A DNA stretch of 64,000 bases from Escherichia phage vB_EcoM_VR20. The position numbers were made by a program, and so were the translations under genes. The notes beneath the pieces are model-generated. The model worked only from the letters and a program-made list of their open reading frames with translations. It was not told where the DNA came from and did not search any database. Location: the sequence record NC_028894.1. The stretch is one strand, 5' to 3'. Below are positions 1 to 64,000 of the stretch, in pieces. Positions within the stretch are counted from its first letter, which is position 1. The number at the start of each line of letters is the position of its first letter.

Positions 1-146
1 CCGGTACCAAATTGGATACCATATTCATCTGCGATTTCTTCACAGTGTTTTTCAATTTCAGAGGTCTTATTTAGAAGAGAATAGATAGCTTTTTCTGCAG
101 ATTTCTCATCATAATACTTGGGGATAGCAATTTCAATTTTATTCAT
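1..146 (-). CDS. hypothetical protein, partial (start codon in window, 3' end beyond window start)
   Basis: ATG at 146..144 overlaps the stop of the upstream gene (ATGA); frame stays open to position 1 (MNKIEIAIPKYYDEKSAEKAIYS...). Confidence 0.4.
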   Translation of the reverse strand, partial: MNKIEIAIPKYYDEKSAEKAIYSLLNKTSEIEKHCEEIADEYGIQFGT

Positions 147-496
147 GATTTACATTCCTTAATAAAGGTTTCAAGGTCATTACGTTTTGTTTTGTCTAGG
201 AACTTATTATACTCAGCCATTGCTGAAGCATATCTCTTCCGACTAGGAGCATTCACGGCGTTTGTGTGACAGATATCATACACAACAGGTATAAAATAAG
301 ACACAACAGCCGGAGCGATTATCATAAAGAAGCCCATCTCAATAGGCATCACTCCCTCGATTGCAGCCATAACCGTGGTCATTACCAGACCAACCAAACC
401 ACCAAGCATGGCGGTGACAATCCCTAATAATAAATTGGCACCAATATCATATTCAGCCAATTGATAAACATGTGATGCAAGATTAGGCCGTTCCAT
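143..496 (-). CDS. small hydrophobic (membrane) protein, unknown function
   Basis: ATG at 496 preceded by AAGGAGG; the ORF-track start at 559 is GTG without an RBS. Long hydrophobic core (LLLGIVTAMLGGLVGLVMTTVMAAI). Confidence 0.5.
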   Translation of the reverse strand: MERPNLASHVYQLAEYDIGANLLLGIVTAMLGGLVGLVMTTVMAAIEGVMPIEMGFFMIIAPAVVSYFIPVVYDICHTNAVNAPSRKRYASAMAEYNKFLDKTKRNDLETFIKECKS

Positions 497-842
497 TACG
501 AACCTCCTTAATAAATTCTTCGGCACATTTAATTTTGTGCTCTTCTTGCAGGGAAACACATTTTTGTTCCCACTCTTTAACTCGTCCCCGATAACCTTTA
601 TTCATATGATTTTGATGCCACACATTTATCAATACCATACACAGGACTGTAATAAAAGGAGCTGCAATTACTAGCGTCCAGGCGACTCCAACACTAATGA
701 TATTCATATCCCCACAAAGCACCATCATTATAACCCCAACGATGCACATGGACAGAGCTCCAAATGGAGGCATAAGGTCTTTATCAATCTTGTCTGCGTA
801 CACAAATTTTTCTGGTTTACTTGGCAGATATAACGTTCGCAT
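483..842 (-). CDS. small hydrophobic (membrane) protein, unknown function
   Basis: ATG at 842 with AAAGGGG upstream; the track start at 878 is TTG. Hydrophobic segment plus charged C-terminus; similar architecture to 143..496. Confidence 0.5.
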   Translation of the reverse strand: MRTLYLPSKPEKFVYADKIDKDLMPPFGALSMCIVGVIMMVLCGDMNIISVGVAWTLVIAAPFITVLCMVLINVWHQNHMNKGYRGRVKEWEQKCVSLQEEHKIKCAEEFIKEVRNGTA

Positions 843-1371
843 TTTGAACCCCTTTAGCATATTCACGACATTCAGCAATAAAACGATTAAGCTTTCGTTT
901 TTGTTTATGACTTTCTAATGTGTACTCAGACGTCAAATCAAGAAGCTCAGCTTTATCATAATTTTTAATATCAGTATAAGCTGGCCGGCGGTCAACCATT
1001 CCAAATACATCACCATTTTCTAGCGCCACATAACATACTAAATGGTAATCATCATCTGCCATATTAAGAAGTATACAATCATCGCTCTCGTTTAAAGCAT
1101 ATACTGAATAACGTAGTCCAGCGAATTCCACTCGTTGAATACCCAGATTTACATCAATAATTTCCAAGGCATCTGCGAAAGAAAGGTCTTCAGCTAAAGC
1201 AAAAATAAAAGGCAATTTTGTAGTATCGCCACGGCTAGTTGTTCTTCTTAAGAAATCATTGGAATAACCCAAGTCACCGCGGATTCTATAAAGAACTGTA
1301 TTAGTTTCAGTAGCAAGGCCACTACCGCCAAACCAGTCTACATTTGATATAAGGTCAGTATATAAGCTCAT
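817..1371 (-). CDS. hypothetical early protein
   Basis: ATG at 1371 preceded by GGAGAGGAG; the track start at 1389 is TTG. GC hairpin immediately upstream. Confidence 0.55.
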   Translation of the reverse strand: MSLYTDLISNVDWFGGSGLATETNTVLYRIRGDLGYSNDFLRRTTSRGDTTKLPFIFALAEDLSFADALEIIDVNLGIQRVEFAGLRYSVYALNESDDCILLNMADDDYHLVCYVALENGDVFGMVDRRPAYTDIKNYDKAELLDLTSEYTLESHKQKRKLNRFIAECREYAKGVQNANVISAK

Positions 1372-1414
1372 AATTTTCTCCTCTCCCAATTAGGGGGCTT
1401 TGCCCCCCTTTATC

Positions 1415-2008
1415 TTACTTAAGTGAATTGATGTATTCTTCAATGTCAGCGGATGTGGTATCCACACCAACCTGTGGACCTTTGAAGGTTTCAACACGCA
1501 TCAGAGTGTCTTCAATATCAATCTTAGTCAATGCAGCGATTTCAACAACATCATCTGCGGTTGCAATACCTAGGGCAGACACCTTACGGGTTTCGCGGAT
1601 GTATTCCAGTTTAACAGCTAGTTCCTGACGAGAGTCATCCAGCTCTTTAACTTTCAATTTAATTTCATTACGCATTTCAACATAATCATCTGCCTTCTTA
1701 CGAAGTTGTTTAGCAGTGCGACGATACAGGAGACCCAGTTTAGCATGGACCTGGACATCAGCACCATCAGCAATCAGTTTACGAATTTCACGCTCTTTTG
1801 AAGCGGCGAGCTGGTCTTTTTCATTCGCTAGCTCGCGGATGCGTTTTTCTTCATTAACAGACTTAACGTGGGCAGTCTGGAGCTCAGTAATCTTATCAAT
1901 CAGGGTAGAAGCAGCTTTAGTATACTGGTCTTCAATAGACAGGTTTTGCGCCATTGCAGTACCCAGTTTGGAGCGGATAAATTCAACAAGTTTCTTTAAA
2001 GTATTCAT
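1415..2008 (-). CDS. hypothetical protein, largely predicted coiled coil
   Basis: ATG at 2008 with AAGGAA RBS; 197 aa rich in heptad-like charged repeats ([20 protein letters not shown]...). Confidence 0.6.
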
Positions 2009-2083
2009 GGTATTTCCTTCAGATGGTTAAAGTTTTATTATCCAGGGAACATACTATCATGTTCCCAGAGGTATGTAAACATT

Positions 2084-2482
2084 TTATTTCATTTTTGCGA
2101 GGCAGATTTCATTGGCTTCCCATTGAGCTTGCTTAATAATAGCTTTGGATACAGGAACCTTTTGACCATAAGTTTTTGACGTTGAGAGAACAATATATTT
2201 GTTTGCCTCATTATGCCAGCCCCATGATTTTTCACCATGAGTACCTTTAACTACAGCTGACACCTCAACAGAACAACCATCAGCGCCAATCTTGGTATCA
2301 ACAATCCATTCATTTCGCTTAATTGCTTCTTCCAATGCTGCTGCTTCCGCCATCCAGTGTGTTTCAGGGTCTATTTGTTCAATCTCACGAGTTAACGCAG
2401 CTCCCAGGTCTTTTGCATATTTTTGTTGCTCTGGGGTTAATGAGTCATATAACTTTTTCATTTCTTTATCTTCAATATTCAT
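2084..2482 (-). CDS. hypothetical early protein
   Basis: ATG at 2482 with GAGG RBS; the track start at 2512 is TTG inside a GC hairpin. Confidence 0.55.
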   Translation of the reverse strand: MNIEDKEMKKLYDSLTPEQQKYAKDLGAALTREIEQIDPETHWMAEAAALEEAIKRNEWIVDTKIGADGCSVEVSAVVKGTHGEKSWGWHNEANKYIVLSTSKTYGQKVPVSKAIIKQAQWEANEICLAKMK

Positions 2483-2516
2483 AATATTTTCCTCAAGGGG
2501 CTTTCGCCCCAATCAT

Positions 2517-2822
2517 TTAAATTTTGTTTTCCTGCACACCATAATAAAGTTCATCAGACACAATATCCAGGATGCGGCGAACATATTCATCATGGTATTG
2601 GCAGTCAAAATCAAATGCAACAGTAGTTTCCGCTTCACGAGTGAATTTAACTTGCACATTCAGGTGATTAACAACGTTAGTTAATTTATCAGTAAAGAAC
2701 TCTTTTGCTACCGCCTGTTGGACTTGCACTTTGAACTTGGTGTTACGAATCATATTTTCAGCAGATGTGAAATTACCAGTTTTATCAAAGTCAACAAGCG
2801 CCAGGTTGATGATGAATTTCAT
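2517..2822 (-). CDS. hypothetical early protein
   Basis: ATG at 2822 directly preceded by the conserved leader ...ACACTGGAGAATAAA-ATG and early promoter copy A. Confidence 0.55.
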   Translation of the reverse strand: MKFIINLALVDFDKTGNFTSAENMIRNTKFKVQVQQAVAKEFFTDKLTNVVNHLNVQVKFTREAETTVAFDFDCQYHDEYVRRILDIVSDELYYGVQENKI

Positions 2823-2863
2823 TTTATTCTCCAGTGTTTTATTTGGTAACTCAGTATGGAATC

Positions 2864-2893
2864 ATTATGCCTTAAAGCAGGGGGCTTGTATAC
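2864..2893 (-). promoter_or_regulatory. T4-type early promoter (cassette copy A): -35 GTATAC, -10 CATAAT
   Basis: Minus-strand reading GTATAC-18 nt-CATAAT, followed by the conserved leader ACTGAGTTACCAAATAAAACACTGGAGAATAAA and ATG at 2822. Confidence 0.55.
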
Positions 2894-2904
2894 CCCCTTT
2901 TTAA

Positions 2905-3348
2905 TTAAATTTCAAATTCTTTGCGGAAGTTGGAAGCATAAGACTGAACTGATGCTTTGTTGAATCCAAACTCACGCACAATCATATCAATAACAGCTCT
3001 GCGAGCAGCACCGTTAGACATATTAACAGTTCTGAACATATCATAGCATAAATCTTTGTTGCTCATACCGGAGCGTTTAGGTGCCTTACGTTCAGCTTTT
3101 GGTTCAGCTTTAGGAGTAGGTTTAACTTCTGGTTTAACCTGTCCATCATTCAGACCTTTAAAAATTTTACCTGCCAGAGTTGCCAGTTTAGCAGCTTCGC
3201 CACGAGTGATACCAAATACTGCCGGGTTAAATGAAATACCTTCAGCTGTCAGACGTTTGAAGAACATACGTGCTGCGGATTGTGCTTCAGCTTCAGAAGA
3301 GTTGTTTAATGCCAGTTTAACATACTTAACCAGTTTTGAAGTTTTCAT
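2905..3348 (-). CDS. hypothetical early protein with C-terminal module shared with 3801..4226
   Basis: ATG at 3348; C-terminal ...NGAARRAVIDMIVREFGFNKASVQSYASNFRK matches ...NAARRALIDVLVTTHDIKKTVVQSYASNFRK of the neighbouring gene. Confidence 0.6.
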   Translation of the reverse strand: MKTSKLVKYVKLALNNSSEAEAQSAARMFFKRLTAEGISFNPAVFGITRGEAAKLATLAGKIFKGLNDGQVKPEVKPTPKAEPKAERKAPKRSGMSNKDLCYDMFRTVNMSNGAARRAVIDMIVREFGFNKASVQSYASNFRKEFEI

Positions 3349-3390
3349 TTTATTATCCCGTTTGTTTATTTGGTAACTCAGTATGGAATC

Positions 3391-3420
3391 ATTATGCCTT
3401 AGTTAAATTCCAAAGTACAT
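3391..3420 (-). promoter_or_regulatory. T4-type early promoter (cassette copy B)
   Basis: Minus-strand ATGTAC-18 nt-CATAAT; core GGTAACTCAGTATGGAATCATTATGCC (plus 3372..3398) is identical to copy A. Confidence 0.5.
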
Positions 3421-3421
3421 A

Positions 3422-3718
3422 TTAATTTTCAGAAGTTGGGAAATAAACTTCAAAGTCATACATGTTTACTACTGCAGTCGCGATTGCTTGGTACTGCATA
3501 CCCAAGAAAGTTTTCTTGTTCTTACGCCACAAGTTAACCATTTCTGTTTTGATGCATGCCAGGGAGTAGTTGGATGCAGGATACTGTTTGATGATTGCAA
3601 CAACTTCTTCAGAAGCAGTTTCGCACAATTCATTCAGTTGAGCTTCAATTTTAGCAGAAATGATTGCTTTGTTTTCTTCTTGAGCTTGGGTAGCGTGCCA
3701 TGCAGGTGCGTTGAACAT
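3422..3718 (-). CDS. hypothetical early protein
   Basis: ATG at 3718 preceded by AAACACTGGAGAATAAA leader and promoter copy C. Confidence 0.5.
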   Translation of the reverse strand: MFNAPAWHATQAQEENKAIISAKIEAQLNELCETASEEVVAIIKQYPASNYSLACIKTEMVNLWRKNKKTFLGMQYQAIATAVVNMYDFEVYFPTSEN

Positions 3719-3759
3719 TTTATTCTCCAGTGTTTTATTTGTTAACTCAGTATGGGATA

Positions 3760-3789
3760 ATTATACACTATCCCACCTGGAAGTAAAAC
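3760..3789 (-). promoter_or_regulatory. T4-type early promoter (cassette copy C) with -10 inside a hairpin loop
   Basis: Minus-strand GTTTTAC ... GTGTATAAT; the -10 lies in the loop of the 7-bp stem TGGGATA/TATCCCA (plus 3753..3775). Confidence 0.55.
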
Positions 3790-3800
3790 ACTTTTCTCAA

Positions 3801-4226
3801 TTATTTTTGAGCTTTGCGGAAGTTGGATGCATATGACTGAACAACAGTCTTTTTGATATCATGGGTGGTAACCAGAACATCAATCAGAGCGCGACGAGCT
3901 GCATTATCATTCATATCAATTTCTGCAAATGCCTGGAAGCAAATGTCACGAGCATTACCAGATTTGGACTGGATTTTTTCTTCTTTAACTTCTTCAATTG
4001 GGAATTCAATCATTTCAGCTTGGATTAATTCAATGATAGATTCTTTTGACTGTTTGGTGTTTACCTTCAGTTCAGAATTAAGGGACTTGGCGATGGCAAC
4101 AATCTGGGTTGAAGTCAGATGAATAAGTGCATCTTCACGAATGCAGATTTCACATACTTCGTCAGCAACCATTTTGTTGGTGATGCGGGTAACAGAAAAT
4201 GCAGAGGTCAGGGTCAGAAAGTTCAT
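3801..4226 (-). CDS. hypothetical early protein with C-terminal module shared with 2905..3348
   Basis: ATG at 4226 preceded by GGAGAAATAAA leader; the track start at 4307 is GTG lying inside the promoter cassette. Shared C-terminal motif VQSYASNFRK. Confidence 0.6.
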   Translation of the reverse strand: MNFLTLTSAFSVTRITNKMVADEVCEICIREDALIHLTSTQIVAIAKSLNSELKVNTKQSKESIIELIQAEMIEFPIEEVKEEKIQSKSGNARDICFQAFAEIDMNDNAARRALIDVLVTTHDIKKTVVQSYASNFRKAQK

Positions 4227-4277
4227 TTTATTTCTCCAAAGTTTTGTTTGATTCAGTGTGTAACTCAGTATGGAATC

Positions 4278-4307
4278 ATTATGCGCCGGGTCAATTCGGA
4301 TGTACAC
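4278..4307 (-). promoter_or_regulatory. T4-type early promoter (cassette copy D)
   Basis: Minus-strand AAAAGTAGTGTACA-17 nt-CATAAT, followed by the conserved ACTGAGTTAC core. Confidence 0.5.
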
Positions 4308-4343
4308 TACTTTTTGAAGAAAATTTCAAATTTATTCGGGGTA

Positions 4344-4366
4344 TAAAAAAGCCCGCAATGCGGGCT
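4344..4366 (-). terminator. intrinsic terminator (minus strand)
   Basis: Hairpin AGCCCGC-AAT-GCGGGCT followed on the minus strand by a U-run (plus-strand AAAAAA 4345..4350); sits just downstream of gene 4368..4922. Confidence 0.6.
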
Positions 4367-4367
4367 G

Positions 4368-4922
4368 TTAGTTCTTATAAAAGCGGAACGGATTTATATG
4401 AAAGGCGAGCATAGCCTTAGGGATGGGTCGGGACAGAAGGCTCTTGAGCTTCCAGCCACAATAAACACGCAGATAAAAGGTGATTCCACCGACCTTAAGA
4501 TAAGGAACAGAAGCAAAAACACCCCAGGCGTTGTCCGTCCACATCCAGAGCCATCCATGATGAGCTTTATCCGGGGAACCAGATTCGACATCAGGATTAC
4601 CTTTATAATGGAATTCTGAATTGCAATCACGACCGAGCTTGTGGTAAGCAAAATTGTATGCTTTGTTTCGCCAGAGCCAGGCTACTCGTTGGAAGTAAAC
4701 ACCTAACGGCCATTTTCTGATTTTTTCCCAGCGTTTAACATGACCACGGTCACCATCAATTGGATTATCGTATGTCATCATCCAGTCAAATCCGAACGGA
4801 AGCTTACCAGTCTTTTTGTTATGGAACGGCACTACAAATGGTGCAAGGATAACAGCCAGAATCATTGAAATGAAATCCAGTGGCACTAACAGAATCCAGC
4901 TTAGATATTTTAAAAGTTTCAT
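4368..4922 (-). CDS. membrane-anchored protein, Trp/aromatic-rich, unknown function
   Basis: ATG at 4922; N-terminal hydrophobic helix (LSWILLVPLDFISMILAVILAPFVV); terminator hairpins on both flanks. Confidence 0.55.
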   Translation of the reverse strand: MKLLKYLSWILLVPLDFISMILAVILAPFVVPFHNKKTGKLPFGFDWMMTYDNPIDGDRGHVKRWEKIRKWPLGVYFQRVAWLWRNKAYNFAYHKLGRDCNSEFHYKGNPDVESGSPDKAHHGWLWMWTDNAWGVFASVPYLKVGGITFYLRVYCGWKLKSLLSRPIPKAMLAFHINPFRFYKN

Positions 4923-4954
4923 AAATTTCCTTAGTTATGGGTACGTTATATTTA

Positions 4955-4984
4955 TAAAAAAGCCCCAACCTTTCGGAAGGGGCT
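4955..4984 (-). terminator. intrinsic terminator (minus strand)
   Basis: Hairpin AGCCCC...GGGGCT with inner CC-UUUC-GG, followed on the minus strand by a U-run (plus AAAAAA 4955..4960). Confidence 0.55.
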
Positions 4985-5032
4985 AAGCCTTGCGGCAACC
5001 TTGTCGGGGTTCCACCTGCTAGGCAAGTGTTC

Positions 5033-5416
5033 TTATCCGCGTGCGAATGCCATTGCAGCGCGTTCGTTGGCACGGTCAGTGATGTTCAAGAATTTATCAC
5101 GAGCGATTTCGATTGGAGCACCAACCCAGTCAGCAGCACCATTACCTGGGGACTGTTTAGGACGAACCATATAAGTTGAAACTTTGGAACCAGCTAGTTT
5201 AGCACCAGGTGCAGCGGCATTCTTAACGTCTTTAGCTTTGATACCAAAACCAGTTACGATGCCCCAAGAAACACCATTAACTGGTTTCTTGAACATAACA
5301 CGGTCGCCAATTGAAACACCCGCTTTTTCTGGAGCTACTAAAGAAAATTTACCGGCTTCAGTCAGCACGGATTCGGTGATGGTATTGCGATTTAAAAATT
5401 CTGCATATGTAAGCAT
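5033..5416 (-). CDS. hypothetical protein
   Basis: ATG at 5416, 127 aa; weak RBS; terminator downstream. Confidence 0.45.
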   Translation of the reverse strand: MLTYAEFLNRNTITESVLTEAGKFSLVAPEKAGVSIGDRVMFKKPVNGVSWGIVTGFGIKAKDVKNAAAPGAKLAGSKVSTYMVRPKQSPGNGAADWVGAPIEIARDKFLNITDRANERAAMAFARG

Positions 5417-5653
5417 TTTGTTTTTCCATTATTAGGGTTGTTGTTAATATTTATATTCCATAGTACCGGATGCACCATCCGCTCGGATTTCTCATACTAC
5501 CGGGCGCACCGCCCGCTCTGGAAAAACTCCATAAAAAGGTGCGCCGTTTCTGCTGTGATATAAGGGGACATCAACAAATCGTAAAGATTTATTAATGTCA
5601 GTCCTTAAACAGGGAACATCAGTCCGACGACTTACCGGTAGCGACCCGGTTTC

Positions 5654-5893
5654 TCATTCAATTGTAATAGCTAATTTGACTTTAACAACCTTATAATTGG
5701 AATCAAGGTCATTGAATTCCATAAAATTTGTTGCTAATCTGCGAGTCGGGAAACTTAGATATTTATTATGAGCCGGAGGAGCGGTTAATGCAAACCATGG
5801 GACTTGTTTATCATTTGCATCGAACTCGTCAAAACTATAAACCAGCTCGTTGTTGGTTATATCCATAACCGCATAGGATTCGTTAATAACCAT
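5654..5893 (-). CDS. hypothetical protein
   Basis: ATG at 5893 with GAGGA RBS, immediately downstream (minus strand) of the tRNA pair. Confidence 0.45.
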   Translation of the reverse strand: MVINESYAVMDITNNELVYSFDEFDANDKQVPWFALTAPPAHNKYLSFPTRRLATNFMEFNDLDSNYKVVKVKLAITIE

Positions 5894-5910
5894 ATAATAT
5901 CCTCAGTAAT

Positions 5911-5987
5911 TGGTCGGGGTGGTGGGATTCTAACCCACAACCTACGGTTTAGAAGACCGTTGCTCTATACAATTGAGCTACACCCCG
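5911..5987 (-). tRNA. tRNA-Arg (anticodon TCT), CCA encoded
   Basis: Minus-strand sequence folds as a cloverleaf: acceptor CGGGGTG/CACCCCG, D-arm GCTC/GAGC, anticodon stem ACGGT/ACCGT with loop CTTCTAA, T-arm GTGGG-TTAGAAT-CCCAC, 3' ACCA. Confidence 0.8.
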
Positions 5988-5989
5988 AG

Positions 5990-6063
5990 TGGCCCCATCC
6001 GGACTTGAACCGGAAACCTGCCAGTTATGAGCCGGATGCTCTAACCAATTGAGCTACAGGGCC
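5990..6063 (-). tRNA. tRNA with anticodon CAT (Met or Ile2-type)
   Basis: Minus strand: acceptor GGCCCTG/TGGGGCC (two GU pairs), D-arm GCTC/GAGC, anticodon loop CTCATAA, T-arm TCCGG-TTCAAGT-CCGGA, discriminator A. Confidence 0.75.
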
Positions 6064-6068
6064 TAAAA

Positions 6069-6335
6069 TTAAATTACAAATCCAGCGGGAGCATTATCAT
6101 CTTTTGCCATGTGCTGAATTGTATGATAAGTCATTTCTTCAGGAGCAACCAGATAAGCCGCAACGTTAACTAGTGGAATTATTTTTGGTTTAGCGAATGT
6201 GCTATCGGCAATTGCCATAAAGGACTCGCCGTCGGTCTCAACTTCGCCAAATTGACATTCATATGAAATAGAACAACGTTTGGTAGTTGTTGTCTTGGTT
6301 TCCGGGTCATAAAAAGCTAATTTTAATACTAACAT
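6069..6335 (-). CDS. hypothetical protein
   Basis: ATG at 6335 with GAGGTG RBS; the track start at 6341 is GTG. Confidence 0.45.
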   Translation of the reverse strand: MLVLKLAFYDPETKTTTTKRCSISYECQFGEVETDGESFMAIADSTFAKPKIIPLVNVAAYLVAPEEMTYHTIQHMAKDDNAPAGFVI

Positions 6336-6456
6336 AAACACCTCAAATAAAATTAAGTAAAGTAAGTTTGATTAATAGCACATGCTATTATGAAAGATTC
6401 TTTGAGGGAAGAACCTTTGGTAATAGAGGGTACTTATTAATAATAACGCGTTTTTG

Positions 6457-6939
6457 TTAAAGCATATCAAGCGCTTTAACAGATGGGATTCGGATTTCTT
6501 CTTCGATTATATATAGCTTAACATAAGAAATTACACGCATGAAATCGCCATCATATTCGCAAGCCATACCTAAAAGTTCAGTCAGAGCTTCATTCAGGTA
6601 GTATTCTTCATCATCGTCATTCAACAAGGCTTCCAAATCTGCAATACCAAGAACTTTATTCAAAAATTCATAAGTCAACTGCCCAGATTTTACACCAGAT
6701 GCAATGTGGGCGATAACCAAGTGTTTAACCACATCCCATTCTGAATTACCACATTTATTGCGGTTGTTACAATGCGAACCATGGAAAAGTTCCAGGATAT
6801 ATTTGTACTGTTGGATTTCTTGTTCTTCTACGCCAAATACCATTTGGGTTTTATAGTTGTCACCATCATTTTCCCAGGTTTCAATTTCAATCGCATAACC
6901 TTTAGGGATGGTCTGACCAAATTTGATATTCATTCGCAT
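6457..6939 (-). CDS. hypothetical early protein
   Basis: ATG at 6939 with AAGGAA RBS; 160 aa with acidic C-terminal half. Confidence 0.5.
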   Translation of the reverse strand: MRMNIKFGQTIPKGYAIEIETWENDGDNYKTQMVFGVEEQEIQQYKYILELFHGSHCNNRNKCGNSEWDVVKHLVIAHIASGVKSGQLTYEFLNKVLGIADLEALLNDDDEEYYLNEALTELLGMACEYDGDFMRVISYVKLYIIEEEIRIPSVKALDML

Positions 6940-7319
6940 GTTCCTTCATCAACAATAGTATGCGTATTGGCATTAACAATCTGCCACCAGTCAAAACGGT
7001 TGGAACCATAACAAGGCTTTTTCTCGTTTTCTTTAATGATATCGCGCAGTTCATCTTCAGTCGCAGCTTTTGCAATTAAGTCAGCATAACCGCCACGAGG
7101 ATAATAACTATCACCAGCAAAGAGCAAAAAGTTTGTTTTGATATTCTTGAATTCTTCAAGAGTAATAACTGTTCCAGATGGTTGAACAATATCTACGTAA
7201 CTATATCCTAATTTCTGGGCATTATCTACCGCTTCAAGCAGGGTGTCATGTGCCCACCCAATTTGGCACTCTGGCTTTTCAGATGGATTGGCCTGATAAT
7301 CCGCATACACTTTATACAT
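6930..7319 (-). CDS. hypothetical early protein
   Basis: ATG at 7319 with AAGGTGAG RBS, 1 nt after the stop of the upstream gene; the track N-terminal extension overlaps gene 7321..7506. Confidence 0.5.
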   Translation of the reverse strand: MYKVYADYQANPSEKPECQIGWAHDTLLEAVDNAQKLGYSYVDIVQPSGTVITLEEFKNIKTNFLLFAGDSYYPRGGYADLIAKAATEDELRDIIKENEKKPCYGSNRFDWWQIVNANTHTIVDEGTCE

Positions 7320-7320
7320 T

Positions 7321-7506
7321 TTACTCACCTTTAGACATTTTATCCATAACGAAAGAGATTGAACCAATTAAGAATGCAACTACTAAAGAGATTATATTCT
7401 CAGAAGTTGAAAGCATATTCAACATAAAGCCAGCGAACATGCTAAAACCAAAAGCGGTAACAGCAACAAAGGCAGTAACATTTCTAATTAATTCGCAACG
7501 TTTCAT
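7321..7506 (-). CDS. small membrane protein (61 aa)
   Basis: ATG at 7506 with GAGGAG RBS and a stem-loop early promoter upstream; two hydrophobic segments. Confidence 0.5.
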   Translation of the reverse strand: MKRCELIRNVTAFVAVTAFGFSMFAGFMLNMLSTSENIISLVVAFLIGSISFVMDKMSKGE

Positions 7507-7534
7507 TTTATTCTCCTCATTAGTTGATGGGATA

Positions 7535-7565
7535 ATTATACACTATCCCATATCTAAAAGTACAC
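7535..7565 (-). promoter_or_regulatory. early promoter with -10 (GTGTATAAT) in hairpin loop; -35 GTGTAC
   Basis: Stem TGGGATA/TATCCCA (7528..7550) encloses the -10; GTGTAC lies about 17 nt upstream on the minus strand. Confidence 0.55.
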
Positions 7566-7799
7566 TTATTTTTTACGGAAAATTGATTTATACTGTTTAG
7601 CCCATTTCTCGATAACTTCTGCTGGACCCTGGATAACAAAATAGTCCCCAAACTCTTCACCGCCGAGCTGACCGTAATTATCTAAGGCGTCGCGGAGAGT
7701 TCCATAAGGCATTTCGCCCATTTTATCTTTCTTGCCGGTGTAAATGAATTGCACTTTAACATCAGCAGTTTCATTAATAAATTCTTGATAAGTTTTCAT
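7566..7799 (-). CDS. internal-protein-like small protein with N-terminal capsid targeting sequence (MKTYQEFINE)
   Basis: N-terminus MKTYQEFINE-T matches the T4 IP capsid targeting sequence with a prohead protease (gp21) type cleavage motif; own promoter/RBS module; adjacent to 57B as ipI is in T4. Confidence 0.7.
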   Translation of the reverse strand: MKTYQEFINETADVKVQFIYTGKKDKMGEMPYGTLRDALDNYGQLGGEEFGDYFVIQGPAEVIEKWAKQYKSIFRKK

Positions 7800-7824
7800 G
7801 TTGTCTCCAGTAGTTGATGGGATA

Positions 7825-7854
7825 ATTATACTGCAGTTATCCCATCACGTACAC
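7825..7854 (-). promoter_or_regulatory. early promoter with -10 in hairpin loop
   Basis: Stem GATGGGATA/TATCCCATC (7816..7846) with loop carrying TATAAT on the minus strand; GTGTAC -35 at 7849..7854. Confidence 0.55.
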
Positions 7855-8132
7855 TAAATTTTTGTATATTGTCCAGCTTTAACTTTTTTCAGTTCACGAG
7901 GGCTTACCGCGTAAGTGAATGGAGCATTCCAGGAAGAACTGACTTTGTAACCTTTAGTCAACATCATTGCTGAAACTTTCTTGTTATCAGGACCGTTTTC
8001 GCCTTTAACAAGAAACAACTCAAATGCGCCACCATCAACCGGTTTGGCCTTAACCATCAGATGTCCTTTCAGGTCTTCCAGCATATCCGGGTGACTAATT
8101 GATTCGTTAATAAATTCTTGATAAGTTTTCAT
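7854..8132 (-). CDS. internal-protein-like small protein with CTS (MKTYQEFINE)
   Basis: N-terminus MKTYQEFINE-S; unrelated body; own promoter module upstream. Confidence 0.7.
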   Translation of the reverse strand: MKTYQEFINESISHPDMLEDLKGHLMVKAKPVDGGAFELFLVKGENGPDNKKVSAMMLTKGYKVSSSWNAPFTYAVSPRELKKVKAGQYTKI

Positions 8133-8158
8133 TAGTAGCTCCAGTAGTTGATGGGATA

Positions 8159-8188
8159 ATTATACTGCATTTATCCCATCGTGTACAT
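8159..8188 (-). promoter_or_regulatory. early promoter with -10 in hairpin loop
   Basis: Perfect 10-bp stem GATGGGATAA/TTATCCCATC (8150..8180) with TATAAT in the loop; palindromic TGTACA -35 at 8183..8188. Confidence 0.55.
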
Positions 8189-8487
8189 TACATTTTTGAA
8201 CCGCGAATCACGCCATAAGCTGCGAAGTCGTCAGTGATGTTCTTAGGGGTGTTTTTACCAGTTTCAATATATGCGATGCTGGATTTCTGACCAAATGAGG
8301 TAATTTTATTATAGTTAGAGTCAAGGAAAGTATAACCATTTTTACGCAGCTGGTCAAAGTCTTCAGCGTCGCCTTTACCTTTGAAGTCAACCCATTTGTA
8401 TGTGTTTTTCTTCTGAAGGCCCAGAGGCCAGGTTTTTGCTTCTGCCAGGTAATTATTTTCTACCAAAAATTCGTGGAGCGTTTGCAT
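8188..8487 (-). CDS. internal-protein-like small protein with CTS variant (MQTLHEFLVE)
   Basis: CTS-like N-terminus; only 8 nt from the upstream gene, so probably co-transcribed. Confidence 0.6.
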   Translation of the reverse strand: MQTLHEFLVENNYLAEAKTWPLGLQKKNTYKWVDFKGKGDAEDFDQLRKNGYTFLDSNYNKITSFGQKSSIAYIETGKNTPKNITDDFAAYGVIRGSKM

Positions 8488-8495
8488 TTGAAATC

Positions 8496-8768
8496 CTATT
8501 TTAGATAAATTGCATATTTTTTATAACCAGCTGTCTCATGGCGGAGACCCTTGTCATTGGCAAAACGCTCAATGTTGTTGATTTGGTTCTGGTCAAGTTC
8601 AGAGATGTCAAACGCGAAAAAGTTGCGTTTGTTACCAATTGTTATATGGTCAGTTAAGTCAATGCTATACAAGTGATTGATATTGTCAATCATAGCTTTG
8701 ACTGCTTTACTAATTTTTACTTCTTCATTCAGTTGGGACTCGTTGAAAAGTTCATTAAAAGTTTTCAT
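8496..8768 (-). CDS. internal-protein-like small protein with CTS variant (MKTFNELFNE)
   Basis: CTS-like N-terminus; tightly packed behind 8777..9109. Confidence 0.6.
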   Translation of the reverse strand: MKTFNELFNESQLNEEVKISKAVKAMIDNINHLYSIDLTDHITIGNKRNFFAFDISELDQNQINNIERFANDKGLRHETAGYKKYAIYLK

Positions 8769-8776
8769 AAGAAACC

Positions 8777-9109
8777 TTATTTATACAGTTTAGCTAGTTC
8801 TTTACGTCCGCGAGCAGACATAATGAATTGTTCATCACCAATTTTGAAATAAGCCATACCGCCGTCAACAGCGATGCCAATTTCTTTAGTACCTTCTTTG
8901 CCTTTCCACTTACCACCAGATTTCAGGACAGCTTCAACTGCAGCTTTGGAATATTTGGACGTTTGAAAACGTTCATTACCAATCTGAAAGAAAACACCAT
9001 CTGCATTTTTGGATAAACCAAATTTCAGAGAGCCTTCACTATCATCAATTGATTTGGTCTCATTGATGGCGGATTCGGCTAAAAACTCGTTGTAAGTTTT
9101 GATGTTCAT
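8777..9109 (-). CDS. internal-protein-like small protein with CTS variant (MNIKTYNEFLAE)
   Basis: CTS-like N-terminus with LAE cleavage motif; GGAG RBS; stem-loop promoter upstream; directly downstream of 57B. Confidence 0.65.
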   Translation of the reverse strand: MNIKTYNEFLAESAINETKSIDDSEGSLKFGLSKNADGVFFQIGNERFQTSKYSKAAVEAVLKSGGKWKGKEGTKEIGIAVDGGMAYFKIGDEQFIMSARGRKELAKLYK

Positions 9110-9140
9110 TTTAACTCCGTTTGTTCATTGGTGTAGGAAC

Positions 9141-9169
9141 ATAATACTGCACCTACACTCATTTGTACA
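9141..9169 (-). promoter_or_regulatory. early promoter with -10 in hairpin loop (covarying stem)
   Basis: Stem GTGTAGG/CCTACAC (9131..9158) differs in sequence from the other copies but keeps the pairing; loop carries TATTAT; TGTACA -35 at 9164..9169. Confidence 0.5.
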
Positions 9170-9854
<685 letters not shown>

Positions 9855-9855
<1 letters not shown>

Positions 9856-10532
9856 TATAGTACCTTATTAATTTTATCAAAAAGTTCATCGAGTGTGCCA
9901 TCGTTTTTAATAACAATGTCACTAGCTAGTGGTGGAAGTCCAGCTTCCGTAATGTGTGTATCAGTAGAATGATTTGCTTCATCGCGTTCTACAAAGATTA
10001 TTGTAGCACCCATCGCCCGAAGCGAATCAAGTTCGTTCTTTTGGCGAACATCCGGGACAACGTAATATTTATATCCAGAATAGAGGTTGTCAAGATAGTC
10101 GCATGCAAAAGTTTTAATCCAAAACATGCTGTCGAACTCTGTACAAACGATGTCAGTTCCAAGGGTCTGCATGAAACGTCTAACTGTCCAGGGCTCAACA
10201 TTATTTAGTGTGTGAAATTCAATAATTTTACGAACCATATCTGGATTCGGAAGGTCAAGATTGTATTGTTGTTTCAACCATTCAAGAGCATCAACCAGAA
10301 GAATATAAGCTTCGGTGTTGTTCATTATCAAGGTTTTTTCACGGTCATAACCTTGTCCATCAAAATTTTCCAGGGTCAAATTGTGTGGTAGGTCTTGACG
10401 AATCCACGCTTTATAAAGCGCTTCTTTAATCGGACCCGCAAGCTGCCACTTTGTTCCGTTTTGACTAATAACATAATCAGCAGTCGTATCTTTACCACTG
10501 CGTTTTTTACCCACAATCGCAATTAATTTCAT
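9855..10532 (-). CDS. 1: gp1, deoxynucleoside monophosphate kinase
   Basis: P-loop GKKRSGKDT and overall resemblance to T4 gp1; synteny. Confidence 0.85.
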
Positions 10533-11128
10533 ACGTTTCTCATAGATGGATGCATTGACTTAGACCTGATTTCCTGTTGCATTGCTGCATTACTATCAAT
10601 CTGTGGTCTACCTTCTATTATTATACCATCAATTTCTACAGCAAAAGACTTAAAGTTAAAAGTTGCTGTTGCATTGATAGCCGGGTCAGAATCTTCTTTA
10701 TATGAATACTGAATCTCTGACAGGTCGGACGGCCATGCTCCATAGTAATGGATTGACATGACAATTTTGTCCTTGTTGTTATCTAAGATATGAAGCGTGA
10801 CCGCTTCGGGACGACCCTTTGGATGCCATGCTTTTGATTCGTGTGTGATGTAGTTGTTGAGCGAGAGCATCCATTTATAGATATCAAGCCATGCTCTTAG
10901 GTCTTTGTCACACAGAAAGTTAACAATCAGCGGGTCGAATTCTATTGTACTACCAGGAAGACTGGAGCGATTTATACCTTGTGTCCCCCCGGGGACATCC
11001 GTCACAGGAATGTGAACTCCTGGGAGGGTAACATCTTGAACGTTGAGTTTAAAGGTCTGTGTGAGGTTTGAATCGCTTACCTCTAATATAAAGTTAGTCG
11101 TGTTAGTTTGATTATATAAACCTGACAT
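10529..11128 (-). CDS. 3: gp3-like tail completion / sheath stabiliser protein
   Basis: Synteny (1-3-2-4 as in T4); ATG at 11128 with AAGGTG RBS; the track N-terminal extension overlaps gene 2 and is rejected. Confidence 0.6.
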   Translation of the reverse strand: MSGLYNQTNTTNFILEVSDSNLTQTFKLNVQDVTLPGVHIPVTDVPGGTQGINRSSLPGSTIEFDPLIVNFLCDKDLRAWLDIYKWMLSLNNYITHESKAWHPKGRPEAVTLHILDNNKDKIVMSIHYYGAWPSDLSEIQYSYKEDSDPAINATATFNFKSFAVEIDGIIIEGRPQIDSNAAMQQEIRSKSMHPSMRNV

Positions 11129-11213
11129 AGTGCACCTTGTTTGCTTTAAAACAATCAGTGTTATAATGGTTCTAGACCTTTTGTCCTTACCAATAACACT
11201 GACCGATAATAGA

Positions 11214-12047
11214 TTATGAATTTCTCCATACTTTCTGAGAAGAGAATCTTTTGCCTTTCGACATAAATTGTTGCAACGGAAGCATAACAACATTTGCCCA
11301 GTCGCTGGGCTTGATTTCAGTAATAGTACCTTTTATATTGCCAGGTATATATGCTTTAATCATCTGGTCAGCCCCTTTAAATCCCTTCACCTTTGACCAA
11401 TCAATTTTCAGATGAGTCTTGTTCGTAATCGTAGGAGTATTAGCATATTGCTTAAGAAGTTCCTCAAGGAACTCTTGACGCGCCTTCGGTGGAATATAGT
11501 GCAAGTTCAAACCATACATCAAATTGTGCTTACCTAGCCCAAGATAAATGATTAACGGATATTTGTCCCAGTACGGAAGAGTATCCTTATGCTTTGCATC
11601 ATAGATATAAGCATAAATCTTACCTGGTTGAGGTTTAGCCGTTACGTGACCGCGAACTGATTTCTTAATTGTCTCGGCGAACCATCTGGCAGATTTGGTG
11701 TTGCTTGCTGCACCTTCGTTAGCAATCTTATCTCTTATGCTCTTCCTAAAGCTATTCACCATTATCAGCTGGCGTTCAGCCTTCGTAAGTTTACCAGCAG
11801 GTTTCTTTTTGAGCTTGGATACTTTATAAGCAGTCTGAATTCTCGAATGGTATCTTGACATGCTTTTGGTAAAGGTCGAATAGTTGATTCCTTTCTCTTC
11901 AGCAAACTTCTTCGAGGTCATTCCCTTTTCTTTTGCTGTATAAAATTCAACCCCTATCTCAACCCATTGTTGTTCGGATTTACTGGGTTTCGGACCTGGT
12001 TTATCTGCAGATTCATTGATAAATGTAAAAATACTCATCCTTTCCAT
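11214..12047 (-). CDS. 2: gp2, DNA end protector protein
   Basis: 277 aa, basic; synteny between genes 3 and 4. Confidence 0.7.
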
Positions 12048-12484
12048 CCTAATTTTTTCAGTGAGTTTTCAGTGATTATCCTGAACGTTATACCCATCTT
12101 ATCCGCGGTAGCTTGCGCAGCTTTCCATTTGTCAGAGTTAACGCTCCAGGTGTACATCTCATTAATAAATCTCTTTTTACTCGCAGTGGTATTATTAACC
12201 GGTTTGGTTGGGGGTCTTGTTTCTTTTAATGGTTTAACTTCGAAAAAGAACTGTTGCCCCGTATCGAACTTAACCCAGAAATCCATATAATATCTGCGTT
12301 TTTTCCCTTCAGCGTTGCAGAAGTATGGAATAATCACAGTCTCAGAGCCCCATTGAACAACGTTCGGATGGTTGTCGAGCCATCTCATCAACCACGCCTC
12401 CCAGCTTGACCGGTATTGTATTTTCTTCCAGTCGCCCTTATATTTTTCTATATTGGTGGGCTTAAATTTCCCGGAGTATGCCAT
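12035..12484 (-). CDS. 4: gp4, head completion protein
   Basis: MAYSGKF...YRS.WE...[14 protein letters not shown]...FRI.TE, recognisable as T4 gp4; AGGAGG RBS. Confidence 0.9.
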
Positions 12485-12512
12485 ATAGCCTCCTAATAAA
12501 TATTGATATACT

Positions 12513-12520
12513 TATTTATA
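12513..12520 (-). promoter_or_regulatory. late promoter (TATAAATA on minus strand) for gene 4
   Basis: Plus-strand tatttata = TATAAATA on the minus strand, about 30 nt upstream of the gene 4 ATG. Confidence 0.6.
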
Positions 12521-12524
12521 AATG
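12517..12524 (+). promoter_or_regulatory. late promoter (TATAAATG) for gene 53
   Basis: TATAAATg followed by GGAGG and ATG at 12533; overlaps the divergent minus-strand late promoter. Confidence 0.55.
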
Positions 12525-12532
12525 GAGGCTTT

Positions 12533-13135
12533 ATGCTTTTTTCATTTTTTAACCCAATTGATTATGATGCGAAAACAATCAGAAAAAACTCGGCATCATT
12601 GACGAAAGAAGACGTCTTAAGCATTCCAATGACTGACATCTTCAGAAACTACCGCGCTTATTTCGATAAGGTCGCTGCTAATTATACACCCAAAACCTAT
12701 TACATTGCAGGAGCTCCGAGACCCGAAGAATTGTCATATCAGCTCTATGGGAACACGCAGCTCTATTGGGTTCTCCTGATGATTAATGACATCTATGACC
12801 CTTATTATGGTTGGCTTGGTTCTCAGGAATCATCCTATCAGGCATCTATTCAGAAATATTCGAATGTCGGTGGTAACCAGGTCCTTTATCATGTGAATGA
12901 AGATGGTGAAAAGTTCTGGAACCTTGTATCTTACCCTGATAATCCATACACCTGGTACGATAAAGGTGACCGCAACAGATTATATCCGCAATACGAAGGC
13001 CCATTGGCTGCAGTGGATATCTATGAAGATGCTATCCGTAAAAATGAATACAAACGCGAAATAAAAATAATTGACCCAGAAGATATTGAGTCATTTATTT
13101 CTGCGCTTATCCGTGAAATGGAGAAGGCTCTATGA
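12533..13135 (+). CDS. 53: gp53, baseplate wedge protein
   Basis: Synteny upstream of gene 5; ATG at 12533 with GGAGG RBS (track start 12503 is TTG); 200 aa. Confidence 0.75.
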   Translation: MLFSFFNPIDYDAKTIRKNSASLTKEDVLSIPMTDIFRNYRAYFDKVAANYTPKTYYIAGAPRPEELSYQLYGNTQLYWVLLMINDIYDPYYGWLGSQESSYQASIQKYSNVGGNQVLYHVNEDGEKFWNLVSYPDNPYTWYDKGDRNRLYPQYEGPLAAVDIYEDAIRKNEYKREIKIIDPEDIESFISALIREMEKAL

Positions 13136-14874
13136 TTAATATGTCAGATAATGTAAGTTGGTTCGTCGGGGTTGTCGAAGACCGAATGGACCCACTTCAG
13201 CAAGGTCGTGTTCGTGTTCGTGTATGGGGTATGCATCCATATGAGAAAGCACAAGGGCCTGTTAAAGGTATCAGAACCGAAGACCTTCCTTGGATGTCTG
13301 TATTGATGCCGACATCATCTGCATCAGTTTCTGGGATTCAAACTGCCATGACTGGTATGGTCCCAGGTACTCAAGTATATGGTCACTTTTTAGACAAGTG
13401 GAAGCTCAACGGTCTTGTTATTGGTACGTATGGTTCAGCCTCAAGACAAAAAGCAAATCCTAACGAAGGTTTCTCTGACCCCACAGGGCAATACCCACTT
13501 TATGTTGGTAATGATGCGGCGGCGCTTAACCGTGGCGGTGAAGTCGGTTATGATGCAACTTCGAACGTAATTCAGGATGCAAACCTTGACCTTGGTATTA
13601 ACCCCGATGGCCTTGATCTGAGTCAGGTTAAACCGGATGATAATCCTAATTTCACAATTGAAAATATGCTCCACCGTGATGAAGGTCTTCGACTGAAGGT
13701 ATATTGGGACACCGAAGGTTATCCTACTATAGGTATAGGGCACTTAATTGCACCACAACCTATTAGAGATATGAATCAGATAAACAAAATATTATCTAAT
13801 CAAATAGGCCGTGAAGTTAAAGGTAACCCTGGTGCAATATCAATGGACGAGGCTTCTAAGTTATTTCAAGAAGACCTTAAAAAAGTTCAAAACGATATAG
13901 GTAGGCATAGCGTTGTGGGCCCGGTTTATAATAAAGAAAACCGTTCGAGACAAATGGCTCTTGAAAACATGGCTTTCCAAATGGGATTAGGCGGATTGGC
14001 TAAATTCCGTGGAATGCTTAGCGCAATGTTAGTAGGTGATTATAAAAAGGCATTTGAGGAAGCTCGTAATTCAGTATGGTTTAACCAAACTAAAGGGCGT
14101 GCATCAAGGGTATCAATGATTATCCTTACGGGTAATATGGAATCATACGGTATTATGGCCCCAAAAGAAAGAGAATTTAAAGGGCGTTCGTATAGGATGA
14201 TTCAAACCTTTGCGGCTCCTACAAATTCTGACCCAGCCGACCCGTGGACTCCAGAAGATACAAGGATTCTATTTAAAGAGCCAGAATCAAGTTACAAGGG
14301 CGAATATCCTTATGTGCAGACAATGCAAACCGAAGGCGGGCATGTACAGGAATTCGATAACACCCCAGGGCAAGAACGTTATCGACTGATTCATCCGACC
14401 GGTTCCTATGAGGAAGTTGCACCAGATGGTCGTAAGACTTCGAAGACAGTGGCTGATGGTTATTATATGACCCAGGGCGATTCGAGTACTTACGTTGGTG
14501 GTAATAATAAAGTCAACGTTGGTGGTGATGAAACCTATTATAATATGGCTAATGTTCGTCGTCAGACCGATGGAAACGAAACCATCCATATTCGTGGTAA
14601 CGAAGAGAAAACTGTAGAAGGTAATGGGACTCTTCGTGTTAAAGGCAACGTTACTGTTATTGTTGAAGGAAATGCTGACGTTACTGTTAAGGGGGATGCG
14701 ACTACAATGGTAGAAGGCAACGAAACTCGCACAACTAATGGTAATTTAAATTGGACTGTAAATGGTACCGTATCGTGGACTTGTGCAGGTGCTTGGTCCG
14801 AGACTATGGCTTCAATGAGTTCTATTGCATCAGGTCAATATACTATTGATGGTTCGAGGATTGACATTGGCTAA
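13132..14874 (+). CDS. 5: gp5, baseplate hub / cell-puncturing protein with lysozyme domain
   Basis: Central T4-lysozyme-like domain (DEGLRLKVYWDTEGYPTIGIGHL) and C-terminal beta-helix repeats (VEGNxxxTVKG). Confidence 0.95.
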   Translation: MINMSDNVSWFVGVVEDRMDPLQQGRVRVRVWGMHPYEKAQGPVKGIRTEDLPWMSVLMPTSSASVSGIQTAMTGMVPGTQVYGHFLDKWKLNGLVIGTYGSASRQKANPNEGFSDPTGQYPLYVGNDAAALNRGGEVGYDATSNVIQDANLDLGINPDGLDLSQVKPDDNPNFTIENMLHRDEGLRLKVYWDTEGYPTIGIGHLIAPQPIRDMNQINKILSNQIGREVKGNPGAISMDEASKLFQEDLKKVQNDIGRHSVVGPVYNKENRSRQMALENMAFQMGLGGLAKFRGMLSAMLVGDYKKAFEEARNSVWFNQTKGRASRVSMIILTGNMESYGIMAPKEREFKGRSYRMIQTFAAPTNSDPADPWTPEDTRILFKEPESSYKGEYPYVQTMQTEGGHVQEFDNTPGQERYRLIHPTGSYEEVAPDGRKTSKTVADGYYMTQGDSSTYVGGNNKVNVGGDETYYNMANVRRQTDGNETIHIRGNEEKTVEGNGTLRVKGNVTVIVEGNADVTVKGDATTMVEGNETRTTNGNLNWTVNGTVSWTCAGAWSETMASMSSIASGQYTIDGSRIDIG

Positions 14875-14908
14875 TATACTTCCAATGAGCACTGACTTAG
14901 GAGACTCC

Positions 14909-15406
14909 ATGGAAGGAGCTTCAATCGATGTTACGTTTACAGCTCAATTAGAAACAAACGAAACATTAGTCGAAATAAATATAACTGAATATGAGGCCAC
15001 CCCTGGCGTTAATGTTGAGGGTAATCATCTTTATGGTGTTTATGAATCCGTGTTCGGATTTGCAGATGATGCGCTTAAATACCGACTTAACGATGAATTC
15101 AAAACTGCCGGTTCATGGGAAGACCTTCCTGCAGATAAGAGTACTCAATTGTATCTCTGGAGGGCCCCAGCGAGCCTCCAGAAGGTCTTTTCATACACGG
15201 TAACCCTAACCTATGACTTTCAAGAAGAGAGCTCTGGTGGAGACACAGGGAGCTCTGGCGGCAGTAATAGCCGTGCAGGTAATGAGACCGACCCACCTCC
15301 TGCTCCAGTAAGAAAGACAATGACAAAAGTTTACACAAAAACTATTGTCGGTAACTGGTCAAGATGGGCAGATAAATTGCGTTCATACGTATACGCGAGG
15401 GATTAA
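14909..15406 (+). CDS. gene 5.1-like hypothetical protein
   Basis: ATG at 14909 with AGGAGA RBS (track start 14825 is TTG inside gene 5); position between 5 and 5.4. Confidence 0.5.
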
Positions 15407-15699
15407 TGGCTGGATTAAGTTTTAATCAATGTGTTACAGCAGGTCACGAAGCATGGCCGCCGACTGTAATCAATGCAACTCAAGGTAAAGTATTCACCGG
15501 GGGAATTCCGGTATTAGTTGCCGGAGACCCTATTACCGAGCATACCGAAATTAAAAAACCATATGAAACCCATGGTGGAGTAACACAACCGAGAACTCCG
15601 AAGGTATTCGTTACCGGTAAGAAAGCTGTTCAAATGGCAGACCCGATTTCATGTGGTGATACTGTGGCTCAAGCCTCATCAAAAGTCTTTATAAAATAG
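15406..15699 (+). CDS. 5.4: gp5.4, PAAR-repeat spike tip protein
   Basis: 97 aa, same size as T4 gp5.4; position between 5 and 6. Confidence 0.8.
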
Positions 15700-15707
15700 G
15701 AAATAAA

Positions 15708-17666
15708 ATGGCTACTCCTACGAATTACCAATTAACAAGAACCGTTAACGCTATCCCAAAAGTATTTGTGGGAGCTACGTTTGAAGAAATTAAAAAGAAT
15801 ATCATTGACTGGCTATCAAGCCAGGATGAATTTAAGGATTATGATTTCGTAGGTTCGCGAATGAATATCCTGATTGATATGCTTGCATACAATACATTGT
15901 ATATGCAACAGTTTGCTAACACGGCAGTTTATGAATCATTTATCGGAACTGCAAACCTAAGGTCTTCGGTTGTTCAGGCTGCACAGGATAATGGTTATCT
16001 TCCATCTTCACGTTCGGCCGCAAAGACTTCGGTTATGTTAACATGTTCTCACGCTCTCCAACCATCGAATATTGAAATCCCGCGCGGGACTAAGTTCCTG
16101 GCTTATGCTCGTGATACATCAGCTGACCCTTATATGTTTGTCACAACGGATAATGTAATCGCGGTAAAAGACATTAACAACCAATATCTGCCGATTGTAT
16201 CCCTTGCACAAGGTCGTATTATTCGTACTGAACTTTTGTATGACCCGAAACAACCTATTCTTATTCGTGACCCGGATATTGACCGAAAAGAAGTTAAGCT
16301 TTTTGTGAACGGTATCGAGTGGACCGACTGGACAAACAAATCAATGGTTCATGCTGGCTCAACGTCCACCATTTTCTATATGCGCGAAACTGTTGATGGT
16401 AATACTGAATTCTTCTTCGGTGAAGGCGAATCGACCAAATCTGTTGCCGGTGGCGTATTGGAAGCCAACTATATTGGTGGATTGAAACCCGTACAGGATT
16501 CGACAATTGTTATCGAATATCTTCGCACATCAGGGGCTGATGCAAATGGTGCAGTTGATTTCAGCTATGCAGACTCCTTGACTTATATCACTGTTGACAA
16601 GATTACCGAAAACTACAATAACGATAAAGATTACGTTGGAGCTGATGGCGGTGGTGACCCGGAAGATATTGAACGAATCCGTGAACTGGCTGTAGTTAAA
16701 CGTGAAGCGCAGATGCGTGCTGTCACCGGGACCGATTATGATACCTTCGTATCAGAAAGATTCGGCTCAATCGTACAAGCCGTACAGACGTTTACAGACG
16801 CAAATAAACCTGGGTATGCGTTTATATCAGTTAAGCCTAAATCGGGCTTGTATCTTACCGCAGTGCAGCGTGAGGACATCAAAAACTACCTTAGTGAGTT
16901 CAACGTATCGACAATTACACCATCAGTTATTTCTCCTGATTATTTGTTCCTTAAACACAATATCAAAGTGTCTTATGCGCTGAATAAATTACAGGAATCT
17001 GAACAGTGGTTGCAAGCACAAATCATTAACCAGATTGACCGCTATTATATTGATGAAGTTGAATTGTTTAACCACAGTTTTGCTAAATCGAAAATGCTCA
17101 CTTATGTGGATAATACTGACCATAGTATTTTGGGTTCGTCTGCAACGGTGACAATGGTTCGCGAGGTCTTGAACTTCTTTAAGACTCCAGAATCCGGCAT
17201 TAAATATTATAATCAATATACTAATAGGTCGGTGGAATCAAGCGAATTCGAATTCGTTCCAACAAACCAAAGCGATACCGTTACCTCCTATAACGTCCGT
17301 ATTGTAGCGACTGACCGCAACTCTTCTGGCGATGGTAAAATGGTCATTGGTCCGTTCCGTCCAGGTGATGTTCAGCTTAATGCGAATATTCAACCTTATA
17401 CAGGTAATGACTTTAATAAGATGGTTGCACCTGCTGACCAGACTCAATACTTTGTAATCGGTGAAATCGATTATTGGTCTGATTATATCTTCTGGGATAT
17501 CGCCGCGATTGGTTTGACTTCAGACCGTTTTGAAGTGCAAACAATCGAACTATATGCGGGTCCAGACCAGGACAACATCTATACAAAAGACGGTTCGCTT
17601 ATCGTATTCGAAAATGACCTTCGTCCACATTATACGACTATTAATTTAGAACCAATTACATTATAA
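15708..17666 (+). CDS. 6: gp6, baseplate wedge protein
   Basis: 652 aa; synteny. Confidence 0.85.
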   Translation: MATPTNYQLTRTVNAIPKVFVGATFEEIKKNIIDWLSSQDEFKDYDFVGSRMNILIDMLAYNTLYMQQFANTAVYESFIGTANLRSSVVQAAQDNGYLPSSRSAAKTSVMLTCSHALQPSNIEIPRGTKFLAYARDTSADPYMFVTTDNVIAVKDINNQYLPIVSLAQGRIIRTELLYDPKQPILIRDPDIDRKEVKLFVNGIEWTDWTNKSMVHAGSTSTIFYMRETVDGNTEFFFGEGESTKSVAGGVLEANYIGGLKPVQDSTIVIEYLRTSGADANGAVDFSYADSLTYITVDKITENYNNDKDYVGADGGGDPEDIERIRELAVVKREAQMRAVTGTDYDTFVSERFGSIVQAVQTFTDANKPGYAFISVKPKSGLYLTAVQREDIKNYLSEFNVSTITPSVISPDYLFLKHNIKVSYALNKLQESEQWLQAQIINQIDRYYIDEVELFNHSFAKSKMLTYVDNTDHSILGSSATVTMVREVLNFFKTPESGIKYYNQYTNRSVESSEFEFVPTNQSDTVTSYNVRIVATDRNSSGDGKMVIGPFRPGDVQLNANIQPYTGNDFNKMVAPADQTQYFVIGEIDYWSDYIFWDIAAIGLTSDRFEVQTIELYAGPDQDNIYTKDGSLIVFENDLRPHYTTINLEPITL

Positions 17667-17684
17667 GCCTCTTCGGAGGCTTTA
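17666..17684 (+). terminator. RNA hairpin / weak terminator after gene 6
   Basis: AGCCTC-UUCG-GAGGCT tetraloop hairpin followed by TTT. Confidence 0.35.
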
Positions 17685-17694
17685 AGGAATCTTA

Positions 17695-20600
17695 ATGACT
17701 GTTAAAGCCCCTTCTGTTACTAGCTTGCGGATTGATAAACTATCTGCCAACCAGGTTAGTATTAAATGGGATGATGTAGGCTCCAACTTTTACTATTTTG
17801 TGGAGATTGCACAAATCACAGAAAATGGAGTACGCATCCCAACTAGAGATTTAATTTGGCGCGACCTTGGTTATACCGCAGACAATGAATGGTTCGAGCA
17901 GGAATATATTCGTCCGTTGACAAGTTATCAGATGCGTGTGTCTGTTGCGGCAATGGGCTTCGAACGGTCTGATTGGGAATACACCGAAGAATTTGAAACC
18001 TTTGCAACGAACGCATATACTTTTGAACATATGCGCGAATTTAGTTTGGCCAATAAATTCATTGAAGAAAAATTCACCAATAACAATCAGAGCTATATCA
18101 ACTTTAACAATGATGCTATTATGGCTTCATTGATGTCCGAAGACTTTACATGGACTTCTGCTTATTCTCATTTGTCTTCAATTTCGAACTATGTTTTGCA
18201 AGAAGACCAATATCATGAAATCCAGGGACCGATTCAAGCAGTTTGTGTTGACCAAAACCGTACGATGCTTGCTGAACTTGGTGGTGTGCTTTATCTGTTC
18301 GAACGCTTTCAGCCGATGGTTAAAGTCTCCAATGACAAAGGTCAAAACTGGTATTACATAAGACTCTTTAATGAGCGTATCGGTAACCCTGTGTCAAGGA
18401 CTGTATATTATCAGACTGATACCACAACTTACGTTCTGGGCTATGACCGCATATTCTATGGCCGACAATCAAGCGATATAAGATGGTCTGCGGATGATGT
18501 TCGATTCAGTTCTGAAGACATTACATTTGCTAAAGTCGGTTCGGATATTAACCTTGGATTTGATATTGAAATCTTCGGGAACTATGCAAGACTTCCGGCC
18601 TATATTTCACAAATAGCTGAAGCTATCACGGTTTCGGATGAATTCATTTATGTTGCGGCTCGTGGTCGTGTGTATAAAGCAAAAACCTCTGATGCACCGA
18701 TTGATACAACTCCAGGGTCTCCAACCTTCGGTGAAAAACTATTTGAAACTGGTTACAGTACAATTACGGCGAACCCTAAAGCAGTTTGCTATAAAATGGA
18801 TTCGGTCCAAGGTCATACGTTTGCATTAATTACGGGTGAAGTTAAAGAAGAAAGACAAGACCCAACTAAACCTGAAAACGTTGTTGACTCTCTGGATAAA
18901 GGTGTTTATAAATTAGACCCTGATACTGATACATGGACGAGAGTTTTTGGTAATACAGAAGAAGAACGTCGTCGAATCGAACACGGTTATGCAAGCATGT
19001 CAACTGATGGCATCGAAGTGTTCTTTAGCTCCAGTAACTTCAAATATTCGGTTGAGCCTGATACTGAACTACCTCTTAAATATCCTGATGAAGTTAACGA
19101 AGCAGTCAAATACGTTTACGATGAGCAATGGATACATAATAAGCATTACCTGATGATGAGCTTCAGAGCTGGCGAAGATTCTGGCTTCGAAGAGTTCAAA
19201 CCAGGTCGTATGACTTACTATGCAGAGCCGTTCTTTAACTGGTCAAGACGTGACGATACTCGTTGTTGGATTACGACTTCAGACCGAGCAATGGTCGTCT
19301 ATAACGATATTCTTTATCAGTACATCATCGATACATTTGGTGGAACTTCCCCGGAACGTATCGTGCATGAATATTGGAACAAAGGTCGAGTAACGATTAC
19401 TGCACCTAACATCGAATTCAATGGCTTTAAAAAATATGCGTCCGGGATTATGCTTCATAAAAATACCGGGGAATTAATTGGCTATTTTGAATTTGACTAT
19501 CGCGTGCGTGATGAAGTGCGTATCATCTGGAAGCCAAAAGAAATTATGCTTATGGCTGAACTACAAAATCAGGAACATGATATTCCGTGGACTCCGGAAA
19601 ATGAGAATAAGGAAAAAGACCCTGACTTGCAACCACTGTTAACGAAGATGGTTCCGGATAGTTATCTTTTACAGGATAGTAAATTTGAAAAATTCTGTGA
19701 ATACTATTTGCAGTTCATCAGTGATGGCTCCGGTACATACTATAACAACCTTTTGAATCTTATTCGCAACCAATATCCGCGCGAGGAAGATGCATGGGAA
19801 TACCTCTGGAGCGAAATGTACAAACGTAACATTTACCTCTCCAAGGAAAAACGTGACGAAGCTGTTCGATTCTTCCAGGCCCGACAGTCTGATTTTTGGG
19901 CAACAAAAGGCACAGAAGCGTCTTATAAATTCTTGTTCAAATTGCTGTATAATGAAGATGTTGAAATTGACATCGAATCCAAGAACGGAACCGAGTATGA
20001 TATTGTAGTTGAATCTGATAATATCAGTGAAGACATTGTAGGCCAAACCATTTATACCGCAACTGGTCGCAGTAATGTGACTTATATGGAGCGCGATTAT
20101 AAAGATGGTAAATTAAGATGGCGCATTACTATTCATAACCTCCTGGGACGTTTTATTGTTGGGCAAGAAATTAAATCAGAAAGAACCTCATTCGAGGGGA
20201 TGATTGTACAAGGTGTTCGTGGTAAAGAGTTGTTGAGTAACAACATAGATTATATTAACCGTAATCGCTCTTATTACGTAATGACAATTAAGTCAAACCT
20301 TCCAACCTCCCGTTATCGTAATGACGTTTTGAGATTCGTTCACCCGGTTGGATTTGGATTCATCGGTATCACGTTGCTGACAATGTTTGTTAACGTTGGT
20401 TTGACTCTTAAACACACCGAGACAATCATTAATAAATTAAGTAACTATAGATGGTCTTCTGGTATTCCGTCAGAATGGAATGACCGAGTTGCAGTGATTG
20501 GTGTTGATGGTACTATTGAGAAAAACCCTACCACAGGTGAAGCAATATATAACATCGCTCCTAATGCTGGCCAACCATTCCCGTTACCAGCTGATTATGA

Positions 20601-20790
20601 TGCCGAGAACGATTTCTCTATGTTCTATGGATTGTTACCGTCACAACGTCGTGGAAAATATAGTCCACTGTTTGACCAGTCAGCTGTTACATTCTCGAAC
20701 TGGAGAGCATTAGTTGACCAACGTCTTAAAGATGATATTGGTAATCCAAGAGACCCGGTTAATCCTACACAGGTAAATGTAAATGAATAA
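17695..20790 (+). CDS. 7: gp7, baseplate wedge protein
   Basis: 1031 aa; synteny. Confidence 0.85.
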   Translation: MTVKAPSVTSLRIDKLSANQVSIKWDDVGSNFYYFVEIAQITENGVRIPTRDLIWRDLGYTADNEWFEQEYIRPLTSYQMRVSVAAMGFERSDWEYTEEFETFATNAYTFEHMREFSLANKFIEEKFTNNNQSYINFNNDAIMASLMSEDFTWTSAYSHLSSISNYVLQEDQYHEIQGPIQAVCVDQNRTMLAELGGVLYLFERFQPMVKVSNDKGQNWYYIRLFNERIGNPVSRTVYYQTDTTTYVLGYDRIFYGRQSSDIRWSADDVRFSSEDITFAKVGSDINLGFDIEIFGNYARLPAYISQIAEAITVSDEFIYVAARGRVYKAKTSDAPIDTTPGSPTFGEKLFETGYSTITANPKAVCYKMDSVQGHTFALITGEVKEERQDPTKPENVVDSLDKGVYKLDPDTDTWTRVFGNTEEERRRIEHGYASMSTDGIEVFFSSSNFKYSVEPDTELPLKYPDEVNEAVKYVYDEQWIHNKHYLMMSFRAGEDSGFEEFKPGRMTYYAEPFFNWSRRDDTRCWITTSDRAMVVYNDILYQYIIDTFGGTSPERIVHEYWNKGRVTITAPNIEFNGFKKYASGIMLHKNTGELIGYFEFDYRVRDEVRIIWKPKEIMLMAELQNQEHDIPWTPENENKEKDPDLQPLLTKMVPDSYLLQDSKFEKFCEYYLQFISDGSGTYYNNLLNLIRNQYPREEDAWEYLWSEMYKRNIYLSKEKRDEAVRFFQARQSDFWATKGTEASYKFLFKLLYNEDVEIDIESKNGTEYDIVVESDNISEDIVGQTIYTATGRSNVTYMERDYKDGKLRWRITIHNLLGRFIVGQEIKSERTSFEGMIVQGVRGKELLSNNIDYINRNRSYYVMTIKSNLPTSRYRNDVLRFVHPVGFGFIGITLLTMFVNVGLTLKHTETIINKLSNYRWSSGIPSEWNDRVAVIGVDGTIEKNPTTGEAIYNIAPNAGQPFPLPADYDAENDFSMFYGLLPSQRRGKYSPLFDQSAVTFSNWRALVDQRLKDDIGNPRDPVNPTQVNVNE

Positions 20791-21787
20791 CTCTACAGTA
20801 GTTTACCGTTCGATTGTTACATCAAAATTCAGAACGGAAAAAATGTATAACTTCTACAGCGTCATCGGGGATGGCGCCACTGAAAATACAATGTATGTCA
20901 CGTTCGGTCGTGCAGAACCATGGGCTGCAAACGAGAACGACCCGGGCTTTGCTCCACCTTATCCGGTTGATGATGCCCAAGGTGTTGAAGATGTTTGGAC
21001 TAATATGATGGGCGCGGTCAAGGTATATAAATCCATGCTTGACTGCGTGGTTCCTCGTAAGGATTGGGGTGATGTTCGTTATCCTAACCCGTTGAACTTC
21101 CAGATTGGCGAAATTGTCGTAAGTAATACCGCACCATATAACCGAACTGATGTTGGTAAAGGTTGGATGGTTTATCGTTGTGTGGATGTTCCTGAATCTG
21201 GGACTTGTTCGATTTATTCCATCACTAATAAGCAAGAATGTCTTAAGCTTGGTGGTAAATGGACTTCGGACTATGCTTCCAGCCGTGCACCATCAGGGAC
21301 TGGTGATACTGAAGGACGTGTTGATATGGGTGATGGTTATCTCTGGGAATATCTCTATGAGATTCCACCTGACGTATCCATTAACCGTTGTACAAACGAA
21401 TATATCGTTGTCCCATGGCCAGAAGAAATTGCAGAAGACCCTGAACGTTGGGGATACAAAGATAACCTGACATGGCAGCAAGATGATTATGGTTTAATCT
21501 ATCGTATCAAAGGAAATACAATTCGATTCAAGGCTTTCATGGATTCGATTTATTTCCCTCAGTTCAGTCTTCCAGGTAACAAAGGTTTTAGACAGATTTC
21601 AATTGTCGCTAACCCTCTGGAAATCAAAGCTGCACCTAATGACCCGAATATCAAAGCAACAAAAGAATATTACGATGCTATTGATTTGAGTCGACATTCT
21701 GGTGAAATGATTTACATGGAAAACAGACCACCTGTTTATCGTGCAATGGACCAAACCGAAGAAGTAAATATTATTTTTGAATTCTAA
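20783..21787 (+). CDS. 8: gp8, baseplate wedge protein
   Basis: 334 aa, same as T4 gp8; overlaps the gene 7 stop. Confidence 0.85.
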   Translation: MNNSTVVYRSIVTSKFRTEKMYNFYSVIGDGATENTMYVTFGRAEPWAANENDPGFAPPYPVDDAQGVEDVWTNMMGAVKVYKSMLDCVVPRKDWGDVRYPNPLNFQIGEIVVSNTAPYNRTDVGKGWMVYRCVDVPESGTCSIYSITNKQECLKLGGKWTSDYASSRAPSGTGDTEGRVDMGDGYLWEYLYEIPPDVSINRCTNEYIVVPWPEEIAEDPERWGYKDNLTWQQDDYGLIYRIKGNTIRFKAFMDSIYFPQFSLPGNKGFRQISIVANPLEIKAAPNDPNIKATKEYYDAIDLSRHSGEMIYMENRPPVYRAMDQTEEVNIIFEF

Positions 21788-21790
21788 CTA

Positions 21791-21814
21791 GGGACCTTCG
21801 GGTCCCTTTTTTAT
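21791..21814 (+). terminator. intrinsic terminator after gene 8
   Basis: GGGACC-UUCG-GGUCCC followed by TTTTTTATTTT. Confidence 0.8.
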
Positions 21815-21816
21815 TT

Positions 21817-21824
21817 TATAAATA
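21817..21824 (+). promoter_or_regulatory. late promoter TATAAATA (gene 9)
   Basis: Exact TATAAATA 28 nt upstream of the gene 9 ATG. Confidence 0.7.
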
Positions 21825-21851
21825 TAGCTATATCAATAATGAGGCTTACCT

Positions 21852-22721
21852 ATGATTAATCAAACCCCAAAACTTTTAATAGATGTCGGCGAAATTGGTA
21901 ACGCCAGCACCGGCGATATCTTATATGATGGTGGTCGTAAAATTAACGAAGATTTTAATAACGTCTATAATACCTTTGGTGACCAACGTCTTTATTCAAT
22001 CGATAGTGGCCAGAACTCTCAGGTCTTACATGCTACAGGTTATTATCAAAAAGCAACAAACATAATCGAATGGAACACTCCTGTTGCGCTTGGTTCTCTC
22101 CGTGATGTCGATACCTCCAAGGGTGTTGTTACTGCCAGGATTGCCCGCGGTAAAATGGGTGAAGGTATTATCTTCATTAACTCTAACGGGACTTTATCAC
22201 CAACTCAATCTCTGGAAATCGAACTTCAAGGCACAGATACTTTCGTTTCGGCTCCGACCAACAAAATTCGCTTCACAAGCCCTTATACAAAGATTACTCT
22301 TTGGTGTATCGATGATGCAAACGGCGTTGGCACCTGGGATTATTCAATCGAAAATATGTTTGGTGTAAAACATATTCCTTTAGACCGAACTTATAATATC
22401 GGTCTGAACGCAAGAGATATTCCGATTGCATTGCGCGGTGATTTCAAAACAATGAAACTTTTGTTAACCGCTATATCTACTGATGAAACTAAATACAAAG
22501 CATCAGAGGTCATGCTCTTTGTAGACACTCAAGCTAACCAAGTGTATAGCACAGAATACGGTGTATTGCGTCGTGGTCACGTGGATGACGATGATGAGTT
22601 ATATACCATTAACTTTAAAATAGGCGCTGACAACTTCGTTACGGCGACCGTAAGCGCACCAGTCTCCATGAAGCTCGCCATTAAGGTAGCCGAGACACAA
22701 ACCATTGGGGTAGCAATCTAA
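21852..22721 (+). CDS. 9: gp9, baseplate wedge / long tail fiber socket
   Basis: 289 aa; synteny. Confidence 0.8.
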   Translation: MINQTPKLLIDVGEIGNASTGDILYDGGRKINEDFNNVYNTFGDQRLYSIDSGQNSQVLHATGYYQKATNIIEWNTPVALGSLRDVDTSKGVVTARIARGKMGEGIIFINSNGTLSPTQSLEIELQGTDTFVSAPTNKIRFTSPYTKITLWCIDDANGVGTWDYSIENMFGVKHIPLDRTYNIGLNARDIPIALRGDFKTMKLLLTAISTDETKYKASEVMLFVDTQANQVYSTEYGVLRRGHVDDDDELYTINFKIGADNFVTATVSAPVSMKLAIKVAETQTIGVAI

Positions 22722-24532
22722 TGAAACAAAATTTAAAAATAGGCGTGATGGTCGATGATGGTACCGGCGATTATCTTCGTCTCGGCGGCCAAAAAATTAA
22801 TAACAACTTTGATGACCTTTACTACCAGCTTGGCGATGGAGAAAATCCTCATGCTGCGGGTGCATGGAAAACATGGACCGTGGCCGACGGCACAACTCTG
22901 GAAGCCGTTATGGGTCGTAGTTATGCAGTGAATACCTCAAATGGTATGATTACTGTTAAGCTTCCTAAAGGAACTCCGTCCGAATATAATTACGTTATTC
23001 GTTTGCGTGATGTGTTTGCAACCTGGCAAGTCTCCCCGGTGACGATTGTTCCGGCTGTTGGCGACACAATGAAAGGCTCTCCTGACCCTGTTGTTATCCG
23101 TCGTAACCTGGCAGATATCGAACTGGTTTATTGCTCTCCTGGTCGTTGGGAATACATTGACAACAAACAGATTGACAAGATTTCGAATAATGACGTGGCA
23201 ACTGTTGAGACCCAGCAATTCATCGCGACAGAAGGTCAAACGGACTTCCTGGATGTGTTTAATGGTCGTCCTTATAACATCGCAAGCCTCGAAGTTAAAC
23301 ATCGTGGTAACGACCTGTTTTATGGCAAAGATGATATTTTCGACCCGGTGAATGCTGAATTCGGTTCGCCTGGTGCAGCGCCTGGTGAAATTGTAACCCT
23401 TGACGGTCGCAATATTCGTTTACGTATGCCTTGTGCAGCTGGTGACACGGTTATTGTCAGAACATTCAACGATGGTATTGCTCAGTATCGTAGTTCTTAT
23501 AACCGTCGAGATGTTCAAATCCGTGATTCGAAATTTACTCTTGAAACCCCGGTCGAAGGCTCTTTGGTTGTAGCTGATTTATCCACTAAACACACATTTA
23601 TGGTTACTGAACTTGCGGTATCGCCTAGCAGTCCAATTAACCCGAATGCCTGTGAAGTTTATATTAACAGCATATTACAACACGAAGCAGGAACTGCAAA
23701 CTATCCAGCTTATACCTGCGAAGGTGCTGATGGTGAAACTGCAGAAGAGTGTACAGATAATGGTGGTCAATGGTCTAAATCAAAAGAAGACTATATAACA
23801 GCCTTTGATGAAGACAACCGTATTGAATCTTTTGAGTTTGCTCGCACATTTGAAGATGGTGATATTCTGTCTATCGTTTGGTATAATAACGATATCGGCA
23901 CCACAATGACTCTTGACGAAATTACAGATGAAACAAATAACATCTATGTTTCCCAGGGTCCAGAAGTTTCAATCACCGGCGATATAAGAATTACGGATTA
24001 CGATAATCCGTTTGCTCCTAACCTGGAACCGGTGGACCCGAGCGAAATTAAACCATCTGCTGTTTCTATTCTCTTTAATATGTTCCATCCAATTGGCACA
24101 ATTTACGAGAACACGACTAACCCAAATAACCCTGCAACATATATGGGTATGGGAACATGGAAGCGCCTTGAAGAGCGTGTTTTGATTGGTTGGTCTTCTG
24201 ACCCGGCCTCAAACTTCCATACAAACAATAACGACCTGGATTCTTCTGGTGTTCCACAGGCGACTGCAGGTGGTACCGGGGGTAATGTACAGATTCATAT
24301 TAAATCAAACAATATTCCTAAAATTCGGACCGATGAAAAAGTATTGGTAGCTGATGCAACTGGTCCAATTATTGTTGGTGGTTGTCAGGTTGACCCAGAT
24401 GCTCAAGGTCCTGCTTATACAAACTATCGCGAAGATTATGCGACTATTAACGAAGCTCTTGACCCACTGGCACAGCCAATAGATACGCTTCCTCCATATT
24501 TGATTGTTTACCGTTGGGTAAGGATTGCATAA
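22721..24532 (+). CDS. 10: gp10, baseplate wedge and tail pin
   Basis: 603 aa; synteny. Confidence 0.8.
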   Translation: MKQNLKIGVMVDDGTGDYLRLGGQKINNNFDDLYYQLGDGENPHAAGAWKTWTVADGTTLEAVMGRSYAVNTSNGMITVKLPKGTPSEYNYVIRLRDVFATWQVSPVTIVPAVGDTMKGSPDPVVIRRNLADIELVYCSPGRWEYIDNKQIDKISNNDVATVETQQFIATEGQTDFLDVFNGRPYNIASLEVKHRGNDLFYGKDDIFDPVNAEFGSPGAAPGEIVTLDGRNIRLRMPCAAGDTVIVRTFNDGIAQYRSSYNRRDVQIRDSKFTLETPVEGSLVVADLSTKHTFMVTELAVSPSSPINPNACEVYINSILQHEAGTANYPAYTCEGADGETAEECTDNGGQWSKSKEDYITAFDEDNRIESFEFARTFEDGDILSIVWYNNDIGTTMTLDEITDETNNIYVSQGPEVSITGDIRITDYDNPFAPNLEPVDPSEIKPSAVSILFNMFHPIGTIYENTTNPNNPATYMGMGTWKRLEERVLIGWSSDPASNFHTNNNDLDSSGVPQATAGGTGGNVQIHIKSNNIPKIRTDEKVLVADATGPIIVGGCQVDPDAQGPAYTNYREDYATINEALDPLAQPIDTLPPYLIVYRWVRIA

Positions 24533-25197
24533 TGACTACTTTGACAAATAAAAAGGCGGGTGTAATATCCCGCCATGCTGGTTACCTCCAGTTTGATTAT
24601 ACCACTACCGATTCCACTGCTGTAGCGGGTAACCGCTATATCGGTGGTCCATCTGCTAACCAGACAAATGACGGTGTATTCTATCCGACAGTCCAGAGCG
24701 CAATTGATGATATTGCATTTCGTGCAGAACTTCCTGTCGGGTCGATAATTACTCGTCATGAGAATACCGCTCCTGGGTTTATTAGCCAGTCAGATAAGAT
24801 TAAGTTCACTGGGTCTATTTCTGGCGAAAACCTTGGCGAAACGGTTCTTATTAAAGTATTCGGTTTCCCGGTAGAAGTTATTGTCGGTGACTCGAGCGTG
24901 CTGGTTGCATCGAAAGTCAATGACGTTCTTTTGACTGCAATTTCCCAGGGAATGATTATTTCTGCGACTGCTATCGATGCACTGGACCAGTCTATATTAA
25001 ATATTACATATAACGACTATCAGAATCACATCTTTGCCCCCACGACTCAATATGGTTGTGTTATGGAACAGACTATTGTTCAGCAACCTCGCTCTGGCTA
25101 TGGTCAATGGGAATATCTTGGCGCACAAGATGTAGTATTGCAAGGTGGTTCGGTTAATGGTCCAACATCTCTTTATCACTATAAGCGAGTCTACTAA
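24532..25197 (+). CDS. 11: gp11, baseplate wedge and tail pin
   Basis: ATG at 24532 (TAATG overlap with gene 10; track start 24514 is TTG); 221 aa. Confidence 0.8.
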   Translation: MTTLTNKKAGVISRHAGYLQFDYTTTDSTAVAGNRYIGGPSANQTNDGVFYPTVQSAIDDIAFRAELPVGSIITRHENTAPGFISQSDKIKFTGSISGENLGETVLIKVFGFPVEVIVGDSSVLVASKVNDVLLTAISQGMIISATAIDALDQSILNITYNDYQNHIFAPTTQYGCVMEQTIVQQPRSGYGQWEYLGAQDVVLQGGSVNGPTSLYHYKRVY

Positions 25198-26732
25198 TGA
25201 CAACGACTAACACGCTAAAACATATTAGCGATAAATCCGAATATAAAACATTTGACCCGGCGGGGACTTCATTCCCGCCAGAAGTAACAAACGTTCAAGA
25301 AGCATTAGGGGCTTTGGCTCCTATTGCTATCGATGGATTTATCCCAGAATCAACTGTTACGGTCCCAGGTATTATTCGTCTGGCAACTGAACAAGAAGTT
25401 ATTGATGGTCTCGGTAATAATACCGCAGTAACTCCAGAAACTCTTAAAGCTCGTTTGGCTATTCCAACTCAGGCCACCGAAACATATATTGGTATTACCC
25501 GTTATGCAACCGATGCAGAAGCTATTGCCGGAACTGTTTCGACTGCTGCAATTGTTCCATCAAGCCTCAAGGCTTCTATCGATGATACATTTAATACTCG
25601 TACGTCTACAGAAGACCGCAACGGTGTAATTAAAATTTCAACACAACCGGCTGCACTAGCAGGAACAGACGATACAACAGCTATGACTCCTCTGAAGGTT
25701 TCATTAGCAATCGGTGCAGCAACTGCAGCTCTTCCAACTTATAGCACCGCAACAACCACCGTTCAGGGGATTGTTAAAATTGCAACTCCAGCTGAAGTCC
25801 AACAGGGAACAATGAATGATGGCGTTGCTGTTTCTCCATTGGGCTTGAAACAACTCGTTTCTACTCAGGGTCAAAATGGTCTTATTCGTCTGGCCACTCC
25901 GACCGAAGCCGCTGCAGGCAGTAACTCGAATATTGCATTATCTCCGTCCACTCTTTTATCGAGAACAGGTACAACTGGGCGCCTCGGGGTTGTTAAATTA
26001 ACAACTACTGTTGGTTCTGGTGATGGTAATACAGCTCTTGCGTATAATGCAAATGTCATTTCAACTGGTGGTGGTACGATTAACGGAACTCTTAACGTTA
26101 ACGGAACTTTACGCAGAAATGGTCAGGATGTCGTAACCCGCAACGAACTAAAAGATAGTGTACCAATCGGAACTATTATCATGTGGGGCGGTCAAACTGG
26201 TAATATTCCTTCTGGCTGGGAAATCTGTGATGGTGGCAACGTTGGTGATGCTGGTTTCCGAAATGTCGTTGGTGGTAAATGGGGTGCAACTGGTAACAAA
26301 CCAGATTTTCGTGGCTTATTCCCGCGTGGTTCCAACAGCTCTAACGATGGTGCTATGAAGGAATGGGAAACAAACATTAATATAAGAAACGCCAAGGGAA
26401 ATGATTCCAAACAAAAACCTAAATTGGGTCAAGGTGTTGGTTCATATGGTCACGGTACAGTACAGGCACAACAACTCCGTTTCCACAAGCACGCTGGTGG
26501 TTTTGGTGAACATGATAACGCTGGTGCATTTGGTAACACAGTTCGTTCAAACTATGCAGGCACTCGTAAAGGTTTGGACTGGGATAACCGTTCTTATTTT
26601 ACGAACGAAGGCTATGAAATTGATGGTGCAGGTAACCGTGATTCCCGGACTACATTGAACAGCGAAGGTCTGATAGGTAATGAAAGCCGTCCGTGGTCCA
26701 TGTCCATTCTTTTTATTATTAAGGTCAGATAA
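25197..26732 (+). CDS. 12: gp12, short tail fiber
   Basis: 511 aa with N-terminal imperfect repeats typical of gp12; synteny. Confidence 0.85.
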   Translation: MTTTNTLKHISDKSEYKTFDPAGTSFPPEVTNVQEALGALAPIAIDGFIPESTVTVPGIIRLATEQEVIDGLGNNTAVTPETLKARLAIPTQATETYIGITRYATDAEAIAGTVSTAAIVPSSLKASIDDTFNTRTSTEDRNGVIKISTQPAALAGTDDTTAMTPLKVSLAIGAATAALPTYSTATTTVQGIVKIATPAEVQQGTMNDGVAVSPLGLKQLVSTQGQNGLIRLATPTEAAAGSNSNIALSPSTLLSRTGTTGRLGVVKLTTTVGSGDGNTALAYNANVISTGGGTINGTLNVNGTLRRNGQDVVTRNELKDSVPIGTIIMWGGQTGNIPSGWEICDGGNVGDAGFRNVVGGKWGATGNKPDFRGLFPRGSNSSNDGAMKEWETNINIRNAKGNDSKQKPKLGQGVGSYGHGTVQAQQLRFHKHAGGFGEHDNAGAFGNTVRSNYAGTRKGLDWDNRSYFTNEGYEIDGAGNRDSRTTLNSEGLIGNESRPWSMSILFIIKVR

Positions 26733-26741
26733 GGAATAAAA

Positions 26742-28319
26742 ATGATTAACAAATTAGAATTAGCAAATCTTCCGTTTGTCGATGGTGTGCCAGAAGCTGA
26801 CCAAAAACGAATTGAATGGATTCGCAATGGTGATTGCTTAACTGCAGCCACTACCAAATATGGGCACGATGGTGCCCTTAACGCCGCAGCTTTTGGTGTA
26901 CAGACCAACGTTGAAACTCTGGAAAAGAATGACACGACCACTAAGGACAAAGTAAACGAAATTGTCGATAGTGTTAACCAGATTAAAGAAGCCCTGGATA
27001 TTTCCACTGATGCAAGCGTTATCCAACAGATTGAAACCAACCGTCTTAATATTGTAAGTCTCCAGACGGATTTAGCCGAAACTGATATTGCTTTACTTGA
27101 TACCAGCACAAATCTCGGTGAATTACAGGAAGATGTTGGTTATTATAACCCACTGGAAGATGGACCATATTTGACCGTTCGTGCTAATATTAACCGTATT
27201 AAGCGTGAAATGGGCCATTATGCAAACCAAGATATCAATGGTGACCCATTGCCTGAAGGCGAAACCAATGATGCCACCGGGATGAAACGTATTATCATCG
27301 ATAATAGTACAGCAATTGCAACCACGCAACGTCGTCTTACTATTCTCGAAGAAAATTACAATGATTCTGATGTAGGTGGTCTCACGATTAAATTAAATGA
27401 GATGCGTGAAGAATTAGGTCCGCGTACAGAAGGTATTGGTAAATCTCCCGTTTATACTCGTTTAACTGTGGTTGAAGCTAAAGCTGAAACTAATGAAACT
27501 GATATAGAGAATATCAAAACTGCAATTGGTTACGGTCAAGGTCAAAGTATCGCAAACCGCGTCGGGACTCTGGAAACCAAGGCAACAAATTTAGAAAATA
27601 CCACTTCTGGTATGAATACAAGATTGTCGAAAGTTGAAACAGATATTGGTACTGATGCTGAACCGACTTCCATTAATGGCCGTCTAAAAACGTTGCGTGA
27701 TGACATGACAGGTGTTCGTGTTGTTATCGGGGAAAATACAAGCAGTGGCTTACAGGGACAAGTTGTTGCCCTTAACGTTGCAGTAGGTATTAGTGATAGC
27801 CCGGCACCGACTTCCTTAATTCCTCGTATGCGTGAAGTCGAAACTTCTAGTCGTGCGAACGCTGCAGCTATTCAGGATATTCAAGCCGAAATCGGTAACA
27901 ATCAGTCAGGCATCAAAGGTTCTATCCTGACGATTAAATCACAAATCGATGGGACCAACCCAAACGGTTCGACTGTTGCTGAAAAAGGTATTCTCCCGAC
28001 TGTTGAAGGTCTGGTCAATGAAATGCCGACTAAGCTCAGTGATGCACCATCTGATACGAAGATTTACGGTCGCCAAGACGGTGCTTGGGCCGAAATCGTT
28101 GGCGGTGATATTCCTGCTTTAGTATCACGTGTGGATGGTATCGAATCGCGCACCAGTGGAGCCGAGATACTGATAACCGAACTTGAAGGTAAAGTATCAG
28201 CCTTAGAAACAGAGCTCGCCAAAAGGCCTCCTGTTGCTCCTACGGCTGACGGACTCCCTTATGTGCTCGTTGATAATGCATGGGTTCTTTTGTCAACATT
28301 CGTGACTGTTGGACCATAA
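26742..28319 (+). CDS. wac: fibritin (wac), neck whiskers
   Basis: Long coiled coil ending in a foldon-like C-terminus (YVLVDNAWVLLSTF). Confidence 0.85.
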   Translation: MINKLELANLPFVDGVPEADQKRIEWIRNGDCLTAATTKYGHDGALNAAAFGVQTNVETLEKNDTTTKDKVNEIVDSVNQIKEALDISTDASVIQQIETNRLNIVSLQTDLAETDIALLDTSTNLGELQEDVGYYNPLEDGPYLTVRANINRIKREMGHYANQDINGDPLPEGETNDATGMKRIIIDNSTAIATTQRRLTILEENYNDSDVGGLTIKLNEMREELGPRTEGIGKSPVYTRLTVVEAKAETNETDIENIKTAIGYGQGQSIANRVGTLETKATNLENTTSGMNTRLSKVETDIGTDAEPTSINGRLKTLRDDMTGVRVVIGENTSSGLQGQVVALNVAVGISDSPAPTSLIPRMREVETSSRANAAAIQDIQAEIGNNQSGIKGSILTIKSQIDGTNPNGSTVAEKGILPTVEGLVNEMPTKLSDAPSDTKIYGRQDGAWAEIVGGDIPALVSRVDGIESRTSGAEILITELEGKVSALETELAKRPPVAPTADGLPYVLVDNAWVLLSTFVTVGP

Positions 28320-28324
28320 CAAAA

Positions 28325-28342
28325 GGGCTTCGGCCCTTTTTT
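28325..28342 (+). terminator. intrinsic terminator after wac
   Basis: GGGC-UUCG-GCCC followed by TTTTTT. Confidence 0.75.
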
Positions 28343-28344
28343 CG

Positions 28345-28352
28345 TATAAATA
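28345..28352 (+). promoter_or_regulatory. late promoter TATAAATA (gene 13)
   Basis: Exact TATAAATA 19 nt upstream of the gene 13 ATG. Confidence 0.7.
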
Positions 28353-28370
28353 CAGTAAAGAGGAAAACAT

Positions 28371-29309
28371 ATGGCAACTGAATCATACAACCCAAAACAA
28401 TTAAAAGATGCAATCCTTCGTCGTCTTGGTGCTCCAATCACGAATATCGAAGTCACAACCGAACAGGTTTATGATTGTATCCAGCGCGCATTAGAATTAT
28501 ATGGTGAATATCATTATAATGGATATAACAAAGGTTATCAGGCTTTTTATATTGGTCATGACGAAGTTTCACAACAGAAATTCCGTGACGGTGTTTTCGA
28601 TTTAAAAGGACGTAATATTTTTGCAGTAACGCAGATTATTCGTACTAACGTCGGTTCATTAACTTCGATGGATGGCCAAGCAACATATCCATGGTTCACA
28701 GATTTCGTTCTGGGACTGGCTGGTATTAATGGCGGAATGGGTAGTTCGTGTAATAGTTTTGGTCCAAATGCTTTTGGTGCAGACCTTGGTTATTTTACAC
28801 AGCTTATGCAATATCGTTCGATGATGCAAGACCTGATGGTTCCACTTCCAGATTACTGGTATAATGACGATACTGAACAACTTAAAATTATGGGCAACTT
28901 CCGTCAGGGAGATGTTATTGTAATTGAAGTTTACACCAAATCCTTTAATGGTGTTGATGCAATGGCCAGCAATACGGCAGGTTATGGTTATGCTTCTGGT
29001 GATTGTTCAAATCCATGGAATGCTGGTGCACAGTGGGATAACCCGGCTCGCAGAATAAGCGGTATGAGAGCCGGTGAGGACCTTGGACTTCAAGATGGTG
29101 CATACAACAACCGTTGGGTGAAAGACTATGCCACGGCGCTCGTTAAGGAAGTTAACGGCAACGTATTGGCTAAACACCAGGGAATGATGATGCCAGGTGG
29201 CGTCACAGTTGATGGTGTTCGTTTAATCGAAGAAGCTCGTATGGAAAAAGAACGTCTCCGCGAAGAACTTGACTTGCTGGATGCACCGACTCCTATATTG
29301 GTGGGCTAA
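28371..29309 (+). CDS. 13: gp13, neck protein
   Basis: 312 aa; synteny. Confidence 0.85.
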
Positions 29310-30094
29310 TGGCTACTTATGACTCAAGATTATTCGCCCGGCTCGAAGACGGGACCGGGTATGACAATACCAATGCTACAGAGATATTGAACCCTTATGT
29401 AAACTTTATGCATCATGAAAATACACAGACTTTAGCTGATGCTATCGTTGCTGAAAGTATTCAGATGCGTGGGATGTCTCTCTATTATATCCCAAGACAA
29501 TTCGTTAAACCTGATTTGTTATTCGGTGAAGACCTCCAGAGTAAATTTGATAAAGCATGGAAATTTGCTGGCTATCTGGATACGTTCGATGCTTATCAGG
29601 GTGATGGTTCTATCTTTAGTAAATTCGGTATGTCTGTGAACGATGAAATCACAATATCGATTAACCCTAATCTGTTTAAACACCAATGCAATGGCACTGA
29701 ACCTATCGCCGGGGATTTGATTTATTTCCCTCTTGACAACAGCCTGTTCGAAATAACCTGGGTGCAACCTTATGACCCGTTCTATCAGGTAGGTCAAAAC
29801 GCCATTCGTAAAATTACCGCGAGCAAATACATTTACTCCGGGGAAGAGCTTAAACCTGAATTGCAACGGAATGAAGGTATTAATATTCCAGAATTCAGTG
29901 AGCTCGATTTACAACCAATCCACAATATTGATGGTCTTACAGATATCAGCGATATCCCTTATGCAGAATCCGATGAGATTAACGCAGAAGCGGCTGAATA
30001 TGTTAAACCATATTTTGTGCAGAATGGTCGTGGACTTGAGTCTCCTCCTAAGGCAAAACAGGATAGCTTTGACGATAGTTTCTTTGACGAATAA
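29309..30094 (+). CDS. 14: gp14, neck protein
   Basis: 261 aa; synteny. Confidence 0.85.
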
Positions 30095-30137
30095 ATACAT
30101 TTATTAATGCGCCCGGACTGGGCGCCTGGAGGTTACT

Positions 30138-31009
30138 TTGTTTGGGCATTTTTATAATTCGTCTCTGCGTCGCTATATCGTTTTAATGGGCGATTTATTT
30201 TCCCATGTACAAGTGGCCAGAACCAGAGAAGATACTGGACTTAAATATATTAAGGTCCCTATTTCTTATGCATCAAAAGAAAAATTCATGATGCAGCTTG
30301 GAAAATGGACCGCTATTCAGAATACACCAACTCCTGACATGTCACCACAAGAACGTGCTGCCCAGAAGGCTAAAATCGAGACCGTATTGCCCCGTATGAA
30401 CCTACATATGGTTGACTTGATGTATAACGGGCAATATAAAACGGCTCTCCAGAATCACACACAGGCGCGATTTGCCAATAACGACCCACGTAAGCAGATA
30501 TCTCAATATTCTCCAGTGCCGGTCAAAATGATTTTCGAGCTTGGAATATATACAAGACATCAAGATGATATGTTCCAGATTATCGAACAAATCATGCCTT
30601 ACTTCCAGCCACATTTTAATACAACTATCACCGAACTTTATACGAATGAAATTACATTCGAACGTGATATAAGAATTGTACTCCAGTCCATAGCTATGGA
30701 TGAGCAAATTGAAGGTGATGCAATGACTCGCCGTAGACTCGAATGGTCAATTATGTTCGAAGTTAACGGTTGGTTATATCCACCGGTTAAGGAAGTGGCC
30801 GGGGAAATCCGTACTATCTATCTTGACTTCTTTGCAAATTCTAGAGAGCTTGCACCGGAAGGTAATTTCGAATCTGTTGACTCAGAAGCCGTTCCACGAG
30901 ACGTCGACCAAGAAGACTGGCAAGGTGAATCCGTTCAAACTTACTCGCAAGATATTCCTGTACCGGTTGACCCAGCACCTCCAGCACCAAGAAAAAATAG
31001 GGTACCATT

Positions 31010-31013
<4 letters not shown>
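30138..31013 (+). CDS. 15: gp15, tail sheath stabiliser / tail terminator
   Basis: Probable TTG start at 30138, 5 nt after GGAGG; the first in-frame ATG (30186) lacks an RBS; synteny. Confidence 0.8.
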
Positions 31014-33320
<2,307 letters not shown>

Positions 33321-33349
33321 AAGTAAAGCAAACTATTAGAGGACTCAAA

Positions 33350-35329
33350 ATGGCTTTATTATCCCCGGGCATTGAGCTCAAAGAAACAACGGTCCAAAGC
33401 ACTGTTGTTCGTAACGCGACGGGTCGTGCGGCGCTGGTTGGTAAATTCCAGTGGGGCCCAGCTTTCCAGGTAACTCAGATTACAAACGAAGTGGAACTTG
33501 TCGATTTGTTTGGTGGCCCGAACAATATTACGGCTGACTACTTTATGAGTGGAATGAACTTCCTTCAATATGGTAATGACCTGCGCACAGTTCGTGTTGT
33601 TAACCGTGAATTTGCTAAAAACGCATCCCCGGTAGCAGGGAACATCGAAAGTACAATCGCTACTGCTGGTTCTAACTATGCAGTCGGTGACGCTATCCAG
33701 GTTAAATACAACCAGACTGTTGTTGAAACTTCTGGCCGTATCACCAAGGTTGACGTTGACGGGAAAATCCTCGCGGTCTTCATTCCGTCTGACAAAATTA
33801 TTGCCTTTGCAAAATCTGTAAACCAGTATCCTGCTTTAGGCCCGGCTTGGACTGCTGAAATCCTGACCACTTCTTCAGGTGTGTCTGGCACGATTACCCT
33901 CGGGAAAATTGTTACCGATTCCGGTATCCTGTTGACCGAAGCGGAAAATAGTGAAGAAGCTATTACCTCTCTGGAATTCCAGGCTTCCCTGCAGAAATAT
34001 GCAATGCCAGGTGTTGTTGCTCTTTATCCTGGTGAAATCGGCTCGACTCTCGAAGTTGAAATCGTTTCCAAAGCTGCTTATGATGCTGGCGCTTCGAAGA
34101 TGCTTGACATCTATCCGAATGGCGGTTCCCGTGCTTCTGTAGCTCGTGCAGTGTTTAACTATGGGCCACAGTCTGACGACCAGTATGCAATCATCGTTCG
34201 CCGTGATGGTGCTATCGTTGAAAACGTTGTTCTGTCAACTAAAGAAGGTGATAAAGACGTTTACGGCAACAACATTTATCTGGATGACTACTTTGCAAAA
34301 GGTACTTCCAATTACATCTATGCAACTTCTCTGAACTGGCCAAAAGGTTTTGCAGGCATCATCAATCTGATGGGCGGTATTTCTGCAAACGACCAGGTTA
34401 CCGCTGGTGATTTGATGCAAGGTTGGGACCTGTTTGCTGACCGTGAAGCACTGCATATTAACCTGCTTATCGCTGGTGCTTGTGCTGGTGAAGGTGATGC
34501 GACTGCTTCCACTGTTCAGAAGCACGTAGTTTCTATCGCTGACGAACGTCAGGATTGCTTGGCATTTATCTCTCCACCGAAAGGTCTGTTGGTTAACGTT
34601 CCCCTGACCCGTGCAGTGGATAACCTGATTGACTGGCGTACAGGTAGTGGTGCATTTGATACTGATAACATGAATATCAGCACGACTTATGCAGCGATTG
34701 ATGGCAACTATAAATATCAGTATGATAAATATAACGACGTTAACCGTTGGGTTCCTCTGGCAGCTGATATGGCTGGTCTGTGTGCTCGTACTGATGATGT
34801 TTCTCAGCCTTGGATGTCTCCGGCCGGCTATAACCGTGGTCAGATTCTGAACGTTCTGAAATTGGCTGTTGAACCACGTCAGACCCAGCGTGACCGCATG
34901 TATCAGGAAGCTATCAACCCGGTTGTTGGTTTCGCAGGTGGCGATGGTTTTGTTCTGTACGGTGATAAGACTGCAACTAAAGTTCCATCTCCGATGGACC
35001 ATATCAACGTTCGCCGTCTTACGAATATGCTGAAGAAAAATATCGGTGACGCATCTAAATATAAACTGTTTGAGCTTAACGATAACTTCACTCGTGCATC
35101 ATTCCGTATGGAAACTTCTCAATACTTGGATGGTATTCGTGCACTCGGTGGCATTTATGAAGGTCGTGTGGTTTGTGATACTACTAACAACACCCCGTCG
35201 GTCATAGACCGAAATGAGTTTGTTGCTAGCATTTATTTTAAACCTGCGCGCAGCATCAACTACATCACTCTTAACTTCGTGGCAACAAGCACGGGTGCAG
35301 ATTTTGATGAGTTGATTGGACCACAATAA
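33350..35329 (+). CDS. 18: gp18, tail sheath protein
   Basis: 659 aa, same as T4 gp18; synteny. Confidence 0.95.
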   Translation: MALLSPGIELKETTVQSTVVRNATGRAALVGKFQWGPAFQVTQITNEVELVDLFGGPNNITADYFMSGMNFLQYGNDLRTVRVVNREFAKNASPVAGNIESTIATAGSNYAVGDAIQVKYNQTVVETSGRITKVDVDGKILAVFIPSDKIIAFAKSVNQYPALGPAWTAEILTTSSGVSGTITLGKIVTDSGILLTEAENSEEAITSLEFQASLQKYAMPGVVALYPGEIGSTLEVEIVSKAAYDAGASKMLDIYPNGGSRASVARAVFNYGPQSDDQYAIIVRRDGAIVENVVLSTKEGDKDVYGNNIYLDDYFAKGTSNYIYATSLNWPKGFAGIINLMGGISANDQVTAGDLMQGWDLFADREALHINLLIAGACAGEGDATASTVQKHVVSIADERQDCLAFISPPKGLLVNVPLTRAVDNLIDWRTGSGAFDTDNMNISTTYAAIDGNYKYQYDKYNDVNRWVPLAADMAGLCARTDDVSQPWMSPAGYNRGQILNVLKLAVEPRQTQRDRMYQEAINPVVGFAGGDGFVLYGDKTATKVPSPMDHINVRRLTNMLKKNIGDASKYKLFELNDNFTRASFRMETSQYLDGIRALGGIYEGRVVCDTTNNTPSVIDRNEFVASIYFKPARSINYITLNFVATSTGADFDELIGPQ

Positions 35330-35386
35330 TTATCATCGCTTGGAATGAATTAATCAGTTAGAAACCGTAGAACCATTATACAGTGT

Positions 35387-35394
35387 TATAAATA
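35387..35394 (+). promoter_or_regulatory. late promoter TATAAATA inside the loop of a long inverted repeat
   Basis: TATAAATA flanked by the inverted repeat CCGTAGAACC (35365..35374) / GGTTCTACGG (35406..35415). Confidence 0.5.
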
Positions 35395-35473
35395 AAAGCA
35401 TAATCGGTTCTACGGACTCCTGTGGTTGATTCTGGGAAGCCATTATCTTGAGATGATGAATCATATTACCTAG

Positions 35474-35481
35474 TATAAATA
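35474..35481 (+). promoter_or_regulatory. late promoter TATAAATA (gene 19)
   Basis: Exact TATAAATA 53 nt upstream of the gene 19 ATG. Confidence 0.65.
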
Positions 35482-35533
35482 CATGCATCAGGGACGCGTT
35501 CGCGCGACCTGTGTCTATAAAGAGGATTCCTTA

Positions 35534-36025
35534 ATGGAGTTGACCGATATCACACGCGCTTTCGAATCCGGCGACTTTGCTCGCCCTAACCTGTTCGAAG
35601 TCGAAATCCCATTCCTGGGTAAAAACTTTGCTTTCCATTGTAAAGCAGCCCCGATGCCAGCAGGCATTGTAGAAAAAGTTCCGGTCGGTTACATGAACCG
35701 TAAAATCAACGTAGCGGGTGACCGTACATTTGATGACTGGACTATTACGATTTATAACGACGATGCTCATAAAGTTCGTCAAGCAATTGTTGATTGGCAA
35801 AATCTGTGTCACGGTATGACTAACGAAATTACCGGTGCAGCTCCTGCTGATTATAAGAAAACTGCTACTGTCCGCCAGTTCCATCGTGATGGCAAAACTG
35901 TTACGAAAGAAGTTGTTATTACCGGCATGTGGCCAACCAACGTTGGGGAAGTCCAGATGGATTGGGACAGTAATAACGAAATTGAAACGTTCGAAGCAAC
36001 GTTCGCAATTGACTGGTGGGAATAA
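35534..36025 (+). CDS. 19: gp19, tail tube protein
   Basis: ATG at 35534 after AGAGGA (the track start 35483 is an upstream extension); 163 aa; ...DITRAFESGDFARPNLF... tail tube signature. Confidence 0.9.
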   Translation: MELTDITRAFESGDFARPNLFEVEIPFLGKNFAFHCKAAPMPAGIVEKVPVGYMNRKINVAGDRTFDDWTITIYNDDAHKVRQAIVDWQNLCHGMTNEITGAAPADYKKTATVRQFHRDGKTVTKEVVITGMWPTNVGEVQMDWDSNNEIETFEATFAIDWWE

Positions 36026-36026
36026 G

Positions 36027-36034
36027 TATAAATA
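36027..36034 (+). promoter_or_regulatory. late promoter TATAAATA (gene 20)
   Basis: Exact TATAAATA between gene 19 and the hairpin that precedes gene 20. Confidence 0.55.
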
Positions 36035-36042
36035 AAGTTATT

Positions 36043-36060
36043 ATGAGGCTTCGGCCTCAT
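36043..36060 (+). terminator. RNA hairpin / weak terminator after gene 19
   Basis: AUGAGGC-UUCG-GCCUCAU hairpin followed only by TTCCC (poor U-run). Confidence 0.4.
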
Positions 36061-36082
36061 TTCCCAAACTTCGGAGACTCTA

Positions 36083-37657
36083 ATGGCAGGTTTTAACACA
36101 ATACTAAATTTTCTTAAGCCTTGGGCTAAAGAAGATGAACAAGAATATAAGCAACAAGAAAAAAATAATTTAGAGTCAATGACCGGGCCGAAGTTTGATG
36201 ATGGGGCTCGCGAAATTGAGTCACAAGAACAAAACGTCCCGTATAATGCATTGATGCAACAGATGTTCGGGAGCAATGAACCTGAAGTAAAAAATACCAG
36301 GGAATTAATTGACACTTACCGCAACCTACTAAATAATTATGAAGTTGATAACGCGGTGCAAGAAATTGTGTCTGATGCTATCGTTTTTGAAGACGGTAAA
36401 GATGTTGTAGCTCTTAACCTTGATGCTACCGAATTTAGTCAGAAAATTAAAGACCGAATCCTCGAAGAATTTTTGGAAGTCAATAACCTCCTTAATTTCG
36501 AGCGTAAAGGTTCTGACCATTTTAAACGTTGGTATGTGGATTCTCGAATTTTCTTCCACAAAATTATCAACCCATCAAAACTTAAAGATGGAGTTCAAGA
36601 ACTTCGTCGTCTTGACCCAAGACAAATCCAGTTCATCCGTGAAATCGTTACACGCATGGAAAACGGTACAAAAATTGTCGACGGTTACAGAGAATATTTT
36701 GTATACGATACGGGCCATGAAAGTTATTGTGCCGATGGTCGTATATATGAAGCAGGTACTAAAATAAAAATTCCTCGTGCGGCAATTGTATATGCACATT
36801 CTGGATTACTTGATTGCTGCGGCAAGAATATCATCGGATACTTGCAACGAGCAATTAAACCTGCAAACCAATTAAAACTATTAGAAGATGCTTTAGTCAT
36901 TTATCGTATAACTCGTGCTCCAGACCGCCGAGTCTTTTATATCGATACCGGGAATATGCCGTCTCGTAAAGCAGCAGCACACATGCAACATATTATGAAC
37001 ACGATGAAAAACCGTGTCGTATATGATGCAACCACGGGTAAAATCAAAAACCAACAGCACAACATGTCAATGACAGAAGACTATTGGTTGCAACGTCGTG
37101 ATGGTAAAGCAGTCACTGAAGTTGATACACTCCCGGGTGCACAAGGCATGTCGGATATGGACGATGTTCGCTGGTTTAAGAACAACCTATATCAGGCTCT
37201 CCGAATTCCATTATCTCGTATCCCTAATGACCAAAACAGTGGCGTTATGTTTGATGCGGGCGCGACAATTACTCGCGATGAATTGAATTTCGCTAAATGG
37301 ATTAGGCAACTACAGAATAAATTTGAAGAAGTTTTCCTCGACCCGCTTAAAACCAACCTTATCCTGAAAAAAATTATTTCAGAAGAGGAATGGGAAAAGG
37401 AACTAAATAATATTAAAGTTACGTTCAACCGTGATAGCTATTTCACCGAAATGAAAGATGCAGAAATCATGGAACGCAGAATCAATATGCTAACGATGGC
37501 TGAACCGTTTATCGGTAAATATATTTCGCATCAAACGGCTATGAAGGATTTCCTCCAGATGTCTGATGAAGAAATTAATCAAGAAGCTAAGCAAATTGAA
37601 TTGGAGTCCAAAGAGGCTCGTTTCCAAAACCCTGAAGAAGAAGAAGAGGATTTCTAA
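36083..37657 (+). CDS. 20: gp20, portal vertex protein
   Basis: 524 aa, same as T4 gp20; synteny. Confidence 0.95.
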
Positions 37658-37917
37658 TGGATGATTTATTTGAAGCCATTAAATCAAACGACCTCGTAGC
37701 CGTTCGCAAATATTTTGCTGAAAACATTGGCCCAGTATGCGGTAGTTTGATTGAAGAACGTAAGATTGAAATTGCACGTTCCATCATGATTGAAGGCGAA
37801 GAGCCTAAAGAAGATGAAGATGAAGACAAGGACGACGGTAAAGCAGAAAAGAAAGACAAAAAAGAATCTGATGACGCTGACGAAGGCGATGAAGATGAAG
37901 ATGAGGACGATGAATAA
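37657..37917 (+). CDS. 67: gp67, prohead core protein
   Basis: 86 aa with strongly acidic C-terminal tail; position after portal. Confidence 0.8.
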
Positions 37918-38345
37918 TGTTTATTATCCCTGATGATTACGAATTAACTCTTGAAAACATCGAAAGTGTTTCCGAAGAAGCTCAGGGACAATTTGATTCA
38001 TTATCTGAAGCCTTAGAAAAAGACGATATAAATATTATTGTAGAAAACATGTTTGCAGCCGGTGAATACGAAAAAGCAACGGTTATCGGCGCTCTGAATG
38101 AAGGTGTTCAGCTTAACGAATTTATCGTTAAACATGTATCGTCTCGCGGTGAGTTAACCCGCACAAAAGACCGAGCTACTCGTAAGCGTAATGCTTTCCA
38201 AACAACTGGTCTTTCTAAAGCTAAACGTCGTCAAATTGCCCGTCTGGCTACTAAAACGAAAAGAGCAAACCCATCTACGCAAATCAGAGCAGAGCGCAAA
38301 CGCAAAAAAGCTCGAGCTAAGCGTAAAGCATTCGGACTTGATTAA
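37917..38345 (+). CDS. 68: gp68, prohead core protein
   Basis: 142 aa, basic C-terminus; synteny. Confidence 0.8.
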
Positions 38346-38983
38346 TGGAACAGAAACCAGAGTTACTAATCGAACACTGGGGTCAACCGGGCGAAATTAA
38401 AGATGGTGTACCGATGTTGGAATCTCATGATGGTTCCAGCAGCGGTTTAAAGCCAGGACTTTATATTGAAGGTATTTTCCTACAAGCTGAAGTTGTTAAC
38501 CGTAATAAACGACTTTATCCTAAACATATTTTGGAAAAAGCCGTTGCGGACTATATCGCCGAACAGGTTGAAACCAAGCAGTCTCTTGGAGAATTAAACC
38601 ATCCACCTCGCGCAAACGTTGACCCTATGCAGGCAGCAATTATTATCGAGGAAATGTGGTGGAAAGGGAATGATGTATATGGCCGCGCGCGTATTATCGA
38701 AGGCGACCATGGTCCAGGTGATAAACTTGCTGCGAATATAAGAGCAGGTTGGATTCCTGGCGTATCTAGTCGTGGACTCGGTTCCCTGACTAAATCAGCT
38801 AAAGGTTATAGCATCGTTAATGAAGGTTTTAAATTGACGGTTGGAGTAGACGCAGTATGGGGGCCAAGTGCTCCGGACGCTTGGGTCAAACCAAAGCAGA
38901 TTACAGAATCACAAACGGCTGTTGCCGATACCAGTGCCGATGACGCCTTTATGGCTCTCGCAGAGGCTTTAAAGACGTTATAA
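38345..38983 (+). CDS. 21: gp21, prohead core scaffold / prohead protease
   Basis: 212 aa, same as T4 gp21; synteny. Confidence 0.9.
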   Translation: MEQKPELLIEHWGQPGEIKDGVPMLESHDGSSSGLKPGLYIEGIFLQAEVVNRNKRLYPKHILEKAVADYIAEQVETKQSLGELNHPPRANVDPMQAAIIIEEMWWKGNDVYGRARIIEGDHGPGDKLAANIRAGWIPGVSSRGLGSLTKSAKGYSIVNEGFKLTVGVDAVWGPSAPDAWVKPKQITESQTAVADTSADDAFMALAEALKTL

Positions 38984-38986
38984 ATA
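38979..38986 (+). promoter_or_regulatory. late promoter TATAAATA (gene 22)
   Basis: Exact TATAAATA overlapping the gene 21 stop, 30 nt upstream of gene 22. Confidence 0.65.
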
Positions 38987-39015
38987 AATGTATATCTTAA
39001 CAACAGGACTACAAA

Positions 39016-39834
39016 ATGCTTAAAGAACAACTCATTTCTGAAGCTCAGAATATCGATGCTTCCGTTGCTCTCGATAGTATTTTCGAATCAGTTAATTTGT
39101 CCCCGGAAGCGAAAGCTACCTTCGGCACTGTATTCGAAGCTACCGTCAAGCAACACGCCATCAAACTGGCAGAATCTCACATTCACGCCATCGCTGAAAA
39201 AGCTGAAGAAGAAGTCGAAAAGAATAAAGAAGAATCCGACGAAAAAGCAGAGAAAAAACTGAAAGAATCTGCAGCTAAATTCCTGGACCACGTTGCTAAA
39301 GAATGGCTCGCTGAAAATAAACTGGCTGTCGACCGCGGCATCAAAGCTGACCTGTTCGAATCCATGTTCACCGGCATGAAAGAACTGTTCGTTGAGCACA
39401 ACGTTGTTGTTCCGGAAGAATCTGTTGATGTTGTTGCAGAAATGCAGGAAGAACTGGCTGAACAGAAAGAAGAAACCGCTAGCCTGTTCGAAGAAGTTTC
39501 TAAGCGTGATGCTTATATCAATTATGTCCAACGTGAAGTTGCGTTGACTGAAGCAACTAAAGACCTGACTGAATCCCAAAAAGAAAAAGTTGGTTCTCTG
39601 GTAGAAGGCATGGAATACTCTGATGCATTCGGTACCAAAATTGGCGCTATCGTTGAAATGGTTAAAGGTCAGGTAGAACCCACCGACAAACCAATCACCG
39701 AAGCCGCTATAAATAAAAATGTAGACGATGCTGCGGCACTGAATTACATTTCAGAAGCAGTTGAAGAAAAAGGCGCCAAGCCTACCCTGTCCTTCGCGGA
39801 CTTGTCTGCTCTCGCAGCATCACGAATTTCTTAA
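39016..39834 (+). CDS. 22: gp22, prohead core scaffold protein
   Basis: 272 aa, acidic, coiled-coil; synteny. Confidence 0.9.
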   Translation: MLKEQLISEAQNIDASVALDSIFESVNLSPEAKATFGTVFEATVKQHAIKLAESHIHAIAEKAEEEVEKNKEESDEKAEKKLKESAAKFLDHVAKEWLAENKLAVDRGIKADLFESMFTGMKELFVEHNVVVPEESVDVVAEMQEELAEQKEETASLFEEVSKRDAYINYVQREVALTEATKDLTESQKEKVGSLVEGMEYSDAFGTKIGAIVEMVKGQVEPTDKPITEAAINKNVDDAAALNYISEAVEEKGAKPTLSFADLSALAASRIS

Positions 39835-39855
39835 TTTAATAAGGTTATACAACAC

Positions 39856-41415
39856 ATGAAAAAGAATGCATTAGTTCAAAAATGGTCCGCTCTGTTGGAA
39901 AACGAAGCTCTTCCGGAAATCGTTGGTGCTTCTAAACAAGCTATCATCGCTAAAATCTTTGAAAACCAGGAACAAGATATCCTGACCGCTCCAGAATACC
40001 GTGACGAAAAAATCTCCGAAGCATTTGGTTCTTTCCTGACCGAAGCTGAAATCGGTGGTGACCATGGTTATGATGCTACCAATATCGCTGCTGGCCAGAC
40101 CTCTGGTGCAGTAACTCAGATTGGGCCGGCAGTTATGGGTATGGTTCGTCGTGCTATCCCGCATCTGATTGCGTTTGATATTTGTGGCGTACAGCCTCTG
40201 AACAACCCGACTGGCCAGGTATTTGCCCTGCGTGCAGTTTACGGTAAAGACCCTGTCGCTGCTGGTGCTAAAGAAGCTTTCCACCCGATGTATGCTCCGA
40301 ACGCTATGTTCTCCGGTCAGGGCGCCGCTGAAGCTTTCGAACCTCTGGCTGCAAGCAAGCTGCTCACCGTTGGTAAAATTTATTCTCACTTCTTCGAAGC
40401 AACCGGTTCTGCACACTACCAGGCTGTTGAAGCTGTAACCGTTGATGCTGGCGCTACTGATGCTGCTAAACTTGACGCTGAAGTTACCAAACTGCTCGAA
40501 GCTGGTAAGCTGGCAGAAATCGCTGAAGGTATGGCTACCTCTATCGCCGAACTGCAGGAAGGCTTCAACGGTTCTCAGGATAACCCGTGGAACGAAATGG
40601 GCTTCCGCATCGATAAACAAGTTATCGAAGCTAAATCCCGCCAGCTGAAAGCAAGCTACTCTATCGAACTGGCACAGGACCTGCGCGCTGTTCACGGTAT
40701 GGACGCTGATGCCGAATTGAGTGGTATTCTGGCTACCGAAATTATGCTGGAAATCAACCGCGAAGTTATCGATTGGATTAACTACTCCGCACAGGTTGGT
40801 AAATCTGGTATGACCAACACCGTTGGCGCTAAAGCTGGTGTGTTCGACTTCCAGGACCCGATTGATATCCGTGGCGCTCGTTGGGCTGGTGAAAGCTTTA
40901 AAGCTTTACTGTTCCAGATTGACAAAGAAGCTGCTGAAATCGCTCGTCAGACTGGCCGTGGTGCAGGTAACTTCATCATCGCTTCCCGTAACGTAGTTAA
41001 CGTACTGGCTGCAGTTGATACCTCCGTATCTTATGCTGCTCAGGGTCTGGGTAAAGGTTTCAACGTTGACACCACTAAAGCTGTGTTCGCTGGTGTTCTG
41101 GGTGGCAAATACCGTGTATACATCGACCAGTATGCTCGCGCAGATTACTTCACCATCGGTTACAAAGGCGCTAACGAAATGGATGCTGGTATCTACTACG
41201 CACCATATGTTGCACTGACCCCGCTGCGTGGCTCTGACCCGAAAAACTTCCAGCCGGTTATGGGCTTTAAAACCCGTTACGGTATCGGTATTAACCCGTT
41301 CGCTGACCCGACAGCTCAGGCTCCGACCAAGCGTATTCAAAACGGCATGCCGGACATCGTTAACAGCCTCGGCTTGAACGGTTACTTCCGCCGCGTATAT
41401 GTTAAAGGAATTTAA
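39856..41415 (+). CDS. 23: gp23, major capsid protein
   Basis: 519 aa; long stretches recognisable as T4 gp23 (LTEAEIGGDHGY..TNIAAGQTSGAVTQIGPAVMGMVRRAIP; FKTRYGIGINPFA...YFRRVYVKGI). Confidence 0.97.
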   Translation: MKKNALVQKWSALLENEALPEIVGASKQAIIAKIFENQEQDILTAPEYRDEKISEAFGSFLTEAEIGGDHGYDATNIAAGQTSGAVTQIGPAVMGMVRRAIPHLIAFDICGVQPLNNPTGQVFALRAVYGKDPVAAGAKEAFHPMYAPNAMFSGQGAAEAFEPLAASKLLTVGKIYSHFFEATGSAHYQAVEAVTVDAGATDAAKLDAEVTKLLEAGKLAEIAEGMATSIAELQEGFNGSQDNPWNEMGFRIDKQVIEAKSRQLKASYSIELAQDLRAVHGMDADAELSGILATEIMLEINREVIDWINYSAQVGKSGMTNTVGAKAGVFDFQDPIDIRGARWAGESFKALLFQIDKEAAEIARQTGRGAGNFIIASRNVVNVLAAVDTSVSYAAQGLGKGFNVDTTKAVFAGVLGGKYRVYIDQYARADYFTIGYKGANEMDAGIYYAPYVALTPLRGSDPKNFQPVMGFKTRYGIGINPFADPTAQAPTKRIQNGMPDIVNSLGLNGYFRRVYVKGI

Positions 41416-41438
41416 TCTTAGATTAAGTTAAATAAAAA

Positions 41439-41466
41439 GGGACCCTTGAGGTCCCTTTCTTGTTTT
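41439..41466. terminator. bidirectional intrinsic terminator between gene 23 and the inserted minus-strand gene
   Basis: GGGACC-CUUGA-GGUCCC with TTTCTTGTTTT on the plus side and AAAAA upstream (U-run on the minus strand). Confidence 0.75.
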
Positions 41467-41747
41467 CATACCATACCATTTAAATGAACTTCTACCCGGC
41501 GCTTGATGAGGTCTCTGAAATTAACACTGTTCTCTTGAAGTTTCAACCAGGTACCTGATTTGTCTTTGGTGTGAGTAGAATAATTACCATTCCACCAAAA
41601 ATCAGTATCATATGCTAAGTTTTCATATTTTTTAACTAGTTTGTTCAGAGCATTACCATTAACACCATTTGGGTATTTGTTGACCAATGCAACAACTTCA
41701 ATTTCCAGATTTTTAAAGGTATTCCGAAGGAAAGATACTTTGTTCAT
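41466..41747 (-). CDS. small early-type hypothetical protein inserted between genes 23 and 24
   Basis: ATG at 41747 preceded by the conserved leader (GGAG-TCTAAA-ATG) and promoter cassette copy E; the track start 41759 lies inside the leader. Confidence 0.55.
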   Translation of the reverse strand: MNKVSFLRNTFKNLEIEVVALVNKYPNGVNGNALNKLVKKYENLAYDTDFWWNGNYSTHTKDKSGTWLKLQENSVNFRDLIKRRVEVHLNGMV

Positions 41748-41783
41748 TTTAGACTCCATTGTTTGGTAACTCAGTATGAAATC

Positions 41784-41813
41784 ATTATGTCTTATCTTAA
41801 TCAGGTTGTAAAC
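41784..41813 (-). promoter_or_regulatory. T4-type early promoter (cassette copy E): -35 GTTTAC, -10 CATAAT
   Basis: Minus-strand AAAAGTTGTTTACA-17 nt-CATAAT followed by the ACTGAGTTACC core seen in copies A-D. Confidence 0.55.
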
Positions 41814-41819
41814 AACTTT

Positions 41820-41827
41820 TATAAATA
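41820..41827 (+). promoter_or_regulatory. late promoter TATAAATA (gene 24)
   Basis: Exact TATAAATA 27 nt upstream of the gene 24 ATG. Confidence 0.7.
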
Positions 41828-41853
41828 AAGTATATCACAAAAGGAAAGCGCAA

Positions 41854-43134
41854 ATGGCAAAGATTAACAAATTACTGCGCGAGTCAACTACCACTACCAG
41901 CAACTCCTTGGGCCGCCCGAATCTTGTTGCTTTGACCCGTGCTACAACCAAATTGATTTACCGCGATATCATCGCTGAACAACGTACTAACCAGCCAGTT
42001 GCGGCTCTGTACGGTGTTAAATATCTTACTCCTGATAATGAATTCAGTTTCCAGACTGGTGCTACTTATGGTGGTGAAGTTGGTTCAAAAGACCGTACAA
42101 CTATTCCGGAATTTACAACCCCAACTCAGGCCGTAGCTAAAGGTGGATACATTAAATTCCAGAATATCGTTTATAAAGCTCTGGTTGATAATCCATTTGC
42201 ATCGACCACAGAAACAGTATTATCTGATGTTCTACAGGAAGGTCTTGTTGCATTAACTATTCGTTTAGTTCCTGATGCTGCACACACCGAAAAATTTGAA
42301 GCTGGTGATGTTGAAATTAGTAACGCTGTATTCCAGGTTAATAAATGGAATGCTCCTGTTAAATCCCGTAAATTGAAAACTGCATTAACTGTTGAGCTTG
42401 CTCAGGATATGGAAGCAAATGGCTTTAATGCTCCTGCGTTCCTGGAAGACCTGCTTGCTACTATTATGGCAGATGAAATTAACAAGGATGTTCTTCAGTC
42501 TCTTATTACCGTTTCCAAGCGTTATAAAGTAACTGGCGTTTCTGACAATGGCACCATCGATTTAACATATGATGCAGCTCCAGAAGGTGCACGTAAACTG
42601 TACGAACTGGTTTGCGAAATGAACTCCGAAATTCAGAAAACTACATCTTATTCCGGTACCTTTGTTGTTGCCTCCAGCCGTGTTGCTGCTATGTTGGCTG
42701 GTTCTGGCTGGCTGAAGCATAAACCTGAAGACGAACAGTGGCTTCCTGAAACAGCGTACGGTTATTTGATTAATGGTCTTCCTGTATTCTGTGATGTTAA
42801 CAGTCCATTGGATTATGTAACCGTTGGCGTTAAAGAAAATTACGGTGGAAACGAAGTCGTAGGCTCAATCTTCTATGCTCCTTATACCGAAGGCCTGGAC
42901 TTAGATGATGAAGAACACGTAGGTGCGTTTAAGGTCATTGTGGACCCAGACAGCTTGCAGCCATCTATCTCCCTGATGGTTCGATATGCGCTTTCAGCTA
43001 ACCCTTACACCGTTGCTAAAGACGACAAAGAAGCTCGTATTATCGATGCAACTAATATGGATTTAATGGCCGGCCAGAGCAATATGTCTTATCTGCTCGG
43101 TGTTAAACTTCCGCCAATCATTTATGAGGCGTAA
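41854..43134 (+). CDS. 24: gp24, head vertex protein (copy 1)
   Basis: 426 aa, gp23-fold vertex protein by size and position after gene 23. Confidence 0.9.
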   Translation: MAKINKLLRESTTTTSNSLGRPNLVALTRATTKLIYRDIIAEQRTNQPVAALYGVKYLTPDNEFSFQTGATYGGEVGSKDRTTIPEFTTPTQAVAKGGYIKFQNIVYKALVDNPFASTTETVLSDVLQEGLVALTIRLVPDAAHTEKFEAGDVEISNAVFQVNKWNAPVKSRKLKTALTVELAQDMEANGFNAPAFLEDLLATIMADEINKDVLQSLITVSKRYKVTGVSDNGTIDLTYDAAPEGARKLYELVCEMNSEIQKTTSYSGTFVVASSRVAAMLAGSGWLKHKPEDEQWLPETAYGYLINGLPVFCDVNSPLDYVTVGVKENYGGNEVVGSIFYAPYTEGLDLDDEEHVGAFKVIVDPDSLQPSISLMVRYALSANPYTVAKDDKEARIIDATNMDLMAGQSNMSYLLGVKLPPIIYEA

Positions 43135-44418
43135 ATGCAAAAGATTAACGCACTAATTCACGAATCAACATTAACGGCGGCCAACCAGGTCGCCCGTCCT
43201 AATTTGCTTTCTTATACTCAGGCCACGAATAAACGAATTTTTAAAGCACTCGTGGCCGAACAGAAAACTACTCAGCCAGTTGCAGCGTTGTATGGTGTTC
43301 GTGTTCTGAACCCAGATGATAAAATGACATATCTTGGTGGAGCAACGTTTGCGGGTCAAATTGGTATGTTCGAGCGTAAGAATATTCCAGAATTTACAAA
43401 CAAAGACGAAGCTTATGCAGTCGGCGATATGTTCCAGTTTGAAAGTGTTGTGTTCAAAGTTTTGGAAGCATCACCATTCGCCGGGACTCTTGAAACTGAT
43501 TTGGGTGAAGTTATTTCTGAAGCCATTGCTGCTGGCCATATAAGAATGATGTCGGATGCGGCTTTCACTGATAAATTTGAACAAGGTCATCCTGAAATTG
43601 CTGAAGCCGGTTTCCGTATTGATAAATGGCAGACCGAAGTCAAATCCAGAAAGCTGAAAACTTCTTTAACGGTCGAGCTTGCACAGGACCTGGAAGCAAA
43701 CGGTTTCGATGCAACAGACTTCATTGATAATATTCTCGGTATTCAGATGGCAGAGGAAATTAATAAGGATGTACTGCAATCCCTTATTACTGTCAGTTCT
43801 CGCTTCAAGGTGCAAGGTGTTTCTGAAAAAGGTGTATTGAATCTAACTGACCCGAAATATGATAACGCTCAGGACCGTGCGCGAACCCTGTATTATTATA
43901 TGTGTGAAATGAACTCCGCAGTTCAACGTCAGACTTCGTTTGCTGGTACATATGCAGTCGCTTCTTCCCGGTGTGCAGCTATTTTAGCAGCTTCTGGTTG
44001 GGTTGAGAAAAAGGAAGACCAGGATGAATTAGCCTATGGCGTTCTGAAGAACGGTTTACCACTTTATGCAGATATGAATAGTCCATGTGATTATGTTATT
44101 GTTGGTGTAAATGCTGATATGGGTGAAGGTCAGACGGTCGCATCTTTGTATTATGCGCCTTATACGGAAGGACTTAGTGAAGTTGATGATGAGGGTGATA
44201 CCTCGGTCGGGGAATTCAAGGTTATTGTTGACCCTGAAAGCTTGCAGCCTACTGTTGCGCTATTAGCTCGTTATGCATTGACAGCGAACCCTTATACGGT
44301 TGCGAAAGATGATAAAGAAGCTCGCATTATTGATGGTGCTGATATGGATAAGATGGCCAACCAAAGCCAATTGAGTTCTTATCTTGGTGTTAAACTTCCA
44401 CCACTGGAAAAAGAATAA
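43135..44418 (+). CDS. 24: gp24 paralog, head vertex protein (copy 2)
   Basis: 427 aa; clear similarity to copy 1 along the whole length (RPNL...QPVAALYGV...; C-terminal GVKLPP); starts 1 nt after the copy 1 stop. Confidence 0.85.
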   Translation: MQKINALIHESTLTAANQVARPNLLSYTQATNKRIFKALVAEQKTTQPVAALYGVRVLNPDDKMTYLGGATFAGQIGMFERKNIPEFTNKDEAYAVGDMFQFESVVFKVLEASPFAGTLETDLGEVISEAIAAGHIRMMSDAAFTDKFEQGHPEIAEAGFRIDKWQTEVKSRKLKTSLTVELAQDLEANGFDATDFIDNILGIQMAEEINKDVLQSLITVSSRFKVQGVSEKGVLNLTDPKYDNAQDRARTLYYYMCEMNSAVQRQTSFAGTYAVASSRCAAILAASGWVEKKEDQDELAYGVLKNGLPLYADMNSPCDYVIVGVNADMGEGQTVASLYYAPYTEGLSEVDDEGDTSVGEFKVIVDPESLQPTVALLARYALTANPYTVAKDDKEARIIDGADMDKMANQSQLSSYLGVKLPPLEKE

Positions 44419-44438
44419 GGGCCTTGCGGCCCTTTTTT
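44419..44438 (+). terminator. intrinsic terminator after the gene 24 paralog
   Basis: GGGCC-UUGC-GGCCC followed by TTTTTT. Confidence 0.8.
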
Positions 44439-45444
44439 ATTCACTAATTAATGCAATCCAAACATGTCTTAATGTTTCTCTTACATTTGCGATGAGTTGC
44501 TTTTTAACTTCAACAGGATTTTCCGTCAGAGTCAATTCAAGGCCTTCGCGACCGGCTTCTTCCAGAATATCTTGGACCGTTAGCCCCATTACCTTTCCAA
44601 AATCCTTCGGTGATACTTCACCAATCTTACTGATAACATTATTGATGCGGTTAACAGTCACATAATCAGTGAAATTCCACAGTAAATCCATATCATTTTG
44701 GCTCAGAACCACTGCAGCCTTAATAGGCTTATCAGACTTTTTCTTTTCACTGAATTTAGAGTTCTTACATTTAATCGCTACGCGCTCGCCGTTAGGTAAC
44801 CATGCAGGAACATCAGGTTTTAATACAAATCCTTCAGCAGTGAATACTTTACCTTCCACCTTTGCATCAAAATCAGTGGTATTTGCTGTAGTCAAACCCG
44901 CGTTATCCACTGTAAAATTGTAATCAGGGACAACAGAATCCAGGTCATTAGGGAGCTTAATTAATTCTTCAAAACTACCTGTAGCCAGGCGCGGCGCAAC
45001 CTTAAACTTATGGATAATACAGAATGCTTCCATAAGGGTGTCAGTCAGGACAGATTCAGTCCCATCTTCTTTAGTAACGCGGATATCAAATACATAAAAA
45101 TCTTTATCACCGTAATCCACATTCTTCTGGATACCTGCCCCGGCAAACTCACCATAAATCTGGTATGCCTGGTAATTAATATCCTGCAAAAGTTTCTGCA
45201 CAGATTTAATAGAATCTGCATAGTTCTTTAATACAATTTCATAACCATAGAAATCTTCTGCAGGCAGGATAGGTCCAGTGCGTTTCGCACATGTCACATT
45301 GTCTTGTTCAATGATTAATGAAAAGTTGGTACCATGAATCTTCTCGCGAGCTACCCATTCACCGCTGGTGAAGCCTTGCAGGCGAATCTTTTCAATGAAC
45401 TTGTTGTTATAGTGATTTTCAAGGCTGTTGTATTTCTTAAACAT
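44437..45444 (-). CDS. rnlB: RNA ligase 2 (Rnl2)
   Basis: 335 aa; N-terminus [13 protein letters not shown]...[14 protein letters not shown] (ligase motif I KxHG) recognisable as T4 Rnl2. Confidence 0.9.
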
Positions 45445-45574
45445 AATCTCTCACTTTTGATGTTATAAATATCATTATAAATTAGACCCACTATACTTTC
45501 TTTCTCTGAAAGGAATTAATAGTCACAAAGGGGTCTAGAACCATTATACCACAATTTTATTTTAAGCAAAAAGG

Positions 45575-45838
45575 TCAGAATTTTACATACAATGTTGGTT
45601 TGCCTTCTTGCCAATCATAATTCCAGGTAAATGATGTAAATTTTTCTGCTCGCAGAAATTCAGATATCTTTGCGCGGTTTCCTTCTTCATACTCTTTTTC
45701 AGAAACTGCCATATTAACAAAATCTTTGCCATTTTGAGCAGCGGCAACTGCCACTTTACGGAATATAGCAATAAAATCATTTGCAACTTTATCTTGTGAC
45801 TCTTTTGCGATTTGACGTAGTTCTTCTGCAAATGTCAT
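45575..45838 (-). CDS. hypothetical protein (24.x-like)
   Basis: ATG at 45838; 87 aa; position between rnlB and hoc as T4 24.2/24.3. Confidence 0.5.
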   Translation of the reverse strand: MTFAEELRQIAKESQDKVANDFIAIFRKVAVAAAQNGKDFVNMAVSEKEYEEGNRAKISEFLRAEKFTSFTWNYDWQEGKPTLYVKF

Positions 45839-46038
45839 TTCTTCACCTTTTTGTTATTCAAACGTTTACGATAAACAATCTTTTCTTTTGCTTTAAATTT
45901 AGCTTTGGCCTGTTCTACATCAACCCAGGCCTTTGCCATTTCTTTAGCAGTCCCGCCTAATACCTTGGCGATTTCAATAAATGTCATACCAGATTCATGC
46001 AGAAAATGTACTTTAACCTTATCCATAATGATTCTCAT
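45835..46038 (-). CDS. small basic hypothetical protein (24.x-like)
   Basis: 67 aa with Lys-rich C-terminus; a GTTTAC-type early promoter candidate upstream; start 46038 versus 46026 uncertain. Confidence 0.45.
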   Translation of the reverse strand: MRIIMDKVKVHFLHESGMTFIEIAKVLGGTAKEMAKAWVDVEQAKAKFKAKEKIVYRKRLNNKKVKK

Positions 46039-46121
46039 GTTGAGTTAGTGAAGCTATCTTAACATGGAATTTTTAACTTGTAAACAGGGTTTTTATGCCA
46101 GGCAACGTTTGTACAGTACCA

Positions 46122-46151
46122 TAAAAACAAAGGGACCCGAAGGTCCCTTTT
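46122..46151. terminator. bidirectional intrinsic terminator
   Basis: GGGACC-CGAA-GGUCCC flanked by an A-run upstream and T-run downstream; serves hoc on the minus strand. Confidence 0.75.
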
Positions 46152-46154
46152 TAA

Positions 46155-47288
46155 TTAATAAACGTAATCGTATATAATACCAGCTTCTAAAGCGGTGCGA
46201 TGAATAATTCGACCATTACGAGATTCTTGTACATCAACCTCTGGATAGTCGGTAATCATTTTTTGAAGGGTATATCGGTGCAAATAATACGGGCTATCTG
46301 GAGCATCAGTTTTCCAGTCTTGCCCAGCAAGAGTCATTTTCTGAATTTCGTCCATAACCCACCAACCACACCAGATATAAGCTGAATTACGAACTGGCAG
46401 CGGATGAACGTAAGGTAGTTCACCCTCTGGTTCAGGTGCGACTTTAGCGGTGACTGTTACATTACCAGTTTTTGTTACCGTCACTGGGTTATAATCAGTC
46501 GCCGAAACCACAACAGAAACTTCAATAACCTGTGAACCTTCGGCGCTTGTATCGATTACCAGAGTATCCGTGGTGCCATCTACAGGAGAACCATCTTTCT
46601 TCCAAGAATAAGCAAAAGTAGCTCCACTCGGCGCGCCGACTACATCCGCTTTAAAAGAAGCTGGAGTACCTTCAGAGACAGTAATAGAAGCAGGCGTTAA
46701 AGTAACAGAAACACCCGACATAGTTTTCTTAACAAACGTTACCTCAGCTCCTTTAGTTGCGGTGCCATTATTATAATCGGGTGCAGAAACAGTAACTTCG
46801 CAGTTCAATGTATAATTTGCTTCTGCTGATTCGGTAACAGTAATAGTTTCACCAGTTTGACCTGGGATTACGCTAGTGTTACGTTTCCAAACATAAGCAA
46901 TTGTTGCACCAGAAGGAGCACCTGTCACGTTAGCAGTAACAACTTGAGATTGCCCTATTTCTTTAGTAACAGAGGCCGGGTCTAAAGTCAGCGTGATTGC
47001 CGGCATTGTTTTATTCTGGATAGTTAAAGTTGTTTCAGCTTCAGCAGTTTCCGGTTCCCCGTCTGCCGGAGTGGTGGTTGCAACAACTTTAATAGTCTTA
47101 CTGCCTGCTGGACCAACAGCGACATAATCCATTGCAGCAGTCACAGAAGATTGAGGAACGCCATCAACGGTCCAGACAAATGATTCGGTACCTTCAGCTG
47201 CAGCGCCAGCGCCGGTTGCAGTGAAATTGGTTGTTGCTCCAATAACGGCCGTAGCCGCCAAAGGAGCAATAGTTACGGTATAAGCCAT
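46155..47288 (-). CDS. hoc: Hoc, highly immunogenic outer capsid protein
   Basis: 377 aa; repeated Ig-like modules and conserved C-terminus (PEPEGELPYVHPLP...IWCGWWVMDEIQKMT...YYLHRYTLQKM). Confidence 0.9.
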   Translation of the reverse strand: MAYTVTIAPLAATAVIGATTNFTATGAGAAAEGTESFVWTVDGVPQSSVTAAMDYVAVGPAGSKTIKVVATTTPADGEPETAEAETTLTIQNKTMPAITLTLDPASVTKEIGQSQVVTANVTGAPSGATIAYVWKRNTSVIPGQTGETITVTESAEANYTLNCEVTVSAPDYNNGTATKGAEVTFVKKTMSGVSVTLTPASITVSEGTPASFKADVVGAPSGATFAYSWKKDGSPVDGTTDTLVIDTSAEGSQVIEVSVVVSATDYNPVTVTKTGNVTVTAKVAPEPEGELPYVHPLPVRNSAYIWCGWWVMDEIQKMTLAGQDWKTDAPDSPYYLHRYTLQKMITDYPEVDVQESRNGRIIHRTALEAGIIYDYVY

Positions 47289-47297
47289 AATAAACCC

Positions 47298-47963
47298 TTA
47301 TTTTAAAGTGACAAAAGATGAGTTACGAGTTTCTCGTACTAGAACAGACCCATTACGATTAATGTAATAAATCAAACTGAATAGAGTTTGGTGCGCGGTG
47401 GGATGTGGGAAAGCAGTTGGACGTTCTTTCCAATCTGGAGTCTCGGCAATCCACTGATAAATCCACCATGGAACAGTACAGAATCCAGGGTTCTTACCAA
47501 TAAGCATAAGATTTGGGCTAAAGTTTTTTGGCAGAGCAAATACAGGTTTTTCAGATTCGATAACCTTAGCAACAGCTGCTTCGAACTTTTCTTCGACAAA
47601 CGGAACGTCCTCTTCGACCACAACAACTGGTTCTTCGATTTCAACAACTTCAACCTTTGCTTCGGTTGGAGCATCAAATAAGAGCTTAGCTTCTTCTTTA
47701 GCTGACTCATCGCCATCAAATTTAGCACCTGACAATTCATCATCGGCATCGATAAGGTCAGTGATGCTCAAGCCTTCATTATCATCAGGCATAGGCATGT
47801 CAGCAAATGCTTTAAGTCCTGCTTCCAGGTCAGCCAACATATTATCAAAGGTTTTTGTTTTCTTAACATCAACACCAAGTGATGCTGCATATTCGGCTAA
47901 TTTTTCTTTGGCTTCTTTTTTCTCGAGGACACGAATTTCCTCAATGTAGTTCTTGTCAATCAT
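47298..47963 (-). CDS. inh: inh-like protein (inhibitor of prohead protease), by position
   Basis: 221 aa, acidic; located between hoc and uvsW as T4 inh. Confidence 0.5.
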   Translation of the reverse strand: MIDKNYIEEIRVLEKKEAKEKLAEYAASLGVDVKKTKTFDNMLADLEAGLKAFADMPMPDDNEGLSITDLIDADDELSGAKFDGDESAKEEAKLLFDAPTEAKVEVVEIEEPVVVVEEDVPFVEEKFEAAVAKVIESEKPVFALPKNFSPNLMLIGKNPGFCTVPWWIYQWIAETPDWKERPTAFPHPTAHQTLFSLIYYINRNGSVLVRETRNSSFVTLK

Positions 47964-47981
47964 GATGAACCTCGGTTAGTG

Positions 47982-47989
47982 TATAAATA
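47982..47989 (+). promoter_or_regulatory. late promoter TATAAATA (uvsW)
   Basis: Exact TATAAATA 29 nt upstream of the uvsW ATG. Confidence 0.65.
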
Positions 47990-48017
47990 TAGATATATTT
48001 ATTACCTTGGAATCATC

Positions 48018-49517
48018 ATGGATATTAAAATCAACTTTCTAAATTTTAGTCACGTGCATGTTGAATGTGAAGATGGAATCTTCTACGAACTCCGTGATTA
48101 CTTCAGCTTCGAAGCTGAAAACTATCGCTTCAATCCAAAGTTCAAGCAGGGAGTTTGGGACGGACGAATCCGCCTCCTGGATTACAATCGTAAATTACCA
48201 TACGGTTTGGTTAATCAAATTAAAAAGTTCGCTGACCAGTTTGGTTATTCATTCTGGATTGACCCGCAAATCACCGAGAAAGAAGAAATCTCTCGCGAAG
48301 AATTCGACAAATGGGTCGAGTCAAAAGAAATCTATTCAGGCAATACCAAGATAACGCCCCATTGGTATCAATCTGACGCCGTATATGATGGTCTGGTCAA
48401 CAGAAGAAAGATTCTGAACTTACCTACGTCTGCGGGTAAAAGCCTCATCCAGGCGCTTCTGGCGCGATATTATCTCGAGAACTATGAAGGCAAGGTTCTT
48501 ATCCTTGTTCCTACAACTGCCCTTGTCGACCAGATGATTAATGACTTTGTTGATTATCGGCTTTTCCCTCGTGCAGCTTGTCTGGGTATTCGTTCCGGGA
48601 CTAAACGCGATTCTGATGCGATGATTTATGTATCGACTTATCAGACGGCTGTAAAACAACCTAAAGAATGGTTTGAACAGTTTGGCCAGTTTATGAATGA
48701 CGAATGCCACATGGCTACAGGTAAATCGATTTCGACGGTTATCGAAGGCCTTACGAATTGCATGTTTAAATTTGGTTTGTCAGGTTCACTCCGTGATGGC
48801 AAAGCCAACCTTATGCAATATATGGGTCTGTTTGGTGATATCTTTAAACCAGTATCAACATCTAAATTAATGGAAGATGGCCAGGTTACTGACCTTAAAA
48901 TAAATAGTATTTTCCTTCGTTACCCTGACGAATTCACCGTTAAAATGAAAGGTAAAACTTATCAGGATGAAATCAAGGTAATTACAAAAGCTACACGCAG
49001 AAATAAATGGGTAACAAACCTTGCACTCAAGCTTTCTAAAAAAGATGAAAACGTCTTTTTGATGTTTAAGAATATCGAGCATGGTAAATCGATGTTTGAA
49101 ATGATTAAAGAAGCTGGTCATGAGAAAGTGTATTATGTTTCCGGGGAAGTTGATACCGAAACCCGTAATGCTCTGAAGGTCATGGCAGAGAATGGAAAGG
49201 GAATTATTGTTGTAGCTTCATATGGTGTATTCTCAACGGGGATTTCCGTTAAAAACCTCCATCATATTATTTTCGCTCACCCGGTCAAGTCAAAGGTAAT
49301 TGTACTCCAGACAATTGGCCGCGTGCTTCGAAAACATGAATCCAAATCGACCGCAAACGTGTGGGACATTGTGGATGATATGGGGGTCAAACCCAAATCA
49401 GCAAACGCTAAAAAGAAATATGTTCATATTAACTTTGCGCTTAAACATGCACTAGAACGTATTCAGCGGTATGCAGACGAAAAATTCAATTATGTAATTA
49501 AACAGGTGGAAATATAA
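48018..49517 (+). CDS. uvsW: UvsW, recombination/repair helicase
   Basis: ATG at 48018 (MDIKINF...), downstream of the late promoter; helicase motifs (NLPTSAGKS, DECH, QTIGRVLR). Confidence 0.93.
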   Translation: MDIKINFLNFSHVHVECEDGIFYELRDYFSFEAENYRFNPKFKQGVWDGRIRLLDYNRKLPYGLVNQIKKFADQFGYSFWIDPQITEKEEISREEFDKWVESKEIYSGNTKITPHWYQSDAVYDGLVNRRKILNLPTSAGKSLIQALLARYYLENYEGKVLILVPTTALVDQMINDFVDYRLFPRAACLGIRSGTKRDSDAMIYVSTYQTAVKQPKEWFEQFGQFMNDECHMATGKSISTVIEGLTNCMFKFGLSGSLRDGKANLMQYMGLFGDIFKPVSTSKLMEDGQVTDLKINSIFLRYPDEFTVKMKGKTYQDEIKVITKATRRNKWVTNLALKLSKKDENVFLMFKNIEHGKSMFEMIKEAGHEKVYYVSGEVDTETRNALKVMAENGKGIIVVASYGVFSTGISVKNLHHIIFAHPVKSKVIVLQTIGRVLRKHESKSTANVWDIVDDMGVKPKSANAKKKYVHINFALKHALERIQRYADEKFNYVIKQVEI

Positions 49518-49744
49518 TGAAATCCTTCGAAGAAATTATGTACGAAGCATCAATTGAAGGCTTTATGGCTAAGATTGGTTCCTGTCAGACCATGGACGGT
49601 CTGAAGGAGTTGGAAGGCTATTATAAGAAACGCAGCAAAGAAGCTGAACTGAAAGATTCCGATGATATCAGTGTTCGCGATGCTCTTGCCGGTAAACGCG
49701 CCGAGCTTGAGGATATGGACGACGAAGAAGACGAAGATTTCTAA
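49517..49744 (+). CDS. uvsW.1: UvsW.1, small acidic protein
   Basis: 75 aa with acidic tail, ATGA overlap with uvsW as in T4. Confidence 0.75.
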   Translation: MKSFEEIMYEASIEGFMAKIGSCQTMDGLKELEGYYKKRSKEAELKDSDDISVRDALAGKRAELEDMDDEEDEDF

Positions 49745-49774
49745 ATAAAAAGGCCCCAACCAAAAGGAAGGGGC
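49743..49774 (-). terminator. intrinsic terminator (minus strand) after the uvsY operon
   Basis: GCCCC...GGGGC hairpin followed on the minus strand by a U-run (plus AAATAAAAA). Confidence 0.55.
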
Positions 49775-49801
49775 AAAACCAAAAATGGTTAACAACACTA
49801 G

Positions 49802-49969
49802 CTAAATTAAAAGTTGGGTCTCGTTCAGTTGCTCTTCTGTATTTTCCGTAACTGGCAAACTCTGAACATAATTATAACAGGCGCCCGGATGCACCGGACC
49901 TTGGTCTGTATCCACAACCAATGCAGAATCGATTGGAGTTTTACAGACAACACAAATCTTATCTGACAT
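49802..49969 (-). CDS. small Cys-containing protein (55 aa), uvsY.-2-like by position
   Basis: Hand translation: MSDKICVVCKTPIDSALVVDTDQGPVHPGACYNYVQSLPVTENTEEQLNETQLLI; GAGGAG RBS; below the ORF-track length cutoff. Confidence 0.5.
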   Translation of the reverse strand: MSDKICVVCKTPIDSALVVDTDQGPVHPGACYNYVQSLPVTENTEEQLNETQLLI

Positions 49970-49997
49970 GATTGTCTCCTCAGTTAAACTTACATAT

Positions 49998-50111
49998 CTA
50001 TTTAGTGCTCTTCATAATAGCAGCACGAGCTTTCATCTCGTTAACAATTTCAGTTATTCGGTTTGCAGAGATAACCATCTCGTCGAGAATCTTACTAATA
50101 TTCTGTTTCAT
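49998..50111 (-). CDS. small protein (37 aa), uvsY.-1-like by position
   Basis: ATG overlaps the uvsY stop (TGATG); MKQNISKILDEMVISANRITEIVNEMKARAAIMKSTK. Confidence 0.4.
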   Translation of the reverse strand: MKQNISKILDEMVISANRITEIVNEMKARAAIMKSTK

Positions 50112-50545
50112 CATTTACCTGCCTCGAATTGTCTTATTTCTAACATATGTTTAAGTGCGAAACTTCGTGACTTAACACCATCTAATGCAGCGCTACAGAA
50201 GTCCTGGAGCAGTGCCCAATACTGAATTGAAGTATCAATCTTCAACACGCTTGAATCTGCGGCCATGACTGTTTTCAATTCTGACTTCTCGTATACATCC
50301 ATGCATACTTCTTCCCCTGGGTCACCCCTTCCCGTATAATGGTCTAGTCGTTTTTTCAGTGCAGTTTTCTTCTGAATCTCAAGACGCATTATTTCTTTCT
50401 TGCAGTTGGTATACAATCTCAACCATTTGCTATGCAACAAAACGTTGTTTTGTGTTTCATATTGAAGTTGTGTACCATCAATTTTTAAATCTGCATCTAA
50501 CTCGTCCTGAAATACTTCTAACTTATATTCAATCTCTTTTTTCAT
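50111..50545 (-). CDS. uvsY: UvsY, recombination mediator protein
   Basis: ATG at 50545 (MKKEIEYK...); KIDGTQLQYE...LHSKWL...C-terminal QYWALLQDFCSAALDGVKSRSFALKHM..FEAGK recognisable as UvsY; the track start lies inside the promoter. Confidence 0.9.
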   Translation of the reverse strand: MKKEIEYKLEVFQDELDADLKIDGTQLQYETQNNVLLHSKWLRLYTNCKKEIMRLEIQKKTALKKRLDHYTGRGDPGEEVCMDVYEKSELKTVMAADSSVLKIDTSIQYWALLQDFCSAALDGVKSRSFALKHMLEIRQFEAGK

Positions 50546-50556
50546 AATGTATCCAA

Positions 50557-50580
50557 TGTAAGGGTCTAGAACCATTATAC
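50557..50580 (-). promoter_or_regulatory. early/middle promoter -10 element (TGTATAATGG) for uvsY
   Basis: Minus-strand GGCTGTATAATGGTTCTAGACCC; the motif GGTCTAGAACCATTATAC recurs at 45535. Confidence 0.45.
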
Positions 50581-50598
50581 AGCCATAAAATTAAAGCA

Positions 50599-50988
50599 TT
50601 AACCGTTTTGACTTAGCTGAATCCTGATTTGTTCGAGGGTATCAGGGTCATCAACAATGCTGAACTGAACCGTTACGATAATGGAGTTATCATCATACAT
50701 AGGGACAACTGCAACCTGTAGATTGCTTATCCTTGGTTCGAAGTTCCGCACCGCGGAGACGATGTTGCGTTTAATGGTATCTGTGATTAATGGAGTGATA
50801 TTCTCAAAAAGCTGATTACTTATATCACATCCAAATTCAGGCATAAAAGGCCTTGACCCTTTTCTTGTGGTGATTATTCCCAGAAGACTGTTCTTAACAG
50901 ACCTTGCACCGGTTACTTTAGCAACGTCTTTATCCCAACTCATTGACAAGTCAGGAGACACATCGCTATACATTTTGTTTATATTCAT
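50599..50988 (-). CDS. 25: gp25, baseplate wedge protein
   Basis: 129 aa; LLGIITTRKGSRPF.PEFGCD motif of gp25/gpW. Confidence 0.92.
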   Translation of the reverse strand: MNINKMYSDVSPDLSMSWDKDVAKVTGARSVKNSLLGIITTRKGSRPFMPEFGCDISNQLFENITPLITDTIKRNIVSAVRNFEPRISNLQVAVVPMYDDNSIIVTVQFSIVDDPDTLEQIRIQLSQNG

Positions 50989-51612
50989 TTACATAAACTT
51001 AAAGAATTCTTTAAGCCCCTTAATTACATGGACAGAATGCGCTCCACACTCGCAAGAGATAGGAATAGCCATTTGGACCTGTGGCTTGAGAAGTTCTTCC
51101 GTTAGTGCATTTATATCATCGAGGGTAATTGCATTGTACAGGTCCTCGATTTCGGCTTCATTTAAGTCATCAACAACGATGCGCTCACCGCCTTCCGTGA
51201 TAATATATTCGATACAACAAGCAATCATTTTTCCTTTATCGCCATCTTCAAACAGTCCCGGATAACGGAATTTAATTTTAAACGCCCCGAAATCACGAAT
51301 AACCTCAGACTCATCCACGATGCTTGCACGACTTATAGTCACAGGAATATCTTGTTCCTTTCCACACTCGCATACCCATGTATGCTCGACGTTAACAGCT
51401 CCGAGACTATTTGCCCAGAGATTAATAAGAAGCAGTTCAGCTTCCTGTTTGTTTAACCCTTTAGCATCAGTGCATTTATTAAGCAGTTCAATTATTGCGG
51501 GTTCCATACGCTTTTCTAATTTTGCCTGAAGCAAATCTTTGTATTCGCGCAAGGTAAAAGCCCTACAATTTATAGTTTTATTTTTAATTTGGACAATAAA
51601 TTCATAAGTCAT
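50989..51612 (-). CDS. 26: gp26, baseplate hub protein
   Basis: ATG at 51612 with AAGGAG RBS and TATAAATA upstream (track start 51645 is TTG); 207 aa. Confidence 0.8.
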   Translation of the reverse strand: MTYEFIVQIKNKTINCRAFTLREYKDLLQAKLEKRMEPAIIELLNKCTDAKGLNKQEAELLLINLWANSLGAVNVEHTWVCECGKEQDIPVTISRASIVDESEVIRDFGAFKIKFRYPGLFEDGDKGKMIACCIEYIITEGGERIVVDDLNEAEIEDLYNAITLDDINALTEELLKPQVQMAIPISCECGAHSVHVIKGLKEFFKFM

Positions 51613-51629
51613 AATTTGCTCCTTTACTG

Positions 51630-51637
51630 TATTTATA
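51630..51637 (-). promoter_or_regulatory. late promoter TATAAATA (minus strand, gene 26)
   Basis: Plus tatttata = minus TATAAATA; overlaps the divergent plus-strand late promoter. Confidence 0.6.
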
Positions 51638-51641
51638 AATA
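51634..51641 (+). promoter_or_regulatory. late promoter TATAAATA (gene 51)
   Basis: Exact TATAAATA 25 nt upstream of the gene 51 ATG. Confidence 0.65.
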
Positions 51642-51665
51642 TCAATAAAGATAAAAGGGGATTCT

Positions 51666-52418
51666 ATGGCCAATATCGTAAGATGTGAAATGCCAGACGG
51701 AGTTCATCGTTTCAAACCGTTTACAGTCGCTGATTACCGTGATTTACTGCTTGTGCGGAATGACATGAACAACAAACCCGTCGAAGAACAAAAACAATTA
51801 TTAGACGAACTGTTGGAAGATTATTTTGGAGAGTATCCGAAAGCATGGAGACCTTACATATTCCTGAAGGTATTCACTTCCTCTATCGGTAAGACAAAAG
51901 TCCCGGTAGCGTTCGAATGTCAAAAATGTAAAAAAACAAAGCAGACTTTGTTTAACATGAGTCAAGGTCCATTGATAAATCCAACGATGGAAACTGCAGG
52001 GATAAAAATACAATTTAAGTTCCCTGAAATGGAATATAAAGATAAGTCGGAGCTTGTTCTAAACACCATCCAGACTGTCGAAGACTCAGAACAAAAGTAC
52101 AATTGGGAAGACCTTCCTGAAGAAACGAAGATGCAGGTTATTGATGCCATTGATATAGAGAGTCTCGAAGAGCTCCTTAAGAAAATGCATTCAGTTTATA
52201 TTCCATTTACATATGGTTGCTGCGAAAAACACAAAACCGAATATACAGACTTGATTGATGTCTTTAAGCTTATCCTTAACCCGGATGAAGTCTTTGTATT
52301 TTATCAAATTAACCACTTGCTGGTAAAGAACCAATATACGCTCGATAGCATCATGCACATGATTCCCATCGAACGAGGTATTGCTTTATCGTTAGTTGAG
52401 AAGGACTTGAAAAAATGA
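51666..52418 (+). CDS. 51: gp51, baseplate hub assembly catalyst
   Basis: 250 aa; synteny 26-51-27. Confidence 0.8.
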
Positions 52419-53584
52419 CAGCTAAATCTATGCAGCGTGAAGGCTTTCCTAATATCAGCATACGCCTTTACGAAGATTATGATGCCTGGCTCGAACACCG
52501 TTTTGTAGAACTGGCTGCAACATTTACAACCATGACCATGCGTGATTCTCTTTACGGAAGAAACGAAGGCCTGTTGCAATTCTACGACACAAAGAACTTG
52601 CATACAAAAATGAACGGTGAACAAATTATACAAGTCTCCGTTAAGAATGCCAACTCAGACCGAACCCAATCCAGGATATACGGAAGTAAGCACTTTGCTG
52701 TTTCCGTGGATTCAAAGGGTGATAACATAATTACAATTCAGCTGGCACCGATTCATGAAATTGAAGACCTGAAATTTAGTCGTATGTTTTATCCGAGTGT
52801 GCAAGAAACATTGGTCGAAATGACCGGGGTAATTTATCAGGACAGACCTTTGCTTGCTCCTCCGATAAACGGTATAAACGTTTATGCTCCTAATGTTCCA
52901 TGGTGTGATTCGATGAGCCAATACATGGAATTCATTAGGGAAGTTGGGCTTGCAGTTGAATCTGATAAATTTGTATTTGTATGGCAGGATATCGACGGCA
53001 TAAGTATCCAGGATTATGAATGGTTAACTACACAAGAACCAATTAATTTTGTAGTAGGGGAACCTCGATTGGTTGGTCAGTTTGTACAAAACCTCGAGAC
53101 TCCATTGGCATTCGATTTCGAATGGTTAACAAAGGCAAACCAACACACAAGAAAACCATACGAAAACGCAACCGTGTACGCACATTCATTCCTTGATAAG
53201 AACGCAACCAGAATAACTTTTGGGGAAGGACAAAACAGCATTCTGGTATCTCGTTCCGGTGGCTATTCGGATTACACATATCGAAATGGTTTCGAGGAAG
53301 CACAACGATTAATAACCATGTCACAATATGACGGTTATGCGCATTGCAAAACATACGGGAACTTTGAATTAACTCCGGGCGATAAGATAAATTTCTATGA
53401 CCCGAAGAACCAATTCAAATATGATTTTTACGTAGACGAAGTTATTCATGAAGTGAGTAACAATACATCAATTACAAACCTCTATATGTTTACCAATGGT
53501 AAGCCTATCGAAGTTGAAGAACCACCGAAGGTTAAAAATGAACTTAAAACTGATTCTGCCGACGAAGAAAATACAGCTGGGTGA
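52415..53584 (+). CDS. 27: gp27, baseplate hub protein
   Basis: 389 aa; synteny. Confidence 0.85.
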
Positions 53585-54056
53585 TAAAGAGATTCACGTT
53601 CCCAAGCTTGGACTCAAGCATCACAATCTGATTAAAAACGAACCTAATCCTTATGTTGCATTAAGAAAGATTATGCAATCGATATTCCCTAATCTTACAG
53701 CAGCCGAATCCGACTTTGTATCTTTACATCTTCTGGAATTCAATGGTAAGCTAAAAGACAAACGCGAGATTAATGGATTTACATATAAGCTGGATGATGT
53801 TTATATCTGTCAGCGCCTTGAATTCTCTTATCAAGGAAAGACATTTAAATTCCGCTCCAATAAACCGTATGAAGAATTCGGACCAGTTGACAATCTCCTG
53901 GAGACCCTTTATCTCGGGGAAGATGTTCCAGACTTTCTGGATATGCCTGCTTTTGTTGCTAAGTGGGCAGACGATATCACAAGCACATTAGCAATCCCGG
54001 GTCCGAATGGTCCTGTTAAGGGGTTACTGAAAATAATGGAACTCCTAAATGAATAA
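53538..54056 (+). CDS. 28: gp28, baseplate hub distal subunit
   Basis: ATG at 53538 with GAAGG RBS (alternative ATG at 53496 lacks an RBS); overlaps the gene 27 3' end; synteny. Confidence 0.7.
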
Positions 54057-55794
54057 GAACTCCGAACAAACGAGCTTCAGACGCGGTGGACCTAATAAAA
54101 AGCTTATCGAAGAATTAGCACCACAAAGGAGGGCGGAAGCCCTCTCTGCTGAACAGAATGATGAATTATCGAATCTGAATACAACTCTTACAAATACTCA
54201 AGCTGCAACCGAACTTGTGTCGGAAGCTATTGAGGATAAGGGTAATCAGATTATTGAGAATATCCAGACCAACAATGGGGTCCTCCAGGATATCAGTGCG
54301 GGGGTCGAACTGACGGCTGAAGCCACCGAGAAGACTCAACAAGGGATTAAAAACCTCACGGATATTCTCTCGGATAAGCTCGACAAACTCAGCGCAATGA
54401 TAAGCGGTAAAATAGGCGTCACGTCTCCTGTGGCTGGTTCTGAAAGCCTTAAACCTGTGGAGGACGCACTACCAGAGCCTGAAGAGAATAAGCCCACAGC
54501 GAGCGTTCCAGCGCTCATACCGCCAGAAGAACAAAAGCCCGACGCTGACTTCATTCCGGAACCAGAGCAACCAAAAACCGATGCAGAAGGTAAAGAGACT
54601 AATACCTGGTCACTTGGCGATAAGCTTGACACACTTTCGAAGATAACCGAAAAAGGATTTAAGGCATCGATTTCTGTAGCTGACCGAATCTCCGGGATGC
54701 TGTTCAAATATACAATTACGGCAGCAGCCGAAGCAGCCAAGCTTATTGGTGGATTATTGTTGTTAGTATTCGGTATCGATGCGATACGAGTTTACTTCCA
54801 ATATTTCATGAAGCAATTCGAAAAAGGATGGGCCGAATTTAATGACAAGTTCAAAGAATGGGGACCGTTGCTCGAAGGACTAATGACTTGGGCTAAGAAC
54901 GCGCAAGCGATGTTTAGTGAAAAGAATTGGTTGGGATTAGCTGAAGCTATTATCCGTGGGATGGTCAACTTAACGAAGAACATGGCTCAACTTCTTATGC
55001 TTGGTATTTCGAAACTGATTTCAGCTATCTTAAGCAAAATCCCTGGGATGGGCGATTTAGCAGATAATGTGGAAGCCTCAGCTTTGATGTCTTATCAGCA
55101 AAATACAGGGGCAACTCTGGATGATGAAGACCAAACCAAGATAGCAAAATATCATGACAAACGTTCGGCCGAAGCAATGGAAGCTGCAGAGAAGATGAAT
55201 AAGAAGTATAAGGATAAACCTGAACTAATTAATCAAGCCGAAAAATATGGTAACCTTACCAAGGAGCAAGCTGACCAGCTTCGCGCGGGTGGTATTGACA
55301 CAAGCTTCAGAGACCTTCCAGAAGAAGAACGTCTGGACTATTTCAAGAAGCGTGACAAAGCACAGGCTGATATTATTCGTTTGACCCAAACTGCGGATAA
55401 CTTAATGAAGCCAGACGCAACCGATAAAAAGAATGCGATGGAAATGAGAGCTAACATTGAAAAACAATTAGCTGACCCAGCTATGGCAAAAGGTGGAGCT
55501 CCGAAAGACCTGAATATGCGCGCCCTGTTGGAAAAACTTGATAAGTCTCTTGAGAAGTTCAAAGACGAACCGAAAGTTAAACCGCCGGATGTTAAGACTT
55601 CTCCGGATGCACAACAAGCTGCGAAGGTTGACGAAGGCATGAAGGCCAAAGAAAATAAATACAAGGATGCACCAGCTCAGGCACAAATTAACACGGTCAA
55701 TAATATTCAGAAGACTTCCAGGACGCAATACAATATGCCTCCTCAAAGTTCAACCCCTGCCCCTGGCATGAGACAGGCCACGAGAATTAACTAA
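54049..55794 (+). CDS. 29: gp29, baseplate hub / tail length determinant
   Basis: 581 aa; synteny. Confidence 0.85.
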   Translation: MNKNSEQTSFRRGGPNKKLIEELAPQRRAEALSAEQNDELSNLNTTLTNTQAATELVSEAIEDKGNQIIENIQTNNGVLQDISAGVELTAEATEKTQQGIKNLTDILSDKLDKLSAMISGKIGVTSPVAGSESLKPVEDALPEPEENKPTASVPALIPPEEQKPDADFIPEPEQPKTDAEGKETNTWSLGDKLDTLSKITEKGFKASISVADRISGMLFKYTITAAAEAAKLIGGLLLLVFGIDAIRVYFQYFMKQFEKGWAEFNDKFKEWGPLLEGLMTWAKNAQAMFSEKNWLGLAEAIIRGMVNLTKNMAQLLMLGISKLISAILSKIPGMGDLADNVEASALMSYQQNTGATLDDEDQTKIAKYHDKRSAEAMEAAEKMNKKYKDKPELINQAEKYGNLTKEQADQLRAGGIDTSFRDLPEEERLDYFKKRDKAQADIIRLTQTADNLMKPDATDKKNAMEMRANIEKQLADPAMAKGGAPKDLNMRALLEKLDKSLEKFKDEPKVKPPDVKTSPDAQQAAKVDEGMKAKENKYKDAPAQAQINTVNNIQKTSRTQYNMPPQSSTPAPGMRQATRIN

Positions 55795-55802
55795 GGAATA
55801 AC

Positions 55803-56897
55803 ATGAAAGTAAAAGAACTCGATATTGATATTGCGGGTTTATTTAACGGAGGTTCTAAGACCTCCGCTGGGCAGTCAAAAGCTGCCCAGACTCAAGCTAC
55901 TATTGTGGCGCAATATCCAGCAGAACGAGCTTCCGGTAATGATTCTTCAGATGATATGCGAGTTAATGACCTTTATAAAAATGGTCTGTTATTCACGGCA
56001 TACAATTTCAGTTCAAGAACATCTCCGGAATTACGCTCAGACAGGTCAAGCCAATTGACTTCATTAAAGAAAGTTTCCAATGGTGCTTCATTTAACCCGG
56101 TTAAAAGTTTAACATCTTTTGCTAAATCGAAATTAACCGGTGCTGGGTCAACAGGTAAAAGTTTTGATTCAAACGCTGTCGCAAATATCCTGTTGCCTCG
56201 TTCGAAGTCTGATGTAGAATCCGTGTCGCATCGATTCAACGATGTTGGTGAGTCTCTTATTACGAAAGGCGGTGGCTCAGCTACTGGTATTCTTAGTAAC
56301 ATCGCATCGACCGCAGTTTTTGGTGCACTCGAATCAGTTACAAACGGTGTAATGGCCGACCATGGTGAACAGATTTACACAACGGCAAGAAGCATGTATG
56401 CTGGTCCAGATAACCGGACAAAAGTTTACACATGGGAAATGACTCCACGTTCGGCCCAGGACTTAATCCAGATAGTGAAGATATACGAGATTTTTAACTA
56501 TTACTCCTATGGGGAAACCGGTAAAAGTTCGTTTGCTTCCGAGCTGAAAGAAAAAATCGATACATGGTATAAATCCACCTTCAAAAAAGAAGCAATCGAT
56601 AACTTTGACGGCAAGTTGCTCGGTGAAGAGATAACAAGCTTCCTAACGAACGTTCTGGTGGTCTCTAACCCTACTATCTGGTATATCCGCAACTTCGGCG
56701 ATACAAGCTCGTACGATGGTCGTGGGGAGCTATTTGGGCCGTGTCAGATTCAGAGCATAAGATTCGATAAATCTCCGGATGGTCATTTCGGTGGATTAGC
56801 TATTGCTCCTAACCTGCCATCGACTTTTGTACTTGAAATCACTTTCCGTGAAATCATTACGCTTAACCGTGGCTCATTATATGCGGAAGGTTTCTAA
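55803..56897 (+). CDS. 48: gp48, baseplate tail tube cap
   Basis: 364 aa, same as T4 gp48; synteny. Confidence 0.85.
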   Translation: MKVKELDIDIAGLFNGGSKTSAGQSKAAQTQATIVAQYPAERASGNDSSDDMRVNDLYKNGLLFTAYNFSSRTSPELRSDRSSQLTSLKKVSNGASFNPVKSLTSFAKSKLTGAGSTGKSFDSNAVANILLPRSKSDVESVSHRFNDVGESLITKGGGSATGILSNIASTAVFGALESVTNGVMADHGEQIYTTARSMYAGPDNRTKVYTWEMTPRSAQDLIQIVKIYEIFNYYSYGETGKSSFASELKEKIDTWYKSTFKKEAIDNFDGKLLGEEITSFLTNVLVVSNPTIWYIRNFGDTSSYDGRGELFGPCQIQSIRFDKSPDGHFGGLAIAPNLPSTFVLEITFREIITLNRGSLYAEGF

Positions 56898-57856
56898 TGT
56901 TTACTTTACAAGAATTTCAAACACAAGCGATTAATATCGACTTGCAGAGGAATAACCTTTTTAGTGTGGTCTTCGCGACCGCACCTTCCTCTAAATCTCA
57001 GAATCTTCTGGACCAGTTTGGTGGCGCATTATTCAGTAACCTTCCTGTTAACTCAGATTGGTTCGGATTAACACAAGGTGACTTAACTCAGGGGATAACA
57101 ACTCTTGTTACTGCCGGGACACAAAAGCTTATTCGCAAATCAGGGATAAGCAAATATCTTATTGGGGCAATGAGTAACCGTGTTGTGCAATCATTATTAG
57201 GTGAATTTGAGGTTGGTACTTACCTGCTTGATTTCTTTAATATGGCTTATCCAACGGCTGGTCTATTAGTTCACTCTGTTAAGCTTCCGGATAACACATT
57301 GAACTACGAAATGGACCTTAACCATAATGCGCCAAATATCAAGATAACAGGGAGAGAATATTCTCCGTTGGTATTGAGCTTTAGAATGGATTCAGAGGCA
57401 GGGAACTTCAGAGCATTTAACGATTGGGTTAACTCTGTACAGGACCCAGTTACCCAGCTAAGGGCTTTGCCTGAAGACGTTGAAGCTGATATTCAGGTTA
57501 ACCTTCATTCGCGTAATGGGTTACCGCATACGGTTGTTATGTTAACTGGTTGTGTTCCTGTAAGTGTATCAGCGCCTGAATTGAGTTATGAAGGTGATAA
57601 TCAGATAGCTACATTTGATGTGACTTTTGCTTATCGCGTTATGTCAACTGGTGCGGTGGGAAGAGCTGCAGCATTGGAATGGTTGGAAGATAAGGTTATT
57701 AAAGGTGTATCTGGTATTAGTTCAGATAACAACTTGAACGCAGAAGTTGCCAAATTGAGTCGCTTGTCTGGTGCTCAATCTGGATTAACAAGTCTATACA
57801 ATACGTTTACTGGTTCTGGGAGAACAGTCTCTGGTGGAAGTCAACGTATATTATAA
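56897..57856 (+). CDS. 54: gp54, baseplate tail tube initiator
   Basis: 319 aa; synteny. Confidence 0.85.
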   Translation: MFTLQEFQTQAINIDLQRNNLFSVVFATAPSSKSQNLLDQFGGALFSNLPVNSDWFGLTQGDLTQGITTLVTAGTQKLIRKSGISKYLIGAMSNRVVQSLLGEFEVGTYLLDFFNMAYPTAGLLVHSVKLPDNTLNYEMDLNHNAPNIKITGREYSPLVLSFRMDSEAGNFRAFNDWVNSVQDPVTQLRALPEDVEADIQVNLHSRNGLPHTVVMLTGCVPVSVSAPELSYEGDNQIATFDVTFAYRVMSTGAVGRAAALEWLEDKVIKGVSGISSDNNLNAEVAKLSRLSGAQSGLTSLYNTFTGSGRTVSGGSQRIL

Positions 57857-57860
57857 AAAG

Positions 57861-57886
57861 AAAGGGACCCGAAGGTCCCTTTTTTA
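57861..57886. terminator. bidirectional intrinsic terminator after gene 54
   Basis: GGGACC-CGAA-GGUCCC flanked by AAAAAGAAA and TTTTTTATTT. Confidence 0.8.
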
Positions 57887-58207
57887 TTTGCGGAATGAAA
57901 TGAAACCTGCTGCAGTCATGACAGCTTCTTTCTTAACAAATACTGTAATTGCAATTGGTGCTTCAGATTCAAGTTGTCCAGTTACTACACCATTAAAAAT
58001 ATTTTCTGTTTGTTCAGAATTTACAAAGTTTTCAACAGGGCGAAGGTCAAACTTCTTATCTTCGCCAAACACGCGCCGCAGTTCATTACCCACTGCGCTG
58101 TCAAACTCTTCTGAAGCCGGGATAACATTCTCAACTACCAGTTCCTGACCATTAAAGCGAAAAGATGATTTCATTTTGTTTTCCTCATGTGCAATTGATA
58201 TGAACAT
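57884..58207 (-). CDS. hypothetical protein (alt-proximal)
   Basis: ATG at 58207; 107 aa; position downstream of alt. Confidence 0.5.
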   Translation of the reverse strand: MFISIAHEENKMKSSFRFNGQELVVENVIPASEEFDSAVGNELRRVFGEDKKFDLRPVENFVNSEQTENIFNGVVTGQLESEAPIAITVFVKKEAVMTAAGFISFRK

Positions 58208-58237
58208 TGTATCGCACTTCCTTGTGCTTGTAAACCC

Positions 58238-60298
58238 CTACGAAAGGAATTTAGGAGGAATAGCTTCCAAATTAATACAACTAGCAAGAATACCAAGACC
58301 TTGATTGACTTTCTTCGTTACCCCAGAGGATGCAAACGATGCAAAGTCAACAGATTCTACTGGCTCTTCTGTTTCCTCGCCCTGATAAACGACAAGCTCA
58401 CCAGTTTCCATCAACACATCACCATCATAGATAACTGCATTTTCATCCAGTTGGTCCGTAGTCTGGATATCAGCTTCCAGCATTTTGACGTTCGCGTTTC
58501 CTTGATACGAAGCATCAGTAATTTTGGTAATCTTAACTACAGTCCCACGAGGAAGAATAACTTCCTGCTCGGACGGGTTGCTTGACAATTCACCAGGAAC
58601 AATTACGTTAATTAAGTCCGCCCCAGAAATTTTCCAACCAACATGCATCATTACGTGGTCGCGGCGTGCATCCGGCATATCTGGTAAAACAATTTCGTCA
58701 TCAGCCTGGAAAGATGTCCCATCACGATAGTCCTGATGAACTGCAGCCATAGCAACGTTCGCCACCCAGCCACCAAAGATAATCGGTTTAAACGACGTTG
58801 ATACATAGTTCCTGAAATAAAATAATTTAGATTTCTTAATTTTATCAAATGTAGGAACGTTTAAATATTGACCACGCCAAAGAGTTGTATTAGGCGGCAA
58901 CTTATGTCCAATTTCAAAGGCCGAATCCAATTCCTTAATTGTTTCGACAACTCTGTCTAGATTTAGGAATTCAGCTTCTTCTTCATAATATTTGCCCATC
59001 AAATAATTATTAATATCGGCATAGTTTGCTCCACAATAATCTGCAATTGCTTCTCGCTGGCCATAATGGAAACGGTTGTCAGTATACCCTGCTGTGAAAT
59101 TAAGAGTATTTTCTGATGCTTCTTCGGCAAAGTCTTTAACTGCAACACGAATGGCGCTTGTGTATTCTTTTTCCCAGAGCGAGGCTGCATAAGTGGCTGC
59201 ATCCAGGTTAGGAGGAGCATCATTCATTTTTCTTTCGATAAATGCGGCTTTGCGAAGGTTAAGAATCTCTGCACATGATTCGGCAAAAATCTGCATCTGC
59301 TTCATACTGCCAACAGGAGCACGTTTAAGTTCACGATGCATACGGTTAAAAATTGGGTCAGAGTCTTCAATACGAATTTCTTCTTTCCAAACACCATTTG
59401 CTCGCATAGCCGCATCTGCTGCGCGCATACGAGCCATAGTATTCGTTTCGGAAGGTCGAACAAAAATTTCCAGTTCTTCATAATCATCGATAAGTTCTGC
59501 CGTAGCCGGTCGACTAAACTTAGCAGCTTCTGCATCAATTTCGTCCCAGCCATCGGGCACGGAATCACTTGGAGCATACTGGGCTTGTGCAATAGCTCGG
59601 CGACTGATTTTAGTTTTCTGGGCAACAGCAGCATCGGTCTTTTTGTTTGCTGCGTCAATCAGAACTTCGGCTGCGATTTCTTGTTTGGAGACTTGTGCGC
59701 CTGTATCTTTATTAGTGAATACATCGCCAACTTTAGTTTCAACTTTTTGATATTTCTCAGGGACTGGTGGCATACCATCAACCGAAAGCAGGTCAACACC
59801 CTTTTTGTACATAATTACATAAGCGTTCTTTTTACCGAGGCCAGAAGCATTCGGAAGAACATGATAACGCCCGCTGGTTTTCATTTGAATCAGTCGATTC
59901 ATAATACGAATAACAGCTTGGTCTTGCCCTTTCATTTTTTTGGATGGGAAACGGAACAAGACTACATCAGGTTTGCCTAGTTTAATGCTTTCCCAGACTG
60001 TAACAAAAATCAGGTTAATCGCATCAAGAGGTTTTTCACCTAGACCACCCTTCAGAGGAACAGCATGGCCATGTGAAGTCCCGGAGAGCAGGAATACCTC
60101 GGCAATTGCATCGCCGCGTTTATATTGTTTAACTGTTTCTTTGCCCGTGAATTGCATCAAACGGGCCATAAGAGAATTGGTCCCAGGAACACCGAATTGC
60201 CAAACCTGTGGGACCTTGTATTTCGGATTCATATTAATGACAGGATAACCGAAGGCTTCGATATATTTGTCAAAGAGTTCATTTAATTGTTCAGACAT
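58238..60298 (-). CDS. alt: Alt, ADP-ribosyltransferase packaged in the capsid
   Basis: 686 aa; motifs shared with T4 Alt (VGDVFTNKDTGAQV, KISRRAIAQ, FYFRNFVSTS, MPxxYQ). Position after gene 54. Confidence 0.9.
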   Translation of the reverse strand: MSEQLNELFDKYIEAFGYPVINMNPKYKVPQVWQFGVPGTNSLMARLMQFTGKETVKQYKRGDAIAEVFLLSGTSHGHAVPLKGGLGEKPLDAINLIFVTVWESIKLGKPDVVLFRFPSKKMKGQDQAVIRIMNRLIQMKTSGRYHVLPNASGLGKKNAYVIMYKKGVDLLSVDGMPPVPEKYQKVETKVGDVFTNKDTGAQVSKQEIAAEVLIDAANKKTDAAVAQKTKISRRAIAQAQYAPSDSVPDGWDEIDAEAAKFSRPATAELIDDYEELEIFVRPSETNTMARMRAADAAMRANGVWKEEIRIEDSDPIFNRMHRELKRAPVGSMKQMQIFAESCAEILNLRKAAFIERKMNDAPPNLDAATYAASLWEKEYTSAIRVAVKDFAEEASENTLNFTAGYTDNRFHYGQREAIADYCGANYADINNYLMGKYYEEEAEFLNLDRVVETIKELDSAFEIGHKLPPNTTLWRGQYLNVPTFDKIKKSKLFYFRNYVSTSFKPIIFGGWVANVAMAAVHQDYRDGTSFQADDEIVLPDMPDARRDHVMMHVGWKISGADLINVIVPGELSSNPSEQEVILPRGTVVKITKITDASYQGNANVKMLEADIQTTDQLDENAVIYDGDVLMETGELVVYQGEETEEPVESVDFASFASSGVTKKVNQGLGILASCINLEAIPPKFLS

Positions 60299-60333
60299 AA
60301 TAGGTTCCTTATAAAATATGATGTATTTATACT

Positions 60334-60363
60334 AAAAAAGGGCCGAAGCCCTTTTGTTATTTT
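60334..60363. terminator. bidirectional intrinsic terminator between ligase and alt
   Basis: GGGC-CGAA-GCCC with AAAAAA upstream and TTTTGTTATTTT downstream. Confidence 0.75.
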
Positions 60364-61889
60364 AATCCAGTCTTTGACCAGTCGCCAAATACATCTTCGA
60401 ATGTGTCTGCATGGTCTTTATCGAAACGGAACCCTTTGATAATCGGCAGGAACAATGCAACCGTATTATCTTTACGAGTCTCGGAAGTCAACCAACCATT
60501 ACATTCACAGTCGGCAATCATTCCAACCAATTCACCTTTACGGGCTTTAACCATCAAGGCTTCACGGTCCATTTCATGACGCTCCTCAATCGGAATAGTA
60601 ACCCATTTTTTGGTTTTCTTATCTTTAACTTGAGTTGTGTCTTTAAAACCAGAACCACAGTTATTTGTAATCTTACCACAAGAAGAACGAAGCACAACAC
60701 CACCAATCTTATTCGGGTCTTTATCGTGCTCGTAATATCCAATGATTTCCATTGCAATGTCAATTACTTCTTTGAACTTGTACAAGTTCTTTGAGCGCTT
60801 GTTTTCCCAAATCGATGCCATGTTCTTAAGGATAATACCTTCAAGACCTTCATCCACATATTTCTTATAGATAACCTTCGCTTCATCGAGATTGTTAACA
60901 ACATGGTTTTCAATCAGAATCATGCGGTCAAAACCATGCAGCACCACGTTATCTGCAATCATCTTTTCCAGAACAGCAAAACGCACATCGTATTTCAACG
61001 GATTGAGAATCTTAACATCAGAATAGACTTCAATCAGTGGAACATAATCCCAAACCTGGAATTTCATACAAGCAGCTTCTGTTGCCGAAATAGTTCCTTT
61101 CAATGATTTGTTTGCCAGACCATTTGAAAAGGTTCTTGATTCCGCAGTTTCTTGTGCAGGGGCAATCTCATTTGAATCGTCAAAAAGGAAGCCCAAACCG
61201 TCATTCTGGGGAGCTACTTTCTGTTCATGGTATACTAACTCACCGTCAATCAAAACGCCCTCAGGATGTCTCTCACGCGCTTCACGAGTAGCTTCAATCA
61301 ATTCCTTTTTAAGGAGGTCAAGCTTGAGGTATTCGTTGCCAGCTCGGGATAACAATCGAACATCATCCAACTCATCGCCACGAACTTCTGCAAAACACCG
61401 AGCGCCGTCGGCTTTCAATTGTGCAAAGGCCGGGAACTTAATGTTCTTGGCAATACCGGCTTCATCATAGGAAGAAGCGAGCATCTGCGGTTGTTCTGGA
61501 ATTAAACCTTTCCAAACCTTATTTGCAATTGATACGGATGCCCCGCATTCCAGGTCACGCATCATCACACGGCGCAGGACTTCAACATCTGCTTTTTTAC
61601 CATCGGCAATATAGCCAGATAATTCCTCGATTGCAGCATTACCTGTTAATTTACGAGAGGCCAATGTGAATTCGATAAAGTCAAGCATATCATCGATATT
61701 CAGCATACCAAAGCTTTGAGTCGTTGTTCCAGGTTTTGGCCATTTCTTGATATAGAACTGGATGCCTTTGGAATATGTCAAACGATACACACGTTTGAGG
61801 GTTTCATTGTCAGAATACGATTCCAGAATAGCTTGTTTCTCTTTAGTAGAATCGGTTGCAGCAATTTCATTTAAAATATCTAAAATCAT
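60357..61889 (-). CDS. 30: ATP-dependent DNA ligase (gp30)
   Basis: ATG at 61889 with GAGGTG RBS (track start is GTG); MILDILNEIA..., AFAQLKADGARC (motif I KxDG) recognisable as T4 DNA ligase. Confidence 0.95.
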   Translation of the reverse strand: MILDILNEIAATDSTKEKQAILESYSDNETLKRVYRLTYSKGIQFYIKKWPKPGTTTQSFGMLNIDDMLDFIEFTLASRKLTGNAAIEELSGYIADGKKADVEVLRRVMMRDLECGASVSIANKVWKGLIPEQPQMLASSYDEAGIAKNIKFPAFAQLKADGARCFAEVRGDELDDVRLLSRAGNEYLKLDLLKKELIEATREARERHPEGVLIDGELVYHEQKVAPQNDGLGFLFDDSNEIAPAQETAESRTFSNGLANKSLKGTISATEAACMKFQVWDYVPLIEVYSDVKILNPLKYDVRFAVLEKMIADNVVLHGFDRMILIENHVVNNLDEAKVIYKKYVDEGLEGIILKNMASIWENKRSKNLYKFKEVIDIAMEIIGYYEHDKDPNKIGGVVLRSSCGKITNNCGSGFKDTTQVKDKKTKKWVTIPIEERHEMDREALMVKARKGELVGMIADCECNGWLTSETRKDNTVALFLPIIKGFRFDKDHADTFEDVFGDWSKTGLK

Positions 61890-61898
61890 AATCACCTC

Positions 61899-62177
61899 TT
61901 AGTCGTTGGCTCTATTATATGCCACATCTTCCAAAAGCAAATCCAGACGCTTATGATAAGAGAACACAAATCTCATTCGCCCATCTGGTTTAAACTTAGA
62001 CATAAAGTGAACATAGATAAACCCTTGCTCAACGCATTCACGCCAAACCGGATGGTCTTTGGCTGGGTTAATATCAAACGAGTAATCATGATTCACATGA
62101 CGAATAAACTGATTAACATGGCCATAATCCATGGTAGTAGTAGGACCGTAATCAGAAATAGTATGAACGACAAACAT
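61899..62177 (-). CDS. hypothetical protein (30.1-like)
   Basis: ATG at 62177 overlaps the upstream stop (ATGA); 92 aa. Confidence 0.5.
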   Translation of the reverse strand: MFVVHTISDYGPTTTMDYGHVNQFIRHVNHDYSFDINPAKDHPVWRECVEQGFIYVHFMSKFKPDGRMRFVFSYHKRLDLLLEDVAYNRAND

Positions 62178-63001
62178 CAATTACCCCCTTGGCCACCGGT
62201 CGGTTGATTGTACCAATATTCAATGCCAGTACCTACGCGTGGACCATATTGATATGGATATGCTGGATTATATCCAGGGGTCCATGGTTGACCTGGTTGC
62301 CAGCCTTGCTGCATTTGTTGTTGAAGACGTCGAGTTTCACGAAACAGTTCGTCCAGTTTACGGAGTTCATCAGGGGTGAATTCTGGTTTGACTGGTTCAT
62401 CTTTGTGTTTCAGTTTAAGCTGCCCAGCTACATCGTCCCAATTAAAAACTTTGGAAGCTGTTTTAGGAATAGCATTACGTTCGCCACGGGCCATCCAATA
62501 AACCGGGACTTCAAGGATTTCACTCGCATGGTCGCAATGGTGTGCAAGGTCATCAATATAACAAACGACATTATATTTGGTCTTCGCTTTCTGGAATAAC
62601 TCTTCTTTAGAGGCTGTATGGCCGCACATCATCACTTCTTTAAATGCACCAGGGAACAAAGCATTCAGGTTGAATTGACGATTCAGACGGGCGTCAATGG
62701 AATCACCCAGAGCCGTAACAGCCACAAAATCATATTGCTCTTTGAGGTTATTAATAACCCTTAACGCATCTGCGTAAGGAGACAAATAACGAATAAAATC
62801 TGAACAGTTATATTTCTCAATCAACTGTGCTCCCAACTCTTCATCACAATTGAACAGTTTACCAGGGGTCACAAATTTTTCATCCTGAATCATCTTAAGG
62901 ATATGTTCCAGGGGTAAATTATATTTTTGGGCGAAATAAGGCAAGCCTGACTGCCATGACAAACATACGCCATCAATATCTGTTAAAATAACGGGTTTCA
63001 T
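62177..63001 (-). CDS. HAD-superfamily hydrolase-like protein with Q/P/Y/G-rich C-terminal tail (30.2-like)
   Basis: N-terminal DIDGV (HAD motif I pattern); C-terminal low-complexity tail QQQMQQGWQPGQPWTPGYNPAYPYQYGP. Confidence 0.6.
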   Translation of the reverse strand: MKPVILTDIDGVCLSWQSGLPYFAQKYNLPLEHILKMIQDEKFVTPGKLFNCDEELGAQLIEKYNCSDFIRYLSPYADALRVINNLKEQYDFVAVTALGDSIDARLNRQFNLNALFPGAFKEVMMCGHTASKEELFQKAKTKYNVVCYIDDLAHHCDHASEILEVPVYWMARGERNAIPKTASKVFNWDDVAGQLKLKHKDEPVKPEFTPDELRKLDELFRETRRLQQQMQQGWQPGQPWTPGYNPAYPYQYGPRVGTGIEYWYNQPTGGQGGN

Positions 63002-63456
63002 AATGCATCTCTCAATTGGTTAAGTATGTCAATAAATTCTTGTTCAGTCAATATTGTATCATGAACAGTAAGGTGGCTCGCCATCGAATGCTTTAAAACT
63101 TTGCCCTTTGTAGCTTGTAATGCGTCGCGGAATCCTTTGTTTTGGAGCGCTGCTTCAAAATATGCATTTGTATACAACTCTTTCCATGATGTAGAGTATC
63201 TTGAAAAGGGAATTCCAAGCCAGAAAAGCGTCCCACGGTCCGCAGCTCTAGCATAAGCTCTTCCACTTTGCTGGGCGGCCAATCCGGACATCCCAAATAT
63301 ACGTTTTTGTTGTTCACAATTTCTCACCTTACACCCTTGCAGGAAGCCTTCAAGACCTCCAAACTGGATGCCCTCCATAACAAAAGGCCATTTAGCAAAG
63401 TTACTTAATGCGCATGATGGCCATGGGAAATTGCTTCTGATTTCTAACTCAGACAT
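62998..63456 (-). CDS. hypothetical protein, possibly NADAR/YbiA-like (30.3-like)
   Basis: ATG at 63456 (track start is GTG); LSNF...EG..F.....EGFLQGCK pattern resembles NADAR domains; unverified. Confidence 0.45.
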   Translation of the reverse strand: MSELEIRSNFPWPSCALSNFAKWPFVMEGIQFGGLEGFLQGCKVRNCEQQKRIFGMSGLAAQQSGRAYARAADRGTLFWLGIPFSRYSTSWKELYTNAYFEAALQNKGFRDALQATKGKVLKHSMASHLTVHDTILTEQEFIDILNQLRDAL

Positions 63457-63661
63457 CTTTGACACTTACTACATCAACGTTTGCCCAATGACCATAACCA
63501 GGTAGACGGTCTTTAATAGATAATCCACCGTCAGATTTCAGCATTTTAATTGTTTTAGTATATGGTTCAATATTTCGGGCCCATGGACTCACGTCAGTTA
63601 CGCGATAAGTAACTTCAACCATTTCTGTGCCCAAAATTTTCTGAATCAGTTTCTTAAACAT
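63449..63661 (-). CDS. small hypothetical protein
   Basis: ATG at 63661; 70 aa. Confidence 0.45.
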   Translation of the reverse strand: MFKKLIQKILGTEMVEVTYRVTDVSPWARNIEPYTKTIKMLKSDGGLSIKDRLPGYGHWANVDVVSVKDV

Positions 63662-63662
63662 A

Positions 63663-63857
63663 TTATCCTCGCCTTAAACATTTGATTACAGACAGTTCAC
63701 CGTCCATGCGAACGTCTTCAGTTCCATCAACCCACAGGACTACGTAGGCTTCTTTAATTTGTGTATTACCCAATTTAAAAGCAGGCAAAACCTTAGAAAT
63801 CATTCCAGGAATACCTACGCCTTTTAACTGGACAGTTTGTGATAAGAATAGTTGCAT
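63663..63857 (-). CDS. small hypothetical protein
   Basis: ATG at 63857 overlapping the upstream stop (TAATG); 64 aa. Confidence 0.45.
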   Translation of the reverse strand: MQLFLSQTVQLKGVGIPGMISKVLPAFKLGNTQIKEAYVVLWVDGTEDVRMDGELSVIKCLRRG

Positions 63858-64000
63858 TAAAACCTCATCTGAAACCCGTGTGATTTAACATTGCCACCAT
63901 AGATGTCAGACGTATTGACTTCACGAGCAGCACTTGGGTCGATATTGATATCATGGTTGAGCTTAGTGATTGCCAGGGTATCACGACCATTAACAGTACG
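63857..64000 (-). CDS. hypothetical protein, partial (3' end in window, start beyond window end)
   Basis: Frame open from the window end to TAA at 63859..63857. Confidence 0.35.
   Translation of the reverse strand, partial: RTVNGRDTLAITKLNHDINIDPSAAREVNTSDIYGGNVKSHGFQMRF

Follow-up and report, generated by a model that had tools for sequence, protein, structure and literature searches.

A probable PeSL-like early promoter and leader unit, repeated ahead of small genes in Gaprivervirus, with apparent crossover junctions inside it

The closest described counterparts of the repeat reported here are the promoter-early stem-loop (PeSL) cassettes of T4-type phages (Arbiol et al. 2010, PMC2839356; Comeau et al. 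2014, PMC4122927). The early promoters (Pe) of T4 are described as 'uber' UP/-35/TGn/-10 promoters (Hinton 2010, PMC2988021). RegB/S1 sites in T4 early mRNAs are treated by Durand et al. (2006), as reviewed by Uzan and Miller (2010, PMC3014915), where GG*AGRAYARAA is the strong cleavage consensus, and shuffling at the internal-protein locus of T-even phages is credited to Repoila et al. (1994) in PMC4122927. The idea of recombination through modules is already known as the PeSL model; here it is encountered in Gaprivervirus, a genus where it was previously undescribed, and a full-text literature search returned no relevant prior description of either the core motif or Gaprivervirus early promoters.

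The window, i.e. the whole stretch of 64,000 nt from Escherichia phage vB_EcoM_VR20 (NC_028894.1), belongs to a T4-type, VR7/SP18-like Gaprivervirus phage and is collinear with VR7 63.7-127.9 kb. A first-pass annotation had described a unit of roughly 45 nt at 2823..2871, 3349..3398, 3719..3775 and 4227..4287, and again at 41748..41791 between genes 23 (39856-41415) and 24 (41854-43134). All five copies and the placement of the fifth were confirmed, against a chance expectation of none. The 27-nt core GGTAACTCAGTATGGAATCATTATGCC matched the window without mismatch at 2845-2871 and 3372-3398 and with two mismatches at 4259-4285 and 41765-41791, and was found in 0 of 100 dinucleotide-preserving shuffles. 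The third copy (3716-3775) is more diverged; it was recovered by a repeat search, in which family D2 consists of the five copies (at 2820, 3347, 3716, 4234 and 41740 of the window). With an nhmmer profile, all five scored between E=1e-19 and E=9e-13, and the rest of the window never better than E=0.004. An Rfam search of 2000-9500 at permissive E-values gave two tRNAs and otherwise sub-threshold noise.

Every copy is intergenic, with a stop codon on one side and the ATG of a small minus-strand ORF on the other, and all copies have the same orientation relative to that ATG. They are therefore not coding repeats, and the outcome that the first-pass annotation had named as refuting its reading, a coding repeat, did not occur; the plus-strand ORFs overlapping the units are short and non-conserved. 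The units (c1 to c5, with matches in a sigma-70-type scan given as n/12) and the genes behind them (g1 to g5) are as follows.

2823..2904, minus strand: c1, precedes g1; TATACA-17-CATAAT, 9/12
2517-2822, minus strand: g1, 101 aa; phrog_7474
3349..3421, minus strand: c2, precedes g2; -35 ATGTAC (3420-3415), 18-nt spacer, -10 CATAAT (3396-3391)
2905-3348, minus strand: g2, 147 aa; C-terminal domain in common with g4
3719..3800, minus strand: c3, precedes g3; hybrid unit; -35 GTTTTAC (3789-3783); TTTACT-16-TATAAT, 10/12
3422-3718, minus strand: g3, 98 aa; accessory gene, found in Gaprivervirus only; bounded by c3 and c2
4227..4367, minus strand: c4, precedes g4; TGTACA-17-CATAAT, 9/12
3801-4226, minus strand: g4, 141 aa; partial paralogue of g2
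41748..41813, minus strand: c5, precedes g5; TTTACA-17-CATAAT, 10/12; in a divergent gap shared with gene 24
41466-41747, minus strand: g5, 93 aa; phrog_6003; early-strand gene amid late genes 23 and 24

Functional annotation of the five downstream proteins yielded only sub-threshold Pfam matches and PHROGs families of unknown function. Homologues of g1 in Krischvirus are 44-48% identical (RB49p198), and both g2 and g4 match phrog_18416, phrog_9997 and phrog_17275. A plain tandem duplication of gene plus promoter was ruled out, since the shared domain is confined to g2 and g4 and the genes g1, g3 and g5 are unrelated. Four of the five copies in the window lie in the variable e-to-tRNA region, a hyperplastic location as expected of PeSL cassettes.

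On the minus strand, the unit consists of an A-rich tract, a -35 element GTxTAC, a non-conserved spacer of 17-18 nt and a -10 element CATAAT or TATAAT. Next comes an initial transcribed block that hardly varies, GATTCCATACTGAGTTAC, and then a leader, A-rich and unstructured, with a Shine-Dalgarno sequence GGAG. As in a PeSL element, both ends are recognizable, with AAAAAGTAG before the -35 and GGAG(A)ATAAAATG at the downstream end. In c1, the stem-loop AGGGGGTATACAAGCCCCCT (2879-2898; hairpin -15.1 kcal/mol, z -1.9), whose U-tract on the gene strand is weak, overlaps the -35 GTATAC (2893-2888). An 18-nt spacer, the -10 CATAAT (2869-2864), the invariant block to 2845 and an A-rich leader follow, and the unit ends in GGAGAATAAAA (2832-2822) adjoining the ATG at 2822. 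The second copy has the invariant block at 3398-3372, the leader CAAATAAACAAACGGGATAATAAA and the Shine-Dalgarno sequence GGGAU instead of GGAG; no significant hairpin was detected when a stem-loop was looked for in it. In c3, the stem-loop GGGATAGTGTATAATTATCCC (3774-3754; hairpin -16.6 kcal/mol, z -3.2) encloses the -10 TATAAT (3765-3760), which is the arrangement of internal-protein-locus promoters. Downstream are ATACTGAGTTAAC, a c1-type leader and GGAGAATAAAA (3728-3718), and GGGATAATTATAC of this copy is common to repeat families D2, D6 and D7. An intrinsic terminator, AGCCCGCATTGCGGGCT plus a T-run (4366-4350; seven pairs and TTTTTAT), precedes the promoter of c4, which is composed of the A-rich AAAAAGTAG, the -35 GTGTAC (4307-4302), an 18-nt spacer, the -10 CATAAT (4283-4278) and the invariant block (4285-4259); its leader is longer, with an insertion of ACACTGAATCA ahead of GGAGAAATAAA. 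Finally, c5 comprises the -35 GTTTAC (41813-41808), an 18-nt spacer, the -10 CATAAT (41789-41784), the block GATTTCATACTGAGTTACC, a short leader and GGAGTCTAAA, and a search for a stem-loop in it found none. The late promoter of gene 24, TATAAATA, adjoins c5 on the plus strand (~41823-41830). A stem-loop or terminator is present in three of the five copies, over the -35 (c1), over the -10 (c3) or as an upstream terminator (c4).

Each copy had been proposed to be a T4-type early promoter with a -35 GT(G/T)TAC and a -10 CATAAT. The type of promoter stood up by sequence, but the precise consensus did not: the -35 hexamers of c1 (GTATAC), c2 (ATGTAC) and c3 (GTTTTAC, with a 17-nt spacer) deviate from it, leaving GTGTAC (c4) and GTTTAC (c5), and the -10 of c3 is TATAAT. 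The sigma-70-type scan called c1, c3, c4 and c5 (9-10/12 matches) and did not call c2, whose -10 and spacing are those of the other copies but whose -35 ATGTAC is weak. In the complete VR7 genome, the pattern GT[GTA]TAC-N16-18-[TC]A[TC][AT][AC]T had 36 matches on the early-gene strand versus one on the other strand, and most of these 36 are followed by a Shine-Dalgarno sequence and an ATG within 20-55 nt. Among 12 non-orthologous copies, conservation is 90-100% for the -35 GTGTACA and for a 27-nt block covering the -10 and the initial transcribed region, and 40-60% for the spacer. An equivalent unit of Morganella phage MP1 carries the annotation 'promoter'. Consensus and position support the reading of the unit as an early promoter with its leader, including the predicted start site and the presumed early timing.

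The five leaders folded no better than shuffled sequence (z +0.4 to +1.4), and these positive scores ruled out a structured leader or riboswitch. A long-range pairing between AUUCC and the Shine-Dalgarno sequence was dropped because its 5′ arm precedes the likely start site and its variants do not covary.

The unit is one of two flavours of ordinary Gaprivervirus early promoters, with about 12 copies per genome. The second flavour (type A, TATAATGACCCTATCAACTACTGGAG) is equally conserved and serves about 16 other early genes. Hybrids with the present unit (type B) exist: c3 joins a type-A -10 to a type-B leader, and VR7 frd.2 is the reverse. Eight of the 11 units in VR7 precede non-T4 ORFs; copies are likewise found ahead of conserved T4 genes (30.8, nrdC.8 and srd), and frd.2 has the -10 half of the unit in front of it. 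Since both conserved and accessory genes lie behind it, the unit is in itself no marker of foreign DNA. Terminator, A-tract, promoter, Shine-Dalgarno sequence and ATG occur together upstream of VR7 30.8, ORF098c, ORF277c, ORF045c and frd.2, and a GGGACC...GGTCCC terminator lies directly upstream of five VR7 promoters with the unit's -10 half (four of type B and the frd.2 hybrid). Among the BLAST matches listed for the unit, multi-copy families (9-13 places per genome) were seen in Gaprivervirus only, a few other genera had 1-5 places, and T4 was absent. The unit was ruled out as a feature of T4 itself, whose frd region has the general architecture without the block CCATACTGAGTTAC. In addition, CCATACTGAGTTA follows -10 elements of divergent sequence in Gualtarvirus, Dhakavirus and one Tequatrovirus.

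Comparison with related phages, which the first-pass annotation had suggested as a check, gave direct evidence for recombination and placed the junction between presence and absence of g3 exactly inside the unit. Twelve genomes carry this gene and many sister phages lack it, among them four of seven relatives (P479, 212, RZ and SP18). Genomes without g3 retain a single unit upstream of g2, composed of the 5′ half of c3 (GGGATAGTGTATAATTATCC) and the 3′ half of c2 (CCAAATAAACAAACGGGATAATAAAATG); as the remaining unit is a c3/c2 chimera, the crossover must lie within the 12-nt core CATACTGAGTTA. RZ also lacks gX and g1, and its junction fuses the 5′ part of c1 to the e.6 leader inside the Shine-Dalgarno block TGGAnAATAAAA. 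The g3 indel and the RZ deletion of gX and g1 are both bounded by two cassettes with a chimera left behind, as in PeSL systems. Furthermore, the two variants of a GTTA(A/C)C polymorphism trade places between c2 and c3 from genome to genome, and one substitution in the core is tolerated in SP18. Other indels of the region end elsewhere: the gX indel at the stem-loop edge of another promoter and the DUF7338 indel between terminators, neither of them in a type-B unit, and the VR7 deletion of window 811-3158 with one end inside the g2 coding sequence. The four g3-less genomes have one junction in common, so the g3 indel may represent a single historical event, either an insertion or a deletion.

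The -10, like the initial transcribed and Shine-Dalgarno blocks, is near-identical between copies, so that all three serve as short recombination homologies. The genome comparison shows crossovers inside these blocks by which the intervening gene is gained or lost and a chimeric promoter, predicted to work, stays behind, and short conversion patches that also pass between units. The proposal of module-mediated gene acquisition thus holds in part: it describes the variable region, where the g3 junction and the RZ deletion fall inside units, but the unit does not mark acquired genes. The gene behind the fifth copy is not an acquired one. This gene, g5, is 98.9% identical to VR7ORF190c (annotated between genes 23 and 24(1)); it lies between genes 23 and 24 in Gaprivervirus, Dhakavirus and Mosigvirus alike, and its -35 is shared by all three genera. 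The -10, initial transcribed region and leader of this promoter differ by genus, and only its downstream half is of Gaprivervirus type.

The sequence GGAGAATAAAA, which forms the ribosome-binding site in the unstructured leaders of both c1 and c3, agrees with the RegB consensus at 11 of 11 positions. The window contains three matches to this consensus versus 0.24 expected, and VR7, which encodes regB, contains nine; all of them are on the early strand at Shine-Dalgarno sequences, with none on the other strand. The sites of c2 (GGGAU), c4 (GGAGAAAUAAA) and c5 (GGAGUCUAAA) depart from the consensus. From T4 data only, we infer that RegB would cleave the predicted sites of c1 and c3.

We put a probability of about 80% on the explanation that the units are sigma-70-dependent, T4-type early promoters with a standard leader and ribosome-binding site, PeSL-like in kind, whose blocks double as recombination homologies. 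Host RNA polymerase would start about 7 nt after CATAAT and produce an unstructured, A-rich leader of ~35-45 nt with the GGAG Shine-Dalgarno sequence 6-7 nt ahead of the AUG; with such a leader and GGAG near the AUG, each small gene would be translated strongly right after infection. The phage RegB would then cut the ribosome-binding site GGAGAATAAAA of c1 and c3, rendering expression transient, and the stem-loops or terminators at c1, c3 and c4 would curb read-through from upstream units.

It is unlikely that the copies resemble each other merely through the functional consensus of strong early promoters, the nearby indels being ordinary illegitimate or homologous events in intergenic DNA. 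The occurrence of the unit ahead of conserved T4 genes (30.8, nrdC.8 and srd), the equally conserved flavour TATAATGACCCTATCAACTACTGGAG with its ~16 other early genes and the several indels that end outside the unit would all fit, but the g3 junction is a clean chimera inside the 12-nt core and the RZ junction falls inside the Shine-Dalgarno block. Moreover, selection for function only predicts neither polymorphisms exchanged by neighbouring copies nor hybrid units. Rather improbable, too, is a dedicated cis-regulatory role for the 27-nt block CATAATGATTCCATACTGAGTTAC, from the -10 to about +14, in a sub-regulon of about 12 early genes, possibly through promoter-proximal pausing, dependent on sigma-70, at the -10-like CATACT, or possibly by binding a phage factor responsible for the shut-off of T4-type early promoters. 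The strong conservation of the block in 12 non-orthologous copies (90-100%, versus 40-60% for the adjacent spacer) and the presence of CCATACTGAGTTA behind the divergent -10 elements of the other genera named above speak for such a role, as does CATACT itself, in which the key -10 positions A2 and T6 are present and which the scan took for a -10 in c4; the shut-off mechanism of T4 early promoters, described as unknown (PMC2988021), also counts for it. However, the initial transcribed region of the other flavour is equally conserved, so that conservation of the block may simply reflect promoter or leader optimisation together with gene conversion. The SP18 core substitution is tolerated, and the genes served have no known common feature. 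Were the block such an element, its occasional copies in other genera would have been spread by cassette exchange.

A MotA-dependent middle promoter, or part of a mobile element (a homing-endonuclease target or a MITE-like repeat), is a highly improbable reading of the unit, even though c1 has TGCTTTA upstream of its -10 and these genomes commonly contain homing endonuclease genes. A MotA box, (a/t)(a/t)(a/t)TGCTT(t/c)A, is centred at -30 and lies 11-13 bp from the -10, but the TGCTTTA of c1 is only 3 nt from CATAAT and c2 to c5 have no TGCTT box at -30; none of c1 to c5 was classed as a T4 middle promoter. Terminal inverted repeats, target-site duplications and an adjoining endonuclease gene are likewise absent from the units, all of which have the same orientation towards the downstream ATG. 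A genuine MotA box is present upstream of e.6 in P8 and SP18, as a separate promoter.

With units that act as early promoters and recombination homologies alike, the PeSL picture of accessory-gene reshuffling would extend to another genus, with clean junctions resolved to within 12-13 nt. The junctions show that the unit of exchange can be half a predicted promoter, i.e. the -35 with its spacer or the -10 with its leader, so that promoter halves, leaders and genes mix independently. The results also suggest that a candidate RegB-cleavable ribosome-binding site travels with the cassette, in which case a gene dropped behind the unit would gain strong, short-lived early expression. For annotation of Gaprivervirus, several phages of which are in therapeutic or biocontrol use, the units offer a simple guide to early transcription units and to probable slots for accessory genes. 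Current understanding of T4-type phages is unchanged by these results.

Gaprivervirus units and PeSL cassettes are alike in their composite intergenic make-up (AT-rich tract, sigma-70-like -35 and -10, a variably placed stem-loop or terminator, seen here in three of the five copies, Shine-Dalgarno sequence and start codon) and in their concentration in hyperplastic regions ahead of small genes of unknown function. In both, indels of close relatives are bounded by two units with one chimeric unit remaining, and RB49p198, the RB49 homologue of g1, itself lies behind a typical RB49 PeSL. They differ in the -35, which is TTGACA in PeSL and GTGTAC or GTTTAC in Gaprivervirus units, and in their conservation, which peaks in Gaprivervirus in the -10 and the first ~14 transcribed bases rather than in the stem-loop, two of the five copies being without one. 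Promoter activity, terminator activity and mini-circles are experimental findings in RB49/phi1; promoter and terminator activity of the Gaprivervirus units are predicted from sequence.

T4 Pe promoters share with the units the A-rich upstream tract, the GTTTAC-type -35, the 17-18 nt spacer, the TATAAT-type -10 and the early strand, at positions homologous to T4 early regions, and T4 frd.3 and frd.1 have a terminator, an A-tract, GTTTAC and a stem-loop over the -10. In contrast, the T4 frd region examined is without the CCATACTGAGTTAC block, and most type-B units have C instead of T at the first -10 position and are without TGn. Like T4 RegB sites, GGAGAATAAAA of c1 and c3 matches the full consensus in the unstructured intergenic leader of an early gene, which makes both candidate sites. 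The internal proteins start with a capsid-targeting MKTYQEF that is missing in g1 to g5. The internal-protein locus of this phage (window 7.5-9.2 kb) is nevertheless similar in that the promoter ahead of each gene is a repeated one whose -10 is covered by a stem-loop, and c3 is a hybrid of that promoter type and the type-B unit.

With up to three mismatches allowed, a search of the window for the 27-nt core of the unit (from the -10 element through the first transcribed bases) gave four matches, two of them exact (2845-2871 and 3372-3398) and two with two mismatches (4259-4285 and 41765-41791); no match occurred in dinucleotide-preserving shuffles (0/100). A more diverged third copy (3716-3775) fell into a five-copy repeat family in a repeat search of the window. 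The profile built from the copies recovered all five (c1-c5, including the diverged one) with E-values of 1e-19 to 9e-13 in the 64 kb searched, where no further match was better than E = 0.004. The repeat proposed in the first-pass annotation was thus confirmed by core match, repeat family, and profile search. Every copy occupies an intergenic stretch on the minus strand, bounded by the stop codon of the preceding ORF and by the ATG of the following one; the repeat is thus not coding. The ORFs behind the copies are:

2517-2822, minus strand, ORF behind c1 (g1)
2905-3348, minus strand, ORF behind c2 (g2)
3422-3718, minus strand, ORF behind c3 (g3)
3801-4226, minus strand, ORF behind c4 (g4)
41466-41747, minus strand, ORF behind c5 (g5)

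Read along the minus strand, the cassette consists of an A-rich tract (AAAAAGTAG), optionally preceded by a terminator or stem-loop, then a -35 element (GTGTAC/GTTTAC), a non-conserved spacer of 17-18 nt, a -10 element (CATAAT or TATAAT), GATTCCATACTGAGTTAC, which is almost invariant, an A-rich stretch that varies, and (C)TGGAGAATAAA followed by the ATG. Among 12 non-orthologous copies (five from the window and seven from phage VR7), conservation was 90-100% at the -35 element and at the 27 nt from the -10 element onward, and 40-60% in the spacer. A generic sigma-70 scan called c1, c3, c4, and c5 at 9-10 of 12 positions and missed c2, which has a weak -35 element (ATGTAC). Hairpins were predicted over the -35 element of c1 (-15.1 kcal/mol) and around the -10 element of c3 (-16.6 kcal/mol; z = -3.2), a canonical terminator lies 45 nt upstream of the -35 element of c4, and the same folding and terminator scans found no hairpin at c2 and c5. 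The sigma-70 scan also called a further promoter-like pair within the leader, overlapping the start codon (TTACCA or TTAACA, 17-18 nt, TAAAAT; 9-10/12; minus strand, 2849-2821, 3376-3347, and 3745-3717), and an overlapping TTGACC-16-CATACT in c4. Though conserved together with the unit, these extra pairs may be by-products of AT-richness.

The complete VR7 genome was used for genome-wide profile and promoter-pattern searches. The profile matched about 10 full and three partial copies, all on the early-gene strand, and each full copy terminates at an ATG. A simple early-promoter pattern was found 36 times on the early strand vs. once on the other. Together with the anatomy and the sigma-70 scan, this strand bias lends good support to the reading of the unit as a putative early promoter plus leader. 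By their initial transcribed region, the early promoters of VR7 split into type A (TATAAT-GACCCTATCAACTACTGGAG, about 16 copies), similar to T4 and other genera, and type B, the flavour of c1-c5 (about 12 copies). Genes behind VR7 copies include the ORFans ORF045c, ORF098c, ORF145c-147c, ORF190c, ORF277c (just upstream of motA), and ORF287c, together with 30.8, nrdC.8, and srd, which are conserved T4 genes; at frd.2, just the -10 half of the unit is found in the promoter. BLAST placed the unit at 9-13 sites per Gaprivervirus genome, but only at 1-5 per genome in other genera, e.g. in front of frd.1 in a Dhakavirus, a Tequatrovirus, and Gualtarvirus MP1, in whose record it is annotated as 'promoter'. 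Since the unit precedes both ORFans and conserved T4 genes and early promoters come in two flavours, it is an ordinary early promoter variant and no foreign-gene tag; the proposal that it marks acquired genes was not borne out.

Another family of repeated promoters (GTGTAC-18-TATAAT; repeat families D6, D7, and D9) precedes several genes of the internal-protein locus (7504-9175, minus strand), where several small genes begin with MKTYQEFINE, a capsid-targeting type of N-terminus. These promoters have a stem-loop (GGGATAA...TTATCCC) around the -10 element and the leader ATCAACTACTGGAG; the family corresponds to type A, with which c3 forms a hybrid. The type-B leader resembles a type-A leader part of which was duplicated internally (e.g. 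2823-2858): ACTGAGTTACCAAATAAAAC is followed by ACTGGAGAATAAAATG, thus placing a degenerate Shine-Dalgarno-like copy ahead of the real one. Such a duplication may explain the origin of the type-B flavour.

The late-region copy, c5, is flanked by gene 23 (39856-41415) and gene 24 (41854-43134). Its gene, g5, is 98.9% identical to VR7ORF190c; homologues turned up in 236 phage records, with a single copy in each genome. As g5 occupies the same 23-24 gap in Dhakavirus IME08 and in a Mosigvirus, it is an old resident there, which leaves the supposed acquisition at this site unsupported. In these two phages, the sequence upstream of g5 is the same through the -35 element (TATAAAAGTTGTTTACA) and continues with a type-A -10 element and leader; the Gaprivervirus-specific part of the promoter is the downstream half. 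At the sequence level, this argues for half a promoter having been replaced or converted, rather than for a gene having been acquired. Gene 24 (capsid vertex) is tandemly duplicated (41854-44420; 24(1) and 24(2) in the VR7 annotation), with a 198-nt repeat at 42919-43116 and 44206-44403 (73% identity). The terminator AGGGACC(TTCG/CGAA)GGTCCC plus T-run closes late transcription units (21790, 41439, 46131, and 57863, plus strand), and the hairpin, read from the opposite strand, serves as terminator in several early cassettes of VR7; the one separating gene 23 from g5 (41434-41460) is predicted to act both ways.

The region is 93-99% identical to Gaprivervirus phages, including VR7, VR25, SP18, P896, and CJ20, and collinearity with VR7 (63.7-127.9 kb) extends over the window's entire length. 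Absent from the window are the MobB-like endonuclease gene between genes 3 and 2 (VR7 71551-72207; at window 11217) and gene 19.1 (VR7 96307-96996; at 35319-35344), and VR7 107741-110910 (~3.2 kb; ORF196w, ORF197w, and most of hoc) has a counterpart of just ~0.9 kb (46101-47025). Copies c1-c4 lie in a variable block between the e.x genes on one side and tRNA and internal-protein genes on the other. Two adjacent tRNA genes (5914-5987 and 5990-6063, minus strand; 74 and 62 bits vs. Rfam) occupy a site with one tRNA gene in VR7, two in P896, and three in SP18.

The gene content of seven relatives differs exactly in the c1-c4 block. g3 occurs only in 12 Gaprivervirus genomes (identity always at least 98%) and is missing in P479, 212, RZ, and SP18. 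In these g3-less phages, a single unit before g2 combines the 5′ half of c3 (-35, spacer, GGGATAGTGTATAATTATCC) with the 3′ half of c2 (CCAAATAAACAAACGGGATAATAAAATG), which places an exchange inside the shared CATACTGAGTTA. Such a chimera is expected from a c2 × c3 crossover or from integration of a one-unit circle; one junction is common to all four genomes. RZ also lacks g1 and gX (the gene at 2084-2482), and here the 5′ part of c1 is joined to the e.6 leader within shared TGGAnAATAAAA. The distribution of a GTTA(A/C)C polymorphism (AAC in c2 and c3 of P896, ACC in both VR7 copies, mixed in the window) indicates short conversion patches. Hybrids were also seen: c3 and VR7 nrdC.8 join a type-A -10 stem-loop to a type-B leader, and VR7 frd.2 has the reverse arrangement. 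Recombination at the module, as initially suggested, is thus supported for the variable region, where the g3 and RZ junctions lie inside units, but some indels end elsewhere: that of gX at the border of the stem-loop that covers the -10 element of e.6, that of the DUF7338 gene between two terminators, and a VR7 deletion inside g2.

The DUF7338 gene (4368-4922, minus strand; region 4354-4953) is missing in P896, 212, and SP18; its promoter, of the T4 late type (TATAAATA), lies near 4953-4960. As its indel junctions lie in shared TATAAAAAAGCC at two terminators, it represents a late-gene cassette bounded by terminators, not promoters. In the e.6 promoter (region 2009-2083 and 2084-2516), the -10 element is covered by a stem-loop (GGGAACATGATAGTATGTTCCC). 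With gX present, as in the window, the -35 element of e.6 is the early-type GTTTAC; P8 and SP18, without gX, have GTGCTTTAAT instead, which is MotA-box-like and 12 nt from TAGTAT. The gX indel therefore appears to decide whether e.6 has an early or a middle promoter.

The invariance of the 27-nt block is most simply explained by gene conversion combined with optimisation of promoter and leader; a dedicated regulatory role is a less probable alternative. The predicted leader transcripts were unstructured upon folding and matched no Rfam family. The 3′ block of c1 and c3 (GGAGAATAAAA) agrees at 11 of 11 positions with the consensus of strong RegB/S1 sites, GG*AGRAYARAA (PMC3014915). This consensus was observed three times in the window (0.24 expected) and nine times in VR7, which encodes regB; all occurrences are on the early strand, at the Shine-Dalgarno sequence of the gene directly behind an early promoter. 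The cassette would provide strong translation, followed by rapid inactivation by RegB.

Promoter-early stem-loop (PeSL) cassettes have been reported in RB49/phi1 (PMC2839356) and in PST/T4 and nt-1/KVP40 (PMC4122927); both papers also point to the T-even internal-protein locus. In the literature covered, which omits most subscription journals, we found no prior description of the motif or of PeSLs in Gaprivervirus. The Gaprivervirus unit shares architecture, location, and indel signature with PeSLs, and the RB49 homologue of g1 (RB49p198) lies behind a textbook RB49 PeSL. It differs in genus and in the flavour of its -35 element; moreover, it is best conserved at the -10 element and the first transcribed bases rather than at the stem-loop, which is absent from two of the five copies in the window.

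Follow-up and report, generated by a model that had tools for sequence, protein, structure and literature searches.

A C-terminal module shared by two small proteins of Escherichia phage vB_EcoM_VR20 that differ in their N-terminal domains

Two minus-strand genes of Escherichia phage vB_EcoM_VR20, gene A (2905..3348; 147 aa, pI about 10, net charge +12) and gene B (3801..4226; 141 aa, pI about 5.7), both taken from the ORF listing, encode proteins that end in the same kind of C-terminal module and begin with unrelated N-terminal domains. All positions refer to the window, i.e. the whole stretch of 64,000 nucleotides that was analysed (NC_028894.1), unless another record is named. The same module is found behind several types of N-terminal domain and also alone, which gives good support to the original prediction of domain shuffling onto a common C-terminal module.

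All genes of the A/B region lie on the minus strand. In the annotated VR25 genome the region is placed between the e.6 homologue and the tRNA-Arg/tRNA-Met genes, a location that corresponds to the variable (hyperplastic) region extending from the lysozyme gene e to the tRNA cluster, and both tRNA genes were found in the window too. The Gaprivervirus phages (VR7, VR25, SP18, P479 and others; Straboviridae, Tevenvirinae) are 96-99% identical across it. A matches phrog_18416 at E=1e-92 and is 98-99% identical in VR25, P479 and further Gapriverviruses. B matches phrog_9997 at E=1.5e-71, and its 141-aa form, with the ATG at 4226 and a GGAG Shine-Dalgarno sequence upstream, agrees with the annotated VR25 gp150. 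Between the two genes lies a 98-aa ORF (ORF98, 3422..3718, minus strand, phrog_27242), a variable insert with its own cassette (3716-3788), and the next gene downstream of A (ORF 2517-2822, minus strand) also has a promoter and leader cassette of its own. In Yersinia phage vB_YenM_P8 (PP693301, L001:7288-7773) the B orthologue is recorded as two CDS; tblastn recovers one unbroken 141-aa frame that is 96% identical, and the split looks like an annotation error and not a frameshift.

The shared module and the unrelated N-terminal domains

On comparing A with B by BLASTP a sole local alignment was obtained, A 71-143 with B 68-138, in which 31 of 73 positions are identical (E=2e-17). Over the segment that starts at the invariant Cys and ends at the final Lys, the two modules agree at 22 of 43 residues without any gap, and their Smith-Waterman score is 125 against 21.3 +/- 4.2 for shuffled sequences (n=2000, z=24.5). 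No similarity was seen in the N-terminal parts (z=2.5, under the best shuffle) or in the linkers (z=0.8), and profile-profile alignment of the two N-terminal domain families by hhalign gave no relationship (probability 0.06%). The original prediction had described a near-identical C-terminal segment with differing upstream parts, and both parts of that description hold on these values. A six-frame search of the window turned up the module in A and B only.

It could be argued that the similarity arises by chance, from low complexity or composition, or from a very recent gene conversion, with no shared functional domain behind it, since the BLASTP alignment extends partly through the charged linkers and the last 30 nt of the modules (2919-2949 vs 3812-3842) are identical at 28 of 30 positions, the remaining module having ~50% nucleotide identity. 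We give this explanation hardly any probability. The 12-residue window entropy of the module is normal (2.7-3.4 bits) as against 2.2-2.4 bits in the Lys/Pro/Glu-rich linker of A, which is the only low-complexity stretch, and the pairwise alignment thus shows similarity beyond that stretch. With the z value given above, chance or low complexity is excluded as the source of the A/B similarity. Also, the module is kept in 13 protein clusters from several phage genera, and its sequences sort by architecture and not by genome. As for gene conversion, A and B agree in 8 of 10 codons at their 3′ ends, barely more than the 4-6 of 8-10 seen in other phages, where the same 30 nt are identical at 22-25 of 30 positions. 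A recent conversion was therefore considered unconvincing, and the 28/30 match probably reflects codon bias together with the invariant peptide.

AF2 models of both proteins were built on shallow alignments (19 sequences for B and 5 for A), with a mean pLDDT of 84.9 for B and 75.7 for A. In the A model an N-terminal helical domain (aa 1-60, 3169..3348; helices 3-15, 19-36 and 49-58) is followed by a Lys/Pro/Glu/Ala-rich linker (aa 61-95, 3064..3168) and by the module (aa 96-147, 2908..3063; helices 97-105, 113-127 and 131-145), for which the pLDDT is about 90. The linker noted in the original prediction is thus present; it has the lowest entropy and is predicted to be disordered (about 60-96 in the model, pLDDT <50 at 70-91). 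In the B model the N-terminal domain (aa 1-78, 3993..4226) has three short strands, a helix at 39-49, an extended loop at 50-60 and a second helix at 61-74. A short, acidic linker of low confidence (aa 79-90, 3957..3992; pLDDT <50 at 84-87), which is predicted to be disordered, leads to the module (aa 91-141, 3804..3956; helices 92-100, 108-122 and 126-140). All of these parts are encoded on the minus strand.

The two N-terminal domains have faint likenesses to known domains. In 4 of 5 A-type N-domains the best Pfam match, or the sole one, was PF10979 (DUF2786), aligned in register, and the N-domain of A has an L-A-L-x-x-S-x-x-x-E-A-x-x-A-A pattern in line with it; but the scores (E 0.02-0.11, 12.9-15.0 bits) fall below the 23.9-bit gathering threshold, making this a consistent lead without membership. 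The literature search gave no known function for DUF2786. The B N-domain is predicted to resemble the helix-extended-helix motif of Rho-N, SAP and HeH domains, but it has no Pfam Rho_N match. A profile search of either N-domain against the PDB returned nothing below E=0.25. A-type proteins have a pI of ~10 and a net charge of +8 to +13, except the divergent A2-type P0027 and P0033. The B-type proteins as a whole are slightly acidic, many of them with a pI of 5.2-6.7.

Architectures and phage distribution of the module

A word-indexed search of a 5.8-billion-protein database with the module profile returned a single 29-aa fragment, and an exhaustive search was hence needed. By HMMER, the profile identified 13 true clusters among 1.84 billion cluster representatives, all of small proteins, and judged by these sequence matches the family is narrow and phage-only. 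Searches of Pfam, NCBIfam and PADLOC assigned neither A nor B nor the module-only protein to a family at a significant level. All three are full-length members of PHROG families (18416, 9997 and 17275), but these are kept as three separate families of unknown function and their shared module is unrecorded; phrog_18416 (A) and phrog_9997 (B) both cross-match phrog_17275, a 71-position profile, via the module.

Five architectures were obtained: the A-type N-domain with linker and module, the B-type N-domain with module, a third and divergent A-like N-type with module (P0027 and P0033), an A-type protein with an extra inserted domain (P0032, 198 aa), and the module alone (69-74 aa). Module sequences cluster with their architecture and not with their genome, which places the duplication as old and the fusions as older than the divergence of these phages. 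The exception is P0031 / Rgz1 gp126 (74 aa), which is a B-type protein with the N-domain deleted.

The module-only protein (VR25 gp167, VR7 ORF277c; 71 aa, phrog_17275) is encoded outside the window, 2 bp upstream of motA (L007:39306-39521 in VR25), and is present in nearly all Gapriverviruses. Three module copies were found in 31 of the 44 matching records. T4 has at the equivalent position motA.1, an unrelated 49-aa protein; no T4 homologue of the module was found and no record of a Tequatrovirus-group phage matched.

A and B occur close together in the Gapriverviruses, in Morganella phage MP1, and in Erwinia phage RF1 and its ~45-kb metagenomic relatives, and in a metagenomic T4-like contig (L011) they are directly adjacent. 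The RF1-type phages are not T4-like (their terminase and that of Yersinia phage PY100 share only ~52% identity). In them the B/A pair is an islet of divergent orientation next to the genes for terminase and portal (L012:5001-6266, L003:2710-4182). The presence of the pair in T4-like as well as in non-T4-like ~45-kb phages implies its horizontal transfer. Acinetobacter phages 133 and ZZ1 have B only, on the strand opposite to its neighbours. In VR7 a deletion cuts A off after residue 62, and A is thus dispensable for a viable phage. Every genome examined, including VR7, Rgz1 and the Acinetobacter phages, keeps at least one module copy.

We also considered A, ORF98 and B as a conserved three-gene unit, which was ruled out: in MP1 and RF1 the place between A and B is taken by genes with no homology to ORF98, and ORF98 is absent in UPEC01. 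A metagenomic protein of 710 aa (P0038) is made up of ~13 tandem repeats of ~48 residues (EDWNNGLSEEEILEKYNIKKSTLQTYLSQARKRGIEVK). These have a weak similarity to helices 2-3 of the module (E=1.5e-5 as the sum of 5 stretches), and the protein seems to string HTH-like units together in an unusual tandem array.

Predicted fold and possible function of the module

Structure prediction gives three helices for the module in both AF2 models (pLDDT 83-91), with a helix 2-turn-helix 3 arrangement of homeodomain-like/tri-helical geometry that superposes at ~2.2 A on solved homeodomains. The predicted ~50-residue, three-helix topology is that of Engrailed (1du0), MATalpha2 (1k61), Oct-1 POU (1pog) and a BEN domain (4x0g). 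As in homeodomains, the third helix is the longest and the most conserved, and basic residues stand just before helix 1; unlike homeodomains, the module conserves a Cys and a Phe within helix 1 and has an I-D-M loop, features without a counterpart there, and its family is confined to phages. In a forced alignment with homeodomain sequences, Y, N and R of the module pair with W48, N51 and R53, which concerns register only and carries no statistical weight. Against the PDB the module profile gave weak homeodomain matches (2da3 at E=0.019, 5hod at E=1.2), and the single B module sequence gave no match of any kind. In fold searches the Bcl-2 family, HEAT/TOG repeats and designed miniproteins score like homeodomains, no homeodomain is among the top 60 fold matches of the A model, and a BFVD search returned uncharacterised family members only. 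Pfam and NCBIfam gave no HTH or homeodomain family match for the module at E<=1-5. A profile match to TAL effectors in the PDB (whole-chain E=1e-15) was rejected as an artefact, being the sum of 11-23 of their 34-residue repeats that singly score -2.6 to +4.4 bits (per-stretch E>300).

Helix 3, VQSYASN(F/Y)RK, is the most conserved segment across 26 members, VQSY being invariant and S.N.R nearly so. On a helical wheel V, Y, A and F/Y lie together on one side, opposite Q, S, S, N, R and K, and such an invariant, purely polar/basic exposed face makes it look like a recognition helix. The module is also basic in most members (pI 8.5-9.8). The original prediction had left the choice between an interaction and a localisation module; a nucleic-acid-binding domain seems to us more probable than a localisation signal.

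From the predicted structure, the conservation patterns and the context we infer the fold, nucleic-acid binding, early timing and any host-takeover role. Our preferred reading, held tentatively, is that the module would be a homeodomain-like HTH domain that binds nucleic acid via helix 3, alone or behind auxiliary domains, in small, dispensable early accessory proteins. A and B would then be small, non-essential, early-expressed accessory proteins of a T4-type phage, and the target of the module would most likely be DNA. The hydrophobic face of helix 3 would pack on helices 1-2 and its polar face would contact the target. The differing N-terminal parts may lend the same binding specificity different properties. 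From A would come a helical domain like DUF2786, together with a disordered and strongly basic tail, rich in Lys and Pro, that hints at a coating of DNA in the manner of histone H1; the contribution of B would be a helix-extended-helix domain resembling SAP/Rho-N. Since HeH/Rho-N-like domains and Lys/Pro-rich tails are usually associated with nucleic acids, we counted them in favour of binding, and the retention of at least one module by every examined genome was counted in favour of the module as the functional core. Counted on the other side were the acidic B-type proteins, the promiscuity of three-helix bundles in fold searches and the missing HTH family match. No candidate DNA target of the module was identified, and the literature on DUF2786 and Gaprivervirus gave no functional work on these proteins.

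The main rival to nucleic-acid binding is a protein-protein docking domain that would bring the N-terminal effectors to one host or phage partner (e.g. RNA polymerase or sigma factor, a nucleoid or a defence protein), which we consider somewhat unlikely. A single fully invariant helix face fits any conserved partner, the module-only gene of VR25 is probably co-transcribed with motA, the B-type proteins are acidic overall, and some HTH-like folds in T4 serve protein binding, small helical early proteins such as AsiA using them to bind host proteins. However, the exposed conserved face is devoid of hydrophobic residues, which is more typical of nucleic-acid contacts, and the same helix 3 is found across Escherichia, Morganella, Erwinia and Acinetobacter hosts, so that a protein partner would need to be very conserved. 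Doubtful to a greater degree is an oligomerisation domain that would join A, B and the module-only protein into hetero- or homo-oligomers, with the activities residing in the N-domains. The co-occurrence of A and B at close range in the Gapriverviruses, MP1, the metagenomic T4-like contig and the RF1/PY100-like ~45-kb phages suggests that both proteins work together; but B is alone in the Acinetobacter phages, VR7 is without a functional A and Rgz1 has the bare module only, which indicates that the module is valuable without a partner paralogue (homo-oligomers are compatible with this). Also, the conserved surface is polar and not hydrophobic. In the broadest form of the nucleic-acid reading, A, B and the module-only protein would be a new phage-restricted, homeodomain-like, DNA-binding family for host takeover or anti-defence, addressing a common conserved gammaproteobacterial target via one recognition helix. 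The A/B pair would be a functional unit of two genes and would travel, early promoters included, between the unrelated 170-kb T4-type and ~45-kb PY100/RF1-type phages; this extended version is unlikely as a whole.

The proteins themselves already have catalogue entries, both as hypothetical proteins and as PHROGs without a known function. Unannotated in the libraries searched are the link between these families, the domain boundaries, the probable fold, the pairing of A and B across lineages and the cassette dynamics. The module is a new sequence family with what is predicted to be a very common fold, modular shuffling has already been described for T4-type phages, and the A/B case is a fairly ordinary one of domain and gene-cassette shuffling among phage accessory genes. 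To our knowledge, the early genes found in variable regions of T4-type phages mostly lack a known function. Here three PHROG families of unknown function are joined by one compact domain, absent from Pfam and probably of a nucleic-acid-binding fold, and several hypothetical proteins receive a single testable handle, one 50-residue domain with one invariant helix. The result is of use for annotation and for the choice of experimental targets, and leaves current understanding unchanged.

Promoter and leader cassettes

A conserved element of ~75 nt precedes each of four consecutive genes, ORF 2517-2822, A, ORF 3422-3718 and B, with the copies at 2820-2892, 3347-3419, 3716-3788 and 4234-4306. It consists of a sigma-70-like promoter (TGTACA/TTTACT, N16-17, CATAAT/TATAAT) and a leader containing CCATACTGAGTTA. 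For B the promoter and leader (4227..4306, minus strand) read TGTACA-N17-CATAAT, then the leader GATTCCATACTGAGTTAC and the GGAG Shine-Dalgarno sequence. For A (3349..3419, minus strand; repeat families D1/D2) TGTACT-N17-CATAAT is followed by the same leader, and the -35 hexamer is weak and was missed by the promoter scan. Hairpins overlap or precede the -35 hexamers: in the cassette of gene 2517-2822 (2820..2898, minus strand) a stem-loop at 2879-2898 overlaps the hexamer, and a terminator-like hairpin with a T-run (4350..4366, minus strand) lies between the DUF7338 gene and the B promoter. The label of early genes, given in the original prediction, has one kind of evidence in its favour, the sigma-70-type promoter-like elements before each gene.

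We considered the leader CCATACTGAGTTA as an operator specific to A and B, and rejected it because it precedes four consecutive genes and has a fifth copy with one mismatch at 41767-41779. This fifth promoter and leader (GTTTACA-N17-CATAAT-GATTTCATACTGAGTTACC) precedes a 97-aa ORF (41466-41830, minus strand) that runs opposite to the gp23-like major capsid gene (39856-41415, plus strand) and lies directly downstream of it, and 41466-41830 is an early-type cassette inserted among late genes. The promoter of the B orthologue in Acinetobacter phages 133 and ZZ1 is similarly built (GTTTACA-N17-CATAAT). The leader in these two phages (L005:2690-2735, L006:2700-2740) contains an inverted repeat, ACTCA(T)...(A)TGAGT, which could form an RNA hairpin; the B leader of the window keeps CATACTGAGT but not the inverted repeat.

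UPEC01 lacks the 369-nt ORF98 cassette that lies between B and A, and the alignment blocks on the two sides of the gap overlap by a repeat of 49-50 nt. Composite early-promoter cassettes known as PeSLs (promoter-early stem-loop) have been described in T4-type phages (Arbiol et al. 2010, PMC2839356; Comeau et al. 2014, PMC4122927). The present region has the features of such cassettes: composite early-promoter motifs recur on either side of small variable ORFs within a hyperplastic region; the close relative UPEC01 lacks exactly one ORF cassette, and its junction falls within the repeat; and a stem-loop overlaps or precedes the -35 hexamer. It differs in that the repeat runs ~45 nt into a conserved 5′ leader (GATTCCATACTGAGTTACC...) and in that the hexamers (TGTACA / CATAAT) are unlike the published consensus sequences. 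The genes may evolve and move, PeSL-style, as self-contained cassettes with their own early promoter and leader. Shuffling of this kind explains the movement of whole genes but not the in-frame fusion of the module to different N-domains, which needs separate and older events. The recurrence of A and B in unrelated backbones, taken with the natural cassette deletion whose junction falls within a promoter repeat, makes a clear example of the reshuffling of promoter-bearing cassettes and of protein domains among phages.

Two other small ORFs in the window (7566-7799 and 7854-8132, both minus strand) begin with MKTYQEFINE, and upstream of each stands a promoter repeat of its own, the two being nearly identical (families D3-D5). 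This start resembles the capsid-targeting sequence of T4 internal head proteins. Upstream of B, the minus-strand gene at 4368-4922 encodes a 184-aa membrane-like protein that is a full-length DUF7338 (PF24027, E=1.5e-62). It is labelled 'holin' in several GenBank records, which is probably a mis-annotation since a t holin is annotated elsewhere in VR25.

Follow-up and report, generated by a model that had tools for sequence, protein, structure and literature searches.

The locus between 4344 and 4984 of Escherichia phage vB_EcoM_VR20 (NC_028894.1) holds one minus-strand gene between two hairpins, and its predicted product joins a membrane segment to an aromatic-rich domain. What is this protein, when is it made, and at which step of the infection could it act? 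A 64,000-nt stretch of the genome (the window) was analysed computationally, and the following features were mapped around the gene:

4922..4368, minus: DUF7338 / PHROG 2143 coding sequence, 184 aa, ATG start
4932..4926, minus: Shine-Dalgarno AAGGAAA, 3 nt 5' of the ATG at 4922, assigned from the sequence itself
4370..4368, minus: stop codon of the DUF7338 gene
4344..4366, minus: downstream intrinsic-terminator-like hairpin and U-run (stem 4366..4350), beginning 1 nt past the stop codon
4955..4984, minus: upstream intrinsic-terminator-like hairpin and U-run (stem 4984..4961, GAAA loop)
4956..4949, minus: putative T4-type late-promoter -10 motif TATAAATA, ending 26 nt 5' of the ATG
4953..4965, minus: 13-nt direct repeat GGGCTTTTTTATA, upstream copy, left boundary of the 611-bp cassette
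4342..4354, minus: 13-nt direct repeat GGGCTTTTTTATA, downstream copy
4234..4306, minus: early-type promoter and leader repeat "copy D" (TGTACA-17-CATAAT or TTGACC-16-CATACT)

The gene product and its family

The coding status of the gene is certain from its two profile matches and its tblastn homologues, and its strand is minus. The DUF7338 profile of Pfam (PF24027) scores 210.9 bits against the product, for a cut-off of 27 (E 1.5e-62), and the match spans model positions 1-179 of 180 and residues 1-183 of 184. PHROG 2143 matches with an E-value of 2.6e-79. By the Pfam gathering threshold and its family-invariant residues, the translated product is a DUF7338 member. A foreign base composition was considered and rejected, as the GC content of the gene (0.432) is unremarkable next to that of the adjacent genes (0.398 +/- 0.025).

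The preliminary description had proposed an N-terminal membrane anchor followed by an aromatic-rich domain, and both are borne out at the level of prediction. Residues 7-33 form a predicted transmembrane (TM) helix, with a mean Kyte-Doolittle hydropathy of up to 2.43, and residues 2-33 are one helix in the AlphaFold2 model. C-terminal to this helix lies a basic alpha/beta domain of ~150 aa, rich in Trp, Arg and Lys (pI 9.8). Tryptophan makes up 5.98% of the product, compared with a mean of 1.42 (sd 1.22) over the 59 ORFs of the window, and F+W+Y reaches 18.5%, the top value among these ORFs. The window contains another Trp-rich ORF (12035-12484), which was taken as unrelated because its translation has neither an N-terminal hydrophobic segment nor a DUF7338 motif, and because of its presumed resemblance to a T4 head-completion protein.

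Homologues were detected by tblastn in 568 phage records, including T4-like, Felix-O1-like, KP15-like and jumbo therapeutic-candidate phages, and the family comprises 913 clusters at 50% identity. At least 262 relatives share the length and single-domain layout of the window's protein; domain fusions were looked for and dropped, all relatives listed being single-domain. The family motifs T-x-D-N...G-D, W-L-W-R-N and G-W-K are all present here. Judged by these traits, the window's protein is an ordinary member of DUF7338 / PHROG 2143, and no feature sets it apart. The survey places the gene in a widespread, uncharacterised family; similarity to known exclusion proteins was not found. A literature search returned no paper naming DUF7338. 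Two leads from individual records were dropped. A 288-aa member (P0085) carries a Cys-rich C-terminal extension with "CDKHDNCY", recalling phospholipase-A2 active sites, but Pfam and PDB sequence searches of it were empty and no such ORF occurs near other members. In PQ341120, the label "amidase-6 domain" was not recovered with Pfam and has other implausible labels around it.

Alignments of 29, 105 and 176 members show that T50, D52, D/E58, W82, R85, N86 and G156-W157-K158 are almost invariant, as is P28 inside the membrane helix. The strongest conservation falls on polar residues of the soluble domain, and tryptophan averages 6.5% across the family. Polar residues conserved to this degree would be unusual for holin-type proteins and are suggestive of an enzyme or a specific binder. 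The AlphaFold model (pLDDT 95.5, pTM 0.84) consists of a helix-loop and a five-strand antiparallel sheet. No solved structural relative of it was found, and profile searches against PDB sequences, NCBIfam and PADLOC returned nothing meaningful. DUF7338 is a large and wholly uncharacterised family with a confidently predicted fold that lacks a solved relative.

The predicted topology is type II (N-in/C-out). The presence of one TM helix is clear, and its orientation is a prediction from the charge bias of the family only. Over 130 members, the net charge is +1.09 in the N-flank and -0.20 in the C-flank; the N-flank is the more positive one in 92 of them and the less positive in 18. Members with extended N-termini have +3 there, or an extra TM segment consistent with C-out. 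The window's protein itself, with K2 and K5 on one side and K36, K37 and K40 on the other, gives no clear positive-inside signal when K and R alone are counted.

A mobile cassette and its expression signals

With its 611 bp and one gene, the locus forms a cassette within the variable e-tRNA-segB region of this T4-like phage, and its elements follow each other in the order upstream terminator hairpin, late-promoter motif, ribosome-binding site, DUF7338 ORF and own terminator hairpin. Both flanks have the form of a predicted rho-independent terminator, with a G+C-rich hairpin and a U-run directly after it on the coding strand. Of the 7 pairs in the downstream stem, 6 are G-C, and U6 comes next (-12.6 kcal/mol, z = -3.1 on folding). 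The upstream stem is made of AGCCCC/GGGGCT and an inner CC/GG round the GAAA loop, again followed by U6 (-16.4 kcal/mol, z = -1.9); a simple terminator scan had missed it because of its internal 2x2 mismatch. This hairpin is predicted to terminate the transcript of gene 5416..5033. Terminator-like sites are abundant in this part of the genome, with 16 in the first 10 kb of the window for 6.8 expected. The idea of an insulated single-gene unit, flanked by the two hairpins, is confirmed in its layout and strengthened by an exact presence/absence polymorphism.

In phage P896, the flanks are 98.9% identical and positions 4359-4952 of the window are exactly absent. The difference amounts to a 611-bp indel, and the two alignments share 16 nt, which lie inside the direct repeat. 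This repeat is formed by the two terminators and contains the indel junction; P896 keeps one hybrid GGGCTTTTTTATA copy and everything between the two copies is missing. Recombination between the near-identical 3' halves of both terminators adds or removes the cassette as a whole. A homologue of at least 80% identity is found in about 62 phage records, compared with 718 records sharing the flanking DNA, and viable phages that are otherwise near-identical, with the same tail genes, lack the gene. The genes adjoining DUF7338 vary among close relatives. In L018 and L020, a unit of GAAA hairpin and TATAAATA stands on both sides of the gene, and in L019 and L022 another gene is inserted between this unit and DUF7338. 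Near-isogenic phages that differ naturally in having or lacking the 611-bp cassette thus exist.

The preliminary description had given the gene an early promoter of its own, copy D. This assignment was ruled out, since copy D, the fourth of four promoter/leader repeat copies (2820-2892, 3347-3419, 3716-3788 and 4234-4306), is located past the terminator of the DUF7338 gene, on its downstream side, and is directed into the following gene, 4226..3801 (minus). No sigma-70-type (early) site was found on the minus strand from 4923 to about 5660. The upstream hairpin and the DUF7338 ATG are just 38 nt apart, and a MotA-type middle promoter was also rejected, a TGCTT box at a sensible spacing being absent from these 38 nt and from the hairpin region. 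Start-codon sequestration in read-through transcripts was another rejected candidate, with only a weak 10-bp A-U stem and an overall z of -1.3.

The sole promoter-like element 5' of the gene is of the late type, namely the putative motif TATAAATA, which we take to be the T4 late-promoter consensus and which overlaps the end of the upstream terminator's T-run. The match to the motif is exact, and the predicted late promoter has a short leader to the gene. It occurs 22 times in the window for 4.7 expected (4.7-fold enriched), and its distance to the ATG falls in the range of 24-31 nt that precedes the large structural ORFs of the window. It is conserved in the nearest relatives only, where L018, L020 and L021 have TATAAATA and L023-L026 have CATAAATA; at RB43/KP15-type loci, TATAAATA is missing and a hairpin stands 16 nt 5' of the ATG. 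Where an insertion separates the two, in L019 and L022, the late motif remains with the slot and not with the gene.

In prophages, the DUF7338 reading frame starts within the end of the late gene before it or directly next to it. The YerA41 homologue g185, 51.5% identical to the window's protein, was placed in the "middle" expression class (Table S2, PMC7354516) and LC-MS/MS found it in a preparation of purified YerA41 virions (PMC7354516). Read from these loci, the expression signals are late or middle rather than early.

Genomic context and possible roles

A lysis gene lies within two genes of DUF7338 in about 10 of 33 independent contexts, and tail-fibre genes adjoin it, instead or as well, in about 10 of the 33. 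Two prophages have DUF7338 between endolysin and spanins. In the Burkholderia multivorans prophage L099, holin-like genes and Phage_lysozyme are followed by DUF7338 (start overlapping), an i-spanin-like protein with a TM segment and a coiled coil, and a lipobox o-spanin. In L106, the order is Phage_holin_3_3, VanY/M15_4 endolysin, a 76-aa two-TM protein, DUF7338, an Rz-like gene with an embedded lipobox Rz1-like ORF, and an integrase. A GH108 endolysin begins 3 nt past DUF7338 in L105, and an M15_3 endolysin lies two genes downstream in L102. Downstream of DUF7338 are also found two multi-TM holin-like proteins, GH19 and a spanin-like protein (L103), a holin-like protein and Phage_lysozyme (L083), and Phage_holin_3_7 (L065). 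In two jumbo-phage groups, a GH19/PHROG "endolysin" is directly upstream. In the window, and in T4-like, RB43/KP15-like and Felix-O1-like phages, the gene stands among tRNA genes and small accessory ORFs, and not beside lysis genes. The context in relatives favours the tail-fibre/lysis junction as the gene's place, and two prophages have it within the lysis cassette itself.

Our best guess, put forward tentatively, is that the DUF7338 protein is an inner-membrane factor of the late phase, associated with lysis and dispensable. Its gene would be transcribed late, from the late promoter and possibly also by read-through of the upstream hairpin, and the product would be a type II inner-membrane protein. 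Its site of action would be the periplasmic side of the inner membrane, and its part in lysis or particle release would be an accessory, dispensable one. There, it would most likely modulate the holin-endolysin-spanin pathway like an antiholin or lysis regulator; alternatively, it would bind or process an anionic envelope ligand via the conserved Asp/Arg/Asn/Lys/Trp site. DUF7338 would thus be an optional late gene whose job may concern lysis, and an envelope-directed role from the periplasmic side is plausible. We infer that it is not the principal holin, endolysin or spanin of the phage. It is possible, if doubtful, that DUF7338 is an unrecognised lysis-cassette component with a new fold, whose periplasmic site binds or cleaves an envelope molecule or the holin and so tunes lysis, and that it spreads in T-even phages on a stem-loop and late-promoter variant of the promoter-early/stem-loop (PeSL) cassettes of T4-type phages (Arbiol et al. 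2010, PMC2839356; Comeau et al. 2014, PMC4122927). If the placement in lysis cassettes reflects function, a new player would be added to a holin-endolysin-spanin pathway that is thought to be well understood, and the natural near-isogenic phages would make an easy test system for it; if it is a passenger gene instead, the finding is routine.

The tail-fibre/lysis junction is a classical insertion site for unrelated "moron" genes, and the lysis adjacency may therefore reflect a permissive site and not a shared function. A moron serving host takeover or anti-defence, for example by guarding the membrane against a membrane-acting abortive-infection effector, and travelling in hyperplastic regions and module junctions, is an unlikely explanation. 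It would agree with the presence/absence polymorphism, with the very diverse contexts, which include a replication region (L101) and a solitary chromosomal copy (L107), both unrelated to lysis, and with the location in a neighbourhood of T-even variable-region genes known for accessory or anti-defence roles: the related phage EAWsc9 has an annotated Acb1 homologue a few kb from DUF7338, and vs.4/vs.6 are its neighbours in RB43. However, similarity to a known anti-defence or defence family is absent (Pfam, PADLOC, PDB sequences), and the homologue bas63_0153 is not mentioned among the counter-defence genes in the text on the Bas63 genome-wide knock-out screen (PhageMaP), where statements on single genes are not given. 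Such a role would also leave unexplained the repeated, translationally coupled placement inside lysis cassettes.

The tail-fibre neighbours allow another account, in which the protein is an accessory of the fibre module, either a late membrane factor for fibre or baseplate maturation or one that keeps progeny off cell debris, and in which the lysis adjacency arises only since lysis cassettes follow tail-fibre genes. The Mu-like prophages L005 and L012, where DUF7338 comes at the end, directly after a tail-fibre-assembly gene and with no lysis genes nearby, speak for it, together with L011, where a tail-fibre gene stands on each side, and L008 and L075, where the gene follows Gly_rich_2 fibre proteins. 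The YerA41 virion detection is weak evidence, since the preparation also held polymerases, helicases and other non-structural proteins. We consider this account quite improbable: virion assembly takes place in the cytoplasm and the domain is predicted to face the periplasm, phages that are near-identical and share their tail genes can do without the gene, and in L099, L105 and the jumbo phages it lies beside lysis genes without an adjoining fibre gene.

The preliminary description had favoured injected-DNA exclusion or envelope modification. In the manner of T4 Imm/Sp, T5 Llp or Cor, a membrane-anchored periplasmic domain could block DNA injection or adsorption of a secondary phage, or mask or modify a conserved receptor component of the envelope, for example the LPS core. 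An accessory, horizontally shuffled gene for a protein with a membrane anchor and a probably periplasmic domain would fit, and its high conservation across phages with different receptors would suit a conserved envelope target. Receptor-related exclusion and conversion genes are often located beside tail-fibre genes, and the tail-fibre contexts of DUF7338 agree with this. Direct support is nevertheless absent, with no matches to PADLOC models or known exclusion proteins (Pfam, NCBIfam, PADLOC, PDB sequences), and a late-type motif stands in place of an early promoter, the YerA41 homologue being of the middle class. The prophage copies are translationally coupled to late-operon genes and are not separately expressed conversion genes; this coupling makes expression in lysogens unlikely. 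A change in LPS biosynthesis minutes before lysis would presumably hardly alter the existing outer membrane. Overall, an exclusion or envelope-modifying function seems improbable.

Comparison with known lysis, exclusion and cassette systems

The lysis-associated reading can be set against the T4 holin T and antiholin RI, which have a single N-terminal membrane segment and a periplasmic globular domain and act in late lysis control. DUF7338 shares with them the predicted bitopic N-in/C-out topology, the periplasmic domain, the late-type promoter motif and, in relatives, a position beside endolysin or holin genes. It is very unlikely to be a true holin of the T architectural class (one TMD and a large periplasmic domain), although several GenBank records label it "holin", endolysin genes adjoin it in several phages, and its single TMD with a C-terminal domain of roughly 150 aa recalls the layout of T. 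No relationship to Phage_holin_T, the periplasmic domain of this class III holin, or any holin family was found in sequence or fold, and conservation does not peak in the membrane segment but in the polar residues of the soluble domain. T-even phages in general carry t, dedicated holin genes co-occur with DUF7338 (Phage_holin_3_3 in L106, Phage_holin_3_7 in L065, holin-like pairs in L103 and L099), and near-identical viable phages do without it.

The i-spanins of the lambda Rz type also resemble DUF7338 in their type II inner-membrane topology, predicted here, and their ~150-aa periplasmic domain, and the gene directly follows the endolysin in L099 and the jumbo phages. In contrast, the DUF7338 periplasmic domain is beta-rich and globular in the model, and not a coiled coil. 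No lipobox ORF for an o-spanin-like lipoprotein partner is embedded in, overlaps, adjoins or follows the gene in the window, and in L099 and L106 the gene is immediately followed by a separate Rz/Rz1-like pair. With the exclusion proteins T4 Imm/Sp, T5 Llp and Cor, the likeness is one of general layout only, that of a small accessory protein which a virulent phage places in the envelope and whose gene is sometimes found beside receptor-binding genes; homology, a lipobox and an early promoter are lacking in DUF7338.

As a mobile element, the locus is closest in form to the PeSL cassettes. Like these, it consists of a single non-essential ORF bracketed by stem-loop terminators in a hyperplastic region, and it is an indel among close relatives with its junction inside repeated AT-rich/stem-loop sequence; transcriptional insulation would allow insertion without disturbing the neighbours. 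A textbook case lies just downstream, where the hairpin at 4350-4366 and the early promoter at 4267-4306 serve the next gene, 4226..3801. The DUF7338 cassette differs in that its upstream stem-loop is joined to the late-type motif TATAAATA and not to a strong sigma-70-like early promoter, and the linker repeated on both sides of the gene in L018 and L020 is likewise a stem-loop with a late motif. Late promoters are not mentioned in either PeSL paper (PMC2839356, PMC4122927). The cassette would indicate that late-promoter composites, too, can serve the shuffling of modules via terminators in T-even phages.

Gene, terminators and promoter of the DUF7338 locus

The DUF7338 gene forms a single-gene cassette that is insulated, is mobile by recombination and bears a late-type promoter motif. 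The gene carries AAGGAAA 3 nt upstream of its ATG, and the hairpin and U-run terminators that the preliminary description had placed on both sides were recovered in minus-strand orientation.

4922..4368, minus: DUF7338 ORF, 184 aa
4344..4366, minus: downstream hairpin AGCCCGC-AUU-GCGGGCU + U6, 1 nt past the DUF7338 stop codon (-12.6 kcal/mol, z -3.1)
4955..4984, minus: upstream hairpin AGCCCC..CC-GAAA-GG..GGGGCU + U6, 38 nt ahead of the start codon (-16.4 kcal/mol, z -1.9)
2820-2892, 3347-3419, 3716-3788 and 4234-4306, minus: four copies of a ~75-nt early-promoter/leader repeat, one small gene after each

The preliminary description, of a single-gene unit with its own early promoter, is largely correct: the gene, hairpins, membrane segment and aromatic residues stand, and the promoter does not. 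The promoter named, copy D (4234-4306), is the fourth repeat copy and contains the early-type hexamers TGTACA-17-CATAAT (4306..4278, minus) and TTGACC-16-CATACT (4294..4267, minus). It cannot serve DUF7338, because on the minus strand it lies downstream of the DUF7338 terminator, directly before the next gene, 4226..3801. A scan of the minus strand from the DUF7338 start codon to ~5660 reported no sigma-70-type site.

The spacer between the upstream hairpin and the gene, GGGGCUUUUUUAUAAAUAUAACGUACCCAUAACUAAGGAAAUUUAUG, includes TATAAATA (4956..4949, minus), which is the late-promoter consensus of T4. The window contains 22 copies of this motif, versus 4.7 +/- 2.4 in shuffles, and the 26 nt from its end to the DUF7338 ATG fall within the 24-31 nt cluster ahead of the window's large structural ORFs. 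It is found at the same place in three of five close relatives although their surroundings have diverged. Karamvirus-type loci have CATAAATA instead, RB43/KP15-type loci have only a hairpin 16 nt ahead of the ATG, and in two loci with an extra inserted gene (L019/L022) TATAAATA remains with the slot, not with DUF7338. Conservation of the motif is limited. Late rather than early action of DUF7338 is favoured.

Expression of homologues was also considered. In YerA41 the homologue (YerA41_123 in GenBank, gene 185 of Table S2; 201 aa, 51.5% identical) belongs to the 'middle' temporal class and is detected by LC-MS/MS of purified particles, in a preparation that also included many non-structural enzymes. 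In Felix-O1-type phages (Bas63, MZ501086, 18961-19518; L004; L034-L056), DUF7338 is located within a tRNA array on the same strand, tRNA-Leu ending 19 nt before it and tRNA-Gln starting 9 nt after it; judged from this layout, it must be co-transcribed with the tRNAs. The Bas63 homologue, bas63_0153 (59% identical), is not discussed in the text of the Bas63 genome-wide knock-out preprint. A tRNA is also found just upstream of DUF7338 in L080/L085 and RB43. In most prophage cases the DUF7338 start codon overlaps or abuts the late gene ahead, which argues for co-expression with late genes as opposed to a separately expressed lysogenic-conversion gene.

Protein family, fold and predicted topology

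The product, a bitopic membrane protein, belongs to a large family that is uncharacterised; it matches Pfam DUF7338 over its full length (210.9 bits, E 1.5e-62) and also falls in PHROG 2143. Against 1.84 billion representatives, a profile search gave 913 clusters at E <= 1e-3; among the 150 clusters listed, nearly all are single-domain proteins of ~160-220 aa, and PF24027 is the only domain listed in a second search. Searching PDB, NCBIfam and PADLOC with the protein sequence gave no match. The N-terminal membrane segment and aromatic richness described previously are both evident: residues 7-33 are strongly hydrophobic (Kyte-Doolittle mean up to 2.43), Trp makes up 5.98% (window mean 1.42 +/- 1.22), and F+W+Y reaches 18.5%, the top of 59 ORFs.

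In the AlphaFold2 model, built with 29 sequences (pLDDT 95.5, pTM 0.84), residues 2-33 form a long helix, followed by short helices within 59-95 and an antiparallel sheet within 105-183. Among 176 aligned members of diverse origin, P28, L41-P42, T50, D52, G57, D/E58, W82, R85, N86, Y89, F91, G97, G156-W157-K158 and P178 are near-invariant, P28 falling inside the membrane helix. Conservation is no lower in the membrane segment than in the remaining protein, so the segment probably does more than anchor it. Flank charge in 130 members (N-flank +1.09, C-flank -0.20; 92 vs 18), together with the longer positive N-tails or additional TM of some members, favours a predicted N-in/C-out orientation with a periplasmic domain.

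The sole fusion seen is P0085, a metagenomic protein of 288 aa, in which DUF7338 is followed by a Cys-rich segment of ~70 aa and a C-terminal hydrophobic helix. The Cys-rich segment includes CDKHDNCY, which recalls the active sites of secreted phospholipase A2; Pfam and PDB sequence searches found nothing.

Genomic contexts and possible function

Gene neighbourhoods were compared in 33 independent contexts (clusters <75% identity drawn from IMG/VR, GTDB genomes and assemblies, with nine look-ups added). In ~10 of them an endolysin, holin or spanin gene lies at most two genes from DUF7338, most clearly in two betaproteobacterial prophages (L099, L106).

L099, Burkholderia multivorans: two small membrane proteins, Phage_lysozyme, DUF7338, 104-aa TM + coiled-coil protein, lipobox (LAGC) Pro-rich protein
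L106: Phage_holin_3_3, VanY/M15_4 endolysin, 76-aa two-TM protein, DUF7338, 171-aa Rz-like protein, integrase
L105: GH108 endolysin 3 nt downstream of DUF7338
L103: two holin-like proteins, GH19, spanin-like
L102: M15_3
L083: holin-like, Phage_lysozyme
L065: Phage_holin_3_7
L013/L070: endolysin (by PHROG), then Rz-like protein with lipobox ORF
Two jumbo-phage groups: GH19/'endolysin' gene immediately ahead of DUF7338

In L099 the DUF7338 start overlaps the stop of the Phage_lysozyme gene, and the last two proteins form an Rz/Rz1-like pair; in L106 a lipobox (LSAC) Rz1-like ORF is embedded in the 171-aa Rz-like gene. DUF7338 may be a dispensable, lysis-related factor of the late phase that would work from the periplasmic side of the inner membrane; we favour this reading tentatively. 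The main holin it is not, since the gene is optional and occurs together with dedicated holins, and that it is a true holin at all is very unlikely. Nor is it a spanin: the domain is a globular, beta-rich one, a lipoprotein partner is lacking, and spanins are encoded separately. Exclusion or envelope modification, the role that the preliminary description had read from the anchor and aromatic domain, is unlikely; the favoured late action and the late-gene arrangement in prophages count against it.

Tail-fibre or fibre-assembly genes are directly upstream in ~10 of the 33 contexts, and in Mu-like prophages of Chitinivorax and Aquitalea DUF7338 is the final late gene, behind a fibre-assembly gene. 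Half of these are also lysis contexts, and a tail-fibre-related role is considered quite unlikely. Immediately ahead of a fibre-chaperone-like gene and DUF7338, the metagenomic phage locus L103 has a diversity-generating retroelement (1017-4059; Mtd-like target protein, bAvd, reverse transcriptase).

Unrelated contexts also occur: one is a helicase/dCTP deaminase region, another a solitary chromosomal copy. The latter (L107, a Rhodocyclaceae MAG, 4501-5070) has an acetyltransferase gene on one side and ubiD/ubiA-type genes on the other; no phage gene lies within 4.5 kb of it, and it may be domesticated or a remnant. Such scatter would suit an unrelated anti-defence or takeover moron, as the lysis neighbourhoods would not; we regard this as unlikely. 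Unrelated genes are known to land at the module junction, and in the window itself DUF7338 does not adjoin lysis genes; the link to lysis, and with it the functional call, is therefore weak.

Neighbouring modules and the mobile cassette

Megablast with window 3400-5700 matched 718 phage records, nearly all T-even-type coliphages, the best being DK-13, MN01 and vB_YenM_P8 (coverage 100%, identity ~95%). Genes run on the minus strand over the first ~21 kb of the window, and EAWsc9, an annotated relative, has its e - tRNA - segB - internal-protein stretch at the equivalent position.

143-559 and 483-878, minus: two small overlapping ORFs, products very hydrophobic, multi-TM
5033-5416, minus: 127-aa ORF, with its own TATAAATA at 5455..5448, 31 nt ahead of the ATG
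5417-5653, minus: non-coding stretch of 237 nt with many short inverted repeats, between ORF 5893..5654 and gene 5416..5033
5911-6063: tRNA-Arg and tRNA-Met
7511-8198, minus: second promoter-repeat family (D3-D5), ahead of a run of small paralogous genes

The same variable region thus encodes further membrane proteins (ORFs 143-559 and 483-878). Genes 2905-3348 and 3801-4226, each behind a promoter/leader repeat, are paralogues: PHROGs 18416/9997 cross-hit, and the C-terminal domain that both genes have in common is labelled 'rho-N'/'H15' in EAWsc9. The small paralogues within 7566-9109 (minus; 7566-7799, 7854-8132, 8496-8768 and others) begin MKTYQEFINE..., and some genes of this stretch are labelled 'internal head protein' in EAWsc9. 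The 127-aa ORF has no PHROG match. It is missing from CJ20 and from L018 and L021, which also lack both downstream paralogues, and is therefore another optional module. Within the non-coding stretch, relatives conserve 5538-5654 to 91-93%, also where their flanking genes differ; Rfam at gathering threshold gave no match for 5417-5653, which could be a small stable RNA like those ending the T4 tRNA cluster.

A homologue at least 80% identical is present in only ~62 phage records, versus the 718 with the flanking DNA in common. Phage P896 (Gaprivervirus) is 98.9% identical to window 3400-4358 and 94.8% to 4953-5700 and lacks the DUF7338 gene. Its two flank alignments share 16 nt; the overlap, GGGCTTTTTTATA, occurs twice in the window (minus, 4965..4953 and 4354..4342), 611 bp apart, each copy being the 3' stem half and T-run of the respective terminator. 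In L018/L020 (~4940-5000, ~5556-5600), an identical GAAA stem-loop unit, GGCCCTTCCGAAAGGTTGGGCC + T-run + TATAAATA, stands on either side of DUF7338.

[quoted passage not shown] The 4350-4366 hairpin and the repeat copy that follows it, ahead of gene 4226..3801, are a PeSL-like unit, and the DUF7338 cassette behaves as described for PeSL cassettes. It differs in that the composite ahead of DUF7338 has a late-type motif, late promoters not being discussed in either paper; the L018/L020 unit is a repeated stem-loop/late-promoter composite, a variant in neither. The DUF7338 cassette is thus a known cassette type with a late-promoter twist, and the protein it encodes is an unexceptional representative of a catalogued domain-of-unknown-function family.

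Follow-up and report, generated by a model that had tools for sequence, protein, structure and literature searches.

The window analysed here, a stretch of 64,000 nucleotides of Escherichia phage vB_EcoM_VR20 (NC_028894.1), has as its closest relatives T4-type coliphages of the genus Gaprivervirus, DK-13 and P896 being about 96% identical over 1.1 kb. Every gene around the site lies on the minus strand, which is the transcribed strand. In the direction of transcription, tRNA-Met(CAU) (5989-6063) and tRNA-Arg(UCU) (5911-5987), both detected by ARAGORN and Rfam, are followed by ORF79 (5654..5893; phrog_33509, E = 7.6e-57), a non-coding stretch and ORF127 (5033-5416). The earlier note on this DNA had put the non-coding stretch at about 200 nt, and it was indeed found to extend over 237 nt (5417-5653). 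We read it as two separate elements, both on the minus strand: rnaD (5657-5538) and, directly after it, the leader of ORF127 (5537-5417). The folding energy of the whole intergenic region on the minus strand lay below that of shuffled sequences (z = -3.7, 0/200 shuffles). This signal came mainly from the rnaD part, the hairpin segment of the leader alone being unexceptional (z = -1.3 to -1.8).

The rnaD ortholog

The small stable RNAs rnaC and rnaD, encoded next to the tRNA genes of T4, have been orphans for 50 years. As judged by sequence, the 120 nt at 5538..5657 (minus strand) are almost certainly orthologous to rnaD of T4, also called species 2 small stable RNA. In a blastn search they matched T4 (NC_000866, 71053-71171) over the full length, with 108/122 identical positions (89%, E = 5e-39); DK-13 and RZ have copies that match them at 100% identity. 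The first bases of rnaD overlap the TGA stop codon of ORF79. This gene is an insert between tRNA-Arg and rnaD, which in T4 are spaced by 1 nt; a 240-nt ORF in the same place was also found in RB69, T2 and SG1. Homologs of rnaD occur in 733 phage records, some of them annotated as rnaD. They are often left without annotation or covered by doubtful ORF calls, and the 120-nt stretch that is blank or carries spurious ORFs in most related GenBank records can accordingly be labelled as rnaD.

A covariance-model search against Rfam, suggested in the earlier note, yielded no family match in the interval, whether for rnaD or for the hairpin segment: only the two tRNAs passed the gathering threshold, and the E-value mode (4900-5920) returned noise only, with E at least 0.42. 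Folding of related sequences, another of its suggestions, did give a common structure. From 34 loci we recovered 31 distinct rnaD sequences, 22 of which were used in RNAalifold and produced one consensus fold; five divergent variants, folded singly in silico, shared its overall architecture. The predicted fold begins with a 5' hairpin; next comes a domain that the 3' end CGGCGCAC closes by pairing with GUCGUCG and that contains a long variable hairpin.

The 5' hairpin P1 (5634..5650, minus strand; alignment columns 8-12 with 20-24) has an ACCGG / CCGGU stem and a 7-nt loop, GUCGCUA. It was present in all single-sequence folds, and one of its pairs was AU in 19, GU in 2 and GC in 1 of the 22 sequences. 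On the opposite strand, a plus-strand scan flagged the P1 hairpin as 'terminator-like'. The closing helix is predicted to join GUCGUCG (5625..5631) with CGGCG-C-AC (5539..5546), both on the minus strand. RNAalifold and 4/5 single-sequence folds supported it, and the IME08-type variant paired the same strands in a shifted register. Both strands were invariant in the 22 sequences, hence this helix has no covariation support. Covariation was seen at inner pairs, namely columns 40-110 (AU in 10, UA in 8 and UU in 3 sequences) and, likewise, columns 51-53 with 99-101. Among the recovered variants the two ends of rnaD are invariant (5' AGAA(A/G)CCGGGUCGCUACCGGUAAGUCGUCGG; 3' AUCACAGC(A/U)GAAACGGCGCACC), and the central hairpin is variable, with at least four unrelated versions among T-even-like phages.

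The window copy thus shares with T4 rnaD the strand, the place downstream of tRNA-Arg, the predicted fold and the 3' end GGCGCACC. It differs from T4 by the presence of ORF79 between tRNA-Arg and rnaD, by the absence of the partner rnaC and by its central hairpin, which is one of the at least four allelic versions. We propose that this structured RNA of some 120 nt shares a transcript with the tRNA genes and is excised from the precursor, and we infer that it accumulates as a stable RNA in this phage as well. The earlier note had suggested a stable RNA analogous to those of T4. Such an RNA does appear to be encoded in the interval, where the structured small RNA is, by homology, the already known rnaD; the two hairpins cited as evidence lie outside it. 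For RNAC and RNAD of T4, reviews and recent work give no known role (PMC3014915; PMC9697503). They are described as late RNAs, with a northern blot cited for which the described probe is RNAC (PMC9697503), and a convergent SNP in rnaD has been reported from the adaptation of a T4-like phage to a semi-permissive host (PMC12685909).

Replacement of rnaC by the ORF127 cassette

The window is homologous to T4, VR7 and RZ precisely as far as the final base of rnaD (5538), and again from 5031 onward. The rnaC slot measures about 146 nt in these three phages; here it measures 505 nt, made up of the 121-nt hairpin segment and ORF127. No homology to rnaC was detected anywhere in the 64-kb window (best E = 0.98). 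Where homology resumes, the trailer and intrinsic terminator of the tRNA/rnaD/rnaC transcription unit are preserved (4957..5031, minus strand; 92% identical to T4 and 100% to VR7). The sequence shows the terminator as a hairpin with a U-run after it, and in T4 the trailer lies directly 3' of rnaC. In Dhakavirus-type genomes rnaD adjoins the trailer directly, rnaC being deleted. As these alignments read, the leader and ORF127 have exactly replaced rnaC in the window. This implies that rnaC is dispensable, since it is deleted in the Dhakavirus-type genomes and ORF127 stands in its place here. The 733 records in which rnaD is kept, with invariant ends and a swappable, hypervariable central hairpin, direct future work on these orphan RNAs to rnaD and its variable hairpin.

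ORF127 (5033..5416, minus strand) is an orphan accessory gene. It was found by tblastn in 14 phage records at an identity of at least 99%, it matched no Pfam or PHROG family, and it forms a single cluster in a set of 5.8 billion proteins. A search of 1.8 billion representatives recovered just two distant homologs, one of which also lies beside tRNA genes in a T4-like contig, and no homolog was found in IMG/VR. Leader and gene are always found together, in one and the same set of 14 Gaprivervirus-like phage genomes. The regions upstream of the two distant homologs harbor no comparable hairpins, which takes away support for a conserved protein-operator pair. An AlphaFold2 model of the protein, of low confidence (pLDDT 60.8), suggests an SH3/KOW/Tudor-like barrel, and its structural matches are generic small-barrel folds.

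We also considered a host or plasmid origin of the leader and ORF127. A search of 20,395 E. coli records and 72,556 plasmids gave no match to positions 5033-5540, a result that likewise shows no sign of an E. coli REP/BIME or another host repeat.

Hairpins and a predicted long-range helix in the ORF127 leader

The leader carries two hairpins on the minus strand. Hairpin 1 (5501..5515) reads CGGGCG-GUG-CGCCCG as RNA (plus strand CGGGC-GCACC-GCCCG) and hairpin 2 (5467..5481) reads CGGAUG-GUG-CAUCCG (plus strand CGGAT-GCACC-ATCCG). The earlier note had recognized both, and rightly saw that they share a loop and that their stems carry complementary changes: the stems differ at two adjacent base pairs and both changes are compensatory. 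Its positions were 1 nt too high, and in place of the 5-bp stems and 5-nt loop that it drew, 6-bp stems (plus strand CGGATG/CATCCG and CGGGCG/CGCCCG) and 3-nt loops give the better description. The hairpins, on which it had based its suggestion of a stable RNA or a processing element, are not part of rnaD; they sit in the next 120 nt downstream of rnaD, in the ORF127 leader, and have no homology to rnaC or rnaD.

A repeat search and local alignment showed that the hairpins belong to a tandem direct repeat with a 34-nt period (5459..5518, minus strand), each unit being composed of UCC(A)GAG, the hairpin and GUA-s-UAUG(A)GAA. The ungapped copies (5459-5484 and 5493-5518) are 26 nt long and 81% identical, and a gapped alignment lengthens each to about 34 nt. 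Exactly two occurrences of their common pattern CGGNNGGTGCNNCCGGTA were counted in the 64-kb window, for 0.12 expected, and this number was reached in 0/100 shuffles. In IMG/VR the hairpin motif hit at least 119 stretches; those listed are single chance matches in DNA that is unrelated and mostly high-GC, and a stricter form of the motif gave 0 matches. A scan of metagenome contigs returned at least 120 rows, with chance matches only among those listed.

Several candidate identities for the hairpin segment were rejected. A derivation from rnaD or rnaC was not supported, as neither a shared ATGAGAAA(T)CCG (p = 0.11) nor an inverted GGTGCGCC (p = 0.21) reached significance and rnaC is unmatched. 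ARAGORN detected no tRNA-like feature in the hairpin region. Small ORFs running across the hairpins (MEFFQSGRCAR* and MRNPSGWCIRYYGI*) have no SD, and the compensatory changes alter their amino acids. Neither stem is followed by the U-run of an intrinsic terminator, be it on the minus strand (GUAGUAUG, GUACUAUG) or on the plus strand (CUCGGAUU, CUCUGGAA). The further GC-rich pairing announced by the earlier note does exist: 8 nt of hairpin 1 recur, perfectly inverted, at the 3' end of rnaD (5503-5510 / 5538-5545), but at p ~0.2 a match of this size is within chance. Pairing of the rnaD 3' end with hairpin 1 is the choice of the unconstrained MFE fold and competes with the conserved closing helix of rnaD. 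We consider it probably incidental, since it is within chance and its competitor, the closing helix, is transcribed first.

Downstream of the hairpins lies a T4-type late promoter motif, TATAAATA (5448..5455, minus strand), 32 nt upstream of the ORF127 AUG. This motif occurs 22 times in the window against 4.7 expected (0/100 shuffles), most copies being on the strand of the neighbouring genes. Upstream of the hairpins, a U-rich spacer with GGAG (5528-5537) precedes GUUUUUCCA (5519..5527, minus strand), which an inverted-repeat search found to be 100% complementary to UGGAAAAAC (5420..5428, minus strand). The latter contains GGA, the only SD-like element, 8 nt before the AUG (5416). The resulting 9-bp helix would span this weak SD and not the AUG. 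Complementarity of this length to the ribosome-binding window had p ~0.01 in dinucleotide shuffles and 0.005 with random genomic placements; the helix is A/U-rich, its arms are 90 nt apart and it was found post hoc. The late promoter motif (5455-5448) falls between the two arms (5527-5519 and 5428-5420), and late transcripts would lack the 5' arm.

We compared ViennaRNA predictions for the two kinds of transcript. For RNA initiated upstream, with rnaD either in its conserved fold or removed, the helix formed with a probability of 0.92-0.97 and GGA was unpaired with a probability of 0.00-0.02. For the late transcript, starting after the promoter, the latter value was 0.34. When the entire read-through RNA was folded without constraint, hairpin 1 took up the 3' end of rnaD and the long-range helix had a probability of 0.02.

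Variation among relatives was examined in 13 orthologs of the hairpin segment, comprising 11 distinct sequences of 94-99% identity, so that variation is scarce. The stem of hairpin 1 is CGGGCG/CGCCCG in 6 phages and CGGACG/CGUCCG in 7, both sides always switching together; of the 11 distinct sequences, 5 have G-C and 6 have A-U at pair 4. In hairpin 2, an A to G change in TH40 and TH44 turns a pair into a G-U wobble if the RNA is minus-strand and into a C-A mismatch if it is plus-strand. In the 3' arm of the long-range helix, a C to U change in YenP8 keeps a G-U pair. Read on the plus strand, both wobble changes would be C-A or A-C mismatches. Overall, all 4 variable positions of the three proposed helices keep standard pairs in 100% of cells. 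This level was reached in 1/500 column shuffles, and slid registers gave 32-55%. The earlier note had said that its proposal would be refuted by the lack of both a stable transcript and conservation of the paired positions in related genomes; among these orthologs the pairing is kept. It had read the non-transcribed strand, however, and the wobbles pair on the minus strand only, so that the structures fit the coding-sense RNA. The loops and flanks of the hairpins are invariant as their stems covary.

These observations make it quite probable that the hairpins are selected RNA structures of the minus-strand transcript. Hairpin 1 may owe its compensatory change to one event only, and a templated 'quasi-palindrome' mutation could produce such a change without selection. 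In the long-range helix, 8/9 pairs are invariant among the 13 orthologs and one changes from G-C to G-U. Uncompensated length changes also occur: MN01 and TH55 have lost one A in the A-run and TH54 has gained one U in the U-run, each of which would leave a 1-nt bulge.

A possible late-only switch and the alternatives

A promoter and terminator scan of the minus strand between the tRNAs and ORF127 found no sigma-70-like promoter and no terminator, therefore read-through from the tRNA/rnaD unit into ORF127 is expected. We propose that in such read-through RNA GUUUUUCCA (5527-5519) pairs with UGGAAAAAC (5428-5420) and masks the ribosome-binding site of ORF127, that transcripts from the late promoter TATAAATA, which would not include the 5' arm, are translated, and that ORF127 would thus be made late in infection only. 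In the ORF127 leader (5537-5417), the hairpins would then be cis-acting stem-loops of the read-through RNA. Their role would be auxiliary: they would compact the 90-nt loop between the arms, and they may also insulate maturation of the rnaD 3' end from the downstream mRNA. Read-through, formation of the long-range helix in vivo and the translational block are all things that we infer.

Precedents for such a switch exist in T4. In the early or middle read-through transcripts of e, soc, 49 and I-TevI, the ribosome-binding site is hidden by an RNA structure within which the late transcripts begin (PMC3014915 section 29). The window resembles these leaders in having TATAAATA between a 5' arm and the ribosome-binding site with which it can pair, and in the expected read-through from upstream into the gene. 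It differs in that the arms are 90 nt apart and enclose two extra hairpins instead of forming one local stem-loop, and in that the predicted helix covers a weak SD and not the AUG. An rnaD ortholog followed by an ORF127 leader with gene-e-style masking is, taken as a whole, our best explanation of the locus, with a probability of roughly 55%. Its masking component, modelled from predicted folds, is put forward tentatively and with more doubt than credit, because an A/U-rich helix was picked out post hoc, its arms have uncompensated single-base length changes in three relatives and the unconstrained fold prefers the pairing of rnaD with hairpin 1. If the model holds, ORF127 adds another case, in a long-range version, of the late-only translation switch of T4. 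The hairpins, as a small cis-element within a rare cassette, most plausibly fall under a known T4 style of late-gene control.

Alternatively, and in line with the processing element that the earlier note had offered as its second reading, the hairpins could be processing or stability elements for rnaD instead of translational regulators, which we regard as rather unlikely. In the absence of rnaC, the single-stranded A/U-rich spacer UUUUUAUGGAGUUUUU and the stable G+C hairpins after it would form an RNase E-type endonuclease entry site; exonucleases would trim back to the rnaD closing helix, and the hairpins would cap the 5' end of the ORF127 mRNA fragment. Consistent with this, a module boundary lies exactly at the rnaD 3' end in three layouts (rnaC, direct trailer and hairpin leader), each with a stable hairpin or structured RNA within 3-22 nt of that end; in T4, the structured rnaC begins 6 nt after it. 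The structure-preserving variation of the hairpins on the minus-strand RNA would be accounted for as well, and the GGAG and U-runs of the spacer are invariant in 13/13 orthologs. Nevertheless, rnaD of the Dhakavirus-type genomes manages without these hairpins, and such a role leaves unexplained why there are two repeated hairpins and why 9 bp of complementarity to the ORF127 ribosome-binding site exist. A processing role is compatible with the masking model and does not exclude it.

A DNA-level origin, in which the hairpins are palindromes or a recombination scar without RNA function, appears improbable. The swap of ORF127 for rnaC would have left a tandemly duplicated junction, and templated quasi-palindrome mutation would keep the stems symmetrical, or else the sites would serve a dimeric DNA-binding protein. 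The hairpins do lie at a recombination junction, the element is restricted to 14 near-identical genomes, the folding energy of the segment is unexceptional (z as given above) and one templated switch can make both halves of a compensatory change. However, 2/3 of the variable stem pairs are G-U wobbles, which break the DNA palindrome and keep the pairing of the transcribed-strand RNA. In addition, the stems covary beside invariant loops and flanks, and no similar site was found elsewhere in the 64-kb window.

A further scheme, in our opinion a long shot, combines the hairpins and the SH3-like ORF127 into a self-contained RNA-protein module, either an operator with its binder or a new small RNA with its partner, that displaced rnaC. 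Were this true, a stable non-coding RNA and a protein-coding cassette would be functionally interchangeable in the tRNA/sRNA locus of T-even-like phages, where alleles of the rnaD hairpin also turn over and the convergent host-adaptation SNP was reported (PMC12685909).

It seems very improbable that the hairpins mark a small stable RNA of their own, as the earlier note proposed, with the segment of roughly 80 nt substituting for rnaC. This segment occupies the rnaC slot directly after rnaD and has two stable hairpins, and closing helices of UUCCAGAG with CUAUGGAA can be drawn by eye, although they are not the preferred fold. Against this, the segment shows neither rnaC homology, tRNA-like features nor an Rfam match, its folding energy is unexceptional, its 3' part is shared with the late promoter and the ORF127 leader, and it is confined to 14 genomes. 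We give slightly less credence still to the hairpins as operators for an RNA-binding protein, possibly ORF127 itself in an autoregulatory loop, as in coat-protein or N/boxB systems. Strict co-occurrence of the hairpins with ORF127, their identical loops and flanks on covarying stems, and the barrel model of the protein, a fold that includes nucleic-acid binders, would all agree with it; the two distant ORF127 homologs, with no such hairpins upstream, speak against it.

Finally, transcription signals, whether sigma-70 early promoters (with GGTAsTAT as the -10), PeSL-type cassettes or intrinsic terminators, can practically be dismissed: the hairpins are G+C-rich and GGTACTAT, read by eye, matches the -10 of a promoter-like sequence upstream of T4 e.8 (GTTTACA, 17 nt, GGTACTATA), but both a -35 element and a TG extension are lacking, scanning for promoters gave nothing on the minus strand at 5417-5537, TTTAC-N(14-20)-GGTANNAT has no match anywhere in the window, and neither hairpin has a U-run after it on either strand.

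Two kinds of phage stem-loop invite comparison with the hairpins. Stable intercistronic hairpins such as C(UUCG)G reportedly occur in T4 mRNAs. Like them, the hairpins of the window are short, have very stable G+C stems and are intercistronic in a T4-type phage; unlike them, they have the loop GUG (or GGUGC) and not UUCG, are tandemly duplicated and have conserved flanks. The PeSL (promoter-early stem-loop) cassettes of RB49/phi1-type phages are said to mediate modular gene shuffling. They differ from the window hairpins, which have no strong sigma-70 promoter and no terminator U-run and whose motif occurs only here in the window. As in PeSL cassettes, short repeated regulatory sequences with stem-loops mark the edges of accessory gene cassettes in a hyperplastic region here, and the ORF184 cassette nearby likewise has terminator repeats on its flanks.

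Variation at the 5′ end and in the central hairpin of rnaD

The rnaD ortholog, the counterpart of T4 species 2 small stable RNA (5657-5538, minus strand), overlaps the end of ORF79, the gene lying upstream (5893-5654, minus). The ORF79 stop codon TGA falls within the four bases that open the rnaD annotation, at 5654-5657 (A-TGA-GAAACC), where other phages carry ACAA, TTAA, ATAA or CTAA. Since these four positions vary between phages and hold the ORF79 TGA here, the conserved RNA probably starts at AGAAACC.

Among T-even-like phages, the RNA is invariant at both ends, while its central hairpin (5560-5612, minus) comes in at least four unrelated sequence versions (loci L122, L127, L134, L147 and others). 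These versions are intermixed among otherwise near-identical genomes: phages DK-13 and TH41 carry different ones, while a third is found in M719, EAWsc9 and TH44. The pattern looks like cassette-style allelic exchange within a non-coding RNA.

Gene calls around rnaD and the hairpin leader

Short hypothetical proteins are annotated over rnaD or the hairpin leader of ORF127 in the GenBank records of UPEC01, pEC-M719-6WT.2 and vB_YenM_P8 (L125, L127 and L130), and some such calls in deposited genomes lie on the opposite strand. These ORF calls are probably spurious, made on non-coding RNA. Within the leader, the window alone carries AUGGAG where all 12 aligned relatives have ACGGAG (5523-5525; alignment A3, column 15). 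This AUG opens an 11-codon ORF running across hairpin 1 (5501-5515) and is probably meaningless, because no Shine-Dalgarno sequence precedes it. The nearby tRNA with a CAU anticodon (5989-6063, minus) is called tRNA-Met by ARAGORN; its ortholog in the record of the related phage EAWsc9 is annotated as tRNA-Ile2 (CAU).

The unit trailer and the ORF184 cassette

The transcription unit ends in a 75-nt trailer (4957-5031, minus) that carries an intrinsic terminator (GCCCCUUCCGAAAGGUUGGGGCUUUUUU) as well as a 7-bp hairpin (CACUUGC/GCAGGUG). The trailer shares 92% identity with the T4 sequence after rnaC and 100% with VR7, and its position at the unit end is constant, whether preceded by rnaC, by nothing or by the accessory gene ORF127.

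The cassette of ORF184 (DUF7338; 4922-4368, minus), which with its flanks spans 4342-4965, is missing from VR7 and SP18. Terminator hairpins on either side of the cassette end in GGCUUUUUUAUA, a direct repeat of about 12 nt with copies at 4965-4953 and 4354-4342, and the terminator upstream of ORF184 is joined directly to a late-promoter motif (4956-4949). This arrangement looks like module shuffling mediated by terminator and promoter sequences.

An ORF127 homolog in a distant contig

In a distant T4-like contig (L154, region 1600-1990), a 202-aa ORF127 homolog likewise lies a short way downstream of tRNA genes, among them a tRNA-Gly at 1734-1808. The tRNA genes and the homolog are separated by a G+C-rich non-coding stretch of about 100 nt with a terminator-like hairpin at its end, and the homolog is preceded by an ATAAATA late-promoter-like core.
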